Below, piece after piece: positions 1 through 64,000 of a DNA stretch of 64,000 bases. The translations under genes were made by a program, and so were the position numbers. How positions within the stretch are numbered: position 1 is the stretch's first letter; each line of letters starts with the position of its first letter. A model generated the notes under the pieces. The model was given only the letters and a program-made list of their open reading frames with translations, was not told the origin of the DNA and made no database searches. Source of the DNA: an uncultured Methanomassiliicoccales archaeon (lineage in GTDB: Archaea > Thermoplasmatota > Thermoplasmata > Methanomassiliicoccales > CAZOLG01); assembly GCA_964580935.1 (NCBI GenBank), contig CAZOLG010000001.1, positions 188,745 through 252,744 on the forward strand, written 5' to 3'.

Positions 1-128
1 TGGTGAATGTGATGATCTCAGTTTCCCGTCTGATGGTGGAGTACGATATTGAGGAGATGGATCTCAATCCCATATTCGGCAATGAGGATGGAGTGAAGGT
101 AGCAGACGCAAGGATATTTATTGAATGA
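1..128 (+). CDS. 3' end of a gene truncated by the window edge; C-terminus resembles ATP-grasp (beta) part of ADP-forming acyl-CoA synthetase
   Basis: Frame 3 is open from base 3 to TGA at 126-128. It translates to ...MVEYDIEEMDLNPIFGNEDGVKVADARIFIE*. The D-L-N-P ... DARI pattern is typical of ACD/ATP-grasp C-termini. Confidence 0.35.
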   Translation, partial: VNVMISVSRLMVEYDIEEMDLNPIFGNEDGVKVADARIFIE

Positions 129-312
129 TCATGGTCCAATACTTGCACACGTAACCGACTTGATAGGTTAAACCCTCTTCTCCGGAACCTCATCGGAAAT
201 AATCTGGTGAGGTCCTCATCAACTTCTTCAAAGACATGATTCTCTGTTCTTTTTGAAGGAAAGTTATATAGTTTCAATGAACGATAGTGTATCAACTGAT
301 GGGGGGAATTCT

Positions 313-1371
313 ATGACCGAGGAAATGACGTCAATGGAACGTTTTGAGGCCGCTTTGAACCTTGAACAGCCCGACATGGTACCGGCATCATTATTTGGAG
401 GGATTTTTGAAGTCCACTACGTGCCCGGGATGGATGTCGTTGATTACGGAACGAGCGGAGAGAACATGGCCAAGGCCCATATCGCCTTCTACGAAGAGGT
501 CGGGGGAGACACTATCTATTGTCTTTCCGACATGGGCCTTATCGTGGAAGGTTGGGGCGTGAAGATGGACTTGCCCAAGGAACCGAACATACACATGGCT
601 CTGGGAGAGTTCGCTGTTGAAGAACCTGGAGATTGGGAAGAGTTGGAAGCCCTTGATCCGGAAACGGACGGAAGGATGCACCTGTACCTCGACGCATGTC
701 GCATTTGCAACGATAAGTACGGGGACAAAGTACCCATCGGAGTGTCTTTGCCCAGTCCTTTCACTACCACCACCCATGTCTGCCAGATGGAAACAGCCCT
801 GACTCACATGATAATGGAGCCTGAGGCTTTCCAGAGCGGTCTTGATACGATTACTGAAACGGTGGCCGATTTCATAAACGCCTGTTCGGACAACGGAGCC
901 TTCTTCACTGGTTATCTGACCACAAGAGCTTCAAAGGAAATCACCACAGAGGAACAGTACAGGGGCTTCGGAGCACCTTCTGACAAGAAGGTATTCAAGA
1001 AGACTCCGGGCATATCGCACATTCCGCATATCTGTGGAGTAGAGCCTATGTTTGACCTGATAGAAGAATATGCCAGGGAATTCGACAACGTGAAGGGTAT
1101 CTCCTGGTGGGATCAGGGAGCTGATCCGAACCTTGAAGAGGCCAAGAAAGGCTGGGGAGACGTACTGGCAATCATGGCCGGTGTGGATCACACTGAGATC
1201 CTGGTCGACGGTCCGGCAAGTGCTATCGAGGCCCAGATCAAGAAATCCTGTGAGATCGCCATGGAAGGTGGAGGGTTCATCCTTGCACCTGGCTGTGAAG
1301 TCGCTCCGCAGACACCGAAAGAACACCAGAAAGCCTACATCAAGGCCGCAAGAAAATATGGTAAGTACTGA
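313..1371 (+). CDS. URO-D family corrinoid methyltransferase (MtaA/MtbA/MtsA-like, Zn-dependent), paralog 1
   Basis: ORF 253..1371. Start set at ATG 313 because MTEEMTSMERFEAAL parallels MTTEMTGLERVHAAL of paralog 2. Zn-ligand motifs HICGVEP and LAPGCEV are present. A G-rich RBS lies before 313 and a TATA-like AAGTTATATAG at about 260. Confidence 0.85.
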   Translation: MTEEMTSMERFEAALNLEQPDMVPASLFGGIFEVHYVPGMDVVDYGTSGENMAKAHIAFYEEVGGDTIYCLSDMGLIVEGWGVKMDLPKEPNIHMALGEFAVEEPGDWEELEALDPETDGRMHLYLDACRICNDKYGDKVPIGVSLPSPFTTTTHVCQMETALTHMIMEPEAFQSGLDTITETVADFINACSDNGAFFTGYLTTRASKEITTEEQYRGFGAPSDKKVFKKTPGISHIPHICGVEPMFDLIEEYAREFDNVKGISWWDQGADPNLEEAKKGWGDVLAIMAGVDHTEILVDGPASAIEAQIKKSCEIAMEGGGFILAPGCEVAPQTPKEHQKAYIKAARKYGKY

Positions 1372-1373
1372 AA

Positions 1374-1408
1374 CTGGCCGAAGGCCAGCTTTCGTTTTTT
1401 ATTTTTTT
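1374..1408 (+). terminator. Hairpin plus T-tracts downstream of methyltransferase 1
   Basis: CTGGCC-GAA-GGCCAG stem-loop (1374..1388) is followed by TTTCGTTTTTTATTTTTTT. Confidence 0.5.
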
Positions 1409-1460
1409 CGGCCCTGCAAGAAATCAGAATCTTAAATCGATATATAATCGGAGTGATTGA

Positions 1461-2126
1461 ATGGATGAAGAAATGAAGGATAGGATATACGAACATATAG
1501 TTAACGGTAAAATCAAAGAGTCAGCCGGTCTTGGTGAAGAGCTGTTCGAGGCGGGGGTGGACAGCAAAGAGATTGGCAAGGTATTGATAAAAGCCATGAA
1601 CAAGGTCGGTCATGACTACAGGGAGAGAGATATCGCTCTGCCCCAGTTGATCATGGCCACCCAGGCGTTCAAGAAACTACTTCTTCCTTATGTTGGAAAG
1701 TCCGAAGCCGAGGAGGGCGTAGTAGTAATGGGTGTAGCTGCAAACGATATCCATGACATCGGAAAGAACCTTGTGGTGGGCATGCTGCAGGTCTACGGGT
1801 TCGAGGTCCACGATCTCGGCAAAGATGTTCCATTGGACAAGTTCCCGGCTAAGGCGGAGGAAGTAGGAGCTAATATAGTGGGGGCCGGAACCCTGCTCAC
1901 TGCTACCATGCCCGAGCTGGAGGACATCCTCAAGAAGATGGACGAAGCGGGCTTGAGACCAGATACCAAGTACATGGTAGGCGGCGCACCGATCACCACT
2001 ACCTTCGCTGAACGTATTGGAGCCGAGGGCTACGCAACAGATGCCATACTCGCCGTTCAAACCGCCAAGGCATTGGTGAAGGGCGAGAAATCATATCTAG
2101 CCTCCAGAGAAGATAGAAAGGCTTGA
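1461..2126 (+). CDS. Corrinoid (B12-binding) methyl-carrier protein (MtaC/MtbC/MtsB-like)
   Basis: 221 aa with an N-terminal helical cap and a Rossmann B12 domain. The base-off/His-on motif D-x-H-x-x-G is present (AANDIHDIGKN), with GG motif MVGGAP. Confidence 0.9.
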   Translation: MDEEMKDRIYEHIVNGKIKESAGLGEELFEAGVDSKEIGKVLIKAMNKVGHDYRERDIALPQLIMATQAFKKLLLPYVGKSEAEEGVVVMGVAANDIHDIGKNLVVGMLQVYGFEVHDLGKDVPLDKFPAKAEEVGANIVGAGTLLTATMPELEDILKKMDEAGLRPDTKYMVGGAPITTTFAERIGAEGYATDAILAVQTAKALVKGEKSYLASREDRKA

Positions 2127-2148
2127 AGATTACGATCGAGGGATTACC

Positions 2149-3201
2149 GTGACCACAGAAATGACAGGTCTAGAGAGAGTACATGCTGCGCTGAATCACG
2201 AGGGTCTGGACTGCGTCCCGATCACGGGGATGGGTTGGACCATCGGTGCGTTCAGTGGTGGCTACACCACCACCGAATACGCACAGGATGCGAAAAAGAT
2301 GGCCAAGGGTCAGATAGCTTTCTACGAGAAGACAGGTATCGATCTGCTGCATCCCACCTCCGATATGGGACAGATGGCCGAAGGGTTCGGAGTGAAGATG
2401 CTTTACAAAGACGGTCTGACTCCTATGCTCGATGAATTCGCGGTCAAAGAGCCGGAGCAGTGGGAGGAACTGGAAGTACTCGATCCGTACAGAGACGGAA
2501 GGATGATGGTCTCAATTGAGGCCATAGAGGCCATCAGAGATGAACTTGGAGACAGTGTTTCTATCATGCCTTATGCGCCCAGTCCACTGACCAGTGCAAC
2601 ACATGTCAGGGCTATGGAGAATGTAATGATTGATATCGTCATGTACCCCGACCTCCTGAAGAAAGGACTCGAGATCATGGCCGATACGGTGATCGAATAT
2701 ATGGATGCCATGCTCGATGCAGGAGCTGATGGTATTCTGTACGCCACTACCAGGGCATCGGCGGAGATTACCACCAAGGACCAGTACCGTGAATTCGGGT
2801 TCGATTACGACAAGACAGTGTTGGAGTCGATCAGTAGCCAGGATGGGATGAACATACTCCATGTCTGTGGCGTAGAACCGTTGTTCAAGATGCTCAGCGA
2901 GCTGCCGAACTCCAACGGTATCAACTGGTGGGACATGGGAAGCAATCTCAATATGAAGGAGGCCAAGGAACAGTTTGGAGAGAAGGTGTGTCTCGTTGGA
3001 GGACTTGACCAGACCGATGCCCTTCTCTACGGTACAATAGAGGAAGTGAAAGAAGAGGCCAGGACCTCTATTGAAGAGGGTCTGGGAGACGATCATACGG
3101 GGTTCATACTGGCACCGGGATGTGAGGTGTCCCCCGAGAACCCTCTGGATAAGATCCGGGCCGCTTCTGAGGTGGCCCACAAGTATAAAATCCGGGGGTA
3201 G
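2149..3201 (+). CDS. URO-D family corrinoid methyltransferase (MtaA/MtbA/MtsA-like, Zn-dependent), paralog 2
   Basis: 350 aa, roughly 40% identical by eye to paralog 1. Zn motifs LHVCGVEP and LAPGCEV. GTG start; alternative ATG at 2161. Confidence 0.85.
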   Translation: MTTEMTGLERVHAALNHEGLDCVPITGMGWTIGAFSGGYTTTEYAQDAKKMAKGQIAFYEKTGIDLLHPTSDMGQMAEGFGVKMLYKDGLTPMLDEFAVKEPEQWEELEVLDPYRDGRMMVSIEAIEAIRDELGDSVSIMPYAPSPLTSATHVRAMENVMIDIVMYPDLLKKGLEIMADTVIEYMDAMLDAGADGILYATTRASAEITTKDQYREFGFDYDKTVLESISSQDGMNILHVCGVEPLFKMLSELPNSNGINWWDMGSNLNMKEAKEQFGEKVCLVGGLDQTDALLYGTIEEVKEEARTSIEEGLGDDHTGFILAPGCEVSPENPLDKIRAASEVAHKYKIRG

Positions 3202-3243
3202 AGAGAAGTATGAGGTAAACGGTTTAAATAAAGGAGGAAACGC

Positions 3244-4869
3244 ATGTCAAAAGAATTGAAACTCGACACAGCTATCGTCAACGCTGACGTGATAACTGTC
3301 GATGAGAACATGAGCAGAGCGGGAGCAGTGGGTATTGTTAACGGTAAGATCGTGGCCATTGGTTCTGATAACGAAATCAAAGCAATGATCGGAGACGGTA
3401 CTGAGGTTATCGATGCTAAAGGGAAAACATTGGTCCCGGGTTTTAACGACTCTCACATGCATCCACTGCTTTACGGTCATTTCGCGACCGGGGTGGACCT
3501 GGTGGGCGTCAAGAATATCGATGATTTTCTGCAGAGAGTGAAAAAGAAGGCCGATGAAACTCCAGACGGCAAGATGATCCTGGGCTTCGGATGGAATCAG
3601 GAGCAGATGGACGAGGGCCGGTACCCCACCCGATGGGAAGTGGATGAGGTGACGCCCGATAACCCCGCGTTCCTGATTCACTACAACGCTCATATCTATC
3701 TGGCGAATACCAGACTACTGGAAGAAGAGGGGATCACAGCAGAGACTCCGGACCCTGATGGGGGAACCATTGTCAAGAACGACGAGGGAGAACCCACAGG
3801 GATATTGCTGGAGAACGCTATCGACCTCATTGCCCCCGGATTCCTTGAGACCGGGGCCGGCCTTTTCTCATACGATCAGAGCAAAGAGGCCCTGAGAGTG
3901 GCCGCTGAGGCGGCAGCGGAGAACGGTCTGACTTCGATCATGGACGTATTGGCGGGCGACGCGCAGGTCAAGGCGTACCAGGAACTCGAAAGGGAGAACA
4001 AACTTCCAGTACGTGTCAACATACAGCTGATGTTCCAGCTGCTCGACCAGATGATCGATCTAGGCATCAAGAGCGGTTTCGGAGATGACAAGATCAGGCT
4101 GAACGGAGTCAAGTTGATACTTGATGGGTCTTTGAGCAGTAGGACGGCTGCACTCAGGGAGCCCTACGCTGATGATCCCAGTACCAAAGGGATCATGAGA
4201 CACTCGCCCGAATTCCTGAAGGACGTGGTGCTCAAGGCCCAGCAGAACGATATTAGGGTAGACATACACGCTCTGGGAGACGGGGCGAGCGAGGTAGTGC
4301 TCAACGTGTTCGAAGAGGTACAGGAGGAACATCCGGTGGAAGACCCCCGATTCAAGATCAGCCACTGTCTGATCCTGGCTGAAGACCTCATCGAGAGGTA
4401 CGCAAATCTGGGAGTGATCGCTTCCGTACAACCAGTATTCGCCATGAAGGGACAGTATTGGGCCCCGCGACTGGTAGGGCCAGAGAGAGTCCAGTACTCA
4501 CACGCCTGGAAGCGCCTGGATGATGCAGGTGTCACCATGTGTTCTGGAACGGACGCCCCCATCGAAGACATGAATCCTCTGATGAACATCTACTCTGCGG
4601 TAACCCGAAAGGACCCTGAGGGCAAACCGGAGAACGGATGGCGCCCTGATCAAAAATTGGATGTGGCGACCGCCCTGAGGATGGTAACCCAATGGGGAGC
4701 GTATGCTACGGCTGAAGAAGACGTGAAAGGCTCCATAGAAGTCGGAAAACTGGCCGATATGGCCCTGATTTCAGACAACCCATTCGAGGTCGAACCTGAC
4801 GCCATCAAGGATATCAAAGTCTTGATGACCATAGTGGGCGGAAAGCCCGTGTTCTCAAGAGACTTCTAA
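3244..4869 (+). CDS. Metal-dependent amidohydrolase, Amidohydro_3 / YtcJ-like
   Basis: 541 aa. Motifs: H-x-H metal motif FNDSHMHP, DIHALGDGA, ISHC, GTDAP. RBS AAGGAGGA lies upstream. Confidence 0.8.
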   Translation: MSKELKLDTAIVNADVITVDENMSRAGAVGIVNGKIVAIGSDNEIKAMIGDGTEVIDAKGKTLVPGFNDSHMHPLLYGHFATGVDLVGVKNIDDFLQRVKKKADETPDGKMILGFGWNQEQMDEGRYPTRWEVDEVTPDNPAFLIHYNAHIYLANTRLLEEEGITAETPDPDGGTIVKNDEGEPTGILLENAIDLIAPGFLETGAGLFSYDQSKEALRVAAEAAAENGLTSIMDVLAGDAQVKAYQELERENKLPVRVNIQLMFQLLDQMIDLGIKSGFGDDKIRLNGVKLILDGSLSSRTAALREPYADDPSTKGIMRHSPEFLKDVVLKAQQNDIRVDIHALGDGASEVVLNVFEEVQEEHPVEDPRFKISHCLILAEDLIERYANLGVIASVQPVFAMKGQYWAPRLVGPERVQYSHAWKRLDDAGVTMCSGTDAPIEDMNPLMNIYSAVTRKDPEGKPENGWRPDQKLDVATALRMVTQWGAYATAEEDVKGSIEVGKLADMALISDNPFEVEPDAIKDIKVLMTIVGGKPVFSRDF

Positions 4870-4887
4870 AACCATTTAATTCCCTCC

Positions 4888-4902
4888 TCTTTTCTTTTTT
4901 TT
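4888..4902 (+). terminator. T-rich tract after amidohydrolase (archaeal-type terminator candidate)
   Basis: CTCTTTTCTTTTTTTT lies immediately after the TAA stop at 4867-4869. Confidence 0.3.
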
Positions 4903-4988
4903 CAAAAATACCAACAGATTATGGAAGAGGAGAAGCAAAGGTATTTCTCTTAATTTCCTACTATTATAAGCAATAAAAGGGGGATTAG

Positions 4989-6326
4989 ATGACTGAAGAA
5001 ACTCTCAATAAGATTAAGATCAACGTAGAACCGCCGGGACCGAAGGCCAAAGAGATTATCGATAAAGATAAGAAAGTGATGGCCACCACCAACAAGGTGA
5101 TGCCTGTGGTGGCCAAGAAGGGGAGCGGCCTGTACGTGCAGGATGTTGACGATAACGTCTACCTGGACTTCCAGTCGGGGATCGCAGTCAACAATACTGG
5201 TCACTGTCACCCGAAGGTGGTCAAGGCCATCCAGGACCAGGCGGCGAAACTCATCCATTTCCCAGGGATACTGCTTTCTCAGAATCTTGAAGGGAGGGTG
5301 GCTGAGAAGCTCAGTGAGATCACTCCCGGAGATTTCAACAAGAAGACCTATTTCACCTGCAGCGGCGCTGGAGCGATCGACACCGCTATCAAGGTGGCCA
5401 GGTGGTCGACCAAGAGGCCGAGGAACCTGGCGTTCATCGGCTCTTTCCACGGTAAGTCCATCGGTGCTCTGAGCCTCACCGCCAGTAAGGTACCGTACAG
5501 GAAAGGATTCATGCCCGAAATGCCTGGAGTTCTTCACGTGCCCTACGCATACTGCTACAGGTGTCCTTATAAAATGACGTATCCAGACTGTGACCTGTAC
5601 TGCGCAAAGATCATCGATGAGATGTACCTTTCAAAGTTCTTCCCCGGGGAAGAAGTGGCCGCGTTCTTCGTGGAGCCCATACAGGGAGAGGGGGGCTACA
5701 TAGTTCCTCCGAAGGGATGGCATCAAGAGATTAAAAAGATATGTGAGAAACACGGGATACTCTTCGTAGCTGACGAAGTCCAATCGGGATTTGGCAGAAC
5801 GGGAGAGTGGTTCGCCATAGAGCATTTCGATGTGGTACCTGATGTCATGGTAGTGGCCAAGGGGATCGCCTCAGGGATGCCTATGAGTGCCTGCATCTTC
5901 AATGAGAAGTACGACATTAAGCAGCCCGGGGCCCATGCCACCACCTTTGGTGGTAACCTGGTCACCTCAGCCGCCTCTCTGGCCACCATCGAGGTGATGG
6001 AAGAGGAGAATATGATCGAGAACGCGGCGGAGAAGGGCGAATACCTGCTATCCAGACTCGAGGAGTTGAAGGAGAAATACGAAATCGTGGGGGATGTGAG
6101 GGGCAGGGGTTTGATGACCGCTATCGAGATTGTCAAGGACAAAGACTCCAGAGAACCAGACAAGGAGACCAGAGATGCGATCTGTATGGACGCCATGAGG
6201 AAGGGTCTGTTGATCCTGTTCTGTGGGCACAGCAGCATTAGGATAATACCGGCCTTGAATGTCACAGAGGCACAGATCGATATTGCCATAGAGATGATGG
6301 AGGAAGAGATTAAGGACAAGAGCTAG
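4989..6326 (+). CDS. Class-III PLP aminotransferase (GabT/ornithine/acetylornithine aminotransferase family)
   Basis: 445 aa. Motifs: DEVQSGFGRTGEWFA, the PLP-lysine context VVAKGIASGMP, and TFGGN. Confidence 0.85.
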   Translation: MTEETLNKIKINVEPPGPKAKEIIDKDKKVMATTNKVMPVVAKKGSGLYVQDVDDNVYLDFQSGIAVNNTGHCHPKVVKAIQDQAAKLIHFPGILLSQNLEGRVAEKLSEITPGDFNKKTYFTCSGAGAIDTAIKVARWSTKRPRNLAFIGSFHGKSIGALSLTASKVPYRKGFMPEMPGVLHVPYAYCYRCPYKMTYPDCDLYCAKIIDEMYLSKFFPGEEVAAFFVEPIQGEGGYIVPPKGWHQEIKKICEKHGILFVADEVQSGFGRTGEWFAIEHFDVVPDVMVVAKGIASGMPMSACIFNEKYDIKQPGAHATTFGGNLVTSAASLATIEVMEEENMIENAAEKGEYLLSRLEELKEKYEIVGDVRGRGLMTAIEIVKDKDSREPDKETRDAICMDAMRKGLLILFCGHSSIRIIPALNVTEAQIDIAIEMMEEEIKDKS

Positions 6327-6475
6327 TTCGCAATCCCTCGCTTACAGGGGGCGAATTGTGGTCTCCAAACCCCTTTCTATTTCTATCCCACAAATTCTTT
6401 AAAACACCTGAGGGTGTAGCTATCGAGATCAGCATCATGGATCGAAAAGGGCCCTGAAGCTGGAGTCGGAGACAA

Positions 6476-8332
6476 TTACTCCCCTATCCCCAACCGCTCG
6501 ACGACGGTTGGAAAAAGAGAGAGGTCCATGTGAGGGATGAACATCGCCTTGTAGAATTCGTCCTCAAAATCTTCCTGAGCCGCAAGTTCGAGGTATTCTA
6601 TGCGCTCCACCATCTCGTCCGCCCTCTTCCTCTTCCCACCGTTCAATACGGCCATCTTACACCCCGTACCTGCCGCGTTACCCACTCCTCTTATTCTCCC
6701 CAAAGAGACCTCAGGGAAGATACCGATATTGAGTGCATTTACCGGTGAAATGTAATTGCCGAATGCCCCTGCAAGGAATATATTCTTCAGCTGTTCAGGT
6801 CTGACGTTCCTACGGTTCATCAACGTAGAAGAACCGACATACAAGGCTGCCTTGGCGTACTGTATCTGTTCGATATCATTCTGAGTGATCGAAATTAGCT
6901 TATCAGATCCAGACTCACCCTCTTCCGCCAGCACGTACTCCAGCTCTCCATCGACCATCCTGACTCTGGAACTACCTATCTCCTTGCGGATTCTTCCTGA
7001 GTAGTCGATGACCCCACTCCCCAGCATCTCTGAAATGGCGTCCACGACGCCGGATCCACAGAGCCCGATCGGGGGGGCGTCTCCTATGGTGCCACATTGC
7101 ACCTCGAAATCATCGCTGATAGTGACTGATTCGATCACCCCCTCGGTGGCCCGCATGCCATATTTCAGATTGGCCCCTTCGAAGGCCGGACCGGCTGCGG
7201 TGGAGGTGGAGATTATACCATCCTCAGTGATCAACGAGATCTCTCCATTGGTGCCAATATCTATTACCAGAGAAGGGGCCTCCAGGTCTTCCAGTTCGCA
7301 GGCCAGAAGGGCCGCCACATGGTCTGCTCCCACGAAGCCGGCGATGTTGGGCAGAGAAGAGACATATCCCTCTTTATTGACATTGATTCCCAGTTCCGAG
7401 GCCTTGAACTCCAGGCTGCTACAGGAGACCGGTACATATGGACACAGGGCGAGATGCCTGGTATCCAGCCCGAAAAGGAAGTGGTGCATGGCCGTATTGC
7501 CCACTATTCCCACTTCATATATCCTCTCTTTGCTTATTCCTGCAGAAGAGCAGAGATCTCCTACTAAAGTGTCAATACACTCAACAATCGACTCCTGAAG
7601 AATAGAGGTCCCGCCTTCTTTTTCCATGGACATCGTGATCCTGGAGATCACGTCGTCACCATACTTGATCTGAGGATTCATCATCGACCGCACCGAGAGG
7701 TGAGCCCCGTTCTCCAGGTTCAACAGATAGCCTACAACTGTGGTGGTCCCTATATCTACAGCCACTCCATATATGTCGTGTGATGCCCCGGCAGAAAGAT
7801 CGAGAACTTCGCCATCTTTACTCACCACCCAGACTTCGGAGTTTGACCTCAGTATATGGGGGAGATCTCTCAGGAGCGATAATCCGATATTCATTGGTCT
7901 AGCCCTGCCTAGAGCATCAATTAACCTCTCGAAATCGCTGATCTGATGCTCCAGAGAGGGGTCCTTAATGACCACCCTCCTCACCTCGATAACCGGATCT
8001 ATGTCTAGATCGGAGAGAGAGTCCTCTAAGATCACCTGTTCATGCCTAAAATACTCAGATGGAATCTCGATATCAAGGTCGTCCACTACCTCAAGTTGGC
8101 AGGCCAACCTCATACCGGAATCCAACTCCTCTTGAGAAAGTTGCTCCCTTTCAATTTCACCTATTGGAGCCGTTCCCTTCTTGACAACTATTCGGCAGTT
8201 AGTACATGAACCCCGGCCACCACAGGTGGACTCTATGGATATGTTTGCCCTGTTCAGAACTTCGAGCAGTTGCTCACCGATTGTCTTGGTTTCAATGTAC
8301 TTGTCTGTGGGTTGAATGTGGATTATGGGCAT
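6476..8332 (-). CDS. Reductive activator of corrinoid enzymes (RACo/RACE-type ASKHA ATPase with N-terminal 2Fe-2S ferredoxin domain)
   Basis: 618 aa. N-terminal plant-type ferredoxin cysteines CGGRGSCTNC...LACQ. ASKHA phosphate motifs VAVDIGTTTVVGY and VIDIGTNGEISL. COG3894-like length. Confidence 0.8.
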   Translation of the reverse strand: MPIIHIQPTDKYIETKTIGEQLLEVLNRANISIESTCGGRGSCTNCRIVVKKGTAPIGEIEREQLSQEELDSGMRLACQLEVVDDLDIEIPSEYFRHEQVILEDSLSDLDIDPVIEVRRVVIKDPSLEHQISDFERLIDALGRARPMNIGLSLLRDLPHILRSNSEVWVVSKDGEVLDLSAGASHDIYGVAVDIGTTTVVGYLLNLENGAHLSVRSMMNPQIKYGDDVISRITMSMEKEGGTSILQESIVECIDTLVGDLCSSAGISKERIYEVGIVGNTAMHHFLFGLDTRHLALCPYVPVSCSSLEFKASELGINVNKEGYVSSLPNIAGFVGADHVAALLACELEDLEAPSLVIDIGTNGEISLITEDGIISTSTAAGPAFEGANLKYGMRATEGVIESVTISDDFEVQCGTIGDAPPIGLCGSGVVDAISEMLGSGVIDYSGRIRKEIGSSRVRMVDGELEYVLAEEGESGSDKLISITQNDIEQIQYAKAALYVGSSTLMNRRNVRPEQLKNIFLAGAFGNYISPVNALNIGIFPEVSLGRIRGVGNAAGTGCKMAVLNGGKRKRADEMVERIEYLELAAQEDFEDEFYKAMFIPHMDLSLFPTVVERLGIGE

Positions 8333-8340
8333 TAGCCTGA

Positions 8341-8865
8341 TTAGAGATAATGACGATATATGCTGAATATATCAGTGATCTGGCTTATTTCGTAACTGGC
8401 AAAGCACTTCTTACTGATTATCAATTCCCTCACAATGGCTTCAGCCTCCTTAGGGTCCTCAGCATGGAAGAGGAGAATGGCGCCGAAGGCTCCTATTGCG
8501 CTGAATACCTGTATGGTGGCATCATGCTCCTTTAGCTCGATAATCATCTCTTCCTGTTCTTTGGAAGACAGACCTGTATCGAATTTGAGGATGGCGGCGT
8601 ATATCAGGTCACCGAGCCGATCGTAGTAGATCAGATTTGCCTTCTGGAGGACATTGAGTTCTCTCAACCGCTCAATGCGGTACCCCACCGAACGGCTGGT
8701 CATACCCATTTCTTCTCCTATCCTCTCGTATGTCCAGTCCGGATTGTTGGCCAATAGCCTCAATAGTTCTTTGTCCTTTTCATCGAGCTTCTTTCTTCTG
8801 GCTATGATATCACCTTTAGGACGGAGCAACAAATGATTGGTCTCAAATGGTATAAATATTCTCAT
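8341..8865 (-). CDS. Lrp/AsnC-family transcriptional regulator
   Basis: HTH segment LDEKDKELLRLLANNPDWTYERIGEEMGMTSRSVGYRIERLRE, followed by a RAM-like C-terminal domain. Confidence 0.75.
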   Translation of the reverse strand: MRIFIPFETNHLLLRPKGDIIARRKKLDEKDKELLRLLANNPDWTYERIGEEMGMTSRSVGYRIERLRELNVLQKANLIYYDRLGDLIYAAILKFDTGLSSKEQEEMIIELKEHDATIQVFSAIGAFGAILLFHAEDPKEAEAIVRELIISKKCFASYEISQITDIFSIYRHYL

Positions 8866-9140
8866 ATCCAGTGTTCGGGGTTAATTGTAGAGCAAAGCAC
8901 TACGGGGTAACCCGGTGTACGAGCAATATGTCACATGAGGTGAATATTGACAACCCATCTCAGTTATCAATCCTGTCTGGGGACCCATCATTTTGCCAAG
9001 TATTATAAGAACCGGCTGCTTTCCGGATTATTAGTTGCAAAGAAAGATTGATGGCACTGTACAATGTCAGCATCCTATATTCATGTCTCTGCTATTGAGA
9101 AGGAGACGATGAATATCAGGATCACCAGGAGAGATGTTTC

Positions 9141-9737
9141 ATGGATATGGCTATCGTTTCAGGATTTCTGGGCTCTGGTAAGACGACTATGATCCTTTCG
9201 GTCATCGAAAGGATAAATAAATTGAAGGATCACAAGGTGGCGATTATAGTCAACGACTTTGGCAATATCGGGATCGACGCCAAGGTGATGAATAAATTCG
9301 GCTTGCAGGTCAAAGAACTGCAGGGAGGGTGCATATGTTGCACACTTGGTTCCTTCCTGCTGGATACGGTTCAGAAAGTAGTTAATAACTTCTCGCCGGA
9401 TCTGATCATCATTGAACCAACCGGTATCGCCGATCCCAAGAGTATTCTGTCCACCATGGAGCGGTACGAAGGGCATGTTGAGAGCATAAACACCCTGGTG
9501 CTCATGGATGCTCCCCGGTCTGAGGTCCATATGAAGGTGCTAAAGAGGCCCTTCGAACATCTGGTCGAGGCGGCAGACATGATCGCGGTCAACAAGATCG
9601 ATGAGGTGAATGAGGAATCTGTGAATGAGATGATCAGGAAATTGAGGGATGTTGGATATGATAAGGAGATTGTACCCACCTCTGCCACCGAGGGGATTAA
9701 CCTGGACAGCATTGTAGAATTCCTGGTGAGCTCATGA
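9141..9737 (+). CDS. COG0523/CobW-family G3E GTPase (metallochaperone), GTPase domain only
   Basis: Walker A GFLGSGKTT, metal-binding CxCC motif GGCICCT, Walker B IIIEPTG, and NKID specificity motif. Confidence 0.85.
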   Translation: MDMAIVSGFLGSGKTTMILSVIERINKLKDHKVAIIVNDFGNIGIDAKVMNKFGLQVKELQGGCICCTLGSFLLDTVQKVVNNFSPDLIIIEPTGIADPKSILSTMERYEGHVESINTLVLMDAPRSEVHMKVLKRPFEHLVEAADMIAVNKIDEVNEESVNEMIRKLRDVGYDKEIVPTSATEGINLDSIVEFLVSS

Positions 9738-10177
9738 TTACTGACGACCTATCCGCCCACGCCAGAAGGATCGAGGTCCGCTTTGGAGAGCAGATGGACG
9801 GTTCAGAGGTCGAGGAGGCCGTTATAGAGTTTATGTCCGGCGTCTCCAGGCGGTGTGTGGAGGAGGGGGCCACCCTGATAGGGCACATTAAGTCTATTAC
9901 CGAGGCAGCCGGCCAGGAGGGTTACTTCTCCTGCAGCGTGACCAATAACGACGGGAGAGTCAATTCGAACGGCGCTCTTAGGGACGGAATCATTTCTCTG
10001 GATATGGTCTTGAACGTGATAATCTACGGTCTGGAGGAAGCAAAGATCGAGGAGATCATAGATGTAGAGTTGAAGAGATCATTTTACTGGGAAGAGATAG
10101 AGACATGTTCAGAATCTCTGGATATCGAAGAGGATCATGTCCATGAGGGACACGAGCATGGCGAGCACCATCATTGA
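9734..10177 (+). CDS. His-rich acidic protein, probable detached C-terminal partner of the COG0523 GTPase
   Basis: ATGA overlap with the upstream stop. The C-terminus is HVHEGHEHGEHHH. Confidence 0.55.
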   Translation: MITDDLSAHARRIEVRFGEQMDGSEVEEAVIEFMSGVSRRCVEEGATLIGHIKSITEAAGQEGYFSCSVTNNDGRVNSNGALRDGIISLDMVLNVIIYGLEEAKIEEIIDVELKRSFYWEEIETCSESLDIEEDHVHEGHEHGEHHH

Positions 10178-10280
10178 TGCAATGACCACTACTTGATTTA
10201 TCCTCTGGAAGTGGAATGTCTTATCTAACATATTGAATACTTCTGAAGAAATATATTTATGCATCTGGCAGTAGTATGAT

Positions 10281-11825
10281 ATGTGGTGCGCAACCTACTG
10301 GTTCGAAATCGATTTGTCCGATCTCGGAATGGAAGTGGAAGGATCGAGCATGAAAGCTGGTATCTCCGTTCAATTGCTCAGAGGTATGATCGGTAACCCC
10401 CTCACCCGGAAAATACTCTCAGGCATGAGTAAATACTGCGGGGCTGACGAGAAGAATCGCATAGAGGTGGGCCTGGAACTTTATCTTGGGCTGAGGGAAG
10501 ACGCCTGCAGCATGTGCAGGATCTCGGAGAAGGTCCTGACTTCTGTATTGAACAGGGGAGGGAAGGCGTTCGGGCTTACCAAAGAGCAATTGAGGCAGAG
10601 ATTCTCCGATCCTTACTGGAGAATGGGGCTGGTGAACGTCATTAGAGGCATCGCCGATTTTGGAGTTACTAAACCCTTCGTTCCCGGCGCCCCCTTCCAG
10701 GTGGTTTGGGACGTCACCTATGCATGCAACCTGAAATGCAAACACTGCTATGCCTCTGCCGGCAAGAAGCACGAAGACGAACTCACCAACCAGGAATCAA
10801 TAGAGTTGGTTGACCGGCTGGCCAGACTCGGGATATCCTCACTGGCCTTCTCGGGCGGGGAGCCACTAGTCAGGCCGGATATAATCGAACTCGTTGAGAG
10901 GGCGTCCGATCATGGAATGTACGTCTCGATGGCTACCAACGGCACGTTGATCGATAAGGAGAAGGCCACAGAGCTGAAAGAGGCGGGGCTGGAATATCTC
11001 CAGATCAGCCTGGACGGTGCCACTCCGGCCAGTCATAATGATTTCCGTAGTACCCCCGGGGCTTTCGAGAGGACCGTTGAGGGGGTAAGAAACGCCGTAC
11101 AGGAAGGCTTCTTTGTCAATATCTCTACCACATTGACCAGGGAGAAGGTGGACGAGATGCCTCAGATATTCGATGTGTGTTCCGAGCTTGGTATCGACTG
11201 GTTCATGGGGTACAACTTCATACCCACCGGCCGGGGGGAAAATATTCTGAGTCTTGATCTCTCCCCCGAGGAAAGGGAAGCAGTATTGAATCAATTTCTG
11301 GACAGGATGGGGGATGTGGATTTCGAGATACTCACTACTGCACCCCAGTTCGCGAGGGTCGCCCTGGAGAGGAGGGAGGGCGACAGTACTATCGTTCCCA
11401 CCCATTTCTATAACCAGGAAGTCGACGACTCCCTATTCAACCTGACCGAGTTTGTGGGCGGCTGTGGAGCGGGCAGGTTCTACATGGCCATCAGAGCAAA
11501 TGGGGATATCGACCCCTGTGTCTTCTTCCCTCTCACAGTGGGAAACGTGAGGGACGATGATCTCCAGGAGATATGGAAGAATAACGAGGTGTTCAAGGAG
11601 TTGAGGGACAAGGATCTACTCCAGGACCAGTGCGGGAGCTGCGAGTACAGATACCACTGTGGCGGCTGCAGGGCCAGGGCATACACCTATTTTGATGATT
11701 ACCTTGCACCTGATCCTGGGTGCATCAAGAATCTTGAACACTACCGGGAAGTTGTCCAGAATTCCTTTATTGATATTGAAGAGAAAGCACCATCAATAGA
11801 ACCGGAAACGATGGTCAACGAGTGA
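10281..11825 (+). CDS. Radical SAM enzyme with C-terminal SPASM-like Cys cluster and about 130-aa Cys-containing N-terminal extension
   Basis: CNLKCKHCY (Cx3Cx2C). C-terminal cysteines GGCGAG...DPCVF...CGSCEYRYHCGGC. The start is ambiguous (10281, 10326 or 10350). Confidence 0.8.
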   Translation: MWCATYWFEIDLSDLGMEVEGSSMKAGISVQLLRGMIGNPLTRKILSGMSKYCGADEKNRIEVGLELYLGLREDACSMCRISEKVLTSVLNRGGKAFGLTKEQLRQRFSDPYWRMGLVNVIRGIADFGVTKPFVPGAPFQVVWDVTYACNLKCKHCYASAGKKHEDELTNQESIELVDRLARLGISSLAFSGGEPLVRPDIIELVERASDHGMYVSMATNGTLIDKEKATELKEAGLEYLQISLDGATPASHNDFRSTPGAFERTVEGVRNAVQEGFFVNISTTLTREKVDEMPQIFDVCSELGIDWFMGYNFIPTGRGENILSLDLSPEEREAVLNQFLDRMGDVDFEILTTAPQFARVALERREGDSTIVPTHFYNQEVDDSLFNLTEFVGGCGAGRFYMAIRANGDIDPCVFFPLTVGNVRDDDLQEIWKNNEVFKELRDKDLLQDQCGSCEYRYHCGGCRARAYTYFDDYLAPDPGCIKNLEHYREVVQNSFIDIEEKAPSIEPETMVNE

Positions 11826-14081
11826 CTACTCTTCTTTTGCCGGACACTTAGGATTGATGCACTGAGTGTGACTGTTGTCCTTGATCACCATATCCACGAT
11901 GGGGGCTCCGCATGAATCACAGGCCCTACCAGTGAACTCCACTGTACCCTTCTGCCACAAGGGGTATGAGTTCTTGCAGTTGGGCCAACCCGAGCAGCCC
12001 ACGAACCTCTTGCCCTTTCTCGAGTATCTTATCCTCAATATCTCCCCGCACTCAGGGCATTCACCCACGGAGGTTCTCTCCACGTTACTGCTGCATTCGG
12101 GGTCTATGCATTGCAGGGAAACGGGTTTCCCCTTCCTTATCACCCTCAGGCAGGGCAGACTGCATCTATCACAAATCTCCTCCGTGGTCTCCACTTTGGC
12201 TCCTCTGGGTATGGAAAAAGTACAGGTGCAGTTAGGATAGTTAGAACACCCGATGAATGTGCCCTTCTTCGATTTTACTATCCTGAGGTTCTCACCGCAT
12301 TCAGGGCACTCGCCTACGTACTTCTGCTCCCTGAGGGCCGTTCGGATCTCATCACCTATCTCTTTCTTATGTTCCTTCATTGAATTAAAAACACTCGTGA
12401 GCATCTCCCGGGATTCCTCCACCACGTCATCTAGCTCAATGTCCCCGGATGCTATCTTCTGCATGTCCTTTTCCAGCTGAGAAGTCATCTCACTCCTGGT
12501 GATGGGCGTAGCGTACTTGCCCAGGGATTCAGTGACCACTATGCCGGTTCGTGTGGGCACCGGATAAGAGCCCTCTATGTACTTCCTGTCGTACAGCTTC
12601 TGTATGATGCCGTGCCTTGTGCTCTTGGTGCCCAACCCCTGTTTCTCCATCTCCTGCAGCAGGGCACCCTGTGAATACCTTCTAGGTGGTTCAGTCTCCT
12701 TTCTGATGAGCAGTATTTCTTCGACTGTCACTTCTTCCCCCTTTGAAAGGGAGGGCAGCTCCCTCTCATCTACCCTGTAGTAGGGATAGTACTTCCTCCA
12801 CCCAGGGAAAACTATCTTGTAACCTTTGGAAAGGAATGTCTCTTCGTTCACCTTCAGCTCCCCGTCGGTCACCTCGGCGATGGCGGGTGGTGCCACCGTG
12901 GCCATGAACCGGCGGACGACCAACTCGTAGAGCTTCCACCTGTCTCCCTTCAAGTTCTTCTTTGTAGCCCCTCTTACAGGGTGTATTGGCGGGTGGTCTG
13001 TGCTATAGGACTTGCCCCTTGACGGCCTGATCTTGTCCTGAGATAGCAGCTCGTCCGCCTCCTTCTCGAACTCAGATTCCTTCAGCTTCTTCAGTATCTG
13101 TTTCAGGGAGAGGGAACGAGGATAGACAGTGTTGTCCGTCCTGGGGTAGGAAATGAATCCGTTATTGTAAAGGTCCTCGGCCACGCTCATGGCCCTGCTG
13201 GCCGACAACCCTCTCTTGTTGGCCTCGGCCAACATGATGGTGGTGTTGAAAGGTGGTGGCGGATACTCCTTCTTCTCCTTGGTCTCCCACTTGTTGACCA
13301 AAGCAGTCTTGGATGCTTCCACCCTTTCCATGATCTCCTCCGCTTCATCCTTGTCCCAGAAAGGATTCTCTTTATGGTCGGCTCTGAAGTGGCTAGTATC
13401 GCTGAACTCACCGCTTATCTCCCAGTAAAGTTCGGGAACGAAGTCCCTTATCTCTTTGTGTCGGTCGACCACGAGGTTTAGAGTGGGGCTCTGGACTCTC
13501 CCAGCAGAGAGGTAGTCGTGGCCCAGCTGGCCCGAGGTCAAGGAGAGGAATCTGGTAAGGGATGCTCCCCAGGTCAGGTCGACCACCTGTCTAGATTCTG
13601 CTGATTGGGCTAGCTTTTCATCAGGCGTTTTGAGAGAAGAAAAGGCCTCTTCGATTTCATGTTTGGTCAGTGCGCTGAATTTGGCCCTCTTAATCTCTTG
13701 GGGACCTATATTCAGTAATCTCACTGTCTCTAGCCCGATCAGTTCTCCTTCCCTGTCGTAATCGGTGGCGATGATAACCACATCGCTCTCCTTGGTCAGG
13801 TCCCTGAGCACAGAGATGAGCCCTTTGGCCCTCACCTGTTTCTCGATGGGAGCGTCAATCAACTCCTCTGGATCGACTGCGTTCCAGTCGTTGTATTCAT
13901 CCGGATAATCGACTTCGATTATATGTCCTCGCAGACCGACTACCTTCCACTCCCCCTCTTCATCTTCAAATTCGAAAACAGGGACTCTGTTGATACTCCT
14001 CCTTTTAGAATTGCCGTCGGAGAGGATGTACGCTATCCTGGAAGCGGCTTTCGTTTTCTCAGAGATTACTAGTTTCTTCAT
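11826..14081 (-). CDS. topA: DNA topoisomerase I (type IA) with four C-terminal C4 zinc ribbons
   Basis: Toprim ATDYDREGELIG and active-site Tyr context SYPRTDN. Repeated CPECG...C..C ribbons. Start set at ATG 14081 (MKKLVISEK); the track GTG at 14132 lies inside the att/promoter sequence. Confidence 0.9.
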   Translation of the reverse strand: MKKLVISEKTKAASRIAYILSDGNSKRRSINRVPVFEFEDEEGEWKVVGLRGHIIEVDYPDEYNDWNAVDPEELIDAPIEKQVRAKGLISVLRDLTKESDVVIIATDYDREGELIGLETVRLLNIGPQEIKRAKFSALTKHEIEEAFSSLKTPDEKLAQSAESRQVVDLTWGASLTRFLSLTSGQLGHDYLSAGRVQSPTLNLVVDRHKEIRDFVPELYWEISGEFSDTSHFRADHKENPFWDKDEAEEIMERVEASKTALVNKWETKEKKEYPPPPFNTTIMLAEANKRGLSASRAMSVAEDLYNNGFISYPRTDNTVYPRSLSLKQILKKLKESEFEKEADELLSQDKIRPSRGKSYSTDHPPIHPVRGATKKNLKGDRWKLYELVVRRFMATVAPPAIAEVTDGELKVNEETFLSKGYKIVFPGWRKYYPYYRVDERELPSLSKGEEVTVEEILLIRKETEPPRRYSQGALLQEMEKQGLGTKSTRHGIIQKLYDRKYIEGSYPVPTRTGIVVTESLGKYATPITRSEMTSQLEKDMQKIASGDIELDDVVEESREMLTSVFNSMKEHKKEIGDEIRTALREQKYVGECPECGENLRIVKSKKGTFIGCSNYPNCTCTFSIPRGAKVETTEEICDRCSLPCLRVIRKGKPVSLQCIDPECSSNVERTSVGECPECGEILRIRYSRKGKRFVGCSGWPNCKNSYPLWQKGTVEFTGRACDSCGAPIVDMVIKDNSHTQCINPKCPAKEE

Positions 14082-14105
14082 TCGAGGCCAGCAAAGTAGG
14101 ACTCG

Positions 14106-14117
14106 ATATAAATATAT
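14106..14117 (-). promoter_or_regulatory. TATA-box-like element about 25-30 nt upstream of the topA ATG (leaderless-type spacing), inside the att repeat
   Basis: The minus strand reads ...GCAATATATTTATAT. The distance to ATG 14081 fits archaeal TATA-TSS spacing. Confidence 0.4.
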
Positions 14118-14135
14118 TGCTTGTAAAATCACTGG
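14106..14135. repeat. attL (30-bp direct repeat)
   Basis: Identical to 23129..23158. The flanking bases differ (G/A on the left, A/C on the right). Confidence 0.9.
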
Positions 14136-14291
14136 ATAAACAGAAAAGTGCCCTCCTCAGGGCATTCCCGCAGGATGCACAAACCTCTTTCTTCTTTATT
14201 TATACTGGATATGATTAAGGAATAGTGTACAGTTTAACAATAGTTATATACGATAATTAACGAAATCAAGAGGCTCTTTGTGTCCTCTATA

Positions 14292-14317
14292 GCTGTCATA
14301 GCCGTCACAGCTGTCAT
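14292..14317. repeat. Three tandem 9-bp units (AGCTGTCAT-like), inverted copy of 21898..21923
   Basis: GCTGTCATAGCCGTCACAGCTGTCAT is the reverse complement of 21898..21923 with 1 mismatch in 26. Confidence 0.8.
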
Positions 14318-14544
14318 ACTCTTAGAAATTTCGATAATCAGTCTAACCATTTTAAGTTAAGATTAAGTAATAGAAATCATAAAGTAATTTTCTCTTACTT
14401 TCGTATTAGATATTAGAATTAGTTAGTATTCACACTACTGGACTGTTCAAATTGAGGTCTGATATCGTGTATTAGAGTTATTAGAATTCACCGTCTAAAA
14501 TCTTAATTAGCATAAGTGTTGATTATATTCAGGGGATTAAGATC

Positions 14545-14862
14545 AAATGCCCAAATTGCTATGCTGACATTCCAGAGGGTTCAAGGTTTTGTAGGAACTG
14601 TGGAACAGAAATTGAATCCGTTACAGGGCCTAAATCCTCAGAATTTGGTACAAGAGAACTAATAATGGTTGCAGTATCGATTCTCGTAGCTGCAATCGTT
14701 ATTCTTGGATTATTCGTTGTTCCTTTTGCCCAGTCAAAAATCATAGTCACTGTCGAGTCCGATCATCTTGTAAACACCATAGATTATGCTCTTTATCTTG
14801 ACGGAGAATTGATGGCAGAAGGCCAGCTGGACGCAGGCTCTTCCGATGTAATCACAATATGA
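14545..14862 (+). CDS. Zinc-ribbon plus single-TM small protein (start codon unresolved)
   Basis: The frame is open from 14485. It encodes KCPNCYADIPEGSRFCRNCGTEI, then the TM helix IMVAVSILVAAIVILGLFVV. No ATG/GTG/TTG lies upstream of the ribbon; the track starts only at ATG 14665. Confidence 0.55.
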   Translation, partial: KCPNCYADIPEGSRFCRNCGTEIESVTGPKSSEFGTRELIMVAVSILVAAIVILGLFVVPFAQSKIIVTVESDHLVNTIDYALYLDGELMAEGQLDAGSSDVITI

Positions 14863-15032
14863 CATTATCCGATAATGTCATCAGGAAATTACGGAGTAGT
14901 AATAAGTGCAACTTCTGTTGGCGGTGGATTTGGAGATGTGAGTGACCAAATGGAACTCACCTTAGAGTGGGGAGAGACATATTCATTTGTACTATACGTT
15001 TGAATTCAAGCGAATTGTAACTCTACTGAAGC

Positions 15033-15368
15033 CTATCTAATCCTGGCTCCACAATGCTTACAGTACTTTGCTCCTTCCTCAGTAGGTTTGCCACATTGAG
15101 GACAATACATCGGACGCCCTTCGTATTGAGGCATCCTGTCGGCAGAGTGGGGATGATATTTAGACCTTATGAGTAGTGAGGTAATTAGAAAACCAGCGCC
15201 TATGAGAATAATCGCAATCCCAAGATAGCCCAAATCGTTGATTCTATAATGAGTAGTATTGAATATCGTCCAGATCTCGATACCACAGAAGAATAGAATC
15301 ATTATCCCCACTACTATTGCAAATATACCCGCTGCCAACGCGAAGTCCTTTTCCGGGGATCTATCCAT
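15033..15368 (-). CDS. Membrane protein (3 TM) with C-terminal zinc ribbon
   Basis: 111 aa. Hydrophobic helices, then CPQCGKPTEEGAKYCKHCGARIR. Confidence 0.6.
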   Translation of the reverse strand: MDRSPEKDFALAAGIFAIVVGIMILFFCGIEIWTIFNTTHYRINDLGYLGIAIILIGAGFLITSLLIRSKYHPHSADRMPQYEGRPMYCPQCGKPTEEGAKYCKHCGARIR

Positions 15369-15745
15369 GCTTTATTTCAATTGGTTTCATATACTATATT
15401 CTTAACTCATCCATTGATAAGTCTGATTATGTGATTTACTAGCTTGATTTGAAAAGAACAAATATTTCAAACGAATTCATTGCGACACAGCGCTTCCCTC
15501 TCATCTACAAATTTCTTAAGTTTATTACAAAAGACTTAGTAGCATAAATATCACCCACTGGACCTCATTTAGTCAACGACGCTTGCCCGAATATCAACAA
15601 AATCACTGGTAGTCAAATCATATATAAAGGAACACTGCGCCGATCCTCAAAGTTAAGGCGCGAACCCCTGCTTCTGGACGTAATCTTACCCTTCCAGTAA
15701 TCGATATTCCACCTCTCCGGTCCCCGGTGTCTCTATCGGCTCCTC

Positions 15746-16288
15746 TCACTCAGAAGACCGTCTAACTTCCTCAAAGATTCCCGTTTCGTCGAGGATGTCG
15801 ACGATCTTTTTGATGCGATCTGGATCATCCTCCTCCACGGGTCCTCCGTTCATGGTTTCCATCTTCACGTATTCCGTCGGGTCCCCGCGCACCTTTAACT
15901 CGAGTTCGACCGCCTCTTTGAACCACCGTATCATGTCGGAAGGAGTGAGGTCCCACCCTTCGTTTTCGAGCATCGCCTCGAGCCTCTTCCGGACCGCACT
16001 GTGGAATTTCTCACATGTTTTGAGCGTTTCCTCATTCCGTCTCCTCCTCAGCTCGGCCATGTGCGCCATCTGCATGCGCTCCAGGTGTTCGTCGTAGGCC
16101 TCCGCCCTTTTCACCCAGTCGTATTTAGCAGACCACTTCTGTATATATCCGAGGTATCCCTTCGGCCTTTCCAGTCTCTGCCGTACCCTGTCGTGAGTTC
16201 TCTCCGGTCCCATATCACGGTACAGGCAGAACGCATGGTAGGACTTCGAGGTTTCATCCTCTTTTTTTTCCCACGGCAGTTTAGTCAT
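15746..16288 (-). CDS. Hypothetical DNA-binding-like protein (N-terminus resembles phage/plasmid HTH or small-terminase-like proteins)
   Basis: 180 aa. The pattern YHAFCLYRDMGPERTHDRV...YIQKWSAKYDWVKRAEAYDEHL recurs in mobile-element HTH proteins. The family assignment is from memory only. Confidence 0.5.
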   Translation of the reverse strand: MTKLPWEKKEDETSKSYHAFCLYRDMGPERTHDRVRQRLERPKGYLGYIQKWSAKYDWVKRAEAYDEHLERMQMAHMAELRRRRNEETLKTCEKFHSAVRKRLEAMLENEGWDLTPSDMIRWFKEAVELELKVRGDPTEYVKMETMNGGPVEEDDPDRIKKIVDILDETGIFEEVRRSSE

Positions 16289-16438
16289 GATATCACCACC
16301 TGTCTCCCCACTATTTACAGTCTTCCGTCCACCTACTACGCCTCCCGGCCGGCGGTGAGACGGGCCCTCACCCCCTGGTGTTACCCCTCCCCTTTTTCCT
16401 AATAATTCGCCTTTTTCCTATATATATAATTTACCATC

Positions 16439-16651
16439 ATGTCCGGTGGTGCCAGACGTCTCAGGGCGGCCTCTTTCGTCCTCAAGAACATGCCCACTAA
16501 AAGGCCGGTAATATCCCGCGCCGGTCCTTCGGACCCAGAATCCATATTGAAGGATGATGCCTTGAAGAAGACTTTCGGCGAGACTTTTGAACCGGACAGT
16601 CAGGAGTTGGAAGATTTTGCCAGGAAACTGGCAGAGAAATTGAATGACTGA
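16439..16651 (+). CDS. Hypothetical small acidic protein
   Basis: 70-aa ORF between two minus-strand genes. No recognizable motif. Confidence 0.3.
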   Translation: MSGGARRLRAASFVLKNMPTKRPVISRAGPSDPESILKDDALKKTFGETFEPDSQELEDFARKLAEKLND

Positions 16652-16804
16652 ATCGAAAATAAAGTATAGGGTAAACATACGGTAAACATAGGGTGATATG
16701 AAAATATTGTGTCAAACCGTGTATCGTAGATCTGTGGATGTTTTTGGAGGGACCCACCCCCCCAAACACTAATATTTTTTGATAGTGATTTGTACAATTC
16801 TAAT

Positions 16805-17404
16805 CTAATCTGAAACACTTTCCGATAATTTATCATACTGCATTTCTGCAAATTCCTTGAAATCATCGAAGTCTATTGACACGTCTTCAGAGGTGTAGAC
16901 ATTCTGGCATAACATATGAATCACTACATTACCAGTTCGGAAATATTCATAATGATAATCACCGGGAGGAGCGTTCAAGGTCCATCCTAGACTATTATTA
17001 CCTAGTTCTAAAGAGACTGCATCAGCATATTGGTGTTCCGAAGTTAGGTTTATGTAGGCTTCTTGGGCCTTAGAAGGAGTTTCATATTTCATTAGAGATA
17101 TTTTGATGCTAACAACAGCCATTCCACCTGAGTATCTCTTTTCAAATGAGGCGAATGAAGCATCTGACCAAATGGGATCTGTTGTCAAGTCATCTGCCTC
17201 CTTAACTTGCCATTGACTATCGATCTCTGTTAGATTCAGTATCAATTCGCTCGCAGGTAGAGTATAGATGCCCCCTTCTGGATAATTGACTCCTGCATTA
17301 TCTTCATCAATATCAGTGCCGAGACAGCCCGACAGACTTAGAGAAATAGCCAGGATTCCAACCAAAATAACGGAAACCATTCTTGAGTTGCATTCCTTTT
17401 TCAT
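16805..17404 (-). CDS. Putative lipoprotein / secreted protein
   Basis: Start set at ATG 17404 (MKKECNSRMVSVILVGILAISLSLSGC). This gives a signal peptide with a lipobox-like LSGC. Confidence 0.6.
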   Translation of the reverse strand: MKKECNSRMVSVILVGILAISLSLSGCLGTDIDEDNAGVNYPEGGIYTLPASELILNLTEIDSQWQVKEADDLTTDPIWSDASFASFEKRYSGGMAVVSIKISLMKYETPSKAQEAYINLTSEHQYADAVSLELGNNSLGWTLNAPPGDYHYEYFRTGNVVIHMLCQNVYTSEDVSIDFDDFKEFAEMQYDKLSESVSD

Positions 17405-17414
17405 TTTTTTACCT

Positions 17415-17555
17415 CTAATCTCTCTTGAGTGAGAGATAGACATGGTGACAAAAGGAACAATGCCATTCAATATTGAATGGATAGATATCTTCATCGATAG
17501 AATCTATCTTGGTCATCTGGCGGCCACAGACTGGACATTTCAATTTCATATTCAT
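17415..17555 (-). CDS. Small zinc-ribbon protein (46 aa), not in the ORF track
   Basis: Translated by hand: MNMKLKCPVCGRQMTKIDSIDEDIYPFNIEWHCSFCHHVYLSLKRD*. It has CxxC...CxxC and ends 11 nt before the lipoprotein start. Confidence 0.45.
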   Translation of the reverse strand: MNMKLKCPVCGRQMTKIDSIDEDIYPFNIEWHCSFCHHVYLSLKRD

Positions 17556-17596
17556 TTTCCTAAATGTCTCAACTTAGCTGACTGCAAAAATTATTT

Positions 17597-17815
17597 CTAT
17601 GGATAGTCAGACATATCTCCTTCCTGGTCAAACTTTGGTGCCCGTAGCATCTTTTCAGGAGTATGACATATCGGACATCTGCGGGGCCATTTCCATACAA
17701 GATAGATAAGACCAGGGATTAATCCCAGAAGAAATAGGATAATCATTATTCCCAGATGCCAACTGTGTTCAGTGTCAACATTCCTTTTACATGATGGACA
17801 GTATTTCATGGTCAT
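17597..17815 (-). CDS. Zinc-ribbon / TM / CxxC mini-membrane protein
   Basis: MKYCPSCKRNV... followed by TM IMIILFLLGLIPGLIYLVW ... RRCPICH. Confidence 0.55.
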   Translation of the reverse strand: MTMKYCPSCKRNVDTEHSWHLGIMIILFLLGLIPGLIYLVWKWPRRCPICHTPEKMLRAPKFDQEGDMSDYP

Positions 17816-18255
17816 TGGGCAACCCCACAGATTGTCATTTCTTTAGTTATATAAATAAATTTCATTTCTTCCCAACAGGTTCAAGAGACCAGATGGTATA
17901 CTGGTCAATTCCGACATTACTTGTAACCGCCCGGAAAAATGAAAAAGGAAGTAATGTGAAATCCAACATTACTTCCATCCCGGACAAAAGGACCACTGCC
18001 CGGATCCCCAGGATTGATGCACAACCCCCCCCCCTCTTCTAGGCAAAAGTTTACCATCCGGTAAGCGGGTCCGCTACCGGTGGCGCCAGGTCCGCGCCGG
18101 GGTCCTGATCATACCTTTTTCGATAAAGGGGCCGAATGGAGATATACATCGAAAGATTTATATAATCGTTCGAAATGTTCTATGAAGAGTAACTGAGTTT
18201 AGCCCCCTTCATTAATAAATAACCATAAGGTTTATATAATTGTGCCATATGTTTA

Positions 18256-18438
18256 ATGAAGAGCGTGACCGGGGCGGCCGGTTATTTTCTTCAGGAGATT
18301 CAAATGAAGCGCAATATATTATTCGAAATAGACCAGAATGAAAAAAGGCTCCTGGACATAGCCAAGGCGAAAAGTGACTACGAAACATGGAAGGATTTCT
18401 TCATATCTTTAGTAGAGAGCCAGGAGAATGACGAATGA
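18256..18438 (+). CDS. Small hypothetical protein, possibly ribbon-helix-helix-like (alternative start 18304)
   Basis: MKRNILFEIDQNEKRLLDIAKAK... shows a beta-strand/helix pattern. A TTTATATAAT box lies about 25 nt upstream of 18256. Confidence 0.4.
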   Translation: MKSVTGAAGYFLQEIQMKRNILFEIDQNEKRLLDIAKAKSDYETWKDFFISLVESQENDE

Positions 18439-18728
18439 ATCTAGAAAAATTAGAAGAGCTGGTAGAATCTGACAATCCTATCCAGTTGAGCAGGCCCGCT
18501 AGAAGGGTTGAGTTAAAACAATCTGAGGCGATAGATGAGCTCAGCGATCAGCTTTACTCTCCCACCTGCGGCTTCAGAAGAGCAGAGAAGGCGGGTAATG
18601 AGGTCCAGATGATCAGGTGGCATAAGCCCGCTCTCAAGGAGTTTAACAAGGTCCTGGGCGCCTACGACAGGGCGCGGAGGATTCTGTTCAGGCGGACGGT
18701 TGACGCAATGAACATTAGGATACATTGA
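18435..18728 (+). CDS. Hypothetical protein, translationally coupled to the preceding ORF
   Basis: 97 aa. ATGA overlap with the upstream stop. Confidence 0.45.
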   Translation: MNLEKLEELVESDNPIQLSRPARRVELKQSEAIDELSDQLYSPTCGFRRAEKAGNEVQMIRWHKPALKEFNKVLGAYDRARRILFRRTVDAMNIRIH

Positions 18729-18894
18729 GGAGGTCATCGAGGAGACGCTGTTCAACGAGGATTAAACCCCTTTCCCTTTATTCTTTCTTTCATTTCTTAT
18801 GAATCCATGAGGAAAATCTTCTTTAGGAACGGTGCGCGTACTTACTTATGAGCGGGAGACGGTTTGGATGAGAACCTGAATCGCCGCATTGGTC

Positions 18895-19473
18895 ATGGAG
18901 GTGAGGGGTTTGCATAAGTCATTCTGGCTTGGCCTGATTGGCGGGATATTTGGGATATCGGCATCCATCGGTGTTATATTTCTCGGTGGGCTTGAAGAGG
19001 CTTTTGGCGCGGGTGCGGGGGAGCTTTATGGTCTTGGGTTCGCTGCCATGATCTTTTCCGTTATCGGCATGGTCGGCGGGATACTGGAAAAGAACAAGGC
19101 GATCGGGGGCACACTGATGGTGGCAAGCGGAATAGTGGTCCTCATATGCATCTCACTATATGGGGTCCTCACCTTCGTGTTCTTCCTTATCGGAGGTGTG
19201 ATTTACCTGATAGAATGGAGGAAGGAAGCCCAATTCTCCACCAAAGTCAGAAATGAAACCACCGTCAAACAATCTACAACATCTGATGAACTGGATGAGA
19301 CAGATGCAATCATAGTCAGGCGTTGCTCGAAGTGTCACACAGTCCTTGAGGATGATTGGGCGGTGTGCCCAAAATGTAAGAGTGTCTTTCGGAAGAAGTG
19401 CCCAGATTGTGAGAGAATCTTACCGAAGAATTTCGAAGCCTGTCCATATTGTGGACACGATTTCGGTAATTGA
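18895..19473 (+). CDS. Membrane protein (4 TM) with C-terminal double zinc ribbon
   Basis: ATG at 18895 (the track TTG is at 18889). The C-terminus is CSKCH...CPKC...CPDC...CPYCGHDF. Confidence 0.6.
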   Translation: MEVRGLHKSFWLGLIGGIFGISASIGVIFLGGLEEAFGAGAGELYGLGFAAMIFSVIGMVGGILEKNKAIGGTLMVASGIVVLICISLYGVLTFVFFLIGGVIYLIEWRKEAQFSTKVRNETTVKQSTTSDELDETDAIIVRRCSKCHTVLEDDWAVCPKCKSVFRKKCPDCERILPKNFEACPYCGHDFGN

Positions 19474-19499
19474 TAAAGAAAAAGTCAGACGCTGGGTTC

Positions 19500-19694
19500 T
19501 CATAATAGAGAGTCATCCCTCTCCTCCAAAGCCACCAGCTCCTCGCTGATCCTGACCTTCAGCTCTGGGTGATTTGCCAGCGCTTTATCGAGGATCCGAA
19601 TGATGTCCTGGATTAGATTCTCCGTTTGTGCACATTTCGGACAGAGGCGCTGCTTGCCGATCCAGTCGACGCGGATCGTGTGATCCTTGGGCAC
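19500..19694 (-). CDS. Hypothetical protein with a single CxxC pair; reading frame stays open and protein-like up to 19934
   Basis: GTG start at 19694 in the track. The upstream in-frame sequence ...ERNYLNVIEAGDHQRALNWARGWSDGIEKLLKATGVYDRAKKEVERE has no canonical start. It competes with antisense ORF 19626..19928. Confidence 0.35.
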   Translation of the reverse strand: MPKDHTIRVDWIGKQRLCPKCAQTENLIQDIIRILDKALANHPELKVRISEELVALEERDDSLL

Positions 19695-20132
19695 CTCCCT
19701 CTCAACCTCTTTCTTGGCGCGATCGTAAACACCGGTGGCCTTGAGGAGCTTCTCGATACCGTCGCTCCATCCCCGCGCCCAGTTAAGCGCTCGCTGGTGA
19801 TCCCCGGCCTCGATGACATTGAGGTAATTCCTTTCACATTCGGAGAGGAAACCCCCGCGCTTCCTTTGGAGAGTACTGGATGGAGATTTGGATTTCCTTT
19901 GATTCAGAAAGATATAAAGGCGGGGTAAATCGTGTCAATTTGAACATGGCCCCGACACTTTCACTTTGGTTGGGCATGAATTAAAATAGGTACAAGCGTT
20001 ATAAATTTCGAGGTGAGAAAAAAGAAAAAAGAAATCCGCATTTTGGATAGATTTAAACGCTAGAGATTTAAGAAGAACGTTGGGAAGGGAGGAATCCCTG
20101 CCAGGAAGCTCCCTTCCCCATCACTTCGGAAA

Positions 20133-20369
20133 GTGATTAAAATGAATAATGAAAGAATAAGTAATAATCATTTCGGTGAAAAACCGGATAAAGACGAACT
20201 TGAAAAAATTTTACAGACTGAAATGTGTCTGGGAGTAATTTTGAGGGCCAGATATCCAGATATTTTGGATATCGTAAGAGAATTGGAAGACCATCCAGAA
20301 CTAGATATAATCTACGTCCGAAAATCGATAGGCAAGCTCTGGATTCGGGGGGAGGGTAATGACTACTGA
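20133..20369 (+). CDS. Small hypothetical protein (first gene of the element replication-like module)
   Basis: 78 aa. GTG at 20133 or ATG at 20142. It overlaps the next ORF. Confidence 0.4.
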   Translation: MIKMNNERISNNHFGEKPDKDELEKILQTEMCLGVILRARYPDILDIVRELEDHPELDIIYVRKSIGKLWIRGEGNDY

Positions 20370-20595
20370 GGTCAAGAGAGAGCCCGTACCGGCCGGTTTG
20401 GACATGGAGGCACCCTTCTATATCATCGCCTGGGAGAAGGGCCTGATGGACGACTTAGAGGGTATTCTGGGGCTGTATGTGGACATGATCACCCGTGGTA
20501 GGGTCCTGGTCAAGCCCGTCCACCTGAGAGAATTGGAAGCGTGGCAGCGGGTCCTTAGGGATTATGATTGTGTCCTAATCCCGGAGGTGCTGTAA
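20359..20595 (+). CDS. Small hypothetical protein
   Basis: 78 aa. It overlaps both neighbours; the TAATG junction at 20593-20597 joins it to the P-loop gene. Confidence 0.45.
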   Translation: MTTEVKREPVPAGLDMEAPFYIIAWEKGLMDDLEGILGLYVDMITRGRVLVKPVHLRELEAWQRVLRDYDCVLIPEVL

Positions 20596-22130
20596 TGAGC
20601 GAAGGAGTGGCTAAGCCGGGCCTGATCATCGATAAGACCAGTGATCTCAAAATAGTTGAACAGTGCTATAATGGTCAGAACCCCCATTTCGTGGTGTTTG
20701 ACGCGCTTACTGAAGAATGGGAACCGAGGTCTCAAGTGAAGCACAACGACGTGTTGTATTCTCCAATTCAGGACGCGCTGTTGGAGAAAGGGTTTATCTA
20801 CCTCCCATCAAGACCGGAGGACTACGAGGATGAATTGAGCCTCTTCAATGAGATCATCGACTTCCTCCATGAATGGGTGGACGTTGGAGACAGGACGACA
20901 GAGAAGCTAATCACCGCGTACATTCTGATGACTTGGCTATACGATAAGATGCCCTGCATTCCAATCCTCAATATTCGGGGAGGGAAAGGTGCAGGCAAGT
21001 CAAGGTTGGGAACGCTGTGCATCCGGTTGTCATTCAGAGGTATGAGAGGATCCGGAGCGGCCACCTTCTCCCCCATATTTCGTAGCGTAGAACGGTGGAA
21101 AGGCACACTATATCTTAACGAGAACGACATGGGGCATACCGATGAGACCTCTAACTTGGTGACCTTTCTTAATGAGAGATTTGAGAAAGGGGGCGGTGTA
21201 TGGCGCTCCAAAAAAAACAACCCCAGTCAGACGGAGGTTTTCAATTCTTACGGACCTACCATAATGACCACCCGATCCGCTTTTCAGGACGATGCGGTGG
21301 AGTCCAAGAGTATAATCATCAGGATGAAGGAGACTGAGAGGGATATTTTATTGAACCTCCCCCCAAGATTCTACGAGAAGGCGGCGGAACTGCGCAACAA
21401 ATTGTTCATGTTCCGGCTTCGTAACTACTTCGCCTTTAAAAATGATTATGAATTGCGGTTTGAGGGTATCTCTCCCAGGATGGGGCAGATCGTGCAGCCA
21501 CTGGGAAGTCTTGCCAGGATGATTTCAGATGAGTTTTACAATGAGATTAAGAGCTTGGTCAATGAGTTATTCCAGAGGCAGGTGAAAGAGGCCGCCGATT
21601 CATACGATGGGAGGGTAGTTAGAGCATTCTTCTCTCTTGAAAATAAGAATGGTAAGAATACTGGAATCACGGCCACTGAGATATCAAAGCAGACAGATGA
21701 GTGGGACTGTAAAATTTCGCCGGCGGTTGTAGGTAAACGAATGAAGGCCCTCGATTTCGAGCAACGAAGAAAGGGTAATTCTCGCCCCTATTTCCTGGAA
21801 GATGATCGGAAGAGGCAAAGGTTGCGCAGGAATTACATCCCCTTAGACGAAAGGGGGGACAATCGAGAGGTCCAGAGAACGATCGAGAACGTGTCTCATG
21901 ACAGCTGTGACAGCTATGACAGCTACATGGGACAGGGTGGGGGTGTGATCTCTTCCCAACAGGAGAGCATTGAGTACCTACGATATGTGATCGACAACCA
22001 GTCCGTCACCATAGATGACCTGGTAGAATTCAATGACCGCGTGCCCAACATCCAGACAACGGCTAAGAAATTGAAGGAACAGGGTGAGATTATCGAGCTC
22101 CCTAATGGAACTCTGGAAGTCAAAAGATAG
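20595..22130 (+). CDS. P-loop NTPase, possibly SF3-type replicative helicase / replication initiator of the element
   Basis: Walker A RGGKGAGKS and Walker B-like TLYLNENDM. The C-terminus looks wHTH-like. It carries the 3 x 9-bp repeat encoding DSCDSYDSY. Confidence 0.6.
   Translation: MSEGVAKPGLIIDKTSDLKIVEQCYNGQNPHFVVFDALTEEWEPRSQVKHNDVLYSPIQDALLEKGFIYLPSRPEDYEDELSLFNEIIDFLHEWVDVGDRTTEKLITAYILMTWLYDKMPCIPILNIRGGKGAGKSRLGTLCIRLSFRGMRGSGAATFSPIFRSVERWKGTLYLNENDMGHTDETSNLVTFLNERFEKGGGVWRSKKNNPSQTEVFNSYGPTIMTTRSAFQDDAVESKSIIIRMKETERDILLNLPPRFYEKAAELRNKLFMFRLRNYFAFKNDYELRFEGISPRMGQIVQPLGSLARMISDEFYNEIKSLVNELFQRQVKEAADSYDGRVVRAFFSLENKNGKNTGITATEISKQTDEWDCKISPAVVGKRMKALDFEQRRKGNSRPYFLEDDRKRQRLRRNYIPLDERGDNREVQRTIENVSHDSCDSYDSYMGQGGGVISSQQESIEYLRYVIDNQSVTIDDLVEFNDRVPNIQTTAKKLKEQGEIIELPNGTLEVKR
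21898..21923. repeat. Three tandem 9-bp units (GACAGCTNT) inside the P-loop gene; inverted partner of 14292..14317
   Basis: ATGACAGCTGTGACAGCTATGACAGC matches the reverse complement of 14292..14317 at 25 of 26 positions. Confidence 0.8.
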
Positions 22131-22164
22131 ATATGTCTGTAAGTACATCTGGGTGGTGAGAAGG

Positions 22165-23109
22165 ATGCCTTCCAAGAGGCGGATATGGGAGCGCATCCTG
22201 CGGGAGTATCTAGAAGATTGCAGGGACAGACAACTCAGCAAATCTACGATAAAGAACTACCGGTACACACTGAAGAATCTACTGGAAACACTGGAGAAGG
22301 GTGGTAAGAACACCCACCCAGATAAGATAGGTAAACAGGACCTGGCCTATCTACTTTCCAGTCTAAAGGGAACCCAGAAAACGATGCAACACAAGGTTGC
22401 GGTCCTTAAGGTGTTCCTGAAACACCACGGTAATACAACGCTAGACAAAATGGGAGTGTCCTACCAGACAGACATGAGACCTAACGCAGACTGGTTGAGT
22501 CCTGAAGAATCGGAGATAATCAAGACAGTATGCGCCACCCCGGTGGAATGCCTTATAGTCCATCTGGAGGTTGATTTGGGGCTGAGAAGGGTGGGTATAA
22601 TGCGCCTAACCAAGGAGTCCATAAACCACCGCAGTAGGACGGTCAATGTACTAGGCAAGGGTAGGATGGGAGGTAAGGAAAGGACGGTACCCTTCCATAG
22701 AGATACCGAGAACGTGCTAACAAAATACTACGAATGGAGGCAAAAGATGGTACTACAGGAAATGAGTAAGAACTCCAACTTCGAGGACCCAGATAAACTG
22801 CTATTGGTGAAATCTAAGGGACAACTCAAGGTACCGACTATCTACATGTTCGATGGTAGGCTCAGGGAGGTCTCCAAGAGATCGGGTATCAAATTCTCCA
22901 ACCACACACTCAGAAGGACCTATGGCCGGAATCTGTGGAAGGCGGGGGTCCCCTTGGAGACAATCAAGGAGCTGATGGGGCACTGCTCTATCGACACCAC
23001 CATAGATTACCTAGGTATACGACTAGACGACATGACCGATGCTATGGACAGACTAGGAGAGTATCAGAAGAGTATATTATGCCCTCAAGAAGGCATTTTT
23101 GAGCCCTAG
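22165..23109 (+). CDS. Tyrosine recombinase / integrase (XerC/D-like)
   Basis: Start at ATG 22165 (MPSKRRIWERIL). Catalytic motifs: GLRRVGIMRL (Arg), HTLRRTYGRNL (H-x-x-R) and MGHCSIDTTIDYL (His ... Tyr). Confidence 0.9.
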   Translation: MPSKRRIWERILREYLEDCRDRQLSKSTIKNYRYTLKNLLETLEKGGKNTHPDKIGKQDLAYLLSSLKGTQKTMQHKVAVLKVFLKHHGNTTLDKMGVSYQTDMRPNADWLSPEESEIIKTVCATPVECLIVHLEVDLGLRRVGIMRLTKESINHRSRTVNVLGKGRMGGKERTVPFHRDTENVLTKYYEWRQKMVLQEMSKNSNFEDPDKLLLVKSKGQLKVPTIYMFDGRLREVSKRSGIKFSNHTLRRTYGRNLWKAGVPLETIKELMGHCSIDTTIDYLGIRLDDMTDAMDRLGEYQKSILCPQEGIFEP

Positions 23110-23128
23110 CCAGTGTGTTCTAACAACA

Positions 23129-23158
23129 ATATAAATATATTGCTTGTAAAATCACTGG
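23129..23158. repeat. attR (30-bp direct repeat)
   Basis: Identical to 14106..14135. Confidence 0.9.
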
Positions 23159-23738
23159 CTGACAAAGAAAGAGGCCGTTGTTATTCATTCTCCATTGTTG
23201 TGCGAATTCCTTCTTCCATATTCTACATATGGAGAGGACATATGATTACACAATTGTTCTCCTGAAGTCCGAAATCGTGAAGCTGCCATAGAGGTGCTCG
23301 ATAGAATTGCTGATCGTAATCTCTAAGGCCCGATGTCAAGGCATTTGACAATTGATGCAATATGTCAGATAAATGGATACAAAATAGGTTCTCCAGCATC
23401 TGAATGATAAGTTGAAGAGGGGGTGAAAGAAGATCGGTGTTGATATGATTTACTGAAGACCAAATATGTAAAATGACTGTTGAAATGGACCGGGCGAAGA
23501 GTGATCTTCGACAATCTGCAGACTGTACAGTAATGACATCTAAGACAAAGGTAGTTAGTCAAAGGTCAACAGTCTGGAATAGATTTTGAAGGACAATATT
23601 AATCTGGATACAATGCGAAGGTTCTCCTCCAGAATAATGTCAAGCCACCCCCCTAAGAGTCATCAAATTGACTCGAGGTCCTATTTAGCGAGGGATCATT
23701 ATCCGTCAAAGTGTCTTATTGCTTGCACCGGCCAGAAA

Positions 23739-24203
23739 TCAATTTCCCTTTTCTTCCAAGATGCTCTTTGGAGTGCTCTGGTGGCTCTGCTTCACCGAGT
23801 CTGGAGAAATCATGGTAAGCTTCCCGGTCAACACTCCCTTGACGCTCACCAGTTCATCTTTCAATTCTCTAACGTCCTTGACTTCCCCCTCGACCAACAG
23901 GGTCTCAAGGCACTTCTCATCATCCAGATGAACGTGGATGGTGGAAGAGATACGGTCTCTGTAGTCGTGCTGGATCTCCATCAGTTTCTCCTGAACGTTT
24001 CCCGTGTGGTGGTCATACATCAGGGTGATGGTTCCCACAACAGAGAGACCTTCATGCTTCCAGCTCTCTTCGATGAGGGCTCTTCTGATGAGGTCCCTGA
24101 TCGCTTCTGACCTTGCCGTGTACCCTTTCTTCCGAATCAGCTCGTCGAAATTATCCAGCAGCGCCGGATCGAGAGATATTCCAATTCTAGTGACCTTGTC
24201 CAT
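23739..24203 (-). CDS. nikR: Nickel-responsive regulator NikR (RHH + ACT-like Ni-binding domain)
   Basis: N-terminal RHH segment RIGISLDPALLDNFDELIRKKGYTARSEAIRDLIR. C-terminal His/Cys cluster YDHH...HDY...HVHLDDEKC. Confidence 0.85.
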   Translation of the reverse strand: MDKVTRIGISLDPALLDNFDELIRKKGYTARSEAIRDLIRRALIEESWKHEGLSVVGTITLMYDHHTGNVQEKLMEIQHDYRDRISSTIHVHLDDEKCLETLLVEGEVKDVRELKDELVSVKGVLTGKLTMISPDSVKQSHQSTPKSILEEKGN

Positions 24204-24250
24204 ATCGCTACTAGAATGGAAAGACAGCTAGAAAAGTCTTGTTGCATTGA

Positions 24251-25651
24251 TCAGGAGGGGATTGCTCCCACCCTCTTGAGGTACTCCCCTCTCTGGTAGA
24301 GGCTCTTGAGGGCCAGAATTGACCTCCTGAGGGAATTATACGATGGTATCCTGCGCTCCTCGAACTCCTTCAGGAAGTCCCGTGTGTATTCCCCCCCGAT
24401 AGAACATACGACTATGGGCTTCTTCCCATTCTTACACCACTTCTCAGTGATGTCCAACAGCCTCCTAGTGGTGCCCGGTGTCTGCAGCTGTACCAGCAGA
24501 AGTATGACATCGATACTTTTCTCCTCCTGCAGGTTCCTCAGCACCGTATCGTACATCTCATCCGTAGCACCCCCAGTCAGATCAATTGGGTTCTCAGCCG
24601 ATGCATAGTGCAGAGAACAGTCGATGATCCTCTTCTTCGTATCCTCAGAGAATTCGGCCATCCTCATTCCCATCCCTTTCTCCTGTGATGTGATGTAGTC
24701 GGCTGCGATCACTCCGAAACCACCAGCGCTGCTGACCACCGCGATCCTGTCACCCTCGATGTGACCCAGGTATGCCAGTGCACGAGAAAGGTCGAGCAAC
24801 TCGATCTCGTCGTAGGCTCTGCTGACCCCGAACTGCCTGAAGACGCCAGAAACCAGGCTATCCGAAGAGAGGGCCAGGGCGCCGGTGTGTGATGCTGCAG
24901 CTTTCTGCCCCTGCTCTGTTCGTCCCACCTTCACCGCTACGATGGGCTTCTCCGGCGAGATCTCTTCGCACAGCTCTAGGAATTGTTCTCCATCCTGGAA
25001 AGATTCAAGGTAAAGGCAAATGCACTCCGTATCCTCATCCTGGCCCAGGTACTCAAGGAAATCATTCTCGTTCAAATCGACCTTGTTGCCCAGGCCCACG
25101 CAGCACGACACCCCCACGTTCTCATCGTTTGCGGTCTCGAACACTCCGGTGAGTACGGAACCGCTCTGCGAGACTATTGCCAGGGGACCATCACCGGGGC
25201 GTGGGCTCCGCTCTCTGGGGGTGAAGAAGGTATCGAGATTGTTGCGTGGCACGAGCACCCCGAGAGTGTTGGGGCCCAGTATCCTGGTCTCTGTGCCCTT
25301 CACCATTTCTAGCAGACCCTGCTGCAGCAGGGCTCCGCCCTCTCCCACCTCCGAGAACCCGCTTGCCACAGGGATCACAAAGGGTATCTTGACCTCAGCA
25401 CATTCCTTTACCACCTCCACGGTAGGCTGAGCGGGTATGGCTATCACTGCCAGGTCGACCCTCTCCGGGAGATCAGAGACACTGGGATAGCTCGTACGCC
25501 CCAGCATCGAATCCAGATAGGGGTTAACAGCGTAGATCCGGGAATCGCTCTCCAACAGGTTCTTAAAGATGGTGTGACCGATCTTCTCCGAGCTGCCTGA
25601 GGCGCCCACCACAGCAATGCTCTCGGGATCGAATAATCGAGTGAGGGACAT
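24251..25651 (-). CDS. ADP-forming acetyl-CoA synthetase alpha subunit / CoA-binding protein
   Basis: CoA-binding N-terminus ESIAVVGASGSSEKIGH, and phosphohistidine loop ASHTGALA. Confidence 0.8.
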   Translation of the reverse strand: MSLTRLFDPESIAVVGASGSSEKIGHTIFKNLLESDSRIYAVNPYLDSMLGRTSYPSVSDLPERVDLAVIAIPAQPTVEVVKECAEVKIPFVIPVASGFSEVGEGGALLQQGLLEMVKGTETRILGPNTLGVLVPRNNLDTFFTPRERSPRPGDGPLAIVSQSGSVLTGVFETANDENVGVSCCVGLGNKVDLNENDFLEYLGQDEDTECICLYLESFQDGEQFLELCEEISPEKPIVAVKVGRTEQGQKAAASHTGALALSSDSLVSGVFRQFGVSRAYDEIELLDLSRALAYLGHIEGDRIAVVSSAGGFGVIAADYITSQEKGMGMRMAEFSEDTKKRIIDCSLHYASAENPIDLTGGATDEMYDTVLRNLQEEKSIDVILLLVQLQTPGTTRRLLDITEKWCKNGKKPIVVCSIGGEYTRDFLKEFEERRIPSYNSLRRSILALKSLYQRGEYLKRVGAIPS

Positions 25652-25775
25652 GCTTCGCGGTACTGCTATGCCCTATAAATAATAATCATTTTCGCCGCCC
25701 CTCATGTGCCGATCGATTCTCAATGTGCCCTGGCCAAAAGATAGATATGAGAGGTACATACAATCACCCGTTAGC

Positions 25776-26567
25776 ATGCGAGAGGCTAGACGGGTATTGG
25801 AGAAGATAAAGCTGGTGATAAGGGACGCCTCCCCACAGGAACGGACGGCAGTTCTGTTCTCTGGTGGATTGGACAGCACAGTACTGGCCTCCCTCCTCTC
25901 TCAGCATACTCGCGTCAAGCTGTACACCGTGGGGAAAGAGGGTTCGTTTGATATGGAGATGGGGAGGAAGACTGCCGCATTTCTTGAGTTGCCTTGGAAT
26001 GGGTTGGTGGTCGACCACGACCAGATCATAAGGGGTCTTTCGGAGCTGATATCGATACTGCCCACGGACAACCCGGTTGTCCTCTCCTACGAATTGCCCT
26101 TGTATCTGGCCGCCCTGGAGATTCCAGAAGTACATCTGTTCAGCGGCCAGGGGGCGGACGAGCTGTTCGGTGGTTACGCCAAGTACGTTGAACTGAGCGA
26201 TGGGGAAAGAGAGACGAAGATGGCCGAAGATCTTGAAAACTTGTTACAGGAAGGACTACTGTTGGAGGAGAGGATCGCTGAATACCATGACAAGGTCATC
26301 CACTACCCATTCCTTGATCTGGAGGTCCGCGGGATGGTGGGAAAACTGCCAATGGATTACAAGATACGTGGGGAAACCAGGAAGGTATTGCTCAGAGATA
26401 TAGCGAGGATTTTGAAACTGGAGGAAGTTGCCACCAGGAAGAAGAAGGCGGCACAGTACGGTACAGGCATCATGGATTCGATGAGGAAGGAGGCCAGACG
26501 GAGGAACACTGGAGTGCGGGGACTTATCGAGCAACTAGCCACTGGAGGGAGGGCCCCTGAAACATGA
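25776..26567 (+). CDS. Asparagine synthase C-terminal-domain-like PP-loop ATPase
   Basis: SGGLDS PP-loop (AVLFSGGLDSTVLASL) and GQGADELFGGY. Start chosen at ATG 25776; the track start is 25704. Confidence 0.65.
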   Translation: MREARRVLEKIKLVIRDASPQERTAVLFSGGLDSTVLASLLSQHTRVKLYTVGKEGSFDMEMGRKTAAFLELPWNGLVVDHDQIIRGLSELISILPTDNPVVLSYELPLYLAALEIPEVHLFSGQGADELFGGYAKYVELSDGERETKMAEDLENLLQEGLLLEERIAEYHDKVIHYPFLDLEVRGMVGKLPMDYKIRGETRKVLLRDIARILKLEEVATRKKKAAQYGTGIMDSMRKEARRRNTGVRGLIEQLATGGRAPET

Positions 26568-26577
26568 ATCGTCCCGG

Positions 26578-27870
26578 GTGAGCAATATGAAATACCAGGA
26601 TACGATCGACTGGCTGTTCGGGCTCAAGGCCGACGGCATTAAGTTCGGTTTGGAGAATACCAGGGAGTTGCTGCGCAGGATGGGGCACCCACACAAGACT
26701 TTCAAGTCGGTCCATGTGGGGGGGACCAACGGCAAAGGCTCAGTGTGCTCTATGCTCGCTTCGGTTTTGCAGGAGGAGGGTTGGAAGGTGGGGCTGTACA
26801 CCTCGCCACACATCGTTGATTTTTCCGAGAGGATCAAAGTCAATGGAACGCCCATACCCGAGAAGGAGTTCCTCTCCCTAGCAGAAGAGATTAGAGGACA
26901 TTACAAGGACATGAGGGGAGAAGGAAAACAGCTTACCTTCTTCGAACTGACCACTGTCATGACTTTCGAGTATTTCAGGCGAAGAGGGGTCGATCTTGCC
27001 GTAATCGAAGTGGGGATGGGTGGGCGACTCGATGCCACGAACACCATTACTCCAGAATGTTCAGTCATCACCAGGATGGGGATTGAACACACTCACTATC
27101 TGGGAGACACAATAGAGGAGATCGCCTACGAGAAAGCGGGCATCATCAAGCCCGGGATCCCGGTGGTGACCGTTCACGACGGGCCAGCCTACAGAGTGGT
27201 GAGAGATAGAGCGCTTGAGCTCGGATCCCCCCTGTTGACAGTGGGACAGGACATCAAGTTCAGCCTGATCTCGTCGACCCTGGACGGCCTGAGAGTCTCG
27301 TTTCCGGAAGAGGATATCACCCTTTCTTCACCACTGTGCGGCGCGTATCAGGCGGAGAATATGGCCCTTGCAGTTGGGTGTCTGAAGACGTTGAATGAAA
27401 ATGGTTATCACATCTCGAAGGATTCTCTCACAAGGGGAATTGCCAGTACCGATTGGCCCGCCAGGTTGGACATCATCTCTCATGAGCCGAGGGTCATAAT
27501 GGACGTCACACACACTGCAGAAGGAGCGGAGGCGACCGCCGTAGAGCTCCAGTGCCTCGTTGACGGCAAGATCATCCTGGTCATCGGGATTCTTAACGAT
27601 AAGGATGTGAACGGCATGGCGAAATCGTTTTGTCGGATCAGCTCTGTTGCCATAGCCACCGCCCCTGAGACGGATAGAAGTCTATCGTCCACTAAGTTGA
27701 CCAGTGTATTATCCGAGTACTGCGCCGAAGTCGAAACTGTGGAGAGGGTAGGTGAAGCAGTGAAGAGAGCCCTCGATATCGCTAACAAGGAGGACACCAT
27801 ACTGGTAACCGGTTCCTTGTATACGATCGGAGAGGCAAAGAGATGGTGGGATTCTCATCAAACCGATTAG
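26578..27870 (+). CDS. folC: Folylpolyglutamate synthase/dihydrofolate synthase family (Mur-ligase fold)
   Basis: P-loop VGGTNGKGSV, plus GMGGRLDATN. 430 aa. GTG at 26578 or ATG at 26587. Confidence 0.75.
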   Translation: MSNMKYQDTIDWLFGLKADGIKFGLENTRELLRRMGHPHKTFKSVHVGGTNGKGSVCSMLASVLQEEGWKVGLYTSPHIVDFSERIKVNGTPIPEKEFLSLAEEIRGHYKDMRGEGKQLTFFELTTVMTFEYFRRRGVDLAVIEVGMGGRLDATNTITPECSVITRMGIEHTHYLGDTIEEIAYEKAGIIKPGIPVVTVHDGPAYRVVRDRALELGSPLLTVGQDIKFSLISSTLDGLRVSFPEEDITLSSPLCGAYQAENMALAVGCLKTLNENGYHISKDSLTRGIASTDWPARLDIISHEPRVIMDVTHTAEGAEATAVELQCLVDGKIILVIGILNDKDVNGMAKSFCRISSVAIATAPETDRSLSSTKLTSVLSEYCAEVETVERVGEAVKRALDIANKEDTILVTGSLYTIGEAKRWWDSHQTD

Positions 27871-28507
27871 CGAAATACTAGACACCATTAGAGCAAAGGG
27901 CTACGGAAGAGCCTTTCCCGGTAAGGGGAAAGAGGATGATTTTGAATGGACCAGAGACCCCTTTCACATACTGATCTCCACAGTGCTCTCCCAGAGGACC
28001 AGAGAGGAGAATACACACAACGCCTCCAGACAGCTGTTCTCAGAGTACGACTCACCGAAAGAGCTCGCAGAGGCCCCCATTGAGCATATCAAGGAACTCA
28101 CCCGGTGCGCCGGATTCTCAAATTCCAAACCTGAGGCTATCAAAGACATTTCGAAGATGATCGTGGAGGAGTACGGCGGAGAGGTGCCCAGAGATATAGA
28201 CCAGCTGTTGGAATTTCCATTGGTGGGTAGGAAGACGGCAAACTGCGTACTTGCATATGCCTTTGGAATCGATGCAATATGCGTCGATACCCATGTACAT
28301 CGCATCTCCAACCGTATCGGAGTGGTGGATACCGATTCACCCGACGAAACTGAATATCGGTTGAAGGAGGTGGTGCCCAAGCGCAGGTGGAAAGAGATCA
28401 ACTCCCTGATGGTGGTGTTCGGGAGGCTCATCTGCCGGCCGAGAAATCCCAAATGCACTGAATGCCCGATCAGCGGTCATTGTGATTACTTTCTGACAGA
28501 GGAATAG
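27851..28507 (+). CDS. nth: Endonuclease III (HhH-GPD glycosylase with 4Fe-4S cluster); 5' end lacks a canonical start codon
   Basis: Motifs: DPFHILISTVLSQRT, LVGRKTANCVL, VDTHVHRISNRIG and CRPRNPKCTECPISGHC. The conserved N-terminal coding runs from about 27851. The only canonical start (GTG 27983) would delete conserved residues. Confidence 0.8.
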   Translation: MLIKPISEILDTIRAKGYGRAFPGKGKEDDFEWTRDPFHILISTVLSQRTREENTHNASRQLFSEYDSPKELAEAPIEHIKELTRCAGFSNSKPEAIKDISKMIVEEYGGEVPRDIDQLLEFPLVGRKTANCVLAYAFGIDAICVDTHVHRISNRIGVVDTDSPDETEYRLKEVVPKRRWKEINSLMVVFGRLICRPRNPKCTECPISGHCDYFLTEE

Positions 28508-28553
28508 GAGATACTTCTGAAAGGAGACTTCATATGGCGCAGAAAAACTTTCC

Positions 28554-28901
28554 TTACAGTCCGATACTGTCATCGATCTTCTTGGACATCTCCTCTTCGA
28601 TCTGAATCTCGGCCTCCCATTGATTGAGGGTGTCCAGTACCTCCTTCAATTCCTTCAGACAATCGATGCAGACCCATTTGCTGCCCAGCTGTTTCATCGG
28701 TTTCTTCTTATAGCCGATCTCGTCACATATCCAGCATTTGTGCATATCTTTAGTCCTATGCTCAACATAGGCCTCCATCTTCTTCCCCTCAACAATGGCC
28801 TCGAGAGTAGATTTTTTCTTGTCCTTCCTTTCATCTTCTGGCATAGGATTCCGGGTTCTAATTACTGGCCAGGCTATATGAACATTATCCTTTCCATTCA
28901 A
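28554..28901 (-). CDS. Hypothetical protein with a CxxC...CxxC zinc-binding motif
   Basis: 115 aa with CWICDE...CIDC. Confidence 0.5.
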   Translation of the reverse strand: MNGKDNVHIAWPVIRTRNPMPEDERKDKKKSTLEAIVEGKKMEAYVEHRTKDMHKCWICDEIGYKKKPMKQLGSKWVCIDCLKELKEVLDTLNQWEAEIQIEEEMSKKIDDSIGL

Positions 28902-29022
28902 TAATTAGAATGAACGACCAGCTCGGACATTCTCCTCCACCATTGGCGGGTGGGTCCGCCTAAATGATTGAAGCAGCAGTACCCAGCAATGTAATAAATA
29001 ACTGAAGTCGATTTGACTCCCG

Positions 29023-29397
29023 ATGCATGAAGTCTCTGTCATGTCAGACATCGTTCAGCGCGTGGCCGATGCTTTACAGGACCGGAATATCGAGAAGGTC
29101 GAAAAGGTGATACTCGAAGTGGGAGAACTGACCTTTCTGGGTAAGGAACAACTGGAGTTCGCATACCAGGTGCTTACCAGGGACGGCCCTCTCAGTGGAT
29201 CTGAGCTGGTAATCGTCGAGCAGGGAGCAGAGGTAAGGTGTCCTGAATGTGGGTTCGAAGGGGCTCCGGAGGCGCTAGATAGTGAATCTTATCACTTCAA
29301 AGTCCCAAACCTCAGTTGCCCCAAGTGCGAAGGCGAGGTTGAGATCGTCAAAGGCAGAGGCTGTTCTGTCACCTCACTGGAGGTGATCAAGGGATAA
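29023..29397 (+). CDS. hypA: Hydrogenase nickel-insertion protein HypA
   Basis: MHEVSVMSDIV N-terminus (MHE Ni site), plus CPECG...CPKCEG zinc site. Confidence 0.85.
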   Translation: MHEVSVMSDIVQRVADALQDRNIEKVEKVILEVGELTFLGKEQLEFAYQVLTRDGPLSGSELVIVEQGAEVRCPECGFEGAPEALDSESYHFKVPNLSCPKCEGEVEIVKGRGCSVTSLEVIKG

Positions 29398-30467
29398 TGT
29401 TCAGATTCAGAGACCAACCCACGGCCCAGAGGATTTTGAACAGGCTAAAAGACCTTGACGTCGAGCTGCGGTTGATGCATGTATGTGGAACCCACCAGGA
29501 TACATTGGTTCGGTTTGGACTGGAGGAACCGCTCAGAGAGGCGGGAATAATGATCAGACAGGGGCCGGGCTGTCCAGTCTGTGTTACCACCTCCACCGAG
29601 ATAGTGGAGACAATAGAGATCGCACAGAACGGCGCCACTCTAGCTGTGTTTGGCGATATGCTGAACGTTCCAACGCCGAGAGGCTCTCTCTCAGACATCA
29701 AGGCATCAGGGGCGGACATAAGAATCGTTTACTCTATCGAGGATGCTGTAGAGCTGGCAGAGAAGAGGGACGAGGTGGTGTTCATGGCTATAGGCTTTGA
29801 GACCACCGTGCCCACAACGTCAGCCACGTTGCTTGAAGACCTCCCCGAGAACTTCTTGGTCTACAGCTGTCATCGTTTAATACCCCCCGCCCTAGAGAAA
29901 ATATTCGAACTGGGGGAGGTGGAGGTAGACGGTTTCATCCAGCCCGGCCATGTGGCCACGATCATAGGTCTTGATCCTTTCCGACCTTTTTCAGAGAAGC
30001 ATTCGATCCCTCAGGTGGTGACCGGTTTCGAACCTCTTGATCTCCTGATGGGGGTGTACATGCTGGCCAAACAGAAGAAAGAGGGGCGCTCTGAGGTGGA
30101 AAACGAGTACCGGAGAGTGGTGAAGGAGGGGGGAAATCCCAAAGCCGTTAGGTCAATGAAGAGCGTTTTTGAACCGGAGGACAGAGCCTGGCGGGGATTC
30201 CCTGTGATCGAAGACAGTGTACTGGGGTTGAGGGATGAATACAAGCAGCACGACGCCAAGCTGGCCTACGGGGGGCTGCTTGATGGCCTGGAAGTTGTAG
30301 ATGAGGAAACAGAGGGATGTCTCTGCGGCGAAGTCCTGAGGGGAGTGATCGATTCGAAGGACTGCCCCTCCTTCGGTAATAGGTGTACACCGAAGAACCC
30401 GATGGGGCCCTGCATGGTGAGCAGGGAAGGAAGCTGCAATATCACCTATCGATACGACAGGGATTGA
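29397..30467 (+). CDS. hypD: Hydrogenase maturation protein HypD
   Basis: Motifs: MHVCGTHQD, GPGCPVCVT, GFETT and PCMVSREGSC. Confidence 0.9.
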   Translation: MFRFRDQPTAQRILNRLKDLDVELRLMHVCGTHQDTLVRFGLEEPLREAGIMIRQGPGCPVCVTTSTEIVETIEIAQNGATLAVFGDMLNVPTPRGSLSDIKASGADIRIVYSIEDAVELAEKRDEVVFMAIGFETTVPTTSATLLEDLPENFLVYSCHRLIPPALEKIFELGEVEVDGFIQPGHVATIIGLDPFRPFSEKHSIPQVVTGFEPLDLLMGVYMLAKQKKEGRSEVENEYRRVVKEGGNPKAVRSMKSVFEPEDRAWRGFPVIEDSVLGLRDEYKQHDAKLAYGGLLDGLEVVDEETEGCLCGEVLRGVIDSKDCPSFGNRCTPKNPMGPCMVSREGSCNITYRYDRD

Positions 30468-30468
30468 A

Positions 30469-31056
30469 TCACTCTGCACGGAGGAGTTGGTGTCCGAGTA
30501 CCATCAAGGCAATTGAAGAGAGCCATAAGAGGAGGCATATGACGGCCACTGCCTCGGTGAGAGGTATGGGTGAGGTAAACAAGAATGATAGAGAGACTAT
30601 CACCAGGGCGGCGGTCAAACCGGCTCCAATATTCCCAAAGTACTCTTGATTCTTGAGCGGAAGGATTAGTAGAAGCAGTGCCAGGAGGGCCAGGCCGAAG
30701 AAGGCATAACTGGCAATATCATGCACTGCCCCGGCGGTCACCGGAAAGATGCCCACCGCTATCAGTGCCAGAGTTGACAGGGCAAGAACTGTCGCGCCAG
30801 TACGATGCATCAGGCCATCATTCAACCTGTAGAATCCAACGGAGAATAGGAGGCCCAGTAACCCCTCGATTATGACACCCGCGTTGAATATCGCTGCCCC
30901 CGGTCTGTCACCTCCCAGTGCGCTGAGCGTCTCCTCTCCGAATGTCCAGTGGCCGTCCACGATCACTGCAGCAGTCCATACAACAGCGAAGAACGCAGCA
31001 CCGACTACCCCAGCCAGCACCATAATCTTCGTCCATCTATCCTCGTAGGGCATCAT
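30469..31056 (-). CDS. Polytopic membrane protein (DUF998-like)
   Basis: 195 aa, about 6 TM helices. The family name is from memory only. Confidence 0.5.
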   Translation of the reverse strand: MMPYEDRWTKIMVLAGVVGAAFFAVVWTAAVIVDGHWTFGEETLSALGGDRPGAAIFNAGVIIEGLLGLLFSVGFYRLNDGLMHRTGATVLALSTLALIAVGIFPVTAGAVHDIASYAFFGLALLALLLLILPLKNQEYFGNIGAGLTAALVIVSLSFLFTSPIPLTEAVAVICLLLWLSSIALMVLGHQLLRAE

Positions 31057-31426
31057 TCAGATAGATTAGGACTTAATGATTAATTATATCTTTAGCAGGA
31101 CTGGACAAATGATCAATAAACTAGATTGATACCGTTCTGAATAAATATACCATAGGCAAGGTAATTGACAGCGGGCTGGTGGAGAAAAAATCCGGAAATA
31201 AGCTCGCCAATGTGCTCAAGAAAGTATACAGATCAAGAGAGCATAAGGGATGTATTTAGGTTGTCCGATCACACATCCTACATGGCCGCTGACGACATAG
31301 AAACCTCCGGATCAATATTGAGAATGTTGACAGAGGATGAACTGAGAGATATCAACATGTTGGCCAGCTACACTCGGAGCATCGAAAGAACCATTTAGAT
31401 ATGCAGTTAGGTGACCCCTTCGATCT

Positions 31427-32245
31427 CTATCTCCCTTTGTAGGCAACGATCCTAGCATTGGCCACCGACAGATAGGACTGGATTACTACATCAGGATCGA
31501 TTTCTTCCCCTTTCTTTTCCTTCTCCTTCTGAACAGTCCGAAGAAAAGATCGGGCCTCGTCCTCTGAGTAAGTTCGCTTATCTATTATCTCAGTATTCAC
31601 AAAACCAGCGTCACCAATGAGGGACAAACATTCCTCCTCTGAAAGAGCCCCTGAGATGCAACCTCCCCACAGATCTTCGTCTCCCATAGCCTCGTCAGGG
31701 AGATCGTCTACCAAGATACGGTCAGAGAACACCAGTTTACCTCCAGGCCTAAGAATCCGGTGTACCTCCTCGAAGACCGCCCTCTTGTCAGTAGACAGAT
31801 TGATCACGCAGTTGCTGATGACCACGTCCACCAAGTTGGATTCCACAGGGATATGTTCGATCTCTCCTAGTCTAAACTCGGCATTGTCTAACTTCATGTT
31901 TTCGGCCGCGTTCCTTGCCTTCCACAGCATCTCTGGTGTAGAATCGATGCCTATAGCTCGTCCACCTGGAGAAACCTTTCTTGCCGCCAGAAATACATCC
32001 ATACCCGCGCCACTGCCCAGATCGACCACCACCTGGCCGGGTTCAAACTCTGCCAGGGCCACCGGATTCCCACATGAGCACACAGAGGCCTTCACAGAAT
32101 CAGGGATCTCTTCCAACTCTTCATGAGAGTAGACTCTGATCATCTCCTCCGTACGTGGAGTGTCTCCCTCTTCCGTCTGGGCCAGATCGCCGTAGCGGTT
32201 CCTCACTGACTCCTTGATCTCATCTTCTCTTTCATTTTTCTTCAT
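31427..32245 (-). CDS. arsM: SAM-dependent methyltransferase, arsenite methyltransferase (ArsM)-like
   Basis: SAM motif I VVDLGSGAGMDVF, plus NCVINLSTDK and RILRPGGKL. An upstream cysteine pair (CSCGNP) is typical of ArsM. Confidence 0.7.
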   Translation of the reverse strand: MKKNEREDEIKESVRNRYGDLAQTEEGDTPRTEEMIRVYSHEELEEIPDSVKASVCSCGNPVALAEFEPGQVVVDLGSGAGMDVFLAARKVSPGGRAIGIDSTPEMLWKARNAAENMKLDNAEFRLGEIEHIPVESNLVDVVISNCVINLSTDKRAVFEEVHRILRPGGKLVFSDRILVDDLPDEAMGDEDLWGGCISGALSEEECLSLIGDAGFVNTEIIDKRTYSEDEARSFLRTVQKEKEKKGEEIDPDVVIQSYLSVANARIVAYKGR

Positions 32246-32506
32246 AAGACTTCAATCTCCTGGTGGCAAGCTATTTCAAAAACATTGAGAACCTTCATTC
32301 ATTTAAACTTTTAGTACTCCCTTGAGATCATTTTTCCATAGGTTGAAGTCATTTATGATTTCATCCAATAGTCAGCGCTTTTTAAGAGTATGCCGAACAT
32401 GTACGGGAAAGGATACATCCTCTACTATCTCACTGTGCTCCCCAGAGCGCCTTGAATCACTGATAGACCGATAGCCATTATCCCCGAGAGGGTAGGAGCT
32501 CTATTA

Positions 32507-32632
32507 ATGATGGGCGCAAAGGGAGGGATAGTATTGAAGATATATGTTTGTGAAGACTGTGAGAGATCTTTCAACGAAGACATGGGTAAGTGTCCTGAGT
32601 GCGGCGAGAAGCTGAAAAAGAAGGAGACATAG
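32507..32632 (+). CDS. Small zinc-ribbon protein (41 aa), not in the ORF track
   Basis: Hand translation: MMGAKGGIVLKIYVCEDCERSFNEDMGKCPECGEKLKKKET*. Confidence 0.4.
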   Translation: MMGAKGGIVLKIYVCEDCERSFNEDMGKCPECGEKLKKKET

Positions 32633-32737
32633 GACCCATTCCATAAGTCCGTTGATCAAAAATTGCTTCCGTCTATTTTTTTAATTCATAAAAAATAAAG
32701 GTTAATAAGTTTCGTGGAAGTGGAGACCTTCGAGATT

Positions 32738-32992
32738 TCAGTCCGGGGACTTCTCCTCGCTCTTGTCTTTGAGCTTGGCCGAGGCTCTTGCTACCCAGAT
32801 GATTATCAACACCGCAATCACGGTCACCAGAATGGCGTAGGTTAACATCTGGGGAACTCCTTCCCAGTTCTCCCCAAAAACTTCTTTGAATATTGCGATA
32901 ATCGCCTGGTTCCAGGCCAGTGCTGCCACCAGACCGAAGGCCGCGATTATCAGATCACCCATCTTATCCACTATTTCCTCTCTTAAGCTCAT
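32738..32992 (-). CDS. Small 2-TM membrane protein (N-terminus reminiscent of MscL TM1)
   Basis: ATG 32992 forms an ATGA overlap with the stop of the upstream ORF. Sequence: MSLREEIVDKMGDLIIAAFGLVAALAWNQAIIAIF... Confidence 0.6.
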   Translation of the reverse strand: MSLREEIVDKMGDLIIAAFGLVAALAWNQAIIAIFKEVFGENWEGVPQMLTYAILVTVIAVLIIIWVARASAKLKDKSEEKSPD

Positions 32993-33297
32993 TGTCTTCT
33001 CCTCCTGCAAGCCTTACACCGCGGGCTTGCATGATAGAAAGTTTTCATCTTCAGTATTTTATCTTTTTTGATTGGCTCTTGGAGAGACGGAGAAAATGGA
33101 TAGTGTGCTAGCTCATCGCTAGATATCTCATTCAGAATCTCCCCATTCTCAGCGTCCTTGATAGAGTTGGCCGGGCGCCGATAAGAGTAATGCCCAGTAA
33201 CCTCAGTTTCCTGAAATTCAGGAACCTTATCCCTGGTCGATCTCGACTCCATATCGTGTGAAATACTCAGCCATTGATATTCGTCACCATTGAACAA
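32989..33297 (-). CDS. Hypothetical acidic protein between heliorhodopsin and the 2-TM protein
   Basis: Supported by the ATGA coupling to the downstream gene. The start is uncertain (TTG 33297 or ATG 33252). Confidence 0.4.
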   Translation of the reverse strand: MFNGDEYQWLSISHDMESRSTRDKVPEFQETEVTGHYSYRRPANSIKDAENGEILNEISSDELAHYPFSPSLQEPIKKDKILKMKTFYHASPRCKACRRRRQ

Positions 33298-33343
33298 CTC
33301 AATCTATTAACGATGGAAAGGGAAAAGATATTGGAAAATGTTT

Positions 33344-34150
33344 CTACACTCCTCTGAGTGTTCCTGCCCAGATGATCCACGCCAGTGCTGACTTAGATAC
33401 CAGACTGAGGACGATGTACCCCTTTTCGCCGAACAGATAGTTCTTCCACCTACCCACTTTCCTATACTGAAGGACCATATTGATGGGGAAGGTAATCCAG
33501 AATGCTAGCAGAACGATGATGAGCACGTAGACGAAGGTGGGGATGGTGTCTGCGTTGGTGTATATGGCCCCTGTGAAGTAGAGTATTATCACCACCCAGG
33601 GAATCGCTCCGGCAAAAGAACCGAAATAGAACGATGTCCAGTCCGTCTTCTCCGTGGCCTGATTGTGGCGTTCCATCATCAATCCAAAGAGGTTCATCGA
33701 GGCGTTGGCGGCGATGATCAACAACAGAGCCGCTATGTCGAATATCCCAGTAAGCATGGCCAGAACCATGATCATGATGGAAGAGGTGACCGCGTATTCA
33801 TACCACCTCGCGGGGTTCATACCCTTACTTATCTTCCTCACATACCAGCCATATCCGTAGGTGGCCAGAGAGAGGTGCGCGAAGGCGGTTATGAACAGAA
33901 AGAGGGCGATAAGAGGGCCCAGGGGCACCTCCACCACGGTTTCAGTCGCCTTGATGAGGGCATTTCCACCCGGATCAAATTTCAGGAAATTCGTCTCTAT
34001 AGGGAGTGTGTAATCATTGCTCAGGGCGAACATAAAAACGCCCTGAATGGCGTGTATCACGGCCATAACGCCATTGAACTTGCGGAGCATCCTGTACCTA
34101 GGTTCAGCTCCCCTGTCATCTATATCATCATTCTCCCCCCCACTTTCCAT
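33344..34150 (-). CDS. Heliorhodopsin
   Basis: 268 aa, 7 TM. It aligns closely by eye with HeR 48C12 as recalled from memory: RWYEY (counterion Glu118) versus RWVEY, and GEKGYIVLSLVSKSALAWIIWAGTL (Lys253, codon 33392..33394) versus GERAYIVLSLVAKSALAWQIFSGTL. LRKFNGVMAVIHAIQG is also shared. Confidence 0.9.
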   Translation of the reverse strand: MESGGENDDIDDRGAEPRYRMLRKFNGVMAVIHAIQGVFMFALSNDYTLPIETNFLKFDPGGNALIKATETVVEVPLGPLIALFLFITAFAHLSLATYGYGWYVRKISKGMNPARWYEYAVTSSIMIMVLAMLTGIFDIAALLLIIAANASMNLFGLMMERHNQATEKTDWTSFYFGSFAGAIPWVVIILYFTGAIYTNADTIPTFVYVLIIVLLAFWITFPINMVLQYRKVGRWKNYLFGEKGYIVLSLVSKSALAWIIWAGTLRGV

Positions 34151-34288
34151 AGAGTGTTCGTTCTATTGCCCAGGTTATATATAGATTTCTAATGTAGAGT
34201 GAAATATTCGTCTCCATCCCTCAGCCCATGACATCGTTACACGGTTCAAAAATCCTCGGCAGTTGCGAAGACACGATCTGAGGAGGAG

Positions 34289-34362
34289 TGCGGGCGTCGG
34301 GATTCGAACCCGACTTCTAAGCTTGGCAAGCTTAAGTGATAACCAGGCTACACTACGCCCGC
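34289..34362 (-). tRNA. tRNA-Gly (GCC)
   Basis: Acceptor GCGGGCG/CGCCCGC, anticodon arm TAAGC-TTGCCAA-GCTTA, T arm CGGG-TTCGAATC-CCG, discriminator A. No encoded CCA. Confidence 0.9.
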
Positions 34363-34495
34363 ATCGTGTAAATCGGAGAAATGTAATGGATTCATATAAA
34401 CTTTGTTCATTTCGTCCAGACCGGGTCTAAATCGTCTGTGATGAGAAAGATTAATATGTTTCAATGAATACACTCAGACATCAATGTGAATATAC

Positions 34496-35899
34496 ATGTC
34501 AGACAATTTCAGATATTTTAATCTTAGAAAACCCATCCTGAAGGCGATCGAGGACATGGGGTTTGAAGTGCCTACCCCGGTTCAGGAGGAAGCCATTCCT
34601 TTATTGCTGGAAGGAGAAGAGGTAATGGCCCAGGCACAGACCGGCACCGGAAAGACAGCAGCTTTCGGGATTTCAATACTACAGCTGATCGAGCCCAGCG
34701 ACGAACCCCTGGCTCTCGTTGTCGTCCCCACCAGAGAATTGGCAAGACAGGTCTCTGAGGAGATCAACGAACTGGCGTCCCATCTGGACATACACTCTAT
34801 CGCCATTTACGGGGGTGCTTCTATAGGCCCTCAGATAGAGGCCCTGAAGGAGGGTAGGGAGATCGTTGTGGGCACTCCGGGAAGGCTGATTGATCATCTC
34901 AACCGGAAGACGCTGAGTCTGAACAAGCTCAGGTTCGTGGTTCTAGATGAGGCGGACAGGATGCTCGACATGGGGTTCATCGACGATATCGAGAAGATAC
35001 TGTCAAGAGTGCCCAGGAAAGTCAATATGTCTCTATTCTCGGCCACTATACCTCCTGAAGTGAGGCGGCTGGGCAAGAAATACATGGAGAACCCTAAGAC
35101 CATAATCATCAGCGAGGAGGAGCTAGTTCTTCCTTCTACAGAGCAGGCCTACATCAACGTGGGCAGGAGGAACAAGATATGGGCACTGTGCCGTATCATC
35201 GATAACGAACGGCCCAAGGCGATCGTCTTCTGCAGCACCAAAAGGATGGTGGACATTCTCACCAAGAGGCTGAAGTCCTATGGCTATCCGGCAGAGGCGC
35301 TTCACGGTGATTTCTCTCAGAACAGGAGAGAATCTGTGCTGGACCGTTTTAAGAAGGGGGACATCAAGCTGCTCATCGCCTCCGATGTAGCGGCAAGAGG
35401 TCTGGACATCCAGGACGTGACGCATGTCATCAATTACGATATACCCGATGATCCAGAGATGTATGTCCACCGTATAGGAAGAACGGGCAGGGCCGGGAAT
35501 TCGGGGAACGCAATCACTTTTGTTAGTTCCGATGAACAGCACCTGTTGAAGGACATTAAGGAGTTTAGCAAGGCAAAGATCGAAGAGGTCAGGGTACCGG
35601 AAACCAAGAAGAAGGACAAGGTGAAGAAGGTATTGGATTTCGAGGAGAAATCGGATATATTCGGGATGGTGACCTTCTCCATCGATATCGGCGAAGAAGA
35701 CGGTATGAGGATCAACGATATCGCAGATTTCATAATGAAGAAAGGGGGCCTGCCCCAGATCGCCGTGGGCGATATCGAAGTGAGCAGAACCATCAGTAAA
35801 GTGGAGATCCACAAGGATTTCGCCTGGAAGTTCTTCAAGAGGGGGAAGAATATGAAGTTCAAAGGTCGAGATGTCAAGCTGACTCCGCTCTCCAAGTAG
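34496..35899 (+). CDS. DEAD-box ATP-dependent RNA helicase with C-terminal RNA-binding-like extension
   Basis: Motifs: AQTGTGKT, VLDEADRML, SAT and HRIGRTGRAG. Confidence 0.9.
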   Translation: MSDNFRYFNLRKPILKAIEDMGFEVPTPVQEEAIPLLLEGEEVMAQAQTGTGKTAAFGISILQLIEPSDEPLALVVVPTRELARQVSEEINELASHLDIHSIAIYGGASIGPQIEALKEGREIVVGTPGRLIDHLNRKTLSLNKLRFVVLDEADRMLDMGFIDDIEKILSRVPRKVNMSLFSATIPPEVRRLGKKYMENPKTIIISEEELVLPSTEQAYINVGRRNKIWALCRIIDNERPKAIVFCSTKRMVDILTKRLKSYGYPAEALHGDFSQNRRESVLDRFKKGDIKLLIASDVAARGLDIQDVTHVINYDIPDDPEMYVHRIGRTGRAGNSGNAITFVSSDEQHLLKDIKEFSKAKIEEVRVPETKKKDKVKKVLDFEEKSDIFGMVTFSIDIGEEDGMRINDIADFIMKKGGLPQIAVGDIEVSRTISKVEIHKDFAWKFFKRGKNMKFKGRDVKLTPLSK

Positions 35900-35977
35900 T
35901 TAGCTGGTGTATTTGGTTATCCAGAACAAATCTGCTATCCTGTTGTCTGCATTCCCCCAACCACAAGAGAGGTTTAA

Positions 35978-38596
35978 CTAGGATTCAATGGCCACGAGCA
36001 GCTCCCCCACCTGGACCGTTTCCACCCTTTTGCCCTTCAGTATCAGCTCTTTCTCCATCTCAAAATACTTCTCCGAAAGCTCCGCTATCTCACCGCTAGA
36101 CAGCTCCACCTCAAGATTCCCTGACTTGATGGCCGGGGCCACTTCCTGGACATCGAATTGATTGACCTTCTCCACGATCTCCTTAGCGGCGTTCCTGTAC
36201 TCGGGCCCCAGCTTGGACAGAAGAGGCTTGATATTCACCACTCTCTCTTCCAGTTCGGCCTCGGCGGATATCTGTAGCTTCTTGGCCCTGACCGTCTTGA
36301 GTATATCCTCTTCCACTCCCAGAAGGAACTCGGCCTTCTCTCCGATCAGTTCCACCCGCTCCAGTTCCTCATTGAGCGGGATCCCCTTGTCCGATTTCCA
36401 GGAGCGCACCGCGGCTATGACCTCTTTAGCCAACTCTCCCCTCTCTTCTTCCTTCTCCTCCACAAGGACGGGCTCGGGCCATTCGCTAATGTGTATACTC
36501 TTGGCACCGTCGATATCTTTCAGGAATGTGCTGAACACCTCCTCGGTCACGTGTGGAAGCACCGGCGCAAACATCTTCATTATGCCGTTGCAGACTGTAT
36601 AGAGGGTGAACTCGAGAGCCGGGTCCTCCCTCTTGGTCCTGTACTTGATCATCTCGATATAATGGTCAGCGAATTCATGCCAAGCGAAGTTCTCCGCGGC
36701 CTTGACCGCCTTATCGAACTGATAGCTCTCGTAGTGTTCGGTGACCTCGTTGAGTACCCTTGTGAACTTAGAAAGTATCCAGACGTCGGGGAGTCTGAAC
36801 TCTCTCGGCTCCTTCTCTTCACCCACGATACTGCCCACGAACCTGCCTATGTTCCACAACTTATTACACAGCTTCTTCCCGTGCTTCACGTCCTTCTCCC
36901 TGAACGCATTGTCCTCTCCCAGTGAGCAGGTGGAGGCGTAATAGCGCAGGGCGTCGGCACCGTACTCCTCCATGATGGGTATGGGATCGATGACATTTCC
37001 CAGCGATGAATGCATCGGTGTGCCGTCCGGTGCCATGATAAAACCGTGTATCATAATATCTTCCCAGGGCTTCTCTCCCACCAACAGATGCTCCCTCAGT
37101 ATGGTGTAGAAAGCCCAGGTCCTGATGATATCATGGGACTGGGGGCGCAGGGACATGGGATACATCTTCTCAAATTTCTCCTCATCTCTCTCCCAGTAAG
37201 TGTTGAACAGTGGAGATATACTGGAGTCCATCCAGGTATCGAACACATCCTCACACCCTTTCAGTTCTCCACCGCAACTGGGGCATTCTTCTACCGGGGG
37301 AGGGTCCACCGTGGGGTCGATGTAACAGTCTTCCTCTCTGGCGGGTACTACCTCACCGCATTCCAGGCACTCCCACACTGGGATGGGGGTGGCGAAGTAC
37401 CTCTGCCTGGAGATAACCCAGTCCCACTGGAGAGAGTTTACCCAGTCCTCCAACCTGACCTTCATGAATTCAGGGAACCAGTTGATCTCTTCCGCCTTCT
37501 CCAGCACGTCCTCCTTGTAATCAAGAATATTGATGAACCACTGTGGTACCTGCAGGTACTCGATGGGCTCGTGACATCTCCAGCAGATGCTCACGTTCTG
37601 CTGCATATCTTCCTGGTCTTCCAACAGACCTGCCAGCTCAAGATCACTGATGATCTTATCTCTGGCCTCCTGGACGGTCAGTCCCTCAAGAGCCCTGGAA
37701 ACGGCGGTCATCTTGCCCTGTTCGTCGATACCTTTCTCCAGGGGAAGATCGTACTTCATCACCCATTCCAGGTCCTCCTTATCACCGATGGTGCAGATCA
37801 TCACCACCCCTGAACCGTACTCAGGGTCCACCTTATCGTCTGCCACGACTTCCACCTCCTTGTCGTACAGCGGGGTGGTCAGGGTCTCGCCCACCAGGTG
37901 CTGATTCTCCTCATCCTCGGGATGTACTGCCACCAGCTGGCAGGTGCAGATCAGTTCAGGCCTGGTGGTGGCGATCGTGGCCGTTTCTTCCTCCCCCTTA
38001 ATCCCGAAGTGTATATAATTCAGTCTGGTGGTGTTGTCCCTGTACTCCACCTCCGCGTCCGCAAGAGCGGTCATGCACCTGGGGCACCAGTTGACCGGGT
38101 ATGTTCCCTTATACGCCAGCCCCTGGTCCAACATCTTCAAAAAGGAGATCTGGGTGATTCTTCTGTAGTAGGGGGCATCGGTCTGGTAGTATATGCTGGG
38201 ATCCATACTGGCCCCCATCATCTCGAACTGTTCCGTCATCTGTTCGATGAACCCCTCGGCGTACTCACTGCACATCTCAATGAACTTCTGCCTGGAAACG
38301 GAGAGCTTGGTGATGTCGTACTTCTTCTCCACTCTAACCTCAGTGGGGGTCCCGTTCACATCGAAACATAATGGAAAGAAGACGTTGTTGCCCCTCATCC
38401 TCCTGAAACGGGCGGCGAAGTCGATAAGAGAATAGCCAGTGGCGTGACCGAGATGTAATGTTCCGGAGGTATATCGGGGCGGGTTATCTAGGCTGTATAC
38501 TGGAGCATCGGAAGAATGGTCAAACTTGTAGATCTCCCAGTCCTTCCATATCTCCTGCCATTTCTGCTCTACCGGAACGGGATTATACTGAGTCAT
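35978..38596 (-). CDS. valS: Valyl-tRNA synthetase (archaeal type)
   Basis: HIGH-type TLHLGHA, editing-domain motifs TTRPEL and GSGVVMICTIGDKED, and YGADALRYY. 872 aa. The KMSKS position reads PMHSS. Confidence 0.75.
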   Translation of the reverse strand: MTQYNPVPVEQKWQEIWKDWEIYKFDHSSDAPVYSLDNPPRYTSGTLHLGHATGYSLIDFAARFRRMRGNNVFFPLCFDVNGTPTEVRVEKKYDITKLSVSRQKFIEMCSEYAEGFIEQMTEQFEMMGASMDPSIYYQTDAPYYRRITQISFLKMLDQGLAYKGTYPVNWCPRCMTALADAEVEYRDNTTRLNYIHFGIKGEEETATIATTRPELICTCQLVAVHPEDEENQHLVGETLTTPLYDKEVEVVADDKVDPEYGSGVVMICTIGDKEDLEWVMKYDLPLEKGIDEQGKMTAVSRALEGLTVQEARDKIISDLELAGLLEDQEDMQQNVSICWRCHEPIEYLQVPQWFINILDYKEDVLEKAEEINWFPEFMKVRLEDWVNSLQWDWVISRQRYFATPIPVWECLECGEVVPAREEDCYIDPTVDPPPVEECPSCGGELKGCEDVFDTWMDSSISPLFNTYWERDEEKFEKMYPMSLRPQSHDIIRTWAFYTILREHLLVGEKPWEDIMIHGFIMAPDGTPMHSSLGNVIDPIPIMEEYGADALRYYASTCSLGEDNAFREKDVKHGKKLCNKLWNIGRFVGSIVGEEKEPREFRLPDVWILSKFTRVLNEVTEHYESYQFDKAVKAAENFAWHEFADHYIEMIKYRTKREDPALEFTLYTVCNGIMKMFAPVLPHVTEEVFSTFLKDIDGAKSIHISEWPEPVLVEEKEEERGELAKEVIAAVRSWKSDKGIPLNEELERVELIGEKAEFLLGVEEDILKTVRAKKLQISAEAELEERVVNIKPLLSKLGPEYRNAAKEIVEKVNQFDVQEVAPAIKSGNLEVELSSGEIAELSEKYFEMEKELILKGKRVETVQVGELLVAIES

Positions 38597-38647
38597 GGAT
38601 AGAATGGGAATTGTTCATTCATTAAAAAAAGGTTGCTGAAGAGGAGG

Positions 38648-39850
38648 CTACCTCCGCCTCTTCTTGCGCTGATCGATGAGCTCCTCCTTCTTCTTGGTCA
38701 CCATCTTCTGGAAGCGCTCCATCAGTTGAATGGTGGCCTTCATTATGTTCCAATCGACTGACTTGGCCATGAAGACCTGGTGTTCGGTGGTCAGCCTGCT
38801 GCTCAGGCTGTATTTGGCGGTATTCCCCTCCTTATTGTACTTTGCCACGTGTATGGTGAACAGCAAAGGACGGCTGATCTTCGCGATCTTAGATAGCCCG
38901 GACTGTATCTCCTTTTCCATGACATCCATGGAGTACCTGTCTTCGTCCTCCAAACCGGTGATCTGAACATAGACCATGTCCCTATCCTTAAGGGAAGCGA
39001 TCAATTCAACCAGGTCGTAGGTGGTCAGTATGCCCACTATCTCCCCGTCCTCGTTGACCACGGGCAGAGTGGAAATGTTCTCACTTACCATTATCTCCAC
39101 CGCATCACTCAGCTTTGAATCAGGAGAGATGGTGTAGGGTGAGTCGATAGAGAGACTGTCCACTTTGATTTCCACTGGAGTGCTGCGGCCTACGATCTCA
39201 CCTATGGTCTCCCTGTCCCTTTCTCTCCACGTGTAGTCCACAATGTCCTTGATCCCGATGATCCCGGCCAGTCTGTCCAGGTCATCCAGAACCGGGATGG
39301 TCCTGATGTCCAGGCTCTTCATGATATCTGTGGCCTTCTGCAGGGAGTCCTTTCCCTTTACAGTGTTCACTTCCAAGGTCATGATCTCCTCCACGGGGAT
39401 ATTTCCCAGGTCGTTAATCTCTCTGATGATCTTGGCCACCTCCATCCTGGAAACGGTACCTATCACCTCGTCATTATCCACCACAGGTACCTGCCGGTAA
39501 CCGGTGGACACCATCTTCTCTGCCACCTCAGTAATATCAGTATCGGGGGGTACCTCCGGTGGATTCTCCATGACCGACCTGGCCTTGGTGCTGACCGGGA
39601 TGTTCTTTCTCTTCAGTAGACTGCCAAAGCTGATCACGCCGTCCATCGTACGGCCGTCGACGACGGTTATCTCGTGCAGGTCATTCTTTCTCATCTTGGC
39701 CAGCACATCGTTCAGAGGTGTGTCAGGTCCTACAGACCCTACATCAGTATTCATCACATCCTCCAGATCGATCGATTCGATCATCGAACGAATCATCTCC
39801 CTCTTTCTCAATCCTCCCAATTGTTCCACATTCATCTCGATCCACTCCAT
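38648..39850 (-). CDS. Four-CBS-domain protein with C-terminal HPF/RaiA (S30AE)-like domain
   Basis: Residues about 20-290 hold two CBS pairs. Residues 292-400 are MVYVQITGLEDEDRYSMDVMEKEIQSGLSKIAKISRPLLFTIHVAKYNKEGNTAKYSLSSRLTTEHQVFMAKSVDWNIMKATIQLMERFQKMVTKKKEEL. This follows the beta-alpha-beta-beta-beta-alpha pattern and key positions of E. coli HPF/RaiA. Confidence 0.6.
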   Translation of the reverse strand: MEWIEMNVEQLGGLRKREMIRSMIESIDLEDVMNTDVGSVGPDTPLNDVLAKMRKNDLHEITVVDGRTMDGVISFGSLLKRKNIPVSTKARSVMENPPEVPPDTDITEVAEKMVSTGYRQVPVVDNDEVIGTVSRMEVAKIIREINDLGNIPVEEIMTLEVNTVKGKDSLQKATDIMKSLDIRTIPVLDDLDRLAGIIGIKDIVDYTWRERDRETIGEIVGRSTPVEIKVDSLSIDSPYTISPDSKLSDAVEIMVSENISTLPVVNEDGEIVGILTTYDLVELIASLKDRDMVYVQITGLEDEDRYSMDVMEKEIQSGLSKIAKISRPLLFTIHVAKYNKEGNTAKYSLSSRLTTEHQVFMAKSVDWNIMKATIQLMERFQKMVTKKKEELIDQRKKRRR

Positions 39851-39980
39851 CTCAGACTGTTTTCCTCTTCCGTGAACAGGCTACCTCTACATTCATTTCC
39901 TCGACTCCCTCAAGAGCAAAAGGCTTTTCATTGCGGCAATCGGCGTCACCGTACCCCCACATCCCAGACCAGGGCCCCGC

Positions 39981-41678
39981 TCACGTCGACTCCTCTATCT
40001 CATCAAAATCGGCACCACACAACAGCAAGTTGACGATCGAGGCCACCTTTTTGGAGGGTATCCTGATTTGCTCATTGGTGTCCCTGTCCCTGATGGTCAC
40101 CGTGCTGTCCTCCAGGGTCTGGTAATCCACGGTGATACACCACGGTGTGCCGATCTCGTCCATCCTGGCATACCTTCGTCCTATCGAACCTGAATCGTCA
40201 TAGAAGCTGTCAATACCGCTGAGCCTCAGTTTCTCATCGATCACTTTCGCCTTCGTGTCCAGATCATCTTTTGCCATCAGAGGGAATACGCCGACCTTGG
40301 TGGGAGCGACGTTGGGCTTCAGCTTTAGAACGGTGTAATCGTCCTCATCGGTAACCACCGCATGCTCCAGTATGGTGTAGATGATCCTGTCCAGGCCGTG
40401 AGAGGGCTCGATCACATGGGGGACTATCCTCTCCCCAGCCACCTTCTCCTTCACATTCTCGATTTCGAAGTACTCGGGATCGATCACGATCTCCTCTCCG
40501 TCTATGGACAGGACAGCCTCCCCGTCCTCCAGAGAATCGGGGTCCATCCCCTCCAGGGCCTCTCCGATCTCCCCCGCCTTACCTTTGAACTCGGGCCCCA
40601 GGAGGTCGTACCTGGGCTTGATCACCGTGCGCTCCACCTCCTTCGGCTCATCGAATGGTTTGAATGCCCTCATGTCGGCATTGGAGTGCTCGATATGCTG
40701 GGAGAGGTCCCAGCACCCACGGTCAGCGATACCCACCAGCTCCGTCCATCCGTAGCTGAGCAGAGCTTCAGCGTCCCAGCAATCGGCGGCGTAGTGGGCC
40801 ATCTCATCCGAGAGATGCTGCCTGAACCGGAGTCGATCAGGGTCCACTCCCACCGCCTTCAGGAATTCCTGAGTGAACCACAGGTAGTAAGCGATGGTCT
40901 CGTGGGCCACGATGCCCCTGTCTACTGCCTCTTTCAGGGTGATCTCCATCTCCTCTTCCTTATCAGGCACAAGTTTGATTTTCTGATCAGCGATCTCCTT
41001 GAACTTGGACCAGCTCTTGTCTTCGGGGTCAACAAAGAGCTCCGCCTCCATCATGTTGAACTCCCTGAGTCTGATCATTCCCTGCCTCGGTGATATCTCA
41101 TTCCTGTACCCTTTTCCGATCTGGATGACACCGAATGGCAGTTTCTCCCTCATATAACGGTACAGAGGTATGTAGTCGACGAATATGTTCTGGGCAGTCT
41201 CCGGCCTCAGATAACCGGTTCTACCCGACCTGGGGCCGATGTTGGTCTTGAACATCAGGTTGAAATCGGTGACGCAGTCCAGTCCACCACCACACTCGAG
41301 GCAAGTGATACCGTGCTCACGTATCATATCATCCATCTCCTCTACGGACAGAGCATCAGAGTTGGGGTGGTATTCTTCAAGCAGGTGGTCCGCCCTGAAG
41401 CTCTCGTCACACGCCGTACAGTAGACGATAGCGTCCGAGAACTCGTCCACGTGCCCCGACGCCTTGAATACCGCCTCAGGTACCACGGTGTCCCCATCGA
41501 TCTCGATAAACCCTTCACCCAGAGTGTAGGCCTTTCTCCAGATATCGATCACATTGTTCTTCAGTTTGACTCCCAGAGGCCCGTAATCGTACATCCCGGC
41601 TACTCCGCCGTATATCTCGTAGGCCGGCCACAGAAAACCCCTTCTCTTGCAGAGAGAAAGCATATCTTCTCCTTTCAT
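39981..41678 (-). CDS. glyS: Glycyl-tRNA synthetase (archaeal/eukaryal alpha2 type)
   Basis: RGFLWPAYEIYGGVAGMYDYGPLG, class II motifs. 565 aa. Confidence 0.9.
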   Translation of the reverse strand: MKGEDMLSLCKRRGFLWPAYEIYGGVAGMYDYGPLGVKLKNNVIDIWRKAYTLGEGFIEIDGDTVVPEAVFKASGHVDEFSDAIVYCTACDESFRADHLLEEYHPNSDALSVEEMDDMIREHGITCLECGGGLDCVTDFNLMFKTNIGPRSGRTGYLRPETAQNIFVDYIPLYRYMREKLPFGVIQIGKGYRNEISPRQGMIRLREFNMMEAELFVDPEDKSWSKFKEIADQKIKLVPDKEEEMEITLKEAVDRGIVAHETIAYYLWFTQEFLKAVGVDPDRLRFRQHLSDEMAHYAADCWDAEALLSYGWTELVGIADRGCWDLSQHIEHSNADMRAFKPFDEPKEVERTVIKPRYDLLGPEFKGKAGEIGEALEGMDPDSLEDGEAVLSIDGEEIVIDPEYFEIENVKEKVAGERIVPHVIEPSHGLDRIIYTILEHAVVTDEDDYTVLKLKPNVAPTKVGVFPLMAKDDLDTKAKVIDEKLRLSGIDSFYDDSGSIGRRYARMDEIGTPWCITVDYQTLEDSTVTIRDRDTNEQIRIPSKKVASIVNLLLCGADFDEIEEST

Positions 41679-42529
41679 GTTTCTTCCACCTCAAGTATCG
41701 AAATGATATCAATATCGTATATCATGCCCAGAAGGTTATCATTAGAGTCTCTCACCGGAAGCTGGCCAAAATCTTTCCTCTTCATTATCCTTGCCGCCTC
41801 GGAAACGGTGGTCTTCTTGAACACCGTGACCGGATCGGGGATCATTATCTCCTTGACCTGAAGTTCTGGTATCTGGATCTTTGAGACTTCATACCACAGT
41901 TTCATAACGTTTCGGAGACCTTCCCAGGTCCACTCGTCCTCGTCCTGGCCTATGCCCAGGTCAGCGATAGCTATCGAACCGTTGACGTGGGTCTTGTTGA
42001 ATATGTCTCGGTCAGTCAGTATACCCACCAGGCGTCCCTCATCATTGAGCACTGGCAGGGCAGATGAATTGCTCACTTTGAACGTGGTTAGTGCGACCTC
42101 CAGGGGAGCACCTTCGTATATGGGGGCACATTCTGAACTCATTACCTCCTCCACCGGGATGGTGGAGCCCTCCTCCTCCACCACTGGTAGTATGTCAGTG
42201 GGTGTTATTATGCCTACCAGACGGTTTTCGTCCACCACCGGTAGGTGCTGCTGACCGGTATTCCTGAAGGCCCTCACCGCCATGCTTATGGTGTCCTTGG
42301 GGCCAATTGTCTGGGGGTTCCTGTTCATAATCAGTGCCAGCTGGTCTTCATCCGGCTTGTTGAATATGTCCTTTCTTGTAATAAATCCGGTAAGAGAGCC
42401 GCTATCCCGCTTCACGACGGGCAGACCAGTGAGATTGTTTCTCACCATTATCTTGAGCACTTCGTCTCTTCCCCCAGGGACCTCTACCACTATCGGATTG
42501 CTAGTCATTACGTCTTCTACCAAAACCAT
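41675..42529 (-). CDS. CBS-domain protein (four CBS motifs)
   Basis: 284 aa with repeated CBS sequence patterns. It overlaps the glyS start by 4 nt. Confidence 0.75.
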   Translation of the reverse strand: MVLVEDVMTSNPIVVEVPGGRDEVLKIMVRNNLTGLPVVKRDSGSLTGFITRKDIFNKPDEDQLALIMNRNPQTIGPKDTISMAVRAFRNTGQQHLPVVDENRLVGIITPTDILPVVEEEGSTIPVEEVMSSECAPIYEGAPLEVALTTFKVSNSSALPVLNDEGRLVGILTDRDIFNKTHVNGSIAIADLGIGQDEDEWTWEGLRNVMKLWYEVSKIQIPELQVKEIMIPDPVTVFKKTTVSEAARIMKRKDFGQLPVRDSNDNLLGMIYDIDIISILEVEET

Positions 42530-42973
42530 CTAGGATACCTCCTTTGGAGACCTGACCACCAGCACGGGGCAAGAAGCATGCCTCAATACGCGCTCCGCCA
42601 CACTCCCCAATAACAGCTTAGAAAGTCCCGTCCTTCCCAAAGTGCCCATCACGATCAGATCATGAGTCTTGGAAGCGTCCACTATCTTCCTTACCGGTGA
42701 TCCCTCCTCCATAACAGTATTGATCTCCACTCCCAGCTCATCGCCCTGTTTCCTAACGTACTCCAGAGCTTCTTCACCCTCTTTCTCCAGCAGGGAATAG
42801 ACATTCACTATGGTGGAGTCCATAGGAAAATTAACGAAGGACGTCTGGTCCACAACATAGAGTGCAGTGACCCTGGAGCCCAGAGCCTCTGCCAATCTCA
42901 GACCTCTATCTATTGCAGCCTTCGTATATTCACTGCCATCGGTGGGTATCAGTATTCTCTCAAACATCGTCAT
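42530..42973 (-). CDS. Universal stress protein (UspA family)
   Basis: MTMFERILIPTDGSEYT..., and G-x2-G-x9-G(S/T) as GTLGRTGLSKLLLGSVAE. ATG 42973 forms an ATGA overlap with the upstream stop. Confidence 0.8.
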   Translation of the reverse strand: MTMFERILIPTDGSEYTKAAIDRGLRLAEALGSRVTALYVVDQTSFVNFPMDSTIVNVYSLLEKEGEEALEYVRKQGDELGVEINTVMEEGSPVRKIVDASKTHDLIVMGTLGRTGLSKLLLGSVAERVLRHASCPVLVVRSPKEVS

Positions 42974-44055
42974 TTGGAACGCCTCCACGTACTTTCTCCA
43001 ACACAAACTAATACTGGATCTTTAGCGCCGGAACGCAAAATTATGTCAGTCATTACATTCCCATTCTTTCCTTCCAACACCATGAAATCACAGGGTCGGC
43101 CAGGCTTGATACCTATTGGTACTTTTTCATTTAAAATCTTTCTTCCATTTTCAGTAGTCATGTCGAAAACTTCCGATATCTCTTCCCTTCCCTGATACCT
43201 CAGAATGCGAGCCGCCTGTTCCATCTCTATCAGCATATCGGGAAGAGATATCATAGCGTTATCAGTCCCCAGGGCCAGGGTCAGGCCCTTATCAATCATC
43301 CTGGCTATGGGCGGCATACTGCCAAAGAACATGTTCGAACGGGGGCAGATGACCACCGGTATACCCTCCTGGGCACATCTCTCCATATCGCTGTCGCTGG
43401 CCTTGACCATGTGGACCAGGAAATCCGGCTGTAGGTCAATAATAAATTCGATGTCCTCCCTGATTCTCTCACTGGCGTGGATGGCGAAATACTTCCCCTT
43501 ACCGTTTACAAAGTCGGCCACCAACCTGAGCTCATCTGGCTCCCAATCAGTAATGCTGGAAATCCCCACTCCATCCGCGTACTCCAACAGCCTCTCCATC
43601 TCCTGTTCCTCGAATCGCTGGTGTCTCGGTCTCCCCAGTACCAGCCCGCGCCCCTCCTCCTGTACCTCTCCGAGGAGTCGGGAGCCCTCTACACCCCCTT
43701 CTCTAAAATCGATGAATCTGGACGCTCCGCGGGTGAACATGTAGCTGGACATCTTTCGCATCGCAGCCTTCAACTCCTGAGAGGTCATGTTCTCCAGGGT
43801 GGTGTGTTTGACTCCATCAGGAGGGGCTACGATCCTTTCCAGTGGTAATGATAGATCCAGTGGGACCTTAAAATCCGCGACGTGAGTGTGGGCGTTGATC
43901 AGAGTAGGTATCACCACCCCCTCAGCGGTGCAGGAAGGGGGGGCCCCTTCCTGCATCTCTCTGATTACCCCCCCTTCGAATCCTAAGTAGCCCTCCAGGA
44001 ATCCAGCGTCGGTGAGAATATGCCCAGACACGTACTGCATCACTTCTCGAATCAA
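42970..44055 (-). CDS. Amidohydrolase-superfamily protein (chlorohydrolase/deaminase-like)
   Basis: INAHTHV metal motif and GTDN near the C-terminus. 361 aa. Confidence 0.65.
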   Translation of the reverse strand: MIREVMQYVSGHILTDAGFLEGYLGFEGGVIREMQEGAPPSCTAEGVVIPTLINAHTHVADFKVPLDLSLPLERIVAPPDGVKHTTLENMTSQELKAAMRKMSSYMFTRGASRFIDFREGGVEGSRLLGEVQEEGRGLVLGRPRHQRFEEQEMERLLEYADGVGISSITDWEPDELRLVADFVNGKGKYFAIHASERIREDIEFIIDLQPDFLVHMVKASDSDMERCAQEGIPVVICPRSNMFFGSMPPIARMIDKGLTLALGTDNAMISLPDMLIEMEQAARILRYQGREEISEVFDMTTENGRKILNEKVPIGIKPGRPCDFMVLEGKNGNVMTDIILRSGAKDPVLVCVGESTWRRSK

Positions 44056-44139
44056 CGACCAGTTATTTCAACTTGTTCAAGTAGAAGCTACAAAATGACT
44101 ATATACAAGAATACAATTGAAGCCCAGAGAGGAATCCCA

Positions 44140-44310
44140 ATGGTAGCTAAAATTATTATCGAAGAATGCGTCGCTTGCGGTCTTTGTGAGGACGCTTGTC
44201 CTACCGATGCAATTGTGATGGAAGATGTTGCCGTGGTAGATGAAGATGAATGTCTGGACTGTGAATCCTGTATTGATGAATGTCCAAGTGACGCGATATA
44301 TATCGAATAG
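44140..44310 (+). CDS. 2x[4Fe-4S] ferredoxin (56 aa)
   Basis: CVACGLCEDACP and CLDCESCIDECP. Start at ATG 44140. Confidence 0.85.
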   Translation: MVAKIIIEECVACGLCEDACPTDAIVMEDVAVVDEDECLDCESCIDECPSDAIYIE

Positions 44311-44433
44311 ATTCCTGCCCGCCTGAAGAACTGCTTCCACTCTCAATTTTCTATTTATGAAGATTCTTCATTAGACTTTGACTATCTAGAGTTTATGCTC
44401 GACAAAAGGGGGCGGTAGAATGAATGGGGTACA

Positions 44434-45384
44434 TCAGGCCCAATAGGGGTCCTTGATGAACTTGTAGGCGCTGTTGGCCGCAGTGGCCCCCTCACCACAT
44501 CCGGTGACTATTTGCTTGTACTTCCCAGGGTAAGTCACAACGTCCCCACAGGCGAATACACCCTTGCGTGAAGTGCTCATGTCCGTATCTACTTTAATCT
44601 GAGCACCGTTCAATTCGACGCCCCAACCCTCCAGTTCCTCCAGTTCTGGCTTGAATCCAATATTGATGACTACCATATCGACAGGTATCCTCCGTTCCTC
44701 GGGAGGACCCCCCACCTCAAGAACGGCCTCTTGAGCCGTCTCGTCTCCCACCACTTCCACCAGCTGCGCGGTCATGATGGTCTCAATGTCGGATTCCTTT
44801 ACCTTCTCCACCACGCTTTCATCCGCCCTGAATTTGTTTCTTCTGTGGACCACATAGGTATCCGCCACCTCATCCGCTATGAGTGCCAGCTCGAGGGCGC
44901 TGTTTCCTCCTCCCACGAAGAGTACGGTCTTGTCCACTATCTCGTCCTTATCGGGAAGCTTGTAATACACTCCATTGTTATGGAATTCATCCTCACCCGG
45001 TATCCCCAGTTTCCGGGGTTTGAAAAGGCCAATACCCACGGCTATTATCACCGCTTTGGCCCCGTACTCATCCTCTTCCGTTCTCACCGTGAAATTGCCC
45101 GCCTCTCCCAGTATCTCCATAACCTTTTCGTTTTCGATGATTTCGCTGTCCATGTCCTGGGCATGATCCACCATCCTGTGGGCCAGATTCCTGGCTTCGG
45201 ACATGACGCAACCAGGATAATTCGGTATCCCTTTGTTGGGATAGAGCGTCACCAACTGACCGCCCGCCTCTCCTGCGTCCAGGATTAGCGTATTCAACTT
45301 CCTGGACCGTGCATATATGCCCGCGGTGAGTCCAGCTGGGCCGGCTCCGATAATAATCAAATCATAATTGGACGAGTCATTCAT
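44434..45384 (-). CDS. Thioredoxin-reductase-like FAD/NAD(P) oxidoreductase lacking the CxxC redox pair (ferredoxin-NADP reductase-like)
   Basis: Motifs YDLIIIGAGPAGLTAG, FVGGGNSALE and GDV. No CxxC is present in the NADPH domain. Confidence 0.7.
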   Translation of the reverse strand: MNDSSNYDLIIIGAGPAGLTAGIYARSRKLNTLILDAGEAGGQLVTLYPNKGIPNYPGCVMSEARNLAHRMVDHAQDMDSEIIENEKVMEILGEAGNFTVRTEEDEYGAKAVIIAVGIGLFKPRKLGIPGEDEFHNNGVYYKLPDKDEIVDKTVLFVGGGNSALELALIADEVADTYVVHRRNKFRADESVVEKVKESDIETIMTAQLVEVVGDETAQEAVLEVGGPPEERRIPVDMVVINIGFKPELEELEGWGVELNGAQIKVDTDMSTSRKGVFACGDVVTYPGKYKQIVTGCGEGATAANSAYKFIKDPYWA

Positions 45385-45527
45385 CGGGGCAATTTATCAT
45401 ATTCCTGTCTAATAATAGTTTCTTATTCGACAGCAGGCTTGACTGATACAAGAAAAGGGAAAGATTGACAGTGAGGTGGAGCTATTGTTGGAGAGGAAGC
45501 AGTCAACCACATAAGGGGGAATACGAA

Positions 45528-46085
45528 ATGAGCTTTAGAGCATTCATATCTCTGGACTTGACGCCCAGCGAACAGATACTCGACTTCTGCAGAGAGCTGG
45601 AGGACACAGGAGCGGATCTTAGGATGGTAGATCCCGAATTGATGCATATCACAATGAAGTTCCTGGGGAACATCGAGGAGTCGACCGTACCTGGTATTAA
45701 GGAAGTGATGATCGACGCCGCGCAGGGGATCGGACCTCAACGAATCGATTTTCAGGGGGTGGGGGCCTTCCCTAGGAAGTCGAAGATCCGCGTGGTCTGG
45801 GTAGGTATATCCGGTGCTGATGAAGTGGTGACCATGGCCAACAGGCTAGAAGACGATCTGACCGATATGGGGTTCAAGGAGGAGAGACATCCTTTCAAGC
45901 CACATCTGACAGTCGCCAGGACGAAAGGGTCAGGAGGCCTTGGCAGGGTGCAGAAACTTCTCGATGAGTGGGAAGGGAGGGATATGGGCGAAGACGATGT
46001 CAGTTCCCTCCGCTTGAAGAAGAGCGTCCTGCGGTCGGAGGGTCCCACCTATCATACAGTGGAGGAAATCAAACTGGAAGGGTAA
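45528..46085 (+). CDS. thpR: RNA 2',3'-cyclic phosphodiesterase (2H phosphoesterase, ThpR/LigT)
   Basis: Two H-x-T motifs: HITMKF and HLTVAR. Start at ATG 45528. Confidence 0.8.
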   Translation: MSFRAFISLDLTPSEQILDFCRELEDTGADLRMVDPELMHITMKFLGNIEESTVPGIKEVMIDAAQGIGPQRIDFQGVGAFPRKSKIRVVWVGISGADEVVTMANRLEDDLTDMGFKEERHPFKPHLTVARTKGSGGLGRVQKLLDEWEGRDMGEDDVSSLRLKKSVLRSEGPTYHTVEEIKLEG

Positions 46086-46183
46086 TCGCTGAAACAGGTC
46101 GCCCCCATTGAAGTTCAAGTGAAGGTTAAGAGTAGTTGTCAGTGTTATTTACCGGCGGGGGGCTCCTCTGAACAGGAATTTCG

Positions 46184-46660
46184 ATGTTAGGACGAATATG
46201 GAGGATCGAGGACAAAGAAGGCGGTATTGAAGGGCTCCCATTGCAGCTGATGATCATGGTGGTGGTGGCCGGCATAGGAACTGCCATACTCATGGGATGG
46301 ATGTCCGGGCTACAGGCACCCTCGACGATCTCAGAAGTTCATGCTACCCCACCTGAGATCGTGCTGAGCGATCAGGACGGAGACGGCATATATACGGTTG
46401 AGATCGACCAGCTGGCAGTCAGCGTCCTTGATCAGCAGGGTGATGGTATATCCGGGGCGACGGTGATTCTGGAAGGTGCTGGTATTTCACAGGGAGACAG
46501 TTCTAAGACTGTACACGGGATGACCGACAGCAGAGGTGTGGCGACCTTTGACGACCTAAGGGCGAACCATTCAGGAGGAACTCTTACGTTCATGACCGTT
46601 ACCGTGACCAAGAACGGCTATGGGGATCAGTCGATCCAAGTACCAGTGATCTGCGAGTGA
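46184..46660 (+). CDS. Putative pilin-like / N-terminally anchored surface protein 1
   Basis: Short charged N-terminus, then EGLPLQLMIMVVVAGIGTAILMGW, followed by a beta-rich domain. Confidence 0.4.
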   Translation: MLGRIWRIEDKEGGIEGLPLQLMIMVVVAGIGTAILMGWMSGLQAPSTISEVHATPPEIVLSDQDGDGIYTVEIDQLAVSVLDQQGDGISGATVILEGAGISQGDSSKTVHGMTDSRGVATFDDLRANHSGGTLTFMTVTVTKNGYGDQSIQVPVICE

Positions 46661-46664
46661 TGGG

Positions 46665-47135
46665 ATGCAGATTGGAGATGATGGCGTAGAAGGTCTTCCT
46701 CTCAAGCTACTGATCGTCTCCCTGATAGTCTCTATCACTCTGCCTATTTTCTATTCCAGTTTTGAACAATATGGTCATAAAGTGGCGATTGAGAAGATGG
46801 AACAGCTGGTGAATAGAATAAAGTCCAGGGCGATCTCCGTTTTCCTGGACGGGCCGGGCAGCGTACGAGAACTGGGTCTTGGCGATGAATTAGTGAAGGA
46901 CCAAAGAGCCAATATCTCAGTGGGAGGAAACCTAAATCAAGCGAGTTCCAGGGGCATCTCATTGTGGTGGGGGGGTGAGCTCGCCTTCCGCTCGTACATC
47001 GAAGAATTGCCGGTAAGAATGAGTTCCCTGAGAGGGGAACCGATTGAGATCAGCACAGGGGACGGGCTCATGCTCTTCTCCTGTGTTCACGATGAAAATG
47101 GCACCTGGGTGTGTGTGGAGAAGGTGATCCGATGA
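46665..47135 (+). CDS. Putative pilin-like / N-terminally anchored protein 2
   Basis: The N-terminus VEGLPLKLLIVSLIVSITLPIFY shares the EGLPL-K/Q-L motif with protein 1. Confidence 0.4.
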   Translation: MQIGDDGVEGLPLKLLIVSLIVSITLPIFYSSFEQYGHKVAIEKMEQLVNRIKSRAISVFLDGPGSVRELGLGDELVKDQRANISVGGNLNQASSRGISLWWGGELAFRSYIEELPVRMSSLRGEPIEISTGDGLMLFSCVHDENGTWVCVEKVIR

Positions 47136-47608
47136 TAGAATTCTTCCTGTCAAAAGTATGGGCATTCATCTTCGGAGTGGCGGTGGTAGCTTTGATTCTC
47201 AACATCTTCCACTCCATGAATTCCGGTGCCCATTCCAGATACGCAATGCGGTCCCTAGATGAGCTGTCGGACACGATTGACGAGATAGGGGATAGAGAAC
47301 ATCACTGCAGGGTGGAGATCCCTCTGGAGGACATCCTGCCCAGGGGGAGCTCTCTGACCGTTCTTGGTGATGTGCTCCGGTTAGAAGTGGAGGGTGAAGA
47401 CTACTACCGTGAGATACCAGAGGTGGTGCTGATAGAAAGGGGGGCGGGAACGGAAAGCGAGGTCCAGTCTTTGCGGTGTCAACAGGGTGATACTCTGGTG
47501 GTTTCTCTTCAAAAGGAGGCTATCACCATTCACTGTCTGTGCTCGTCGATCAGCTCAAGTATCGAGTCCACCATCCGTTCACAGTCCTGTCGAGTATTGT
47601 ACACATAG
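47132..47608 (+). CDS. Putative pilin-like / N-terminally anchored protein 3
   Basis: MIEFFLSKVWAFIFGVAVVALILNIF. ATGA overlap with the previous stop. The 3' end overlaps the convergent desulfurase gene. Confidence 0.35.
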   Translation: MIEFFLSKVWAFIFGVAVVALILNIFHSMNSGAHSRYAMRSLDELSDTIDEIGDREHHCRVEIPLEDILPRGSSLTVLGDVLRLEVEGEDYYREIPEVVLIERGAGTESEVQSLRCQQGDTLVVSLQKEAITIHCLCSSISSSIESTIRSQSCRVLYT

Positions 47609-48756
47609 AAAGAGGCTCTAGCACATCCAGGCACGCTAATCTTTTCGAAGAACGGATGCGCACAGTGCATACCAGAGCGGATCATGACCCCTCCGATCTC
47701 GTCAAGGACCACCGCCACGTCGGTGGATCTCATGCCGTCGATGTTGAATGAGAAAACACTGGACCTGAGTTCAGGAGAGGCGGGGCCGATAAGACTCACC
47801 TCCTCCACATCCCTCAGGCTTCGGGTGACAAAAGAATTGAGATCCCTCTCGTGTTCTTCGATATTTTCGATACCCACCGATTCGACGTAGTCAACGGCCG
47901 CGCGGGTACCAGCGATCCCCGCGTAGTTCATCAGACCCCCCTCAAGTCTCTCCGGTAGTGAGAGGTAATCGATATCGTCATATGTGGTGGTGTTTACTGT
48001 ACCCCCTCCAGAGACCAGGGGTTCAAGATCAGTGAGGCATTCCTCTTTGCCGTACAGTACTCCCACTCCTGAGGGGCCCAACATCTTATGCATTGAAAGC
48101 GCATAGTAATCTACATCGAGCGCCCTCAAGTCCACCTCCTGATGGGGCGCCGCTTGGGCACCATCGACCATCACCCGTGCGCCATAGTCCCGGGCTATTT
48201 CCACTATCGCCCCCACAGGCATGGTGGTACCGGTTACATTGCTGGTGTGGATTACGCTTATCAGCTCGACCTCTCTGTTCATCTTCTCCTTCAGATCTTC
48301 GATATCCAGCACACCATCTCTGGAGGTCTGCACAAAACACCTCTTCACCCCTTTACTACGGCTCACCTGAATCCAAGGGATGTGATTTGAATTGTGTTCG
48401 ATGTCGGTCGTGAGCACGGTGTCGCCCTTCTCAAAAGGAAAACCCTTGGCCACCAGATTTATGGCTTCAGTACAGTTCTTGGTGAATACGATCTCGCTGT
48501 CATTGACACCGAAAAAGTCGGCCACCCGCTCCCTGGTCTCATCAACCATCATGGTGACATCGGTGGCCAGCCTATGGACGCTTCTCCCTCCACAGGCGGG
48601 CATTCTGGAGTAGTAGTCGGTCACCGCTTCGATGACCTGCCTAGGCCTCAGGGTCTGGCATGCACTATCCAGGTAGACCAGGGAGTCGCCATGGAGGTCG
48701 AAGAACGGGAAATCTGATCTCAGCTCATCCACATCTATCATTTCTTGATTTCCCAT
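47530..48756 (-). CDS. Cysteine desulfurase, SufS/CsdA-like (class V aminotransferase)
   Basis: PLP-Lys context SMHKMLGPSGVGVLYG, and active-site Cys in RSGMHCAHP. Confidence 0.85.
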   Translation of the reverse strand: MGNQEMIDVDELRSDFPFFDLHGDSLVYLDSACQTLRPRQVIEAVTDYYSRMPACGGRSVHRLATDVTMMVDETRERVADFFGVNDSEIVFTKNCTEAINLVAKGFPFEKGDTVLTTDIEHNSNHIPWIQVSRSKGVKRCFVQTSRDGVLDIEDLKEKMNREVELISVIHTSNVTGTTMPVGAIVEIARDYGARVMVDGAQAAPHQEVDLRALDVDYYALSMHKMLGPSGVGVLYGKEECLTDLEPLVSGGGTVNTTTYDDIDYLSLPERLEGGLMNYAGIAGTRAAVDYVESVGIENIEEHERDLNSFVTRSLRDVEEVSLIGPASPELRSSVFSFNIDGMRSTDVAVVLDEIGGVMIRSGMHCAHPFFEKISVPGCARASFYVYNTRQDCERMVDSILELIDEHRQ

Positions 48757-48878
48757 CCAATCCCGCTATTTTTGTTTTTTGGAGACTGCACCGTTGATAG
48801 GAGGTTTCATCTCCCTGATCTGCATCGCGAGAAAGGATATTTCTATTGTCAGCAGGTTTTGCATGAAGAGGGTACTGC

Positions 48879-50018
48879 ATGGAAAGAATCTACTTCGATA
48901 ACAGCGCTACCACAAGAGTGGCTCCCGAGGTCAGGGGGGCCATGACTCCCTATTTCCTAGACAGATATGGAAACGCGTCCAGCCTGCACTCCTTCGGGGC
49001 GGAGGCGGAAGAGGGGATGAGCAGGGCCAGGGCCCAGGTGGCCCAGGCCGTGGGCGCCGACCCGGACGAGATCGTGTTCACTTCCGGCGGCACCGAGTCG
49101 GACAACCTGGCCCTCCGGGGGGTGGCTCTCGCGCACCGCGGAGAGGGGAGTCATATCATCACTTCATCCATAGAACACCCCGCAGTGCTCTCCACCTGTA
49201 CCCAGCTCGAACAGTGGGGTTTTCGCGTCACGTACCTCCCTGTAGATGACTTGGGGTTTGTCTCTTCCGATGAGCTCCGGGGGAGTATAGAGAAAGACAC
49301 AGTCCTGATATCCATAATGATGGCCAACAACGAGATCGGTACTCTTGAGCACATCCGGGAGATCGGTGAGGTGGCATCCGACAGCGGGGTGCTCTTCCAC
49401 ACCGACGCGGTGCAGGCGGTGGGAAAGAAGCCCATCGATGTCGATCGCGATGGGATCGACCTCCTCTCTCTTTCCGCCCACAAGTTCCACGGGCCCAAGG
49501 GCGTGGGAGCGCTCTTTGTCAGAGGGGGGACAGAGATCCGGCCCATCATGTACGGAGGCGGTCACGAAGGGGGGCTGAGATCATCGACTGAAAATGTGCC
49601 CGGTATTGTGGGGATGGGTAAGGCCATCGAATTAGCCAGTGAGTCCATCGACACTCATGCTTCAAAGATGGGGGAGATCAGGGATATCATTATTGAAGGG
49701 GTCATGGAAGGGATTCCTGGTGTTCAACTCAACGGGCCAGTGGGCGAAAGACTGTGCAACAATGCTCACTTCAGTTTCGAGGACTTAGACGGCAAAGAAC
49801 TAGTGATCTTCCTCGACACCCACGGAATCGCGTGCTCCACCGCCTCCGCTTGCTCCACCGGGAACCTTGAACCTTCGCATGTCCTTCAGGCCATAGGTCT
49901 GAGCCCCCATATGGCGAAGGGCTCGCTACGGGTTTCCCTCAGCCGCTTCAACCACTATGAGGAAGCCAATTACTTCTTAGACATCTTGCCGGAACTGGTC
50001 GAAGAGCTCAGAGGATAG
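48879..50018 (+). CDS. Cysteine desulfurase, NifS/IscS-like
   Basis: SAHKFHGPKGVGALF, and the active-site loop ASACSTG. Confidence 0.85.
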   Translation: MERIYFDNSATTRVAPEVRGAMTPYFLDRYGNASSLHSFGAEAEEGMSRARAQVAQAVGADPDEIVFTSGGTESDNLALRGVALAHRGEGSHIITSSIEHPAVLSTCTQLEQWGFRVTYLPVDDLGFVSSDELRGSIEKDTVLISIMMANNEIGTLEHIREIGEVASDSGVLFHTDAVQAVGKKPIDVDRDGIDLLSLSAHKFHGPKGVGALFVRGGTEIRPIMYGGGHEGGLRSSTENVPGIVGMGKAIELASESIDTHASKMGEIRDIIIEGVMEGIPGVQLNGPVGERLCNNAHFSFEDLDGKELVIFLDTHGIACSTASACSTGNLEPSHVLQAIGLSPHMAKGSLRVSLSRFNHYEEANYFLDILPELVEELRG

Positions 50019-50093
50019 GGGACATCGACCACTATCCTCATCTCCCTTGCCTCGGGAATATTCTTATTTCACTAGGACATAGAGTTGCTCAGC

Positions 50094-50999
50094 ATGTCAC
50101 TCGGAATCGAGGTTTCTGGACTTTCACTGTCCAACCCCTCCATGCTCGCCTCGGGGATCATGGGAGAGACAGGCCGCTCTTTGGCACGAGTATCTGAAGC
50201 TGGGGCGGGGGCCATGGTCACCAAGTCCATCGGTACGGAGAGGAGGGAAGGACACACAAACCCGACTCTCGTCGAACTCCCTTTCGGGTACATCAATAGC
50301 ATGGGGCTTCCCAATCCTGGAATAGAGTATTTTGGACGTGAGATGGAAGCTTTAGATGACTGTGAGATCCCGGTGGTGGGCAGTATCTTTGCTGCCGATG
50401 AAGATGAATTTTGCATACTGGCAGGCAAAATGGAGGACTACGGGGCATCAGCAGTGGAGCTCAACCTGAGCTGTCCTCACGCCAGAGGATACGGAATGGA
50501 GTTAGGAGTGGACCCAGAGGTGGTCAAGAGCGTGGTAGAAGAGGTAAAAAGTAGTACCTCTCTCCCCGTGTTCGCCAAACTGACCCCCAACACCCACCGG
50601 ATCGTCGAAGTGGGGAAGGCGGTTCAGGATGGAGGTGGCGACGCGGTGGTGGCCATCAACACAATGAGAGCGATGGCCATATCGGTGGAGTTTCAGCGAC
50701 CTGTACTGTCCAACGTCTACGGCGGGCTGTCCGGTCCTGCTATCAGACCAGTTGGAGTCAGAGCAGTATACGAACTGTTCGAAGAGCTGGACATACCTCT
50801 CATCGGAGCAGGAGGTATAGAGAAGGGGGAGGATGCACTGGAATACATTATGGCTGGAGCATCTGCCTTCCAGGTGGGTAGCGCAGTGGGAAGGAAAGGG
50901 TTGGGCGTCTTTCTTGAGATCATCAACGACATCTGTGAGTTCATGGAATCTAACGGATACTATGCGCTGGAAGATATGGTGGGCATCGCTCATGAGTAA
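50094..50999 (+). CDS. pyrD: Dihydroorotate dehydrogenase, class 1B catalytic subunit
   Basis: Motifs NLSCPHA, AINT and SGPAIRPVG. Start at ATG 50094 (the track TTG is at 50085). Confidence 0.9.
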   Translation: MSLGIEVSGLSLSNPSMLASGIMGETGRSLARVSEAGAGAMVTKSIGTERREGHTNPTLVELPFGYINSMGLPNPGIEYFGREMEALDDCEIPVVGSIFAADEDEFCILAGKMEDYGASAVELNLSCPHARGYGMELGVDPEVVKSVVEEVKSSTSLPVFAKLTPNTHRIVEVGKAVQDGGGDAVVAINTMRAMAISVEFQRPVLSNVYGGLSGPAIRPVGVRAVYELFEELDIPLIGAGGIEKGEDALEYIMAGASAFQVGSAVGRKGLGVFLEIINDICEFMESNGYYALEDMVGIAHE

Positions 51000-51765
51000 G
51001 AGAAGCACGGTGGGTATTACAGAGAATCGGCAGGAGGCCGAAGGAGTACGCACCCTGAGATTTAGGTGGGGAGCTGAATGTCATCCGGGGCAGTTCATCA
51101 TGGTGTGGATCCCGGGAGTGGATGAGGTACCGATGTCCCTATCACACATCAGACAACCGAAAGGAATCACAGTAAAGGAGGTCGGCGAAGCCACCCGGGC
51201 TTTGACGGCCATGCAGAAAGGGGATAGGATCGGGGTGAGGGGGCCTTACGGCAGAGGGTTTATTTCACCCGAAGGACAGGTGTTATTCGTAGGGGGTGGA
51301 GTGGGCACCGCATCCATTCTTCCCGCTGTGGAATCGTTCACCACTGACCGATCGGACATGATAATAGGGGCCCTGACGAGAGAAGAACTGCTGTACGTGG
51401 AGAGGGCCCGCAGAATTGCGGACGAACTCCGAGTTTCCACCGACGATGGCAGCTACGGATTCAAGGGGACCGCGGTGGGTTTGGCCCAGGAACTCATGCA
51501 GGAGGAGGAGTATTCCATGGTATTGGGATGTGGCCCTGAACCGATGTTGGCCTCCCTGCTCTCCCTGTGTGAGAAAGAAGGCCTGCCCTGTCAGCTTTCT
51601 CTGGAACGCTTCATGAAATGCGGAACGGGGCTATGTGGGTCATGCGCCATCAACGGCATGAGGGTGTGCGCAGAAGGGCCGGTGTTCTGGGGACATGAAT
51701 TGAAGGACCTGGAAGAGTTTGGAGAGGCGAAGAGAGACCCCTCGGGCCAGAAAACAAGACTGTGA
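50992..51765 (+). CDS. pyrK: Dihydroorotate dehydrogenase electron-transfer subunit
   Basis: 8-nt overlap with pyrD. FAD/NAD fold and C-terminal 2Fe-2S site MKCGTGLCGSCAINGMRVC. Confidence 0.85.
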   Translation: MSKRSTVGITENRQEAEGVRTLRFRWGAECHPGQFIMVWIPGVDEVPMSLSHIRQPKGITVKEVGEATRALTAMQKGDRIGVRGPYGRGFISPEGQVLFVGGGVGTASILPAVESFTTDRSDMIIGALTREELLYVERARRIADELRVSTDDGSYGFKGTAVGLAQELMQEEEYSMVLGCGPEPMLASLLSLCEKEGLPCQLSLERFMKCGTGLCGSCAINGMRVCAEGPVFWGHELKDLEEFGEAKRDPSGQKTRL

Positions 51766-52929
51766 TCATTGACCGCTTACTACCTGTTCCACTATGGTTT
51801 TGAATTCCTTGTCATTAACGATTCCTCCCGCCTCGCCCATCGCCTTGACCTTGAACAGTATCTCACATATATCCTCTTCAGTGACCTCCACCTCTAGCTC
51901 TTCCAGCCTATTCCTGATATACGTTATACCAGTGTGCTTCCCCATCCTGAGCTTTCTTTTCTGACCCAGAGAGGATGGAGGTATCGATTCGTAGGTGAGA
52001 GGACATCTCAATACGGCGGCCACATGTATGCCCGATTCATGGGAGAATGTGTTGTCTCCCACCAACGGGTGATTCTGGGAAAGGACGTGGCCTGCGAATT
52101 TGGCCACTACCTCCGATAGTTCCTTGAACTTGGTGGTGTCCAAACCGAGGTCCATGTCGTATAGGTACTTCATGGCGGAGACGAATTGTTCCAGAGCCAG
52201 GTTACCGGACCTCTCTCCCATACCGTTTACGGTGGTGGTAATCGCCCGTGCTCCACCCTTTACCGCAGCGATTGCATTTGGCAGGGCCATTCCAAAATCA
52301 TTATGCAGGTGGATGGACACGGGGCTTTTCAGCCGGGTGGTGACCTCAGATACCAGACGGGATATCGCCTCCGGAGAAGCGCAGCCCACCGTGTCTGTCA
52401 GGCCGAGGCGGTGTGCTCCCGCATCCTCTGCCAGCTCGAATATTTCCAGCAAGAAATCGAGGTCCGTTCTCGTGCTGTCCTCCGAACTGAAACTGATCTC
52501 CACCCCCCTGTCCTTGCAATACTCTATTGAGTCAACAGTCATTTCCTTGATGCATTCCCTGGTCTTCTCCAGCTTATACTTAAGATGCAGATCAGAAGTG
52601 GCTATGAAGAGCAATATCATATCCACCCCGCTCTCCACCGCCGCATCGATATCCCCCTTCTTCAAACGGGACAGGGCCAGTATATCGGCATCAAGACCTT
52701 CTGAAGCGATAGATTTTATCGAATTGAACTCGCTCTCTGAGACCGCCGGAAAACCAGCCTCTATCTGAGGGATTCCGATTTCATCCAGCATGAGGGCGAT
52801 ATCCAGTTTCTGTGCCGGACTGAACGCCACCCCCGGCATCTGCTCTCCGTCCCTCAGTGTGGAATCGTAGATCGTAATGTCCGGACAGTCCAATTTCGAA
52901 TTGAAGGGGCTCAATGCCGTTAATTGCAT
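51766..52929 (-). CDS. Homocitrate / (R)-citramalate / 2-isopropylmalate synthase family enzyme (AksA/CimA/LeuA-like)
   Basis: YDSTLRDGEQ and HLHNDFGMA. 387 aa, so it lacks the LeuA regulatory domain. Confidence 0.75.
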   Translation of the reverse strand: MQLTALSPFNSKLDCPDITIYDSTLRDGEQMPGVAFSPAQKLDIALMLDEIGIPQIEAGFPAVSESEFNSIKSIASEGLDADILALSRLKKGDIDAAVESGVDMILLFIATSDLHLKYKLEKTRECIKEMTVDSIEYCKDRGVEISFSSEDSTRTDLDFLLEIFELAEDAGAHRLGLTDTVGCASPEAISRLVSEVTTRLKSPVSIHLHNDFGMALPNAIAAVKGGARAITTTVNGMGERSGNLALEQFVSAMKYLYDMDLGLDTTKFKELSEVVAKFAGHVLSQNHPLVGDNTFSHESGIHVAAVLRCPLTYESIPPSSLGQKRKLRMGKHTGITYIRNRLEELEVEVTEEDICEILFKVKAMGEAGGIVNDKEFKTIVEQVVSGQ

Positions 52930-53142
52930 GGTAGATACAAGAAGTCCTGAGATTATTCAAACTTTCTATACTTACTTTGACTCGAAACCACATATTCGAG
53001 CAAGCGTTGTCGGGCCATCTCTTCAGGAGGAGATAAGTAGAGAGTATTCTATAGAGTGTGGGGAAGCCCCTTGAGCAGATCCGATCAGGGACTATCTGAG
53101 TACGTTCTCGTAAGCCATGGGAAACTGGAGATCCGGGTACCA

Positions 53143-53520
53143 ATGAAGATATTCAGGGGTACGTCCACCCGATTTGACGAGGGTGATAGAAAGGAATTCG
53201 AAGAGCTGCTGTCCAGTAGATACCCCTGGCTCTCTGAATATGCTGTGGAAGAAATACTGGAAAAGACACGTGACAGGCTTGTGGAGAGAATAGACTCAAG
53301 AAAGAGCAGCGTGGAGAAGGCGAGAGAGGTGATGGAGAATGGGCAACACACAAGGGCCCTCGAAATGATCGGTCAACGTCTCGATTCTCAGCCCGAGGAT
53401 CCTGACATATGGTACCTACGGGGAGAGATTCTCTGCAGAATGGGAGACAGGGAAGAGGGTTATCGGTCGTTTCACAAAGCGAGGGCTCTGCTGAAGGATC
53501 AAGGGCATCCTCCAAAGTAG
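53143..53520 (+). CDS. Small TPR-like hypothetical protein
   Basis: Start at ATG 53143. The C-terminal half looks like one or two TPR units (PDIWYLRGEILCRMGDREEGYRSFHKA). Confidence 0.45.
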   Translation: MKIFRGTSTRFDEGDRKEFEELLSSRYPWLSEYAVEEILEKTRDRLVERIDSRKSSVEKAREVMENGQHTRALEMIGQRLDSQPEDPDIWYLRGEILCRMGDREEGYRSFHKARALLKDQGHPPK

Positions 53521-54374
53521 GAGTTTATCGCCTCCGTTACCTCCCTTACCGAGGCCCCCCACTGCACCACTATCACGTTCTCATCAATCAGGTGACCCGA
53601 TTTCACCTTGCAGCATTTGACTATGGTGGGTACACCGTCCCTGGGAGCGAGGTCCCATGGACACATGTTCACCATATCAATGTCCCCTCCGTAAAGGGAA
53701 TTGAATATCCGCTTGGAGAGGGAGCATCCCACCATCCCGGACTCCACATCGATCTCGGGCTTCTTATCCAGGAAAAATACCTTCTTGGACGAGTTGATAT
53801 CGGAGGATTCACAGGGGAATACAACCCCTTCAGTCTCAAACCGTTCGGCGAGCTCACCGATCTCTATGTTCTCCACCTGGGGAACGATGGGGAAGTCGAT
53901 AAACCCTGAATCGAGGGCTTTCTCCACCAGAACAGACACCTTTGAGGGGCGTGGGGGAACAACATCCAGTACTCTCAGATGAATGGGGGCCACGTCCTTC
54001 AGAAATGAGACATGTTCGAACATTCCCTTGACCACTACGGTCTTACCCGGGTAGTTGCTGGCCACGCGTGCCAAGTGTGACAGATTCAGTACGTCAATCT
54101 CATCGTCCTCAAGGTAAACGGTATCTCTGGGCAGGGAGATCAATTCAAAGTCGAGTATAGGTTGAAAGAGGTTCTTCTTCCTCCCCTTGAACAACTTCAC
54201 TACGGAGACCTGTTCGCCCTTCTTCAGGACAATGTAGTCGCTCCTGGTATAGGCCTTCTTTCCTTCGATCTTCCTTCTGATAATGCCTTCTTCCAGGGGA
54301 AAGTCGACTTCCCTTATGGACACATCTTTGCAGTGAACGGGGCTCATGTTGGTTAGTGATTGACGCCTACCCAT
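53499..54374 (-). CDS. Conserved-looking hypothetical protein, function unknown
   Basis: 291-aa ORF (alternative start 54347). Cys-containing C-terminal half. No motif recognized. Confidence 0.5.
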   Translation of the reverse strand: MGRRQSLTNMSPVHCKDVSIREVDFPLEEGIIRRKIEGKKAYTRSDYIVLKKGEQVSVVKLFKGRKKNLFQPILDFELISLPRDTVYLEDDEIDVLNLSHLARVASNYPGKTVVVKGMFEHVSFLKDVAPIHLRVLDVVPPRPSKVSVLVEKALDSGFIDFPIVPQVENIEIGELAERFETEGVVFPCESSDINSSKKVFFLDKKPEIDVESGMVGCSLSKRIFNSLYGGDIDMVNMCPWDLAPRDGVPTIVKCCKVKSGHLIDENVIVVQWGASVREVTEAINSYFGGCP

Positions 54375-54462
54375 AAATCTCTTTCACTGGTGTAATCAAC
54401 AATCAGGAGATACCGTTTATGAAAACATTGATAATCGATGAGCAGGATTAGCCCCCTGGTAC

Positions 54463-54549
54463 GCCGGGATGACAGAGCGGCCATGTGGCGGACTGCAGAC
54501 CCATGGCGGCAATCCGCATACCCGAGTTCAAATCTCGGTCCCGGCTCCA
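54463..54549 (+). tRNA. tRNA-Cys (GCA) with about 13-nt intron after position 37 and encoded CCA
   Basis: Acceptor GCCGGGA/TCCCGGC, discriminator U73. Anticodon stem GCGGA ... TCCGC is interrupted by ACCCATGGCGGCA (54499..54511). Loop CTGCAGA, T arm CCGAG-TTCAAAT-CTCGG. Confidence 0.85.
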
Positions 54550-54597
54550 TTCGCTATCTGTGCTCGATATGACAAGAGTTATGTTTGATTGATTTCC

Positions 54598-55023
54598 ATG
54601 TATGGTACCGCTCAAGGAGATGGTAATTTGAAATTCCTGCTCTGTGTCGACGGGTCCGAAAACTCAATCAGGGCCTCTGAGTTCATTGCAGAATTGATCT
54701 CCCCCCCAAACCAAGAACTGACCGTCCTTTTTGTGGTCCAAGACAGAGAAGTAATGAGTCTGTCCGAAAGGGGCAGGGACTGGAGAGAAGAGGTAAGAGA
54801 AAGAGTAGAGAAATGCTTTGATGTCCTCCAATCAGAACAGGTGGAGTTTACTGAATCCATTCAGATAGGCAAACCAAGTGAAGTAATACTGGATATGGCC
54901 ACGGAATATGACGCTGTGGTAATGGGTTACAAGGGACGTGGTGCTTTGGCGGACGTGGTGATAGGCAGTGTATCCAAGAAGACTTTGAAGAACTCGAAAA
55001 GGCCCGTTATCTTGGTACCCTGA
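54598..55023 (+). CDS. Universal stress protein (UspA family)
   Basis: LLCVDGSENS and GYKGRGALADVVIGSVS. Start at ATG 54598 (the track TTG is at 54589). Confidence 0.75.
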   Translation: MYGTAQGDGNLKFLLCVDGSENSIRASEFIAELISPPNQELTVLFVVQDREVMSLSERGRDWREEVRERVEKCFDVLQSEQVEFTESIQIGKPSEVILDMATEYDAVVMGYKGRGALADVVIGSVSKKTLKNSKRPVILVP

Positions 55024-55071
55024 CCACAGCCGTATTCTACCTGCCTCACACCTCTCCTTAGGAGTGCAATA

Positions 55072-55992
55072 ATGTTGAACAGTATCCTGGAGACCGTGGG
55101 CAAGACTCCAACCGTCAGGTTAAATAAACTGGATACCGAGAATACGGCAGACATATTCTGTAAACTCGAATCATTTAACCCCATGGGCTCGATCAAAGAC
55201 CGGATCGCACTGGCCATGATCGAGGACGCTGAAGAAGAGGGCGAACTGCGGCCGGGGATGACTGTGATCGAACCCACATCAGGGAATACGGGCATCGGCC
55301 TTGCCATGGTCTGCGCAGTCAAAGAGTATCGTTTAGTACTCACCATGCCCGAGAGTATGAGTGTTGAGAGGAGAAAGCTGCTGAAGGTATTGGGCGCCGA
55401 GATCATATTGACTCCTTCAGAGGAGGGGATGGAGGGGGCGATAACACGGGCAGAAGAGATGCTGAATGCCGATGATGACTGCTACATGCCGCAGCAGTTC
55501 AACAACCCCTCCAACCCCGAGATCCACTATCGGACCACAGGAAAAGAGATACTGGATGAACTAGAACGGATCGATGCTTTCGTGGCAGGAGTGGGCACCG
55601 GGGGGACGATTACTGGTGTAGGGAGGGCCCTGAAGGAAGTATACGGTGATGTGGAGATAATCGCAGTGGAGCCCGCCGGCTCACCTGTGCTCTCCGGAGG
55701 ACAGGCGGGACCTCACGCCATACAAGGCATTGGTGCCGGTTTCATACCCGGGATCCTAGACCTGGGGATCATCGACCACATTGTCCAGGTGGAGGAAGAG
55801 GGGGCCGTTGAATGCACTCGAAAACTGGCTCAGGAGGAGGGTATACTGGCCGGGATCTCCTCGGGCGCCGCACTGAGGGCAGCACTGGACGTGGCAGCCA
55901 GACTTGGTTCCGGCAAGAGCGTGGTGGTCATACTCCCGGATAGTGGGGAGAGATACCTGAGCACTTCTCTCTTCTCTGACAGATCTGACTGA
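55072..55992 (+). CDS. cysK: Cysteine synthase A (O-acetylserine sulfhydrylase)
   Basis: PLP-Lys motif FNPMGSIKDR, plus GVGTGGTITG and SSGAA. Confidence 0.9.
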   Translation: MLNSILETVGKTPTVRLNKLDTENTADIFCKLESFNPMGSIKDRIALAMIEDAEEEGELRPGMTVIEPTSGNTGIGLAMVCAVKEYRLVLTMPESMSVERRKLLKVLGAEIILTPSEEGMEGAITRAEEMLNADDDCYMPQQFNNPSNPEIHYRTTGKEILDELERIDAFVAGVGTGGTITGVGRALKEVYGDVEIIAVEPAGSPVLSGGQAGPHAIQGIGAGFIPGILDLGIIDHIVQVEEEGAVECTRKLAQEEGILAGISSGAALRAALDVAARLGSGKSVVVILPDSGERYLSTSLFSDRSD

Positions 55993-56048
55993 TCTTTAGT
56001 TTATTCTCGACCCGCTAATTCCGAGTGCTGATACCTCATCGACGCCGT

Positions 56049-57902
56049 TCACCGCCTGCACTTGCTGTTTGGCACCATGATCTCGAATCGGACCCCCTTA
56101 TCTGGCGTCCCCACCTCTTCGATCTCAAACCCCGATATCTTGACGATCTCCTTGACCAGGTACAGCCCGAAACCGGACGCGTGGCCGTATCCCCTTTCGA
56201 ATATCTTCTCCTTCTTTTCCTCAGAGATTCCCACGCCATTGTCCTCGAAAATAATGCGGGTGTGATCTTCCTCCTCTACATAGCTCACCGCGATGTTTTC
56301 TACCCCTCTACCATGCTCCAGCGTGTTGTGAATGAGGTTGTAGAACGCATTATCCAATAGGGGGTCAGCATAGACTTCTAGCGAATCGAAATCGATATCC
56401 AGATTGACCTCCCAGCTTTCAAATCTCAACCACTGCTTCTTGATATCATCCGCGACATTGATCCATTCCGGACTTTGCGTTCCAATCCGCTGGTAATTCC
56501 TTTGAAATTCCAGGTGGTCGTAGATATCCTCGATATTCGTTCTAATCTTTTCGAGATACCTGGTGAGTTTCTCGTCCTTCACATTGCTCAACACCAGGTC
56601 GTTGTAACCCTCGATCACGGAGAGTTTGTTATAGATATCGTGACGGATCACACTACTGATTAGATTCAGTTTACTATGAGCCAGTTCAAGATCGTTGTGA
56701 ATATTCTTGCGTTCAGTGATGTCCCTCACGGACTCAATAGCCCCTATTGTCTCCCCGTTCTCGTCATAAAGAGGAGAAGCCATGATCCATACGTACGCTC
56801 CTTCTCCTTCGCGTAGATTGGGGGCGTAGGACTCTGCAATGTAAGTGTCCCCCTCTCTCTCAATGCAATCATAACAGCTCTTAATGCTCTCAATTTCCCC
56901 CTCATCCTCTGAGAAGATCAGATCGACAACGATCAGCCTGTTCTCCCCGTAGAAAGGCTTTCCCCGTGCTAGCACCCCCTTGCCCATCATCTCCTGTTTG
57001 GAATATCCGGTGAGTCTCTCCATTGCCCTGTTCCATGCAGATATCTTTCCGTCGGAATCGACAACGAATGTGGCATCCGGCAGAAAATCAATAATCTGCT
57101 CCATTTCTTTCTGTGTCCTACGCAGCTCCTGCTCGGCCCTCTTCCTTTCCGTGATATCGTGTGCGGTGCAGACAATGTACCCCACTTCGCCCTCATTGTT
57201 CAATTTCGGGTTCTTGGTAACCACCAGGCATCTGAGCTTCCCCTCACTATCGGTGACCCATTCCTCCTTCTGATACTTCTCTCCGGTCCGGAAGACTTCT
57301 TTATTACCCGCTATACAAACTTCTGCCTCTGAAGGGGGCATCACCTCACACAACCTCCTCCCTTCCATCTCTTCCTTTCTCATTCCCAAGAAATCTGCTC
57401 TCGCCCTGTTGACATTGCCGTATACCTCAGGGTCAACGGCGTACCACACCTGGGTCTCGATATCGTCCAATAGCCTGCTCTGGCAGTACAGAGCCTCTCC
57501 AGAATTACTTTCAGTTACTTCCGATATTCCCCCCAAAACCTGCTCAATCGTATCCATAAGTCCATCCGACCGCCGTTCAAGATCTTCTCCCTCTTTCAAA
57601 TGGAAACGGTCGTCTTCATCCGACGCCTGAATAGCCTCTTGTCCAGGCTCTTCAGAAAGAAATATTATAGGTGTCGAGCAGCCCTCATCTCCCAGCTTTC
57701 TCAATAGTTCGCTCCCAGTGATCGATAGTACTGAGGAATCAGTGAGAACAATATCGTATTCTAAGTCCCTTATAGAGCTGAAAGCTCCATCTATCGTGTC
57801 TGCAGTTTCAATGGTGAAACGGTTCTCAGTCCCCTCAAAATAATTCTCCACTTGCTTCAGACTGTCTGGTCCTTCGTTGATTACCAATATTCTGACCGCC
57901 AT
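56049..57902 (-). CDS. Hybrid sensor: receiver (REC) + PAS domains + histidine kinase
   Basis: Start at ATG 57902 (MAVRILVINEGPD). Two or three PAS-like segments. H-box IRHDIYNKL, N-box LIHNTLEHG, G-box FERGYGHASGFGLYLV. Confidence 0.8.
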   Translation of the reverse strand: MAVRILVINEGPDSLKQVENYFEGTENRFTIETADTIDGAFSSIRDLEYDIVLTDSSVLSITGSELLRKLGDEGCSTPIIFLSEEPGQEAIQASDEDDRFHLKEGEDLERRSDGLMDTIEQVLGGISEVTESNSGEALYCQSRLLDDIETQVWYAVDPEVYGNVNRARADFLGMRKEEMEGRRLCEVMPPSEAEVCIAGNKEVFRTGEKYQKEEWVTDSEGKLRCLVVTKNPKLNNEGEVGYIVCTAHDITERKRAEQELRRTQKEMEQIIDFLPDATFVVDSDGKISAWNRAMERLTGYSKQEMMGKGVLARGKPFYGENRLIVVDLIFSEDEGEIESIKSCYDCIEREGDTYIAESYAPNLREGEGAYVWIMASPLYDENGETIGAIESVRDITERKNIHNDLELAHSKLNLISSVIRHDIYNKLSVIEGYNDLVLSNVKDEKLTRYLEKIRTNIEDIYDHLEFQRNYQRIGTQSPEWINVADDIKKQWLRFESWEVNLDIDFDSLEVYADPLLDNAFYNLIHNTLEHGRGVENIAVSYVEEEDHTRIIFEDNGVGISEEKKEKIFERGYGHASGFGLYLVKEIVKISGFEIEEVGTPDKGVRFEIMVPNSKCRR

Positions 57903-58228
57903 GCGCGTCTTCACCTCGGAGTGGATCTCTTCCGTTGAGGGGGGCCAAAAACCCTCCAACTCTCTTACTCCTTCATTACATTTATTTCTATTGTATTAAT
58001 TCAGTTTCTAATCATATATCATTTCGATTGGAAATCAAAAGATTAGTCTCTGGCAGTCGCGTCCACAGCGGCGATTACCACCAGATAACTGGCCTGAGGG
58101 CAGATAAGATACCCCCATCCGCAGATCGAATATGCTCCCTCCAATCCCCCTGAATCACGCCCGAACGCAGACCTGCAACATTGGAGAAAGATATTTGAAT
58201 ACACAATTGTTTGGCGGTCTTGCCGACT

Positions 58229-58882
58229 ATGAGATGGAAAGAAGACGTCTACACCGTACTGGAAAGGGATCCTGCGCCCAAGTCGTTCAAAGAAGCCCTG
58301 TTCTTCAGTCAGGGGCTGCATGCGGTACTGATATATAGGGTGTCCAATCGCCTGTATCGGAGAGGGCATCATAACCTTGCTAGGGCTCTGAACTATCTAG
58401 CCCGTTTTCTCACTGGTGCAGATATCCACCCGGGGGCGACGGTCGGCAGAGGATTTTTCATAGACCACGCCACAGGAGTGGTAATCGGTGAGACCTCGGA
58501 GATCGGCGAGGATGTATCAATCTTCCAAGGGGTAACTCTGGGCGGGGTGAGCACTTCCAAAGGAAAGAGACATCCCACGATAGGGAGTAACGTGGTCATC
58601 GGAGCTAATGCCACGATTTTGGGAGACATACATATCGGTGATAACGTTAAGGTCGGTGCCGGCTCAGTGGTGGTCAAGGACGTGCCCCATGACTCAACGG
58701 TGGTCGGGGTACCTGGAAAGATAGTGAAGAGGAACGGCGAGTCCAAAGTCGATCTCAGGCACGACCTATTGCCTGATCCCCTGGTGGACGCGTTGAAGGA
58801 CATTGTTCACAACATTCACGAGTTGGAGCACAGGATCAGCGAGCTGGAAGAGTCACTCAGGAGCGAAGATAGCGAGGAATGA
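58229..58882 (+). CDS. cysE: Serine O-acetyltransferase
   Basis: N-terminus VLERDPA. DIHPGATVGRGFFIDHATGVVIGETSEIGEDV hexapeptide repeats. Start at ATG 58229 (the track TTG is at 58211). Confidence 0.85.
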   Translation: MRWKEDVYTVLERDPAPKSFKEALFFSQGLHAVLIYRVSNRLYRRGHHNLARALNYLARFLTGADIHPGATVGRGFFIDHATGVVIGETSEIGEDVSIFQGVTLGGVSTSKGKRHPTIGSNVVIGANATILGDIHIGDNVKVGAGSVVVKDVPHDSTVVGVPGKIVKRNGESKVDLRHDLLPDPLVDALKDIVHNIHELEHRISELEESLRSEDSEE

Positions 58883-59037
58883 AGTTATCTGGACGGTTTG
58901 GGGACGTGCTCTTCCAGTCAATATTCAATCTTGAGGTCTCTCAGTGATTGAACATTTAATTGCAAGTTATTCGCCCAAAAGTGGAGATGAAAAAGGAGAT
59001 ATAAAGGAAATCGTGTTTGCAGTCTTAGGCCTAGACA

Positions 59038-60429
59038 ATGAAGCTGAAGATGTATAACACCCTGACCAATGAGAAAGAGGAATTCAGACCGATTGAAGAT
59101 GGAAAGGTCAAGATATACGTCTGCGGGGTGACTGTGTACGATGAGATGCACATGGGTCATGCCCGTTCCATCGTTATTTTTGATATGATAGTCAGGTATC
59201 TCAGATACAAGGGTTACGATGTCACCCATGTCACCAATTTCACTGATGTTGATGACAAGATAATCGACAGGGCCAATAAGCTCGGTGTCCCTCCGTTGGA
59301 ACTATCGCAGAAGTATATTGAACACTACTTCAGGGATATCGACACCTTGAAGGTCGCACACGCTGATTTCTATCCCAAAGCCTCAGACACTATTGACGAA
59401 ATTATCCAGATGATTCAGGAGATTATGGATAACGGTTATGCGTATGAATCCAATGGATCCGTCTATTTCTCTATGGGAGAGGTAGAAGACTACGGTGTAC
59501 TATCCGGCCAGAAGATCGAGGAACTCCGTTCCAGCGGGGAGGATACAGAGGACAAGAGGAGTCCAATGGACTTCGCCCTCTGGAAGGCAGCCAAACCGAA
59601 GGAGATCTCCTGGGAGAGCCCGTGGGGCCCCGGAAGGCCGGGCTGGCACATCGAATGCTCGGTGATGAGCAGGGAATACCTTGGAGACCTCATCGACATT
59701 CATGGAGGAGGTAACGACCTTGTTTTCCCTCATCACGAGAACGAGATACTGCAGACTCGATCAGTTGCTGGTACCAATCTGGCAAAGTACTGGATTCACA
59801 ATGGGATGCTCGAACTGCAGGGAGAGAAGATGTCCAAATCTCTTGATAATTTCTTCACCGTCGAGCAGGTGTTGAACGACTTCACCCCCGAGACTGTTCG
59901 GTTCTACCTGCTGAACACACACTACCGGAAGCCATTGAGTTTCAGCGATCAGGCTCTTGAGGAGGCGGCCTCTAGTCTGCAGAGACTTCACAACACCTAC
60001 CGGCAGCTGAAGGATCTCGGCGAGTCAGGAGATGAAGGACAGGACGTCTCAGAACTGGTGAATCGGACAAGAGACCAGTTCCTTGAGCAAATGGATGATG
60101 ACTTCAACTCCAGGGCGGCGGTGTCCACTCTATTCGACCTTGCGCGGGAAGCGAACAGGTTGATGGGGGAGGGTCGGCTGGGAGCTGAGGGCGCACTCAG
60201 CATTATCAGCCTGCTGGAGGACCTTGACCAGATCCTGAAGATTCTGCCTGAGGAGGGTGGGAAACCCGAGATCTCTGAGGACCTGGTCGAAATACTGATC
60301 GAGGTCAGAGAAGAGTTGCGGACCAGAGAGAATTACGATCTTGCCGATCTGATCAGGGACAGATTGGACGAAATGGGTATTGTTCTAGAGGACACAAAGG
60401 AGGGGGCGAGATGGAAGCAGAAACGATGA
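59038..60429 (+). CDS. cysS: Cysteinyl-tRNA synthetase
   Basis: HMGHA, KMSKS, and WHIEC zinc-site context. Confidence 0.9.
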   Translation: MKLKMYNTLTNEKEEFRPIEDGKVKIYVCGVTVYDEMHMGHARSIVIFDMIVRYLRYKGYDVTHVTNFTDVDDKIIDRANKLGVPPLELSQKYIEHYFRDIDTLKVAHADFYPKASDTIDEIIQMIQEIMDNGYAYESNGSVYFSMGEVEDYGVLSGQKIEELRSSGEDTEDKRSPMDFALWKAAKPKEISWESPWGPGRPGWHIECSVMSREYLGDLIDIHGGGNDLVFPHHENEILQTRSVAGTNLAKYWIHNGMLELQGEKMSKSLDNFFTVEQVLNDFTPETVRFYLLNTHYRKPLSFSDQALEEAASSLQRLHNTYRQLKDLGESGDEGQDVSELVNRTRDQFLEQMDDDFNSRAAVSTLFDLAREANRLMGEGRLGAEGALSIISLLEDLDQILKILPEEGGKPEISEDLVEILIEVREELRTRENYDLADLIRDRLDEMGIVLEDTKEGARWKQKR

Positions 60430-61451
60430 GTCCTGTTATGAAGAAGGCGGTGCTGATCACAGGAAGGGAGGTCAAGATACCGGAGAGTTTTAAACCTCCG
60501 TTCAGGCTGAGTCGTTCCACAGCCGGTCCCGGTGCGGGGTCTCCCTCCATGGTCCTAACTTTTGGCGACATGAGGGTCAAGAAATCTGTTTCCAGACACG
60601 AGGGCGAATTCGAATTGATAGAAGAGAGCGGTGCCTACAAGCTACTTCGCAATGGAGAGGATTTCATTTCCGATGTGGACATTCAGCCCACAATCGCTCA
60701 TTCTCCTGAACAGGCTTTCTTTAACCTGGAACACAGGTGTATGTACGACTGCAAGTTCTGCAAGTCTGCCAGGTTGGAGAGACACCTCACCAAGGACCTC
60801 TCTCCGGAAAAGATAGTGGAGATGGCTCTCAAGTACTCTGAGAGAGAGGACTTTCAGGGGGTTGCCCTAACCAGCGCTGTGTCTGAGAGCCCTTCGGAGA
60901 CGGTGTTGAAGATGGCCCATATCGTTTGTCGGTTGAGAGAGGAACTGGGACTCGAGGTGCCCATCGGTGTCGAACCATACGTCTCCAGCCGTGAAGATAT
61001 TGACCGGCTCAAGGCCGCGGGGGCCGATGAGATCAAGATCAATATCGAGACCTATGACCAAGAGATATTCGATAAGGTCTGCGGGAAGATGGATTACGAA
61101 TGGATCCTGGAGGCTATCGAATATGCTGGAAAGGTGTTCGGAAAGGGGAGTGTGGCTTCCAATATTATCTACGGACTGGGAGAGACCGATGATAACATCA
61201 TCGAGGGCGTAGAACACCTGGCCAAGCTGGGGTGCGTAGCCACACTGAGGGCTCTCAGGCTGGACGAGGTCAACAGAGAAACGCTGGAGGAGGCACTGGG
61301 ACCGCTCAAGCCGGTGGGACCACACCGGATGATCGAACTGGCCAAGAGACAGAAAGATGTTTTTCTGCTCTACGATCTGAGACCAGATGATTTCAAGACG
61401 ATGTGTCATCTCTGTACCTGTTGTGATATCGTACCGTTCCGAGATATTTAG
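60426..61451 (+). CDS. Radical SAM protein of unknown specificity, translationally coupled to cysS
   Basis: ATGA overlap with the cysS stop. CMYDCKFC (Cx3Cx2C). C-terminal CHLCTCC cluster. Confidence 0.7.
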   Translation: MSPVMKKAVLITGREVKIPESFKPPFRLSRSTAGPGAGSPSMVLTFGDMRVKKSVSRHEGEFELIEESGAYKLLRNGEDFISDVDIQPTIAHSPEQAFFNLEHRCMYDCKFCKSARLERHLTKDLSPEKIVEMALKYSEREDFQGVALTSAVSESPSETVLKMAHIVCRLREELGLEVPIGVEPYVSSREDIDRLKAAGADEIKINIETYDQEIFDKVCGKMDYEWILEAIEYAGKVFGKGSVASNIIYGLGETDDNIIEGVEHLAKLGCVATLRALRLDEVNRETLEEALGPLKPVGPHRMIELAKRQKDVFLLYDLRPDDFKTMCHLCTCCDIVPFRDI

Positions 61452-61548
61452 GCCAGCAACCTTGGATTGCTTAAAGAGGAGATAACAAGGGCGGAATGAT
61501 GAGTGTAAAGGGACCCGATTATCGTCATCGATTCTTACCGCTATAGAT

Positions 61549-61566
61549 ATTTAGGTATACCGAAAT
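61549..61566. promoter_or_regulatory. DtxR/IdeR-like palindromic operator candidate upstream of the dtxR-feoB operon
   Basis: ATTTAGGTATACCGAAAT is an 18-bp palindrome with one mismatched pair. It is nested in the 9-bp inverted repeat AGATATTTA (61545..61553) / TAAATATCT (61569..61577), 33 nt before the ATG. Confidence 0.5.
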
Positions 61567-61598
61567 ATTAAATATCTCGATAGATATCCATATGCTAG

Positions 61599-62264
61599 AT
61601 GATCAGCAGGAATGCAGAAGATTATCTGGAATGCATTTACGATCTCACAAGGGGGAACAGTCCGGCCAAGACCAACGAAATCGCCTCTAGGATAGGCGTT
61701 TCTCCGGCCAGCGTCACAGAGATGGTACAGAAACTGGCAGCTGAAGGTCACCTGAACTACAAGAAGTACAAGGGGGCCACACTGACCCCCAAAGGAATGA
61801 GGGTCGCCAAGAAGATGAAGAGGCGCCATCGCCTTCTGGAGAGGTTCTTAGTGGATATATTGGGAATCAGGAAGGATAAAGGGGGGGAGGAGGCCTGCCG
61901 CCTGGAACACATAGTGTCCGATGAATCCATGCAGAAAATATGCCAGCTCATGAACGATCCAAGTATATGCCCTGATGGCCGACCCTATCCTGAATGTGAA
62001 GAAGATTGCGAATTTACTAGGGAGGGAAGTCAATACACTCTTCAGGACCTTACAGAGGGCGAAATGGGGAAGATTACCCATCTCAGTTGTGAACACCCGG
62101 GCCGTATTCGTCGTTTGATCTCCATGGGATTCGTTCCAGGAAGGACTATCGAGATGGAGGAGAGCATTCCCCTGGGAGGACCGTTGCTTCTTAAACTGGA
62201 GAACAACAGGGTCGCTCTGGCTAGAGAATATGCTAGACTGGTCCACGTGAGAAGGTGTACGTGA
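61599..62264 (+). CDS. DtxR/MntR-family metal-dependent repressor with C-terminal FeoA-like (SH3) domain
   Basis: NAEDYLECIY, the wHTH segment, and a C-terminus GEMGKITHLS...RRLISMGFVPGRTIEM typical of FeoA. Confidence 0.85.
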   Translation: MISRNAEDYLECIYDLTRGNSPAKTNEIASRIGVSPASVTEMVQKLAAEGHLNYKKYKGATLTPKGMRVAKKMKRRHRLLERFLVDILGIRKDKGGEEACRLEHIVSDESMQKICQLMNDPSICPDGRPYPECEEDCEFTREGSQYTLQDLTEGEMGKITHLSCEHPGRIRRLISMGFVPGRTIEMEESIPLGGPLLLKLENNRVALAREYARLVHVRRCT

Positions 62265-64000
62265 TGGAGATTGCCCTGGTCGGCAACCCAAATGTTGGTA
62301 AATCAGTCCTTTTCAACCGGATTACAGGAGTGGGGGTCATCTCCTCCAACTACCCTGGCACCACAGTGGAAATCCTGAAGGGGAGGGTAAGATGTGCCGA
62401 CCAGACGATCGACGTGATTGACCTCCCCGGAATATACTCCCTATCCGGGTCAACAAAGGACGAGGAGGTCAGCCTGGAGCTACTCGCCGAGAGACGGCCT
62501 TCAGCAGTGATAGCAGTCGTGGATGCCACCAGGCTTGAACAGGGAATGGTGCTGGTGTTCCAGCTGATCGAGATGGGATTTCCTGTTGTCGTGGCCCTTA
62601 ACTTCATGGATGTGGCCAAAAAGCGTTTCGATATCGATGTGGAAAAGCTCTCTGAAATACTCGATATACCGGTGGTGCCCACGGTGGCTGTTACCGGAGA
62701 GGGGGTGGACAAACTCTGCTCAAAGGTTTTCTCCGGACAGGTGACGGCCTCAGAGTTCTCAGTGAGCTATGATGGTCATATTGAATCCATCCTGGAAAGG
62801 CTCACCTCAATGGAGGACAGAGAACTAGATTTTCCACTCAGGGGCAGCATTCTGAAACTCCTGGAGAACAACGAGCTCTTCACAGAGAAGATATCCGAGA
62901 AGGTCAGAGAGGAGGCCGATGGGTTCAAGAAAGAATTCGAAGGGGTCCATGGGGAGACAATAGACGTCCATATCGCCAGAGACAGGTACGGCGAGGCGGG
63001 GAAGGTGGCCTCCGAATGTCTGATGAAGCTGGAGAGCGAGGAGACACTGAAGGAGAGGGTTTCCGCCCTCACCCTCAGCCCCGGATTCGGTCTCCCTTTA
63101 CTGGCCCTGGTGCTGGTGAGTATCTTCCTTTCTGTTGTATACGTAGGAGGATTACTAGAAGGGGTCATCTTGGAAGGATACAGCCTACTGGTGGGTGATT
63201 TTTTCGCAGATCTGGCCTCCCTTATCGGGGGTCAACCCGGTGTTGCCATAGCCACCGGTATCGACCTGAGCATCCAGGCCATACTGGCCATCGTGATCCC
63301 CTATATCTTGGTGTTCTACATTATTCTGGGCGTCCTGGAAGACTCAGGGTATCTACCTCGTGTGGTGGTCATGCTGGACGGATTGATGCACAAGATCGGT
63401 CTTCACGGCCGGGCGATCATACCGATGATCGTGGGGCTGGGCTGCAACGTTCCAGCCATTCTGGCCACCAGGACCATTGAATCGCGCAGAGAAAGGCTGA
63501 TACTGGCCACAATTACCATCATTACAATACCCTGCTCTGCCCAGACGGTGGTGATTATAGGGACCGTGGGAAACTACAGCGGCGTTGAGTGGGCAGCTTT
63601 GATCTACGTGCTGCTGTTCGCAATGGTCATCATACTGGGTCGTCTGCTGCACAAGTACATGAAGTTTGAGCCTTCCAGTCTAGCCATCGAGGTACCGGAC
63701 CTCGCATACCCCGAGGCCAGGAACGTGCTCTTTAAGACCTGGTTGAGAGTGAAAGAATTCTTATTCATAGCTTTCCCAATACTGCTGGTGGGCAGCATAT
63801 TCCTTGAATTCGCCATGGTCTATGATATACTGGACATGATTATCCAGCCCCTATCTCCCTTCACCGTTGGCCTTCTGGGACTACCGGCGGTTACAGTGAT
63901 AGCCTTGATATTTGGCGTTCTCAGGAAAGAAATGGCCCTGCAGTTGCTGGTGGTGCTGTTCGGTTCAACCAATCTGGCTCTGTTCCTGAACCCTTCTCAA
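62264..64000 (+). CDS. feoB: Ferrous iron transporter FeoB (3' end beyond window)
   Basis: Not in the ORF track because there is no stop in the window. ATG 62264 overlaps the dtxR TGA. G-domain motifs LVGNPNVGKS, NYPGTTVE, DLPG and NFMD, followed by polytopic membrane sequence. The frame is open to 64000. Confidence 0.9.
   Translation, partial: MEIALVGNPNVGKSVLFNRITGVGVISSNYPGTTVEILKGRVRCADQTIDVIDLPGIYSLSGSTKDEEVSLELLAERRPSAVIAVVDATRLEQGMVLVFQLIEMGFPVVVALNFMDVAKKRFDIDVEKLSEILDIPVVPTVAVTGEGVDKLCSKVFSGQVTASEFSVSYDGHIESILERLTSMEDRELDFPLRGSILKLLENNELFTEKISEKVREEADGFKKEFEGVHGETIDVHIARDRYGEAGKVASECLMKLESEETLKERVSALTLSPGFGLPLLALVLVSIFLSVVYVGGLLEGVILEGYSLLVGDFFADLASLIGGQPGVAIATGIDLSIQAILAIVIPYILVFYIILGVLEDSGYLPRVVVMLDGLMHKIGLHGRAIIPMIVGLGCNVPAILATRTIESRRERLILATITIITIPCSAQTVVIIGTVGNYSGVEWAALIYVLLFAMVIILGRLLHKYMKFEPSSLAIEVPDLAYPEARNVLFKTWLRVKEFLFIAFPILLVGSIFLEFAMVYDILDMIIQPLSPFTVGLLGLPAVTVIALIFGVLRKEMALQLLVVLFGSTNLALFLNPSQ

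What the first reader, a model, noticed from the sequence alone, without database searches (positions are those of the whole stretch)
253..10177. Corrinoid methyl-transfer locus with two Zn-type URO-D paralogs wired to a hydrolase, a transaminase and a bacterial-type activase
Seen: paralog 1, corrinoid protein and paralog 2 are tightly spaced. Both paralogs keep the H-x-C...C zinc/thiol-activating ligands (HICG/HVCG and APGCEV).

They are followed co-directionally by an Amidohydro_3 hydrolase and a class-III aminotransferase. A convergent RACo-type activase, an Lrp regulator and a COG0523 metallochaperone complete the locus.

Established: MT1 + corrinoid protein + MT2 + activase is the architecture of methylotrophic and O-/S-demethylating systems (Mta, Mtb, Mts, Mtp, Mto, Mtv). 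None of the MttB/MtmB/MtbB/MtaB-type MT1 families is present here. MT1 would therefore be a URO-D protein, as in methylthiol (MtsA/MtpA) or methoxy (MtvB/MtoB-like) systems.

Inference: the hydrolase and transaminase may feed or clear an amide/amine-bearing methyl donor, which would define a new substrate class. TAG terminates about 17 of about 55 genes in this window, so the host is probably not a pyrrolysine-using methylamine methanogen.
Basis: partly seen in the sequence, partly recalled or inferred. Interest (0 to 1): 0.7.

Follow-up and report, generated by a model that had tools for sequence, protein, structure and literature searches.

The report
Uncharacterised methyl-transfer operon coupled to amine breakdown
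This archaeal operon pairs a vitamin-B12-type methyl-transfer system, built from two unusual zinc enzymes, with enzymes that break down an amide or amine, so it probably lets wetland methane-producing archaea use a methylated compound that nobody has yet identified.

Summary
Window 313-8865 encodes URO-D paralog 1, a corrinoid protein, URO-D paralog 2, a YtcJ-type amidohydrolase and a class-III aminotransferase. A RACo activase with a 2Fe-2S domain and an Lrp regulator lie convergent to these.

The operon is cut by the window start. Bases 3-125 are the end of an ADP-forming acyl-CoA synthetase gene.

The arrangement recurs in more than 25 distinct loci, almost all from soil, peat or wetland Methanomassiliicoccales MAGs. 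Relatives add a glutaconate-type CoA transferase, the acyl-CoA synthetase and often an AOR-type aldehyde:ferredoxin oxidoreductase.

The aminotransferase is in every full cluster type. The hydrolase marks one subtype and elsewhere travels with paralog 1 and an AmiS/UreI amide/urea channel.

Both paralogs keep an invariant His-Cys-Cys site and resemble the CoM methylase MtaA most, at about 25% identity and below all curated cut-offs. Only 24 of 1.84 billion cluster representatives match at E<=1e-30.

One variant locus carries a CoA-disulfide-reductase-like gene.

Best reading: a new Mtp/Mts-like methylthiol-type system wired to amide, amine, aldehyde and acid catabolism. The Mto/Mtv (methoxy) reading is not supported. 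The substrate is unknown.

The parts
3..125 (+). 3' end of the ADP-forming acyl-CoA synthetase beta-subunit gene. The operon continues upstream of the window.
   Evidence: tblastn against L001 ACD-beta gives 66% identity over 41 aa, E=3e-15. In relatives, CoA-transferase A/B and ACD alpha/beta sit directly upstream of URO-D paralog 1.
313..1371 (+). URO-D paralog 1 (UROD1). Proposed substrate-specific methyl donor:cob(I)amide methyltransferase (MT1). An alternative TTG start lies at 253.
   Evidence: PF01208 E=3e-44. Below all MtaA/MtbA cut-offs. AlphaFold pLDDT 92.9; best structural match is MtaA 4AY8 with TM 0.86-0.89. H239/C241/C328 are invariant. It falls in the hydrolase-associated UROD1 subclade.
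1461..2126 (+). Corrinoid (B12-binding) methyl-carrier protein.
   Evidence: PF02310 + PF02607. Nearest NCBIfam models are MtbC and pyl_corrinoid at 144 bits, below their cut-offs. DIHDIG motif is read in the sequence.
2149..3201 (+). URO-D paralog 2 (UROD2). Proposed methylcobamide:thiol methyltransferase (MT2, CoM in methanogenic hosts).
   Evidence: PF01208 E=4e-58. It is the more MtaA-like of the two: 99 vs 78 bits to 4AY7 and 173 vs 134 bits to TIGR01463. It carries the same invariant His-Cys-Cys site.
3244..4869 (+). YtcJ-type binuclear metal amidohydrolase (Amidohydro_3). Proposed to hydrolyse an amide and release the amine or acid skeleton.
   Evidence: PF07969 E=1.5e-124. H71, H73, K290, H342, H374 and D437 are invariant over 32 homologues. 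The only close structures are the uncharacterised 3IGH and 3ICJ. It is adjacent to a URO-D gene in 17 loci and to AmiS/UreI in 7 loci.
4989..6326 (+). Class-III (omega-type) aminotransferase.
   Evidence: PF00202 E=4e-120. NCBIfam PRK05769 scores 566.6, above the 552 cut-off. Nearest structure is 7VNO at 415 bits. It is present in cluster types A, B, D and E.
6476..8332 (-). RACo-type ATP-dependent reductive activase of the corrinoid protein, with an N-terminal 2Fe-2S ferredoxin domain ('bacterial type').
   Evidence: Fer2 + RACo_linker + Raco_middle + RACo_C_ter. AcsV model 470 bits, RamA model 114 bits, both below cut-off. Conserved convergent position.
8341..8865 (-). Lrp/AsnC-family regulator, 8 bp upstream of RACo on the same strand.
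   Evidence: HTH_AsnC-type E=2e-9. The ortholog sits next to RACo in types A, B and E, at 65-77% identity where measured (types A and B); in type E its place and family come.
9141..10177 (+). Split COG0523-type metallochaperone: a cobW GTPase (9141-9737) plus a His-rich 147-aa partner (9734-10177). Peripheral; probably not a core member.
   Evidence: PF02492 E=3e-41; the second ORF has no family hit. A cobW neighbour is seen only in the window and in L001/L002, two assemblies of one locus.

Best explanation
The locus is the downstream part of a conserved catabolic operon of Methanomassiliicoccales-lineage archaea. It joins a corrinoid-dependent methyl-transfer system to a route that degrades the demethylated carbon skeleton.

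Proposed mechanism:
1. UROD1, the more divergent paralog, removes a methyl group from a heteroatom-bound donor, most likely a thioether (methylthio compound). The leaving atom sits on its His-Cys-Cys zinc. The methyl goes to the Co(I) form of the 221-aa corrinoid protein.
2. UROD2, the more MtaA-like paralog, passes the methyl from methyl-Co(III) to a thiol acceptor. This would be coenzyme M in methanogenic hosts.
3. RACo re-reduces accidentally oxidised Co(II) at the expense of ATP.
4. The skeleton is processed by the YtcJ amidohydrolase (amide to amine or acid) and the omega-aminotransferase (amine to aldehyde). In relatives an AOR-type tungsten enzyme follows (aldehyde to acid plus reduced ferredoxin).
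5. A glutaconate-type CoA transferase and an ADP-forming acyl-CoA synthetase then handle the acid and its CoA ester.
6. The Lrp-type regulator controls the set.

Shown: gene content, conserved synteny, the metal-ligand sets, the fold, the family's narrow distribution and its distance from curated families.

Inferred: the direction and roles of the two paralogs, the sulfur nature of the donor, CoM as acceptor, and the order of the catabolic steps.

The substrate itself is not identified. Candidates are methionine-derived methylthio amines, amides or acids of the methylmercaptopropionate (MMPA) kind.
For: Domains and coordinates.

Synteny:
- The same order (CoA-transferase A/B, ACD alpha/beta, UROD1, corrinoid protein, UROD2, amidohydrolase, aminotransferase, AOR(-), RACo(-), Lrp(-)) occurs in L001, L003/4/19 and L011, and in part in 12 further contigs.
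- Type B loci have the same order without the hydrolase or AOR (L009/22, 24, 25, 27, 29, 31).
- A Bathyarchaeia version interleaves AOR and the aminotransferase between UROD1 and the corrinoid gene (L007/8/32).
- The window itself begins with the ACD-beta 3' end.
- UROD1 and UROD2 form separate clades that split in parallel into A, B and D subtypes, so the clusters co-evolve as units.

Thiol-type chemistry:
- H239/C241/C328 are invariant in 38 of 38 family members of both paralogs, while outgroups have HxH...C.
- His-Cys-Cys marks S/Se-methyl UroD methyltransferases, and O-demethylases replace the Cys (PMC10418091).
- The best sequence and structure match is the CoM methylase MtaA.
- A variant locus (L059/L060) embeds a CoA-disulfide-reductase-like gene (TIGR03385, 478 bits against a 579 cut-off) between the aminotransferase and the UROD1-AmiS-hydrolase genes.

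Precedent for a dedicated MtaA-family MT1 that needs a second methyltransferase: MtpA methylates mercaptopropionate but not CoM (bioRxiv 10.1101/548461).

Hydrolase-to-aminotransferase link: the pair is also adjacent in a Methanomethylicia contig that has no methyltransferase genes (L056).

Amide substrate hint: an AmiS/UreI channel gene (PF02293, E=1.7e-29) lies next to UROD1 + hydrolase in L012, L018, L020, L033, L037 and L059/60.

Accessory enzyme types: AOR (1AOR, 440 bits), glutaconate CoA-transferase family (1POI, 5MZW), archaeal ACD.

Hosts: the fen_33 and fen_65 MAGs (f__UBA472, g__FEN-33) are treated as methanogens with a separate MtbA-like gene in PMC10805028.
Against: - No biochemical datum exists for any member.
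- The sulfur assignment rests on ligand analogy. MtaB activates methanol with a Glu-Cys-Cys zinc (my own knowledge), so cysteine-rich zinc does not strictly exclude O or N.
- A transaminase is logically required after N-demethylation but not after S-demethylation. The Bathyarchaeia cluster is flanked by SsuA-family (sulfonate/taurine-type) binding proteins. Both points favour N-methyl amines such as N-methyltaurine.
- Both paralogs share the same extra invariant residues (D73, R205, W265, W266, D292). That may mean both bind similar substrates rather than one binding CoM.
- Bathyarchaeia are usually not methanogens, so CoM cannot be the acceptor everywhere.
- I could not name a small uncharged methylthio-amide that is abundant in nature and fits the AmiS/UreI + hydrolase module.
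- The window lacks the AOR gene found in most type A relatives.
- mcrA and CoM biosynthesis could not be checked for the source genome.
Confidence: 0.5

Rival explanations
1. The methyl donor is N-methylated, either an N-methyl amine or an N-methyl amide/lactam/urea. UROD1 removes the N-methyl group. Only then can the omega-aminotransferase deaminate the resulting primary amine, and AOR oxidises the aldehyde. In the hydrolase subtype a small neutral N-methyl amide enters through AmiS/UreI, is demethylated on the zinc-bound amidate and is then hydrolysed.
For: - The aminotransferase is the one catabolic gene present in all full cluster types, and it is interleaved with the methyltransferase genes in Bathyarchaeia.
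- Demethylation as a prerequisite for transamination explains this coupling directly.
- The Bathyarchaeia cluster is flanked by two ABC transporters. The binding protein of one reaches the SsuA family cut-off (164.3 against 163.5), which fits N-methyltaurine going to taurine and then sulfoacetaldehyde.
- The corrinoid protein scores best against methylamine-type models (MtbC, pyl_corrinoid, MtgC).
- AmiS/UreI points to small amides or ureas.
Against: - No UroD-family enzyme is known to demethylate nitrogen.
- Known N-demethylation uses pyrrolysine enzymes or MttB-family enzymes acting on quaternary amines (my own knowledge; compare).
- A His-Cys-Cys zinc is the signature of thiol or selenol alkyl transfer.
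- A secondary amine is a very poor leaving group.
- The CoA-disulfide-reductase-like gene in L059/60 has no role in this scheme.
Confidence: 0.2
2. Both paralogs act on the substrate side. They remove two methyl groups in succession from a dimethylated compound, or act on two related donors, as proposed for SdmB/SdmC of Methanococcus voltae. The transfer to CoM is done by a generic MtaA/MtbA encoded elsewhere.
For: - Both paralogs share the same family-specific invariant residues besides the zinc triad.
- FEN-33 genomes carry a separate, better MtbA homologue (34% identity, 207 bits).
- L024 and L059 carry a third URO-D gene in the cluster.
- MtpA relies on methyltransferases encoded elsewhere.
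- The Sdm/type-1 mlp model has several MtaA-like proteins per corrinoid protein.
Against: - UROD2 is consistently closer to MtaA than UROD1.
- One UROD1 plus one UROD2 is the fixed minimum of every full cluster, as expected for a donor/acceptor pair.
- Extra UROD1 copies occur without extra UROD2 copies in type C.
Confidence: 0.2
3. The system is not for energy metabolism. It salvages sulfur or selenium, or shuttles methyl groups between thiols, for example a corrinoid-dependent methionine/homocysteine interconversion. This is the role proposed for type-1 mlp gene clusters of non-methanogens.
For: - The architecture matches type-1 mlp clusters: several MtaA-like His-Cys-Cys proteins, a corrinoid protein, a RACE/RACo activase and no pterin methyltransferase.
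- The cluster occurs in Bathyarchaeia.
- The regulator is of the Lrp amino-acid type, and an APC amino-acid permease sits in L024.
- The cobW gene weakly resembles the 'CobW-related selenoprotein' family, at 98 bits against a 180 cut-off.
Against: - The operon is embedded in energy-yielding catabolic genes (AOR, ACD, CoA transferase).
- It is nearly confined to an order of obligate methyl-reducing methanogens.
- Several copies or subtypes occur per genome. That pattern suits substrate diversification better than trace-element salvage.
Confidence: 0.08
4. The hydrolase, aminotransferase, CoA-transferase and ACD genes are merely neighbours of an ordinary methylthiol or methanol MT2-type cluster, with no functional link.
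For: - The window lacks AOR, type B lacks the hydrolase, and solo UROD1 copies exist (L005, L006).
- Accessory content therefore varies.
Against: - The adjacency survives divergence down to 50% identity and gene reshuffling across five arrangements and two phyla.
- Intergenic gaps in the window are 22-119 bp on one strand.
Confidence: 0.02

Closest known systems
MtpA/MtpC methylmercaptopropionate system of Methanosarcina acetivorans (with MtsD/F/H or MtaA as second methyltransferase)
   Same: An MtaA-family protein serves as a dedicated thioether:cob(I)amide MT1 beside a small corrinoid protein. A second methyltransferase is needed to reach CoM. The product thiol, 3-mercaptopropionate, is isosteric with CoM, which would suit two similar paralogs.
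   Different: Here the second MtaA-like gene, a RACo activase and a whole amide/amine/aldehyde/acyl-CoA route are encoded together. Sequence relatedness to MtpA could not be measured because no reference sequence was available. The host order differs.
MtsA/MtsB methylthiol:CoM methyltransferase (Methanosarcina barkeri)
   Same: UroD/MtaA-family zinc enzyme plus corrinoid protein acting on dimethylsulfide and MMPA. Thiol-type chemistry.
   Different: MtsA alone performs both half-reactions. Here two conserved paralogs divide the work, and accessory catabolic genes are attached.
MtaA/MtbA methylcobamide:CoM methyltransferases
   Same: Best sequence and structural match (4AY7/4AY8, TM 0.86-0.89, 24-25% identity). 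The HxCG...PGC zinc motif is the same.
   Different: Scores are far below the NCBIfam equivalog and subfamily cut-offs. No MtaB or Mtt/Mtb/MtmB partner is present. The family has its own invariant residues D73, R205, W265-W266 and D292.
Type-1 mlp gene clusters / Sdm system (Kountz and Balskus preprint; Methanococcus voltae sdmABC)
   Same: Several MtaA-like His-Cys-Cys proteins, a corrinoid protein and a bacterial-type activase, without a pterin methyltransferase. S/Se-methyl metabolism is proposed.
   Different: Those clusters are mainly in Firmicutes and Methanococcales, with sulfur or selenium accessory genes. Clade membership was not tested here. Our clusters carry aminotransferase/AOR/CoA-transferase/ACD and hydrolase/AmiS genes instead.
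Mto (Methermicoccus, Archaeoglobus) and Mtv/Odm O-demethylase systems
   Same: UroD-superfamily MT1, corrinoid protein and a 2Fe-2S RACo-type activase in an archaeon.
   Different: Their MT2 is MtrH-like or pterin-binding and methylates H4MPT or H4F. Their MT1 lacks the Cys ligands and lies on the distant CdmB/MtoB branch.
YtcJ-like amidohydrolases (N-substituted formamide deformylase NfdA, phenylurea hydrolases PuhA/B, epsilon-lysine acylase; from my own knowledge)
   Same: Same Pfam family and size, with the full HxH/K/H/H/D binuclear site. These enzymes release an amine from an N-substituted amide or urea, which fits a following transaminase.
   Different: No characterised member is close. 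The nearest structures, 3IGH and 3ICJ, are uncharacterised.

Membership tests
URO-D superfamily (Pfam PF01208) | Full-length match to the URO-D profile and a TIM-barrel UroD fold. | tested here: met
   E=3e-44 and 4e-58 over the full profile. The UROD1 model has pLDDT 92.9 and TM 0.8-0.89 to MtaA and UroD structures.
MtaA / MtbA (methylcobamide:CoM methyltransferase equivalogs NF040654, NF041608) | Score at or above the curated equivalog cut-off (400 / 600 bits). | tested here: not met
   UROD1 scores 101.5 / 80.6 bits and UROD2 scores 135.2 / 107.5 bits.
MtaA/CmuA subfamily (TIGR01463) | Score at or above 235.4 bits. | tested here: not met
   133.9 bits (UROD1) and 173.4 bits (UROD2).
Thiol/selenol-type UroD corrinoid methyltransferases (SCMT-like) | His-Cys-Cys zinc ligand triad at the HxCG and PGC motifs. 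| tested here: met
   H239/C241/C328 are invariant in 37 database homologues and 38 of 38 locus-derived family members. They align to the MtaA motifs. Zinc content itself is not testable with these tools.
Thiol/selenol-type UroD corrinoid methyltransferases (SCMT-like) | Methyl transfer between methylcobamide and a thiol. | not testable with these tools
   Needs enzyme assays.
Mts / Mtp methylthiol systems | Phylogenetic grouping with MtsA or MtpA. | not tested
The supplement of PMC10805028 lists them only by name. In its BLASTP table the entries seen for the FEN-33 orthologues are MtaA matches at 23-25% identity and 77-80 bits.
Mto / Mtv O-demethylase systems | MtrH-like or pterin-binding MT2 in the cluster. 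| tested here: not met
   No such domain occurs in any ORF of 280 aa or more in the window, or in the called genes of the loci for which Pfam families were listed (L001-L009, L059, L060).
Mto / Mtv O-demethylase systems | MT1 of the OdmB/MtvB/MtoB/CdmB branch, with Cys ligands replaced. | tested here: not met
   Both Cys are retained. CdmB matches only UROD2, partially, at E=2e-8, and is not among the 50 best structural matches.
Type-1 mlp gene cluster | At least two MtaA-like proteins, a corrinoid protein and a RACE/RACo activase, with no pterin methyltransferase. | tested here: met
   Gene content, compared with the definition.
Type-1 mlp gene cluster | Proteins fall in the Mlp2 and Mlp3 clades. 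| not tested
   No Mlp reference sequences were available.
RACo/RACE reductive activase | Fer2 + linker + middle + ASKHA C-terminal domains. | tested here: met
   All four Pfam domains are above cut-off. The AcsV 'exception' model (470 against 800) and the RamA subfamily model (114 against 500) are not met.
Methyltransferase-cognate corrinoid proteins | B12-binding_2 cap, B12-binding Rossmann domain and the DxHxxG motif. | tested here: met
   plus the DIHDIG motif read in the translation. The MtbC, MtgC and MtaC equivalog cut-offs are not met.
Amidohydrolase superfamily, YtcJ-like (PF07969) | HxH, carbamylatable Lys, two His and an Asp as metal ligands. | tested here: met
   H71, H73, K290, H342, H374 and D437 are invariant in 32 sequences. 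Profile E=1.5e-124.

The most novel reading that the evidence does not exclude
The operon encodes a self-contained, hydrogen-independent form of methyl-reducing methanogenesis on a so far unrecognised class of methylated amide/amine compounds. The methyl group goes to CoM through two new UroD-type methyltransferases. The two electrons needed to reduce it to methane come from ferredoxin reduced by AOR, when the demethylated, deaminated skeleton is oxidised from aldehyde to acid. The CoA-transferase/ACD pair adds substrate-level ATP. This would free Methanomassiliicoccales, which are regarded as obligately H2-dependent, from external hydrogen on this substrate.
Probability: 0.15. Interest if true: 0.85.

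Novelty: new variant of a known kind. Interest (0 to 1): 0.62.

Why it matters
Methylotrophic methanogenesis in wetlands, peat and soils is a growing term in methane budgets.

This family is narrow: 24 cluster representatives out of 1.84 billion match at E<=1e-30. It nevertheless recurs across Stordalen, SPRUCE, Old Woman Creek, Danish and other soil MAGs, often in two or three subtypes per genome.

In a published survey the UROD1 orthologues of two Stordalen MAGs appear among weak MtaA matches (23-25% identity).

If the system works as proposed, three things follow:
- It defines a new methanogenic substrate class, probably organosulfur and amide- or amine-bearing.
- It gives a second example, after MtpA, of an MtaA-like protein recruited as MT1.
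- It offers a concrete, testable route by which 'H2-dependent' methanogens could draw reducing power from their own substrate.

It also gives a first physiological context to the uncharacterised archaeal YtcJ amidohydrolases and to AmiS/UreI channels in archaea.

Tried and rejected
1. Mto/Mtv-like O-demethylase reading. Rejected because there is no MtrH-like or pterin MT2, the Cys ligands are retained, and the CdmB/MtoB branch is distant.
2. A canonical MtaB or Mtt/Mtb/MtmB partner hidden in the window. None was found among all ORFs of 280 aa or more.
3. The cobW/His-rich pair and the radical-SAM/SPASM gene as core members. Rejected because they are not conserved next to the cluster.
4. Locating the source record. 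The hydrolase and UROD2 are in the protein collection, from one NCBI contig of 587.4 kb, but no gene position or accession is on record. Therefore mcrA, the CoM pathway and pyl genes of the source genome could not be checked.
5. Obtaining MtsA, MtpA or MtoB reference sequences from the supplement of PMC10805028 for a tree. Only names and BLAST tables are held.
6. Contexts of the next-nearest URO-D relatives, meant to anchor function. The Bathyarchaeota PFL18 protein (33%) and the Chloroflexi proteins (25-28%) have HxH...C sites and unrelated neighbours (GFO/IDH oxidoreductase, M20 peptidase, cell-envelope genes).
7. Structure search for the hydrolase. Only the two uncharacterised Pyrococcus proteins are close.
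8. Naming a specific substrate. I considered MMPA/methionine derivatives, S-methylcysteamine-type amides, N-methyltaurine, N-methyl lactams (N-methylpyrrolidone or -piperidone going to GABA or 5-aminovalerate), N-epsilon-modified lysine, and methylurea or methylguanidine. Each explains some genes and none explains all, so none is asserted.

Full report
**What is in the window**

On the plus strand, with gaps of 89, 22, 42 and 119 bp, lie five genes:
- a URO-D protein (313-1371, possibly from TTG 253);
- a 221-aa corrinoid protein (1461-2126) with a B12-binding_2 cap, a B12-binding domain and the motif DIHDIG;
- a second URO-D protein (2149-3201);
- a 541-aa Amidohydro_3 protein (3244-4869);
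- a class-III aminotransferase (4989-6326).

Convergent on the minus strand are a RACo activase with an N-terminal 2Fe-2S domain (6476-8332) and, 8 bp upstream of it, an AsnC/Lrp regulator (8341-8865).

A cobW GTPase (9141-9737) is followed, with a 4-bp overlap, by a His-rich 147-aa ORF that matches no family. The 'COG0523 metallochaperone' is therefore split.

The two URO-D proteins are 42% identical.

The first 125 bases of the window encode the C-terminus of an ADP-forming acyl-CoA synthetase beta subunit (66% identity to the L001 protein). The finding is therefore the downstream part of a longer operon cut by the window edge.

No ORF of 280 aa or more in the 64 kb matches MttB, MtmB, MtbB, MtaB, MtrH or a pterin-binding methyltransferase. 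TAG ends 20 of 57 ORFs.

**How special the two URO-D proteins are**

Both score far below the curated cut-offs for MtaA (101 and 135 bits against 400), MtbA (81 and 108 against 600) and the MtaA/CmuA subfamily (134 and 173 against 235).

The only solved structure matched by paralog 1 is the CoM methylase MtaA (4AY7, E=7e-21). Paralog 2 matches it better (E=2e-27) and matches the chloromethane enzyme CdmB only marginally.

An AlphaFold model of paralog 1 (pLDDT 92.9) superposes best on MtaA (TM 0.86-0.89, rmsd 2.6 A). It does so better than on the uroporphyrinogen decarboxylases, and no O-demethylase-branch protein is among the top 50 matches.

A word-indexed search of 5.8 billion proteins found only 52 relatives. 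Every named one among the closer relatives (40% identity or more) is from Methanomassiliicoccales. A full HMMER pass over 1.84 billion cluster representatives found only 24 at E<=1e-30.

The zinc triad His239/Cys241/Cys328 is invariant in both paralog families. Asp73, Arg205, Trp265, Trp266 and Asp292 are also invariant, and MtaA and the outgroups lack them. The next relatives (33% and 27% identity) have HxH...C instead.

According to Kountz and Balskus (PMC10418091), His-Cys-Cys marks the S/Se-methyl members of the UroD superfamily. O-demethylases replace one or both cysteines.

**Conservation of the neighbourhood**

Contig look-ups and a scan of one genome per GTDB species gave about 50 loci. 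I annotated them by tblastn with the window's proteins and clustered their ORFs. Five arrangements appear.

- Type A is the window's type. The order is CoA-transferase A and B, ACD alpha and beta, UROD1, corrinoid protein, UROD2, amidohydrolase, aminotransferase, then convergent AOR, RACo and Lrp. It is seen in L001, L003/4/19 and L011, and in part in L010, L013-L017, L030, L034, L036 and L040. The window lacks only the AOR.
- Type B has the same order without the hydrolase or AOR (L009/22, L024, L025, L027, L029, L031 and the partial contig L026).
- Type C is UROD1 + amidohydrolase + a 179-aa AmiS/UreI-family channel (PF02293, E=1.7e-29). Five of the six type C loci carry the channel gene, and the sixth contig ends inside the hydrolase gene. 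Type C occurs in genomes that also hold a type B cluster (the fen_33, fen_65, MFD01299, SMAG_U14898 and ERP119294 MAGs).
- Type D, in Bathyarchaeia, is UROD1, AOR, aminotransferase, corrinoid protein, UROD2. It is flanked by two ABC transporters whose binding proteins have NMT1 domains. The one tested reaches the SsuA sulfonate-family cut-off.
- Type E (L059/L060) unites everything in one locus. It holds ACD, two CoA-transferase genes, a UROD2-type gene, the corrinoid protein, the aminotransferase, DUF6951 and a CoA-disulfide-reductase-like flavoprotein (TIGR03385, 478 bits against a 579 cut-off). These are followed by a UROD1-type gene, AmiS/UreI, the amidohydrolase, Lrp, RACo and a third UROD1-type gene.

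A neighbour-joining tree shows UROD1 and UROD2 as separate clades. Each splits in parallel into A(+C), B and D, so the clusters evolve as units. The window's UROD1 belongs to the hydrolase-associated subclade.

That test clearly fails.

**What the accessory enzymes are**

- The aminotransferase passes the PRK05769 cut-off (566.6 against 552). It is closest to the Pyrococcus horikoshii protein 7VNO (415 bits), which I recall is an ornithine/lysine omega-aminotransferase.
- The hydrolase has the complete binuclear site (HxH, Lys290, His342, His374, Asp437). It is close only to two uncharacterised Pyrococcus structures.
- The characterised YtcJ-type enzymes I know of (N-substituted formamide deformylase, phenylurea hydrolases, epsilon-lysine acylase) release an amine from an N-substituted amide or urea.
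- A 43%-identical hydrolase is again followed directly by a class-III aminotransferase in a Methanomethylicia contig with no methyltransferase genes (L056). This suggests that the hydrolase product feeds the transaminase.
- The tungsten enzyme of relatives is AOR-like (1AOR, 440 bits) rather than FOR-like (298 bits).
- The CoA transferase is of the glutaconate CoA-transferase family (1POI, 5MZW).
- The ligase is an archaeal ADP-forming acyl-CoA synthetase.

Together these read as amide to amine to aldehyde to acid to CoA ester.

**Mechanism proposed**

UROD1 is the more divergent paralog and the one that duplicates and travels with substrate-specific genes. I assign it as the donor-specific MT1 that loads the Co(I) corrinoid protein.

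UROD2 is the more MtaA-like paralog. I assign it as the MT2 that methylates a thiol, which would be CoM in methanogenic hosts. RACo repairs Co(II).

The precedent is MtpA. It is an MtaA-family protein that methylates mercaptopropionate and demethylates MMPA, but it cannot use CoM, so a second methyltransferase is required.

Three observations favour sulfur chemistry: the His-Cys-Cys site, the MtaA affinity and the disulfide-reductase gene of type E.

The Stordalen study classes the FEN-33 hosts (f__UBA472) as methanogens and reports expression pointing to methyl-sulfur substrates. Its BLAST table lists the UROD1 orthologues of fen_33 among weak MtaA matches (23-25% identity, 77-80 bits). The same genus has a separate MtbA-like gene.

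One inference follows from established Methanomassiliicoccales energetics. The AOR step yields two ferredoxin electrons per molecule, exactly what one methyl-CoM needs. The operon could therefore make methyl reduction independent of external H2. This is speculative.

**What does not fit, and rivals**

- The universal coupling to an omega-aminotransferase is most simply explained if demethylation unmasks a primary amine, which implies an N-methyl donor. The SsuA-type transporters of the Bathyarchaeia version also fit N-methyltaurine. No UroD-type N-demethylase is known, however, and a secondary amine is a poor leaving group. An N-methyl amide would be chemically easier and would suit the AmiS/UreI + hydrolase module.
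- Both paralogs share all family-specific invariant residues, and some clusters hold a third URO-D gene. Both may therefore act on the donor side, as in the Sdm model, with CoM methylation done elsewhere.
- A non-energetic sulfur/selenium or methionine-related role, as proposed for type-1 mlp clusters, is possible. It is the more likely role in Bathyarchaeia.
- I could not name a small neutral methylthio-amide that is common in nature. The substrate remains open.

**Comparison and novelty**

The system works like the Mtp/Mts methylthiol systems and has the gene architecture of type-1 mlp/Sdm clusters. It is not a member of the curated MtaA or MtbA families (tested, not met) and not an Mto/Mtv system (tested, not met).

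Its fixed association with an amine/amide catabolic route, its own invariant residues and its narrow distribution make it a new variant of a known kind of system.

**Limits**

There is no biochemistry. No tree with MtsA, MtpA or Mlp references could be built because the sequences were not obtainable. The source genome could not be inspected beyond the window.

Noticed in passing
window 33344-34150 (-); also L006 16900-17685: A heliorhodopsin gene (PF18761, E=8e-95) lies in this Methanomassiliicoccales-lineage window. Another lies about 6 kb from a solo UROD1 homologue in a related 838-kb contig. A light sensor or rhodopsin in a lineage of strict anaerobes is unexpected.
   Followed up: no
window 14000-23100: A low-GC stretch (0.41-0.43 against about 0.51 elsewhere) holds ORFs without any Pfam hit, including a 520-aa ORF at 20568-22130. 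It ends with a tyrosine recombinase or integrase (22084-23109). This is probably an integrated mobile element next to the topoisomerase I gene.
   Followed up: no
window 54463-54549 (+): ARAGORN calls a tRNA-Cys(GCA) of 87 nt, but the Rfam tRNA model at gathering score does not report it. It may carry an archaeal intron.
   Followed up: no
window 9141-10177 (+): The COG0523-type metallochaperone is split into a GTPase ORF and an overlapping 147-aa ORF. The second ORF ends in HVHEGHEHGEHHH and belongs to no known family. The GTPase weakly resembles the 'CobW-related selenoprotein' model (98 bits against 180).
   Followed up: partly
window 10281-11825 (+): A radical SAM/SPASM protein related to AhbD/NirJ2 (294 bits against a 500 cut-off) carries an N-terminal extension of about 135 aa. 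It is not conserved next to the methyltransferase cluster in relatives.
   Followed up: partly
window 47530-62264 compared with L005: This stretch holds Aminotran_5, DHO dehydrogenase, HMGL-like, DUF7714, PALP, hexapeptide transferase, CysRS and Fe repressor/FeoA genes. It is syntenic with contig L005. There a solo UROD1 homologue (59% identity) and a hemerythrin gene occupy the place where the window has a PAS histidine kinase (56049-57959).
   Followed up: partly
L059 6203-7977 (and L060): A CoA-disulfide-reductase-like flavoprotein and a DUF6951 protein sit inside a variant of the methyltransferase operon. This hints that a low-molecular-weight thiol or disulfide is handled.
   Followed up: partly
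L056 6302-13520: A Methanomethylicia contig has two divergent YtcJ amidohydrolase genes, a class-III aminotransferase and an S58 (DmpA-type) aminopeptidase, with no methyltransferase genes. This may be an older amide/amine catabolic module.
   Followed up: no
L003/L004 1-5567; L007 1-1624; L020 4200-5690: Glutamate-synthase-like, FrhB-like and very large HdrA/FlpD-like oxidoreductase genes, or a glutamate dehydrogenase gene, lie beside several clusters. They may recycle the 2-oxoglutarate/glutamate pair used by the transaminase.
   Followed up: no
L024 4447-9616; L018 18259-20755: Type B clusters of one lineage are followed by two Na+/H+-exchanger-family genes. In L024 a third MtaA-like URO-D gene and an APC-family amino-acid permease follow as well. 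These are candidate uptake systems for the type B substrate.
   Followed up: partly
window 24251-25651 (-): A second, separate ACD alpha-like gene (Succ_CoA_lig/CoA_binding) lies 18 kb from the cluster.
   Followed up: no

Follow-up and report, generated by a model that had tools for sequence, protein, structure and literature searches.

Archaeal cryptic integrated elements and integrative plasmids, for example, those described in Thaumarchaeota ('CIE'; PMC6563490), are small, are flanked by direct repeats, carry an intact integrase gene at one end and encode a replication protein of the SF3 or primase-helicase type along with mostly ORFan cargo, without virion genes. Intergenic targets were reported for 15 of the 68 thaumarchaeal elements (PMC6563490), and psiM100 occupies an AT-rich intergenic site (PMC8371274), so that a non-tRNA target is not in itself unusual for archaeal elements. 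The window analysed here (the whole 64-kb stretch of DNA), which comes from a Methanomassiliicoccales-related Thermoplasmata archaeon, contains a 9-kb block that shares the features of this class and, very likely, represents a real site-specific cryptic integrated element, with a promoter as its target.

The block is bounded by an exact 30-bp direct repeat, ATATAAATATATTGCTTGTAAAATCACTGG, at 14106-14135 and 23129-23158, and the insertion between the repeats amounts to 9,023 bp. A search of the 64 kb at up to 3 mismatches yields no copy beyond these two, with 0 expected from 100 shuffles (none of which yielded two copies); no third degenerate copy was found in the window at up to 8 mismatches, and a 25-nt part of the core had 0 matches among the JGI metagenome contigs, so the repeat does not behave as a common intergenic motif. 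Past the repeat, on the inner/right side, weak similarity extends over 18 nt more (10/18 matches). No RNA gene was found at the element junctions, in agreement with the initial annotation, which had reported the repeats and placed the att site outside tRNA genes.

The gene order folC-asnB-acs-nikR-topA(-radical SAM) is kept among relatives, and in six syntenic Methanomassiliicoccales-type relatives without the insertion (L004, L005, L016, L047, L049, and L067), nikR lies directly upstream of topA at a spacing of ~100-140 bp, compared to 9.66 kb in the window. Because the topA products of these relatives, the closest ones and yet at a family-level distance, share only 54-60% amino acid identity with that of the window, the empty site is evident from gene order, not at the nucleotide level. 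Removal of the element in silico leaves 580 AT-rich bp between attR and nikR that have no counterpart in the relatives, so that the ancestral site is accounted for only in part. By composition, the element is foreign DNA: its GC content is 0.455, ~6 sd below that of 9-kb host windows (0.515 +/- 0.010; host minimum, 0.498), and its tetranucleotide L1 distance is 0.247 compared to 0.101 +/- 0.010 for host windows (host maximum, 0.12). It could be argued that no mobile element is involved at all, that is, that the repeat arose when the topA promoter was duplicated, by chance or for regulation, and that the genes in between are ordinary lineage-specific genes of the host. Indeed, an AT-rich, promoter-like repeat sequence could in principle recur, and neither an excised form nor a nucleotide-level empty site was observed. 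However, the combination of the repeat statistics, the foreign composition, the break in the gene order of the six relatives, an integrase gene that ends the block 20 nt from one repeat, and the presence of genes for a mobile-element-type SF3 helicase and a viral terminase small subunit (TerS) effectively refutes this reading, leaving it next to no credibility.

The left copy of the repeat (attL core, 14106..14135; minus-strand reading CCAGTGATTTTACAAGCAATATATTTATAT) contains the BRE position and the TATA-like box of topA (TTTATAT; minus strand, 14112-14106), which is intact and lies 25-31 nt upstream of the topA ATG (14081, minus strand). A comparison of upstream regions showed that each of the six relatives, like the window, has a TATA-like box 24-31 nt ahead of the topA ATG. 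The host DNA from the TATA box to the ATG (14082..14105, minus strand), which includes a semi-conserved TCC(T)AC(T/C)TTG motif, is outside the repeat and unchanged by integration. Judging by position and conservation, the repeat core appears to cover the topA promoter; the proposal in the initial annotation that this promoter is regenerated at attL thus gains support from the matching position of the box relative to the ATG in 6/6 relatives.

The second copy of the repeat (attR core, 23129..23158) starts 20 nt past the stop codon of the integrase gene (22084..23109, plus strand; called start, 22105), which overlaps the 3' end of the helicase gene. The product is a Xer-like tyrosine integrase (PF00589, E = 6e-18, together with SAM-like domains), and in the alignment with P. 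abyssi XerA (4a8e), the catalytic R, HxxR, H, and Y are all present; the gene is intact and not split by integration, as originally described. Under the scheme we propose, the attB core would lie in the short spacer between nikR and topA, overlapping the BRE/TATA box of a leaderless-type topA promoter, and the recombinase of the element would exchange strands inside the 30-bp core that is common to attP and attB. Because such recombination would be conservative and would duplicate the entire core, the spacing between the TATA box and the topA ATG would remain native at attL, and therefore this essential gene would stay expressed. A terminator-like hairpin followed by a T-tract (14149..14164, minus strand; fold z-score -2.15), located 13 nt inside the left end and directed at the topA promoter, may insulate this promoter, probably by halting transcription of the element before it is reached.

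The 520-aa P-loop protein (20568..22130, plus strand; called start, 20595), initially described as replication-like, is an SF3 replicative helicase of the D5/NrS-1/SaPI type that carries winged-helix domains at its C terminus and lacks a primase domain. An HMMER search identified 4,414 homologs, many of them primase fusions, the longer ones being fused to Prim-Pol, PriCT, DnaG, or PriL domains. The AF2 model (pLDDT 89.8) matched SF3 helicases in Foldseek with a probability of 1.0, including the C-terminal region of NrS-1 (4.5e-8), PriRep1, SaPI5, D5, and Rep40. An excised circle would replicate via its own SF3 helicase and the host primase, the latter being required because the element encodes none. 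The likely origin is the non-coding, AT-rich left arm (14136..14484), a candidate for both the replication origin and the attP arm, where the GC content is 0.354 over 14000-14499 and 0.35-0.40 across 14000-15500. This arm harbors an iteron cluster (ATGACAGCT, GTGACGGCT, ATGACAGCT; 14291..14317, minus strand), and a second cluster (ATGACAGCT, GTGACAGCT, ATGACAGCT; 21898..21924, plus strand) lies within the codons of a disordered linker of the helicase (aa 439-461); the region of the first cluster forms an inverted match of 37 nt (89%) with 21898-21934. The motif RTGACAGCT occurs 6 times compared to 1.0 expected, with 5 of the 6 occurrences inside the element.

The rest of the block consists largely of small ORFs, such that the overall layout is the one initially outlined. 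Next to the left arm, the frame at 14485..15003 (plus strand) encodes a protein with a zinc ribbon (Pfam Zn_Ribbon_1, E = 2e-8), a transmembrane segment, and a beta-rich region; it has no canonical start codon, contains an in-frame TGA at 14860-14862, and is probably decaying. It is followed by a 111-aa membrane protein with a C-terminal zinc ribbon (15033..15368, minus strand; Zn_Ribbon_1, E = 2e-7). Also on the minus strand are the genes for a 229-aa predicted secreted or lipoprotein-like protein (16805..17494), in which a signal peptide precedes LSGC and for which searches returned no family matches, and two small zinc-ribbon ORFs of 46 and 72 aa (17415..17815), the latter also with a transmembrane segment. 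A central divergent intergenic region (17816..18255) carries a duplicated 37-nt promoter-like unit (TTTATATAA; 18153-18189 and 18227-18263) and leads into three plus-strand ORFs of 60, 97, and 194 aa (18256..19473), the last of which encodes a DUF4064-like membrane protein with a double zinc ribbon (Pfam and PHROG matches). Further on come a protein-like frame of ~142 aa with a Cys-X2-Cys motif and no family match (19500..19930, minus strand), whose first canonical start is only at 19694 and which could represent a pseudogene or else be translated from a non-canonical start, and two ORFs of 78 aa each (20133..20595, plus strand), which overlap each other and precede the helicase gene. Given these signs of damage, namely, one in-frame TGA and two frames without a canonical start, the element may no longer be fully functional, and its current mobility is presumptive.

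No capsid or terminase-like genes were recognized in the initial annotation. As regards the capsid, this holds: no TerL, portal, or capsid was found in the 64-kb window, even at E = 10. A terminase-like gene had been missed, however, namely, that of an intact 180-aa TerS homolog (15746..16288, minus strand; phrog_6299, E = 5e-25), modelled with an HTH domain at the N terminus and a long helix in the center, that matches annotated TerS of phages (cyanophages) and of Methanobrevibacter smithii tailed virus 1 (MSTV1). A recognizable TerL is encoded by the next gene in at least 15 of the 22 TerS homologs from viral contigs, and likewise in L071, L072, and MSTV1. Directly after the closest homolog (59% identity) comes a TerL N-terminus, which means that there is a tailed virus whose TerS is related to that of the window. 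Among these copies, that of the window alone is not followed by a large ORF, with a 377-nt gap after it.

An orphan TerS has no obvious use without TerL, and in bacteria, an integrase, an SF3 replication protein, and TerS within 9 kb devoid of structural genes are hallmarks of PICI; the TerS of marine satellites, too, most resembles that of co-occurring phages (PMC9618062). Understood more specifically, and with a probability somewhat short of even, the integrated element may be a PICI-like satellite of an archaeal tailed virus: upon infection or induction of a helper Caudoviricetes, the element would excise and be replicated by its SF3 helicase, its TerS would recognize a pac-like site on the 9-kb element and recruit the helper TerL, and the DNA would be packaged in helper capsids and spread, probably at a cost to the helper. 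However, this is a single instance, with no sibling element carrying TerS; a helper virus, a pac site, a repressor, and genes for capsid-size redirection were not identified; the element was not found in the IMG/VR viral contigs searched; the fold search with the TerS model returned generic HTH matches only; other genes of the element show signs of decay; and a TerS-like HTH protein could act as a regulator or be a recently captured passenger.

The integrated element itself has relatives among metagenomic sequences. The 7.26-kb element L146, in the 3' end of a tRNA-Pro gene, and the 5.4-kb element L149, in the 3' end of a tRNA-Ala gene, both encode an SF3 helicase homologous to that of the window element (40-42% identity), with a tyrosine integrase after it, at the end of the element. 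Identity to the window integrase is 36% for L149, and the L146 integrase was not detected by tblastn; L146 has in common with the window element the 194-aa membrane double-zinc-ribbon protein (tblastn match to L145 and L146). Unlike the window element, both insert in tRNA 3' ends, encode an additional serine recombinase, placed after the helicase and before the integrase, and lack TerS; they are also smaller than the window element, which has a left arm in addition. The helicase-integrase backbone belongs to a family of small (5-9 kb) elements otherwise residing in tRNA 3' ends, of which the window member very likely switched to a promoter target and gained the viral TerS along with small membrane and zinc-ribbon genes. 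These relatives also bear on whether the block derives by deletion from a full-length tailed provirus, in which case the TerL, portal, capsid, and tail genes would have been lost and the two att sites, the integrase and replication genes, and TerS retained. The affinity of TerS to tailed-virus proteins, the frequent occurrence of this SF3 helicase family in 20-50-kb viral contigs, and the damaged appearance of some ORFs would fit such an origin. We nevertheless consider it improbable: the closest relatives with defined att sites are themselves small (5.4 and 7.3 kb) and free of structural genes, so that small size is ancestral for the backbone; no trace of TerL, portal, or capsid was detected; the att repeats match perfectly, and none of the integrase, helicase, and TerS genes is damaged; and the TerS gene, instead of heading a packaging operon, is surrounded by non-viral membrane genes and encoded on the opposite strand. 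The original view, which favored an integrated plasmid or cryptic element over a complete provirus, is upheld, with a satellite lifestyle as an added possibility.

Among known systems, SaPI/PICI and other TerS-bearing bacterial phage satellites combine, like the window element, an integrase, an SF3-type replication protein, and their own TerS in ~9 kb, without capsid, portal, TerL, or lysis genes, and the similarity extends to the structure of the SaPI5 primase-helicase, matched by the helicase model, and to the viral affinity of TerS. The differences are that the window element has an archaeal host, is known from its genes rather than from induction or encapsidation, has no identified derepression module or capsid-remodelling genes, and encodes TerS on the opposite strand, apart from the replication module. 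In archaea, pSSVx, pSSVi, and the proposed SRCE satellites (bioRxiv 10.1101/2025.02.15.638363) are likewise small plasmid-derived replicons with an incomplete set of virus morphogenesis or packaging genes, and pSSVi integrates too. However, these exploit spindle-shaped viruses via a capsid protein or an AAA+ ATPase, whereas the TerS of the window element is of the head-tailed-virus type; no satellites of archaeal head-tailed viruses are listed in that work (bioRxiv 10.1101/2025.02.15.638363). In the literature on archaeal elements that we consulted, we found no description of an att core precisely on the BRE/TATA box of an essential gene. Thus, the window element resembles the CIE class in its overall organization and differs from it in the placement of its core precisely on the BRE/TATA box of the essential topA gene, in a helicase without a primase domain, and in an orphan TerS.

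The 9-kb block located between nikR and topA is inserted foreign DNA. The block is bracketed by exact copies of a 30-mer, ATATAAATATATTGCTTGTAAAATCACTGG, at 14106-14135 (attL) and 23129-23158 (attR), and these two copies are the only ones found on both strands of the 64-kb window when up to three mismatches are allowed; dinucleotide-preserving shuffles, used to estimate the expected copy number, yield none. The start-to-start distance between the repeats is 9,023 bp, which would also be the size of the excised circle. No third degenerate att copy or tandem scar was detected in the window at up to eight mismatches, and a 25-mer from the att core had no matches among the metagenome contigs. The initial annotation had described perfect 30-bp direct repeats around a block with an integrase at the right end, a 520-aa P-loop protein, many small ORFs and an AT-rich left arm; the repeats proved to be exact and present in only two copies in the window, and all these components are in place, the left arm having a GC content of 0.35-0.40. 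Both the GC content of the element (0.455 vs a mean of 0.515, with a standard deviation of 0.010 and a minimum of 0.498, for 149 host 9-kb windows) and its tetranucleotide distance from the host (0.247 vs 0.101 +/- 0.010, with a maximum of 0.12, for the host windows) lie outside the host range, so that the comparison with the flanks agrees with foreign origin.

The closest matches of the topA protein, identified with tblastn in a species-representative collection from which the window genome was absent, come from Methanomassiliicoccaceae/Methanomassiliicoccales and other Thermoplasmata MAGs and show 54-60% identity. In six relatives (L004, L005, L016, L047, L049 and L067), the gene order folC, asnB, ADP-forming acetyl-CoA synthetase, nikR, topA is conserved, with a radical-SAM gene also present on the far side in L047. 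The end of nikR and the topA ATG are separated by about 100-140 bp in these six relatives, compared with 9.66 kb between the two genes in the window. The empty site that had been suggested as a check is thus recovered at the level of gene order in all six; the relatives are at family-level divergence, and no attB was obtained from them at the nucleotide level. The relatives also lack a counterpart of the 580-bp AT-rich stretch (23159-23738, GC 0.41) between attR and the nikR stop codon. Its similarity to the element does not exceed shuffle level, giving no sign of a remnant of a related element. It has no match in Rfam, and its two small minus-strand ORFs (23223-23399 and 23365-23562) match no family; it may represent the scar of an older insertion or else a gene specific to the lineage.

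The integrase is encoded by a continuous ORF (22084-23109, with the start called at 22105 in public gene calls) that ends with a stop codon 20 nt before attR. The protein contains a tyrosine recombinase domain (PF00589, E = 6e-18) along with SAM-like N-terminal domains, and its alignment with the structure of archaeal XerA (4a8e) puts the catalytic R, HxxR, H and Y in place, within the GLRR, HTLRRT, GH and IDY motifs, respectively. Given that the gene is unsplit and the att core lies outside it, SSV-type integration is rejected, in agreement with the view of an intact, non-SSV-type integrase taken in the initial annotation. A casposon or another transposon is rejected as well: there is no transposase or casposase, the repeat is 30 bp long and lies beside a tyrosine integrase, and terminal inverted repeats are absent, the element ends, ATAAACAG... 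and ...CTAACAACA, not being inverted repeats of each other. The integrase would recombine the 30-bp core common to attP and attB, with ...GTAGGACTCG-ATATAAATATATTGCTTGTAAAATCACTGG-CTGACAAAGAAAGAGGCC... and ...GTTCTAACAACA-ATATAAATATATTGCTTGTAAAATCACTGG-ATAAACAGAAAAGTGCCC... as the predicted attB and attP junctions, respectively.

The target of integration appears to be the core promoter of topA. The topA gene is on the minus strand, and since the tblastn alignments start at residue 1 in almost all relatives, 14081 is supported as its start codon. Read in the topA orientation, the upstream sequence is CCAGTGATTTTACAAGCAATATATTTATAT, followed by the end of the repeat and then by CGAGTCCTACTTTGCTGGCCTCGA-ATG, so that TTTATAT, a TATA-like box located 25-31 nt ahead of the ATG, forms the promoter-proximal end of the core. 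In all six syntenic relatives, a box of this kind (TTTATATA, TTTTATAA or TTTAATAT) precedes the topA ATG by 24-31 nt, and in each of them it is followed by a semi-conserved motif of the TCCAC(T/C)TTG type; in the window, this motif falls on the host side, immediately beyond the repeat. In archaeal promoters, the TATA box is centered near -26/-27, with the BRE immediately upstream, and leaderless mRNAs are frequent. Judging from its position and conservation, the arrangement is the one expected for the core promoter of topA. With the entire core duplicated, attL would keep the BRE and TATA box at their native spacing, as anticipated in the proposal that integration regenerates the topA promoter, and because the TATA half of the core would double as the topA promoter, topA expression likely survives the insertion. 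The same proposal held that the att site is not a tRNA gene, and indeed, a tRNA or another RNA gene is rejected as the target: ARAGORN found no tRNA near either junction, and the Rfam matches are at chance level, so no known RNA gene lies at either junction. Elsewhere in the window, a tRNA-Cys(GCA) was predicted at 54463-54549 with a length of 87 nt, which is above the usual and may reflect an intron or a long variable region.

On the minus strand, a hairpin with a 6-bp stem, including 4 GC pairs, is followed by the T-tract CTTTTCTGTT (14164-14149; z = -2.15); located 13 nt inside the left end of the element and oriented towards the topA promoter, it looks terminator-like and would shield topA from transcription originating in the element. 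Separately, CCAGTGATTTT, which makes up the outermost 11 nt of the core repeat, occurs in a third exact copy on the minus strand at 15599-15609, after a TTTATATA box, in a 377-nt non-coding stretch immediately downstream of the gene at 15746-16288. By chance, about 0.03 exact occurrences of an 11-mer would be expected per window; this copy might serve as an accessory site for the integrase or belong to a pac region.

The 520-aa protein (20568-22130), previously noted as a replication-like P-loop protein, can now be identified as a replicative helicase of superfamily 3 (SF3). It has no sequence matches in Pfam, PHROG or PDB. A word-indexed search retrieved a single homolog; an exhaustive HMMER search detected 4,414 relatives, 723 of these at E <= 1e-30, and the longer relatives have a primase module (Prim-Pol, PriCT-1, DnaG-type or PriL-like) at the N-terminus. 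A confident AlphaFold model (mean pLDDT 89.8), based on 40 homologs, matched SF3 replicative helicases in Foldseek with a probability of 1.0, including the C-terminal region of the phage NrS-1 protein (E = 4.5e-8), and further, PriRep1, the SaPI5 primase-helicase, ASFV PrimPol, poxvirus D5/E5, AAV Rep40 and SV40 LTag; the TM-scores are modest (0.3-0.4), as expected of a multi-domain protein. The window helicase contains no primase domain and ends in C-terminal winged-helix domains, so the excised circle would replicate using its own helicase and the host primase. The 3' end of the helicase gene overlaps the 5' end of the integrase gene (22084-22130) by 26-47 nt, depending on the start codon used, which suggests a co-transcribed replication-integration operon. 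A 9-bp unit, RTGACAGCT, occurs six times in the window vs about one expected occurrence, and five of the six are within the element, where they form two inverted clusters, one in the AT-rich left arm (14291-14317) and the other inside the helicase gene (21898-21924), in the region encoding a disordered linker (DSCDSYDSY). These clusters are candidate origin or regulatory iterons, and the AT-rich left arm with its iterons is perhaps the origin.

Unexpectedly in view of the initial annotation, which recognized no capsid or terminase-like genes, the element encodes a homolog of the small terminase subunit (TerS). The capsid part of that assessment stands, with none detected; the terminase part does not. 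The 180-aa product of the minus-strand gene at 15746-16288 matches PHROG 6299 (terminase small subunit; E = 5e-25), as well as TerS genes annotated in two cyanophages and, in Methanobrevibacter smithii tailed virus 1, a putative TerS encoded directly before the large subunit (TerL) and portal. Among the homologs on viral contigs, a large ORF on the same strand comes next in 22 of 22 cases, with a recognizable TerL in at least 15; TerL also comes next in three further homologs from assemblies, and immediately after the closest homolog (59% identity) comes an ORF whose N-terminus has TerL Walker A/B motifs. Homology together with this strongly conserved synteny identifies the family as TerS. At locus L206 (1611-4163), the TerL next to a TerS homolog is 850 aa long and contains a LAGLIDADG domain, and is probably an intein-bearing TerL. 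The window TerS is full length and keeps all invariant residues of a small alignment. The structural model consists of an N-terminal HTH and a long helix, and a fold search with this model gave only generic HTH matches, all with E > 1, so that the predicted structure neither supports nor weakens the assignment.

In the window, 377 nt of non-coding DNA separate this gene from a small membrane protein gene downstream. PHROG and Pfam scans of the element detected no genes for capsid, portal, TerL, tail or lysis proteins, with the tblastn searches for TerL, portal and capsid returning only noise, and no remnants of TerL, portal or capsid genes were found in the 64-kb window by tblastn even at E = 10. 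The gene content does not fit a tailed provirus (Caudoviricetes), the major capsid protein, portal and TerL all being undetected. A pleolipovirus-like provirus is rejected, since no large fusogen (VP4-like, about 500 aa) is encoded, although this is a weak test based on ORF size and family scans, in which the largest ORF beyond the helicase and integrase has 229 aa and no family match. The element belongs to the class of cryptic integrated elements, being integrative with its own tyrosine recombinase; the initial interpretation as an integrated plasmid or cryptic element is thus supported, with the single correction that a TerS gene is present.

The remaining genes of the element encode small membrane and zinc-ribbon proteins and the lipoprotein-like 229-aa ORF, with family assignments limited to zinc ribbons and DUF4064; there were no PADLOC matches to defense-system genes, and none of the small ORFs matched a DNA-binding family in Pfam or PHROG. 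Several of the small genes look damaged, one having an in-frame TGA and two lacking a canonical start. The zinc-ribbon, transmembrane and beta-rich frame at 14485-15003 has no ATG, GTG or TTG start and is interrupted at 14860-14862 by a single in-frame TGA, situated within a perfect 10-bp palindrome, ATGACATTAT-CCG-ATAATGTCAT (14859-14881); this region could represent a pseudogene, recoding or an embedded operator. On the minus strand, the first canonical start of a protein-like frame of about 142 aa (19500-19930) is found only at 19694, the upstream 80 codons being coding-like (...ERNYLNVIEAGDHQRALNWARGW...). A 37-nt unit is duplicated with 81% identity at 18153-18189 and 18227-18263, each copy carrying a TTTATATAA box about 25 nt before ATGAAGAG; a 4-codon ORF comes after the first copy, and the second opens the 60-aa ORF. 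The duplication (18153-18263) looks like a tandem promoter in a divergent control region of the element. The GC-rich segment at 18036-18135 was rejected as a structured RNA (z about -0.5 on both strands).

Several metagenome contigs encode helicases with 36-42% identity to that of the window, followed in several cases by a tyrosine integrase (the helicase-then-integrase order is seen in L147, L149, L152 and L154). Two of the related elements could be delimited: L146, of 7.26 kb, with a 29-nt att repeat (17 nt exact) at the 3' end of tRNA-Pro, and L149, of 5.4 kb, with a 15-nt exact repeat at the 3' end of tRNA-Ala and an integrase 36% identical to the window integrase. Besides membrane zinc-ribbon genes, both carry the helicase and, after it, the tyrosine integrase with a serine recombinase in between, and both lack TerS. 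Their tRNA targets indicate that the backbone belongs to a family of small integrative elements whose usual targets are tRNA 3' ends; compared with these two, the window element is the largest, has a target of another kind and is the sole carrier of TerS. The alternative that the window element, with its lone terminase gene, is a cut-down tailed provirus is at odds with the small size of these relatives, which favors instead a small integrative backbone to begin with. L146 additionally contains, at 7240-7860, cargo that is absent from the window element, namely, a surface protein gene with at least seven 69-nt tandem repeats resembling leucine-rich repeats. In the 4.6-kb contig L147, the helicase relative (1944-3209; 42% identity) lies between the 3' fragment of an upstream integrase (25-327) and a second, downstream integrase (4027-4593), and the contig may derive from a tandem array of related elements. 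The contig with the closest integrase relative (L073) was rejected as a sibling element: the layout is similar, but att repeats could not be detected, and the 180-aa gene that it carries does not resemble TerS. Neither the element itself nor close relatives of the whole element were found in the viral-fraction databases (IMG/VR).

The combination of an integrase with att sites, an SF3 helicase, a TerS homolog and no structural genes resembles phage-inducible chromosomal islands (PICIs). We tentatively consider the possibility that the element represents a satellite of the PICI type, the first for an archaeal head-tailed virus, that is, a 9-kb integrative replicon whose own TerS would divert the terminase and capsids of a helper, parked in the rebuilt core promoter of topA; drawn from the gene content of one locus, this reading is plausible but rather doubtful. 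The intact orphan TerS hints, with similarly limited confidence, that transfer may depend on the TerL and capsids of a tailed virus, and horizontal transfer would then proceed as in bacterial PICIs. No helper virus was detected in the 64-kb window.

Archaeal elements are known to integrate at sites other than tRNA genes: of the 68 integrated elements in Thaumarchaeota, 15 are intergenic and 14 are in protein-coding genes (PMC6563490), and provirus psiM100 occupies an AT-rich intergenic site (PMC8371274). The non-tRNA target is therefore not novel in itself, and that the core coincides precisely with the BRE/TATA box of such a gene, topA being essential, adds nuance, not a new principle. The element offers a clean natural case in which a simple Xer-like integrase switched targets, from tRNA 3' ends to the core promoter of an essential gene, which would be preserved in the same way as tRNA-targeting elements preserve the tRNA. 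The element sits on the presumed promoter of the topoisomerase I gene and possibly influences its expression, which makes for a testable case.

In bacteria, satellites exploiting the packaging apparatus of tailed viruses are widespread. TerS-bearing satellites have been described there (for example, PMC9618062); for archaeal tailed viruses, none came to light in the open-access literature. According to a 2025 preprint, pSSVx and pSSVi were the only satellites known in Archaea, to which it adds proposed satellites of spindle-shaped viruses (10.1101/2025.02.15.638363). Should the TerS described here be functional, the PICI-like lifestyle would extend to Archaea, and the combination of an integrase, an SF3 helicase and a lone TerS would provide a search template. 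Set against known systems, the element is ordinary as an integrated element and is noteworthy for a change of target that preserves the promoter, in a family otherwise directed at tRNA genes, and for the orphan TerS.

Follow-up and report, generated by a model that had tools for sequence, protein, structure and literature searches.

A canonical heliorhodopsin gene of a Methanomassiliicoccales archaeon lies beside a truncated Er-VIT1 relic and a DUF5654 gene, two probably unrelated neighbors

Does a heliorhodopsin (HeR) gene that is followed on its own strand by two small open reading frames (ORFs) form an operon with dedicated partner proteins? The question is raised by a stretch of archaeal DNA of 64,000 nucleotides (here called the window), in which a 268-aa HeR ORF is followed by a 102-aa ORF that starts 46 nt after the HeR stop codon, and then by an 84-aa ORF, the ATG of which shares nucleotides with the TGA that ends the 102-aa ORF. 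The original prediction for this locus interpreted the arrangement as a three-gene operon encoding HeR and two small partner proteins. Comparative analysis points to another reading, which we hold with good confidence: the locus consists of one canonical HeR gene and two unrelated neighbors and encodes no fixed HeR partner.

The HeR gene is located at 33344..34150 on the minus strand. Its product matches the Pfam family Heliorhodopsin (PF18761) over the complete profile (positions 1 to 242 of 242; E value, 7.9e-95; 317 bits, with a cut-off of 26.7) and the NCBIfam HeR equivalog NF038020 (326 bits; cut-off, 100). Its best relative of solved structure is TaHeR (6is6; E value, 8.8e-74; residues 15 to 266 aligned), and the next is HeR 48C12 (E value, 1e-53). 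The hallmarks named in the original prediction are all in place. Residues 115 to 119 read RWYEY, in which E118, the single Glu counterion in TM3, is aligned with the Glu of the TaHeR sequence RWFEY. Residues 250 to 258 read LVSKSALAW, in which the Schiff-base lysine K253 of TM7 (codon 33392..33394) is aligned with the Lys of LVAKSALAW in TaHeR. The N-terminal LRKFNG (residues 22 to 27) is followed by H33 and Q36, and the conserved His pair of TaHeR, near the Schiff-base region, has its counterparts in H33 and H92. When the gene is compared to its counterpart on a sister contig (L085), the substitutions at codon positions 1, 2, and 3 number 11, 3, and 58, respectively, a pattern that points to strong purifying selection. 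The closest database relatives are 74 to 76% identical, and the named ones among them are Methanomassiliicoccales heliorhodopsins. Judged by its sequence, the 268-aa protein is a genuine canonical heliorhodopsin, a 7-TM retinal protein, as had been predicted. No gene with exactly this product is on record for the 587-kb source NCBI contig.

TaHeR, from the Thermoplasmatales archaeon SG8-52-1 (PDB 6is6, 7clj, and 7u55), can be aligned end to end with the HeR described here, and both proteins come from Thermoplasmatota archaea. H33, E118, and K253 correspond to what we take to be H23, E108, and K238 of TaHeR in its natural numbering, allowing for a 6-residue tag offset. An NQ motif following TM4 and the SxxxK context are likewise common to both proteins, and the His of the TaHeR string ATAHIL aligns with H92. 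They differ at the N terminus, which is approximately 10 residues longer and acidic in the present HeR (MESGGENDDIDD...), and in the loop around residues 193 to 197, where the present HeR carries a 5-residue insertion. HeR 48C12 from freshwater Actinobacteria (PDB 6su3 and 6uh3) belongs to the same family and has the same key residues but is bacterial and more distant. Alignment to these two proteins had been proposed as a check on the original prediction, and the result agrees with it. To our knowledge, no biochemistry exists for the Methanomassiliicoccales HeR clade.

By analogy, the protein would most likely act as a slow-cycling light sensor of inverted topology (N terminus cytoplasmic) that modulates a cytoplasmic or membrane partner and pumps no ions. 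Such a partner would most likely be encoded elsewhere than at the present locus. Because the 64-kb window contains no carotenoid or retinal biosynthesis genes, the retinal is probably taken up from the environment. The genomic context is as originally described: the window encodes HypA, HypD, a CobW/HypB/UreG-family GTPase, two URO-D-type methyltransferases, a B12-binding protein, and RACo. Genes for tRNA synthetases, a DEAD-box helicase, and an ArsM-like methyltransferase are present as well. These genes and the best named matches (Methanomassiliicoccales) fit a host that lives as an anaerobic methylotroph and belongs to the Methanomassiliicoccales group, consistent with the Thermoplasmata-group anaerobe that had been proposed. 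A HeR in such an anaerobic setting is not unprecedented, since HeRs have already been documented in strict anaerobes and in Thermoplasmatota (PMC8612252, PMC9585477).

Upstream of HeR, a tRNA-Gly(GCC) gene at 34288..34362 on the minus strand, found by ARAGORN and by the Rfam tRNA model (60 bits), immediately precedes the gene and forms the 5' bound of its transcription unit. A candidate archaeal TATA box (CTATATATAA) can be read at 34174..34183 on the same strand, approximately 28 nt upstream of the HeR ATG. If this element is real, the HeR mRNA would be leaderless or near-leaderless. The scan for sigma-70 promoters and hairpins is of a bacterial type; the host is archaeal, so its output is uninformative here.

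The 84-aa ORF (32738..32992, minus strand) encodes a member of DUF5654 (PF18898), a family for which we know of no function. The match covers positions 3 to 70 of the 71-position Pfam profile (E value, 1.1e-20; 73.9 bits, with a cut-off of 23.8). The protein has 188 archaeal homologues, including proteins from Nitrosopumilus, Methanomicrobium, Nanoarchaeota, and Thermoplasmatota, and it retains all 17 of the 17 invariant columns in a 38-sequence DUF5654 alignment, including the AAFGLVAALAWN motif. Relative to the sister contig, substitutions at codon positions 1, 2, and 3 number 5, 4, and 32, respectively, and the 84-aa product is on record for the source NCBI contig. The ORF is, by its homologues and substitution pattern, a real gene under purifying selection. 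In agreement with the predicted 2-TM protein, its AF2 model is a two-helix hairpin (pLDDT of 86.6); a Foldseek search of this model against the PDB gave zero matches. The protein is an ordinary, full-length DUF5654 membrane hairpin, distinctive only in its genomic position.

A helix of this protein had been likened to TM1 of MscL, a suggestion that we reject. What MscL and the 84-aa protein have in common is a pair of TM helices and, close to where TM1 begins, the short string AAFG. The 84-aa protein nevertheless gives no Pfam MscL match at an E value of ≤0.1, and hhalign assigns a probability of 0.7% to the comparison of the DUF5654 profile with E. coli MscL. The resemblance is superficial.

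The ORF between the two genes is of another nature. It spans 32989..33297 on the minus strand with a TTG start; the predicted length and the 46-nt gap are correct, but its product is not net acidic as had been stated (16 acidic versus 17 basic residues). The 102-aa product belongs to no Pfam or NCBIfam family and gives no match to Pfam VIT1 or Rubrerythrin even at an E value of ≤10. When 1.84 billion representative proteins were scanned exhaustively with HMMER, approximately 25 weak but consistent matches were obtained (E values of 5e-6 to 1e-3; 35 to 49% identity), in each of which ORF residues ~18 to 88 are aligned with the extreme N terminus of the matched protein. The proteins matched are of the VIT1/CCC1 type, and the matched region is their ferritin-like (erythrin) N-terminal domain. 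In a word index of a 5.8-billion-protein collection, no closer relative with three 5-residue words in common was found. The top match of the ORF, a 2,604-aa protein with an E value of 1.5e-13, was discarded as an artifact, its score being a sum over weak matches to one segment that is repeated.

A profile built from these matches aligns with the ORF at 66 bits over positions 8 to 78 of 137, corresponding to the first helix pair; the profile derives from the ORF's own matches, so the test is partly circular. The Er-VIT1 family is defined independently by Pfam VIT1 and Rubrerythrin in a full-length relative at another HeR locus (L165, 6226..7098; 290 aa; VIT1 E value, 9.6e-15), which also matches the NCBIfam iron exporter MbfA weakly. 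The segment at 33034..33246 on the minus strand is matched by profile to the N-terminal half of this Er-VIT1/MbfA-like ferritin-like (erythrin) domain and keeps 11 of the 13 most conserved family positions, including E...ExxH. With the Er-VIT1/MbfA exporters, ORF residues 18 to 88 (the N-terminal helix pair) have the elements QxxE-T-H-Y and DELxHY in common. Whereas those exporters comprise approximately 290 residues, only approximately 71 are left here. Because ferritin-like helices 3 and 4 and the whole membrane domain are missing, the product cannot be a transporter, and no other VIT1-like piece was found within the 64-kb window. The native ATG of the segment is probably 33250..33252, from which the ORF is 87 aa long.

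The other end of the ORF accounts for the apparent overlap with DUF5654. Its last ~12 residues (…HASPRCKACRRRRQ) result from translation of the DUF5654 leader, GGAGGAG included. Since the ORF ends in this way, the ATGA overlap is a chance stop of the 102-aa frame. The overlap that had been predicted exists, but the translational coupling does not follow from it: the 102-aa ORF is a relic, so nothing functional is linked. Two gene-calling runs left the ORF uncalled: its product is on record for the source NCBI contig with neither start, and it is uncalled on the identical Logan contig as well. On the strength of its profile matches, we identify the 102-aa ORF as a truncated relic of an Er-VIT1 (MbfA-like) iron exporter and not as a partner gene. 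The ferritin-like segment is a recent relic or, with lower probability, a sequence that some constraint still preserves.

From the HeR stop to the DUF5654 start, the spacer measures 351 nt (32993..33343, minus strand) and holds most of the 102-aa ORF. The sister contig (1.4 kb) carries, in the same order, the C terminus of HeR, a spacer, DUF5654 (84% amino acid identity), and a convergent 41-aa zinc-ribbon gene, and its coding regions are approximately 82 to 83% identical to the window at the nucleotide level. Its spacer, at 181 nt versus 351 nt in the window, differs by large indels. The part matching the ferritin-like segment is largely deleted, with no remnant detectable in the sister spacer. 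What this spacer keeps is only an A-rich block, approximately 55 to 70 nt upstream of the DUF5654 ATG, and GGAGGAG. The two elements lie at ~33055..33075 and ~32999..33005 on the minus strand of the window, upstream of DUF5654, and their retention suggests a putative promoter and ribosome binding site (RBS) of this gene. The Rfam scan detected no structured RNA in the spacer, its only match being the tRNA-Gly. After the HeR stop there are only short T-runs (T4) and no strong terminator before DUF5654, and co-transcription by read-through from HeR into DUF5654 is conceivable.

To evaluate how far DUF5654 is linked to HeR, 166 HeR loci were fetched, 139 of which include 500 nt or more of downstream sequence. 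Searched with a DUF5654 profile of 120 sequences, only two of the 166 proved to contain the family, the sister contig and L172. The latter is a 100% identical copy of the window and, being identical, adds no evolutionary information. Sequence of the organism itself is present in SRR7048218, and that of a sister in SRR10589506. At the 164 other HeR loci, including the fetched bacterial ones, DUF5654 was found near HeR in none. The adjacency in the sister contig is itself uninformative, because the unrelated convergent zinc-ribbon gene is syntenic there too. Likewise, a phmmer search with both small ORFs as queries gave zero matches among the six-frame ORFs of the 84 HeR loci fetched first. The adjacency of HeR and DUF5654 thus appears only as a lineage-restricted feature of the window, its identical copy, and one sister. 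By its own terms, the original prediction would fall if the small ORFs recurred beside HeR in no relative. The 102-aa ORF is conserved beside HeR in no relative; the 84-aa ORF is retained in that one near relative, and is missing at all 164 other loci.

Other genes occupy the neighborhood of HeR elsewhere. In HeR relatives at 74 to 76% identity, Lactamase_B-rhodanese or radical SAM genes lie downstream of HeR, a cupin gene lies upstream, and DUF5654 is absent. At HeR loci of Methanomassiliicoccales metagenome-assembled genomes (56 to 65% identity), the neighbors are a thioredoxin, a PALP enzyme, an ArsR-methyltransferase fusion, and a zinc-ribbon protein. HeR neighbors across the 166 loci vary by lineage, consistent with published surveys in that no single universal partner emerges. 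Conversely, DUF5654 has a setting of its own: at seven loci from two other Thermoplasmatota groups, the order is ribosomal S7/EF-2, a small ORF, DUF5654, and a convergent HMG-CoA reductase gene, while at two further loci it follows a response regulator. None of these nine DUF5654 loci contains HeR. A general linkage between HeR and Er-VIT1 was also considered and dismissed as coincidence; the full-length Er-VIT1 gene in L165 lies 1.4 kb downstream of HeR, and no other HeR locus has one.

Several HeR partner systems have been described. The partner of AbHeR is glutamine synthetase (PMC9529153), that of TfHeR is a photolyase (PMC9769723), and fusions of HeR to a Zn-ribbon or a MORN domain are found as well (PMC8612252). 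The general idea common to these systems and the original prediction is that HeR acts through a neighboring or fused partner. At the present locus, however, neither glutamine synthetase nor photolyase nor a Zn-ribbon or MORN fusion partner adjoins HeR. Moreover, those cases rested on tight spacing and recurrence, and the candidate partners here have neither. The published survey used a spacing of <10 bp for a HeR operon (PMC8612252), whereas the first real gene downstream of HeR begins only after 351 nt.

These results bear on how the three ORFs may be related. That HeR and the 102-aa and 84-aa ORFs constitute one co-translated operon, with the small proteins as dedicated HeR signaling partners, now seems hardly credible. 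The single strand, the 46-nt gap, and the ATGA overlap had suggested it, and the HeR-DUF5654 order does persist in the sister contig, but the middle member is a truncated Er-VIT1 that is largely deleted in that same contig, uncalled, and devoid of close homologues. The last member, for its part, is missing at 164 other HeR loci, with every fetched bacterial HeR locus lacking it, has a different conserved context elsewhere, and occurs in organisms as varied as Nitrosopumilus, Methanomicrobium, and Nanoarchaeota. A lineage-specific unit of two genes, in which HeR and DUF5654 would be co-transcribed over the 351-nt spacer and DUF5654 would have been recruited as a HeR membrane partner, fits some of the data: the genes have the same orientation and the T-runs past the HeR stop are only weak, their adjacency has been retained in the sister contig despite ~17% nucleotide divergence and spacer turnover, and different lineages are known to have different HeR partners, as glutamine synthetase (PMC9529153) and photolyase (PMC9769723) illustrate. 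We nonetheless regard it as unlikely. The unrelated convergent zinc-ribbon gene is equally syntenic in the sister contig, the conserved A-rich block and GGAGGAG suggest that DUF5654 has its own promoter and RBS, the gap is far above the <10 bp applied to HeR operons (PMC8612252), and the adjacency would have been born of the loss of an intervening gene. A specific form of this idea, in which read-through from HeR co-expresses DUF5654 as a relay of the HeR light signal, recruited in this one genus, is a long shot; if true, DUF5654 would gain its first known function, and a methylotrophic anaerobe would prove to be light responsive.

The middle ORF could also be imagined as a functional half-ferritin, a helix-loop-helix protein of 102 or 87 aa that dimerizes into a four-helix di-iron bundle. 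Such a protein would be compatible with the retained native start, with the conserved Glu and ExxH motif (DELAHY), and with the 11 of 13 top-conserved family positions. We judge it highly improbable, however. The matching part is deleted in the sister lineage, and in the ORF itself a Leu-to-Pro change falls in helix 1 and the conserved Trp that should follow helix 2 is gone. In addition, its 12 C-terminal residues come from translation of the DUF5654 leader, and the ORF is reported by no gene caller and has no orthologues.

Our preferred reading, a canonical HeR gene beside two unrelated neighbors, could have arisen as follows. An Er-VIT1 gene would formerly have been located downstream of HeR. 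A rearrangement in a recent ancestor of this lineage may have cut that gene to its first ~80 codons and, in the same event, set DUF5654 with its own leader beside the stump. The stump would then keep its native start and first helix pair before crossing, by chance, the DUF5654 5' region as far as the TGA in ATGA, and it would now be decaying, faster in the sister lineage. DUF5654 would be served by its own Shine-Dalgarno sequence and probably by its own promoter, and its usual place in other Thermoplasmatota is the one between EF-2 and HMG-CoA reductase. We infer the order of these events; the gene identities, the truncation, the non-recurrence, and the selection on the two real genes are direct results.

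For the pursuit of HeR partners, this locus is a poor choice, and its value in that respect is mainly negative. It also illustrates a general trap, in that the relic of a gene can mimic an operon of overlapping genes if the ORF map is interpreted with no comparative data at hand. The HeR, for its part, is one more sequence for a little-studied clade of anaerobic, probably methylotrophic Thermoplasmatota. This clade is possibly worth expressing, given the question of what a light sensor would do in such anaerobes.

On the far side of DUF5654, a T-run (TTTATTTTTTA; T6) is located at 32689..32699 on the minus strand, 40 nt past the stop codon of the gene. The A7 run next to it corresponds to T7 for the convergent zinc-ribbon gene, and the T6/A7 tract is likely to be a bidirectional archaeal terminator for DUF5654 and the zinc-ribbon gene.

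Two genes downstream of the heliorhodopsin (HeR) gene, and on the same strand, the window encodes an ArsM-like SAM methyltransferase (31427..32245, minus strand), which matches the NCBIfam arsenite methyltransferase model with 263 bits. A gene for an ArsR-HTH/methyltransferase fusion (6930..8018, plus strand) lies directly 3' of HeR in L007, a Methanomassiliicoccales locus whose HeR is 56% identical to that of the window. The presence of a methyltransferase downstream of HeR in both loci could be remnant synteny.

Zinc-ribbon genes are also found close to HeR. Fusions of a Zn-ribbon to HeR have been described in the Thermoplasmatales (PMC8612252). In the window, a 41-aa ORF with a CxxC...CxxC pattern (32507..32632, plus strand) is convergent to the DUF5654 gene, which encodes a two-helix membrane protein; its product is already on record for the source NCBI contig, and the ORF is kept in the sister contig L085 (about 900..1030). 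In L008, which belongs to another Methanomassiliicoccales MAG, the gene for a zinc-ribbon-headed protein (about 5425..5964) follows HeR on the same strand at a distance of about 100 nt. Because archaea very commonly encode small zinc ribbons, the occurrence of such proteins near HeR may be due to chance.

A full-length Er-VIT1 gene (ferritin-like plus VIT1; 6226..7098, plus strand) is located 1.4 kb downstream of HeR in L165, an unrelated GC-rich metagenome contig. This was the single such case among the 166 HeR loci, and the pairing was therefore judged coincidental.

The position of DUF5654 is conserved in two other groups of Thermoplasmatota (L086-L089 and L173-L175). In these loci, ribosomal S7 / EF-2 genes are followed by a small unannotated ORF and then by DUF5654, with a convergent HMG-CoA reductase gene; in L173, S12 additionally lies upstream of this stretch. 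The S7 / EF-2 to HMG-CoA reductase setting is the sole recurrent context seen for DUF5654, a family of unknown function.

Elsewhere in the window, a tyrosine recombinase/phage-integrase gene (22084..23109, plus strand) follows a run of ORFs for which no Pfam family was found, including 20568..22130, 15746..16288, and 16805..17494. Small zinc-ribbon proteins are encoded in this stretch as well, and the region of about 15000..23200 may represent an integrated mobile element. ARAGORN called an 87-nt tRNA-Cys(GCA) (54463..54549, plus strand), which is absent from the Rfam tRNA model matches at the gathering threshold and may contain an intron or be a marginal call. A hybrid response-regulator/PAS/HATPase_c sensor kinase (56049..57959, minus strand) is encoded 22 kb from HeR, beyond the 10-kb range within which histidine kinases are reported to be enriched around HeRs (PMC8612252). 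Finally, a corrinoid-dependent methyltransferase cluster (253..8332) comprising two URO-D-family methyltransferases, a B12-binding protein, an amidohydrolase, an aminotransferase, and a RACo-type reductive activator is consistent with methylotrophy.
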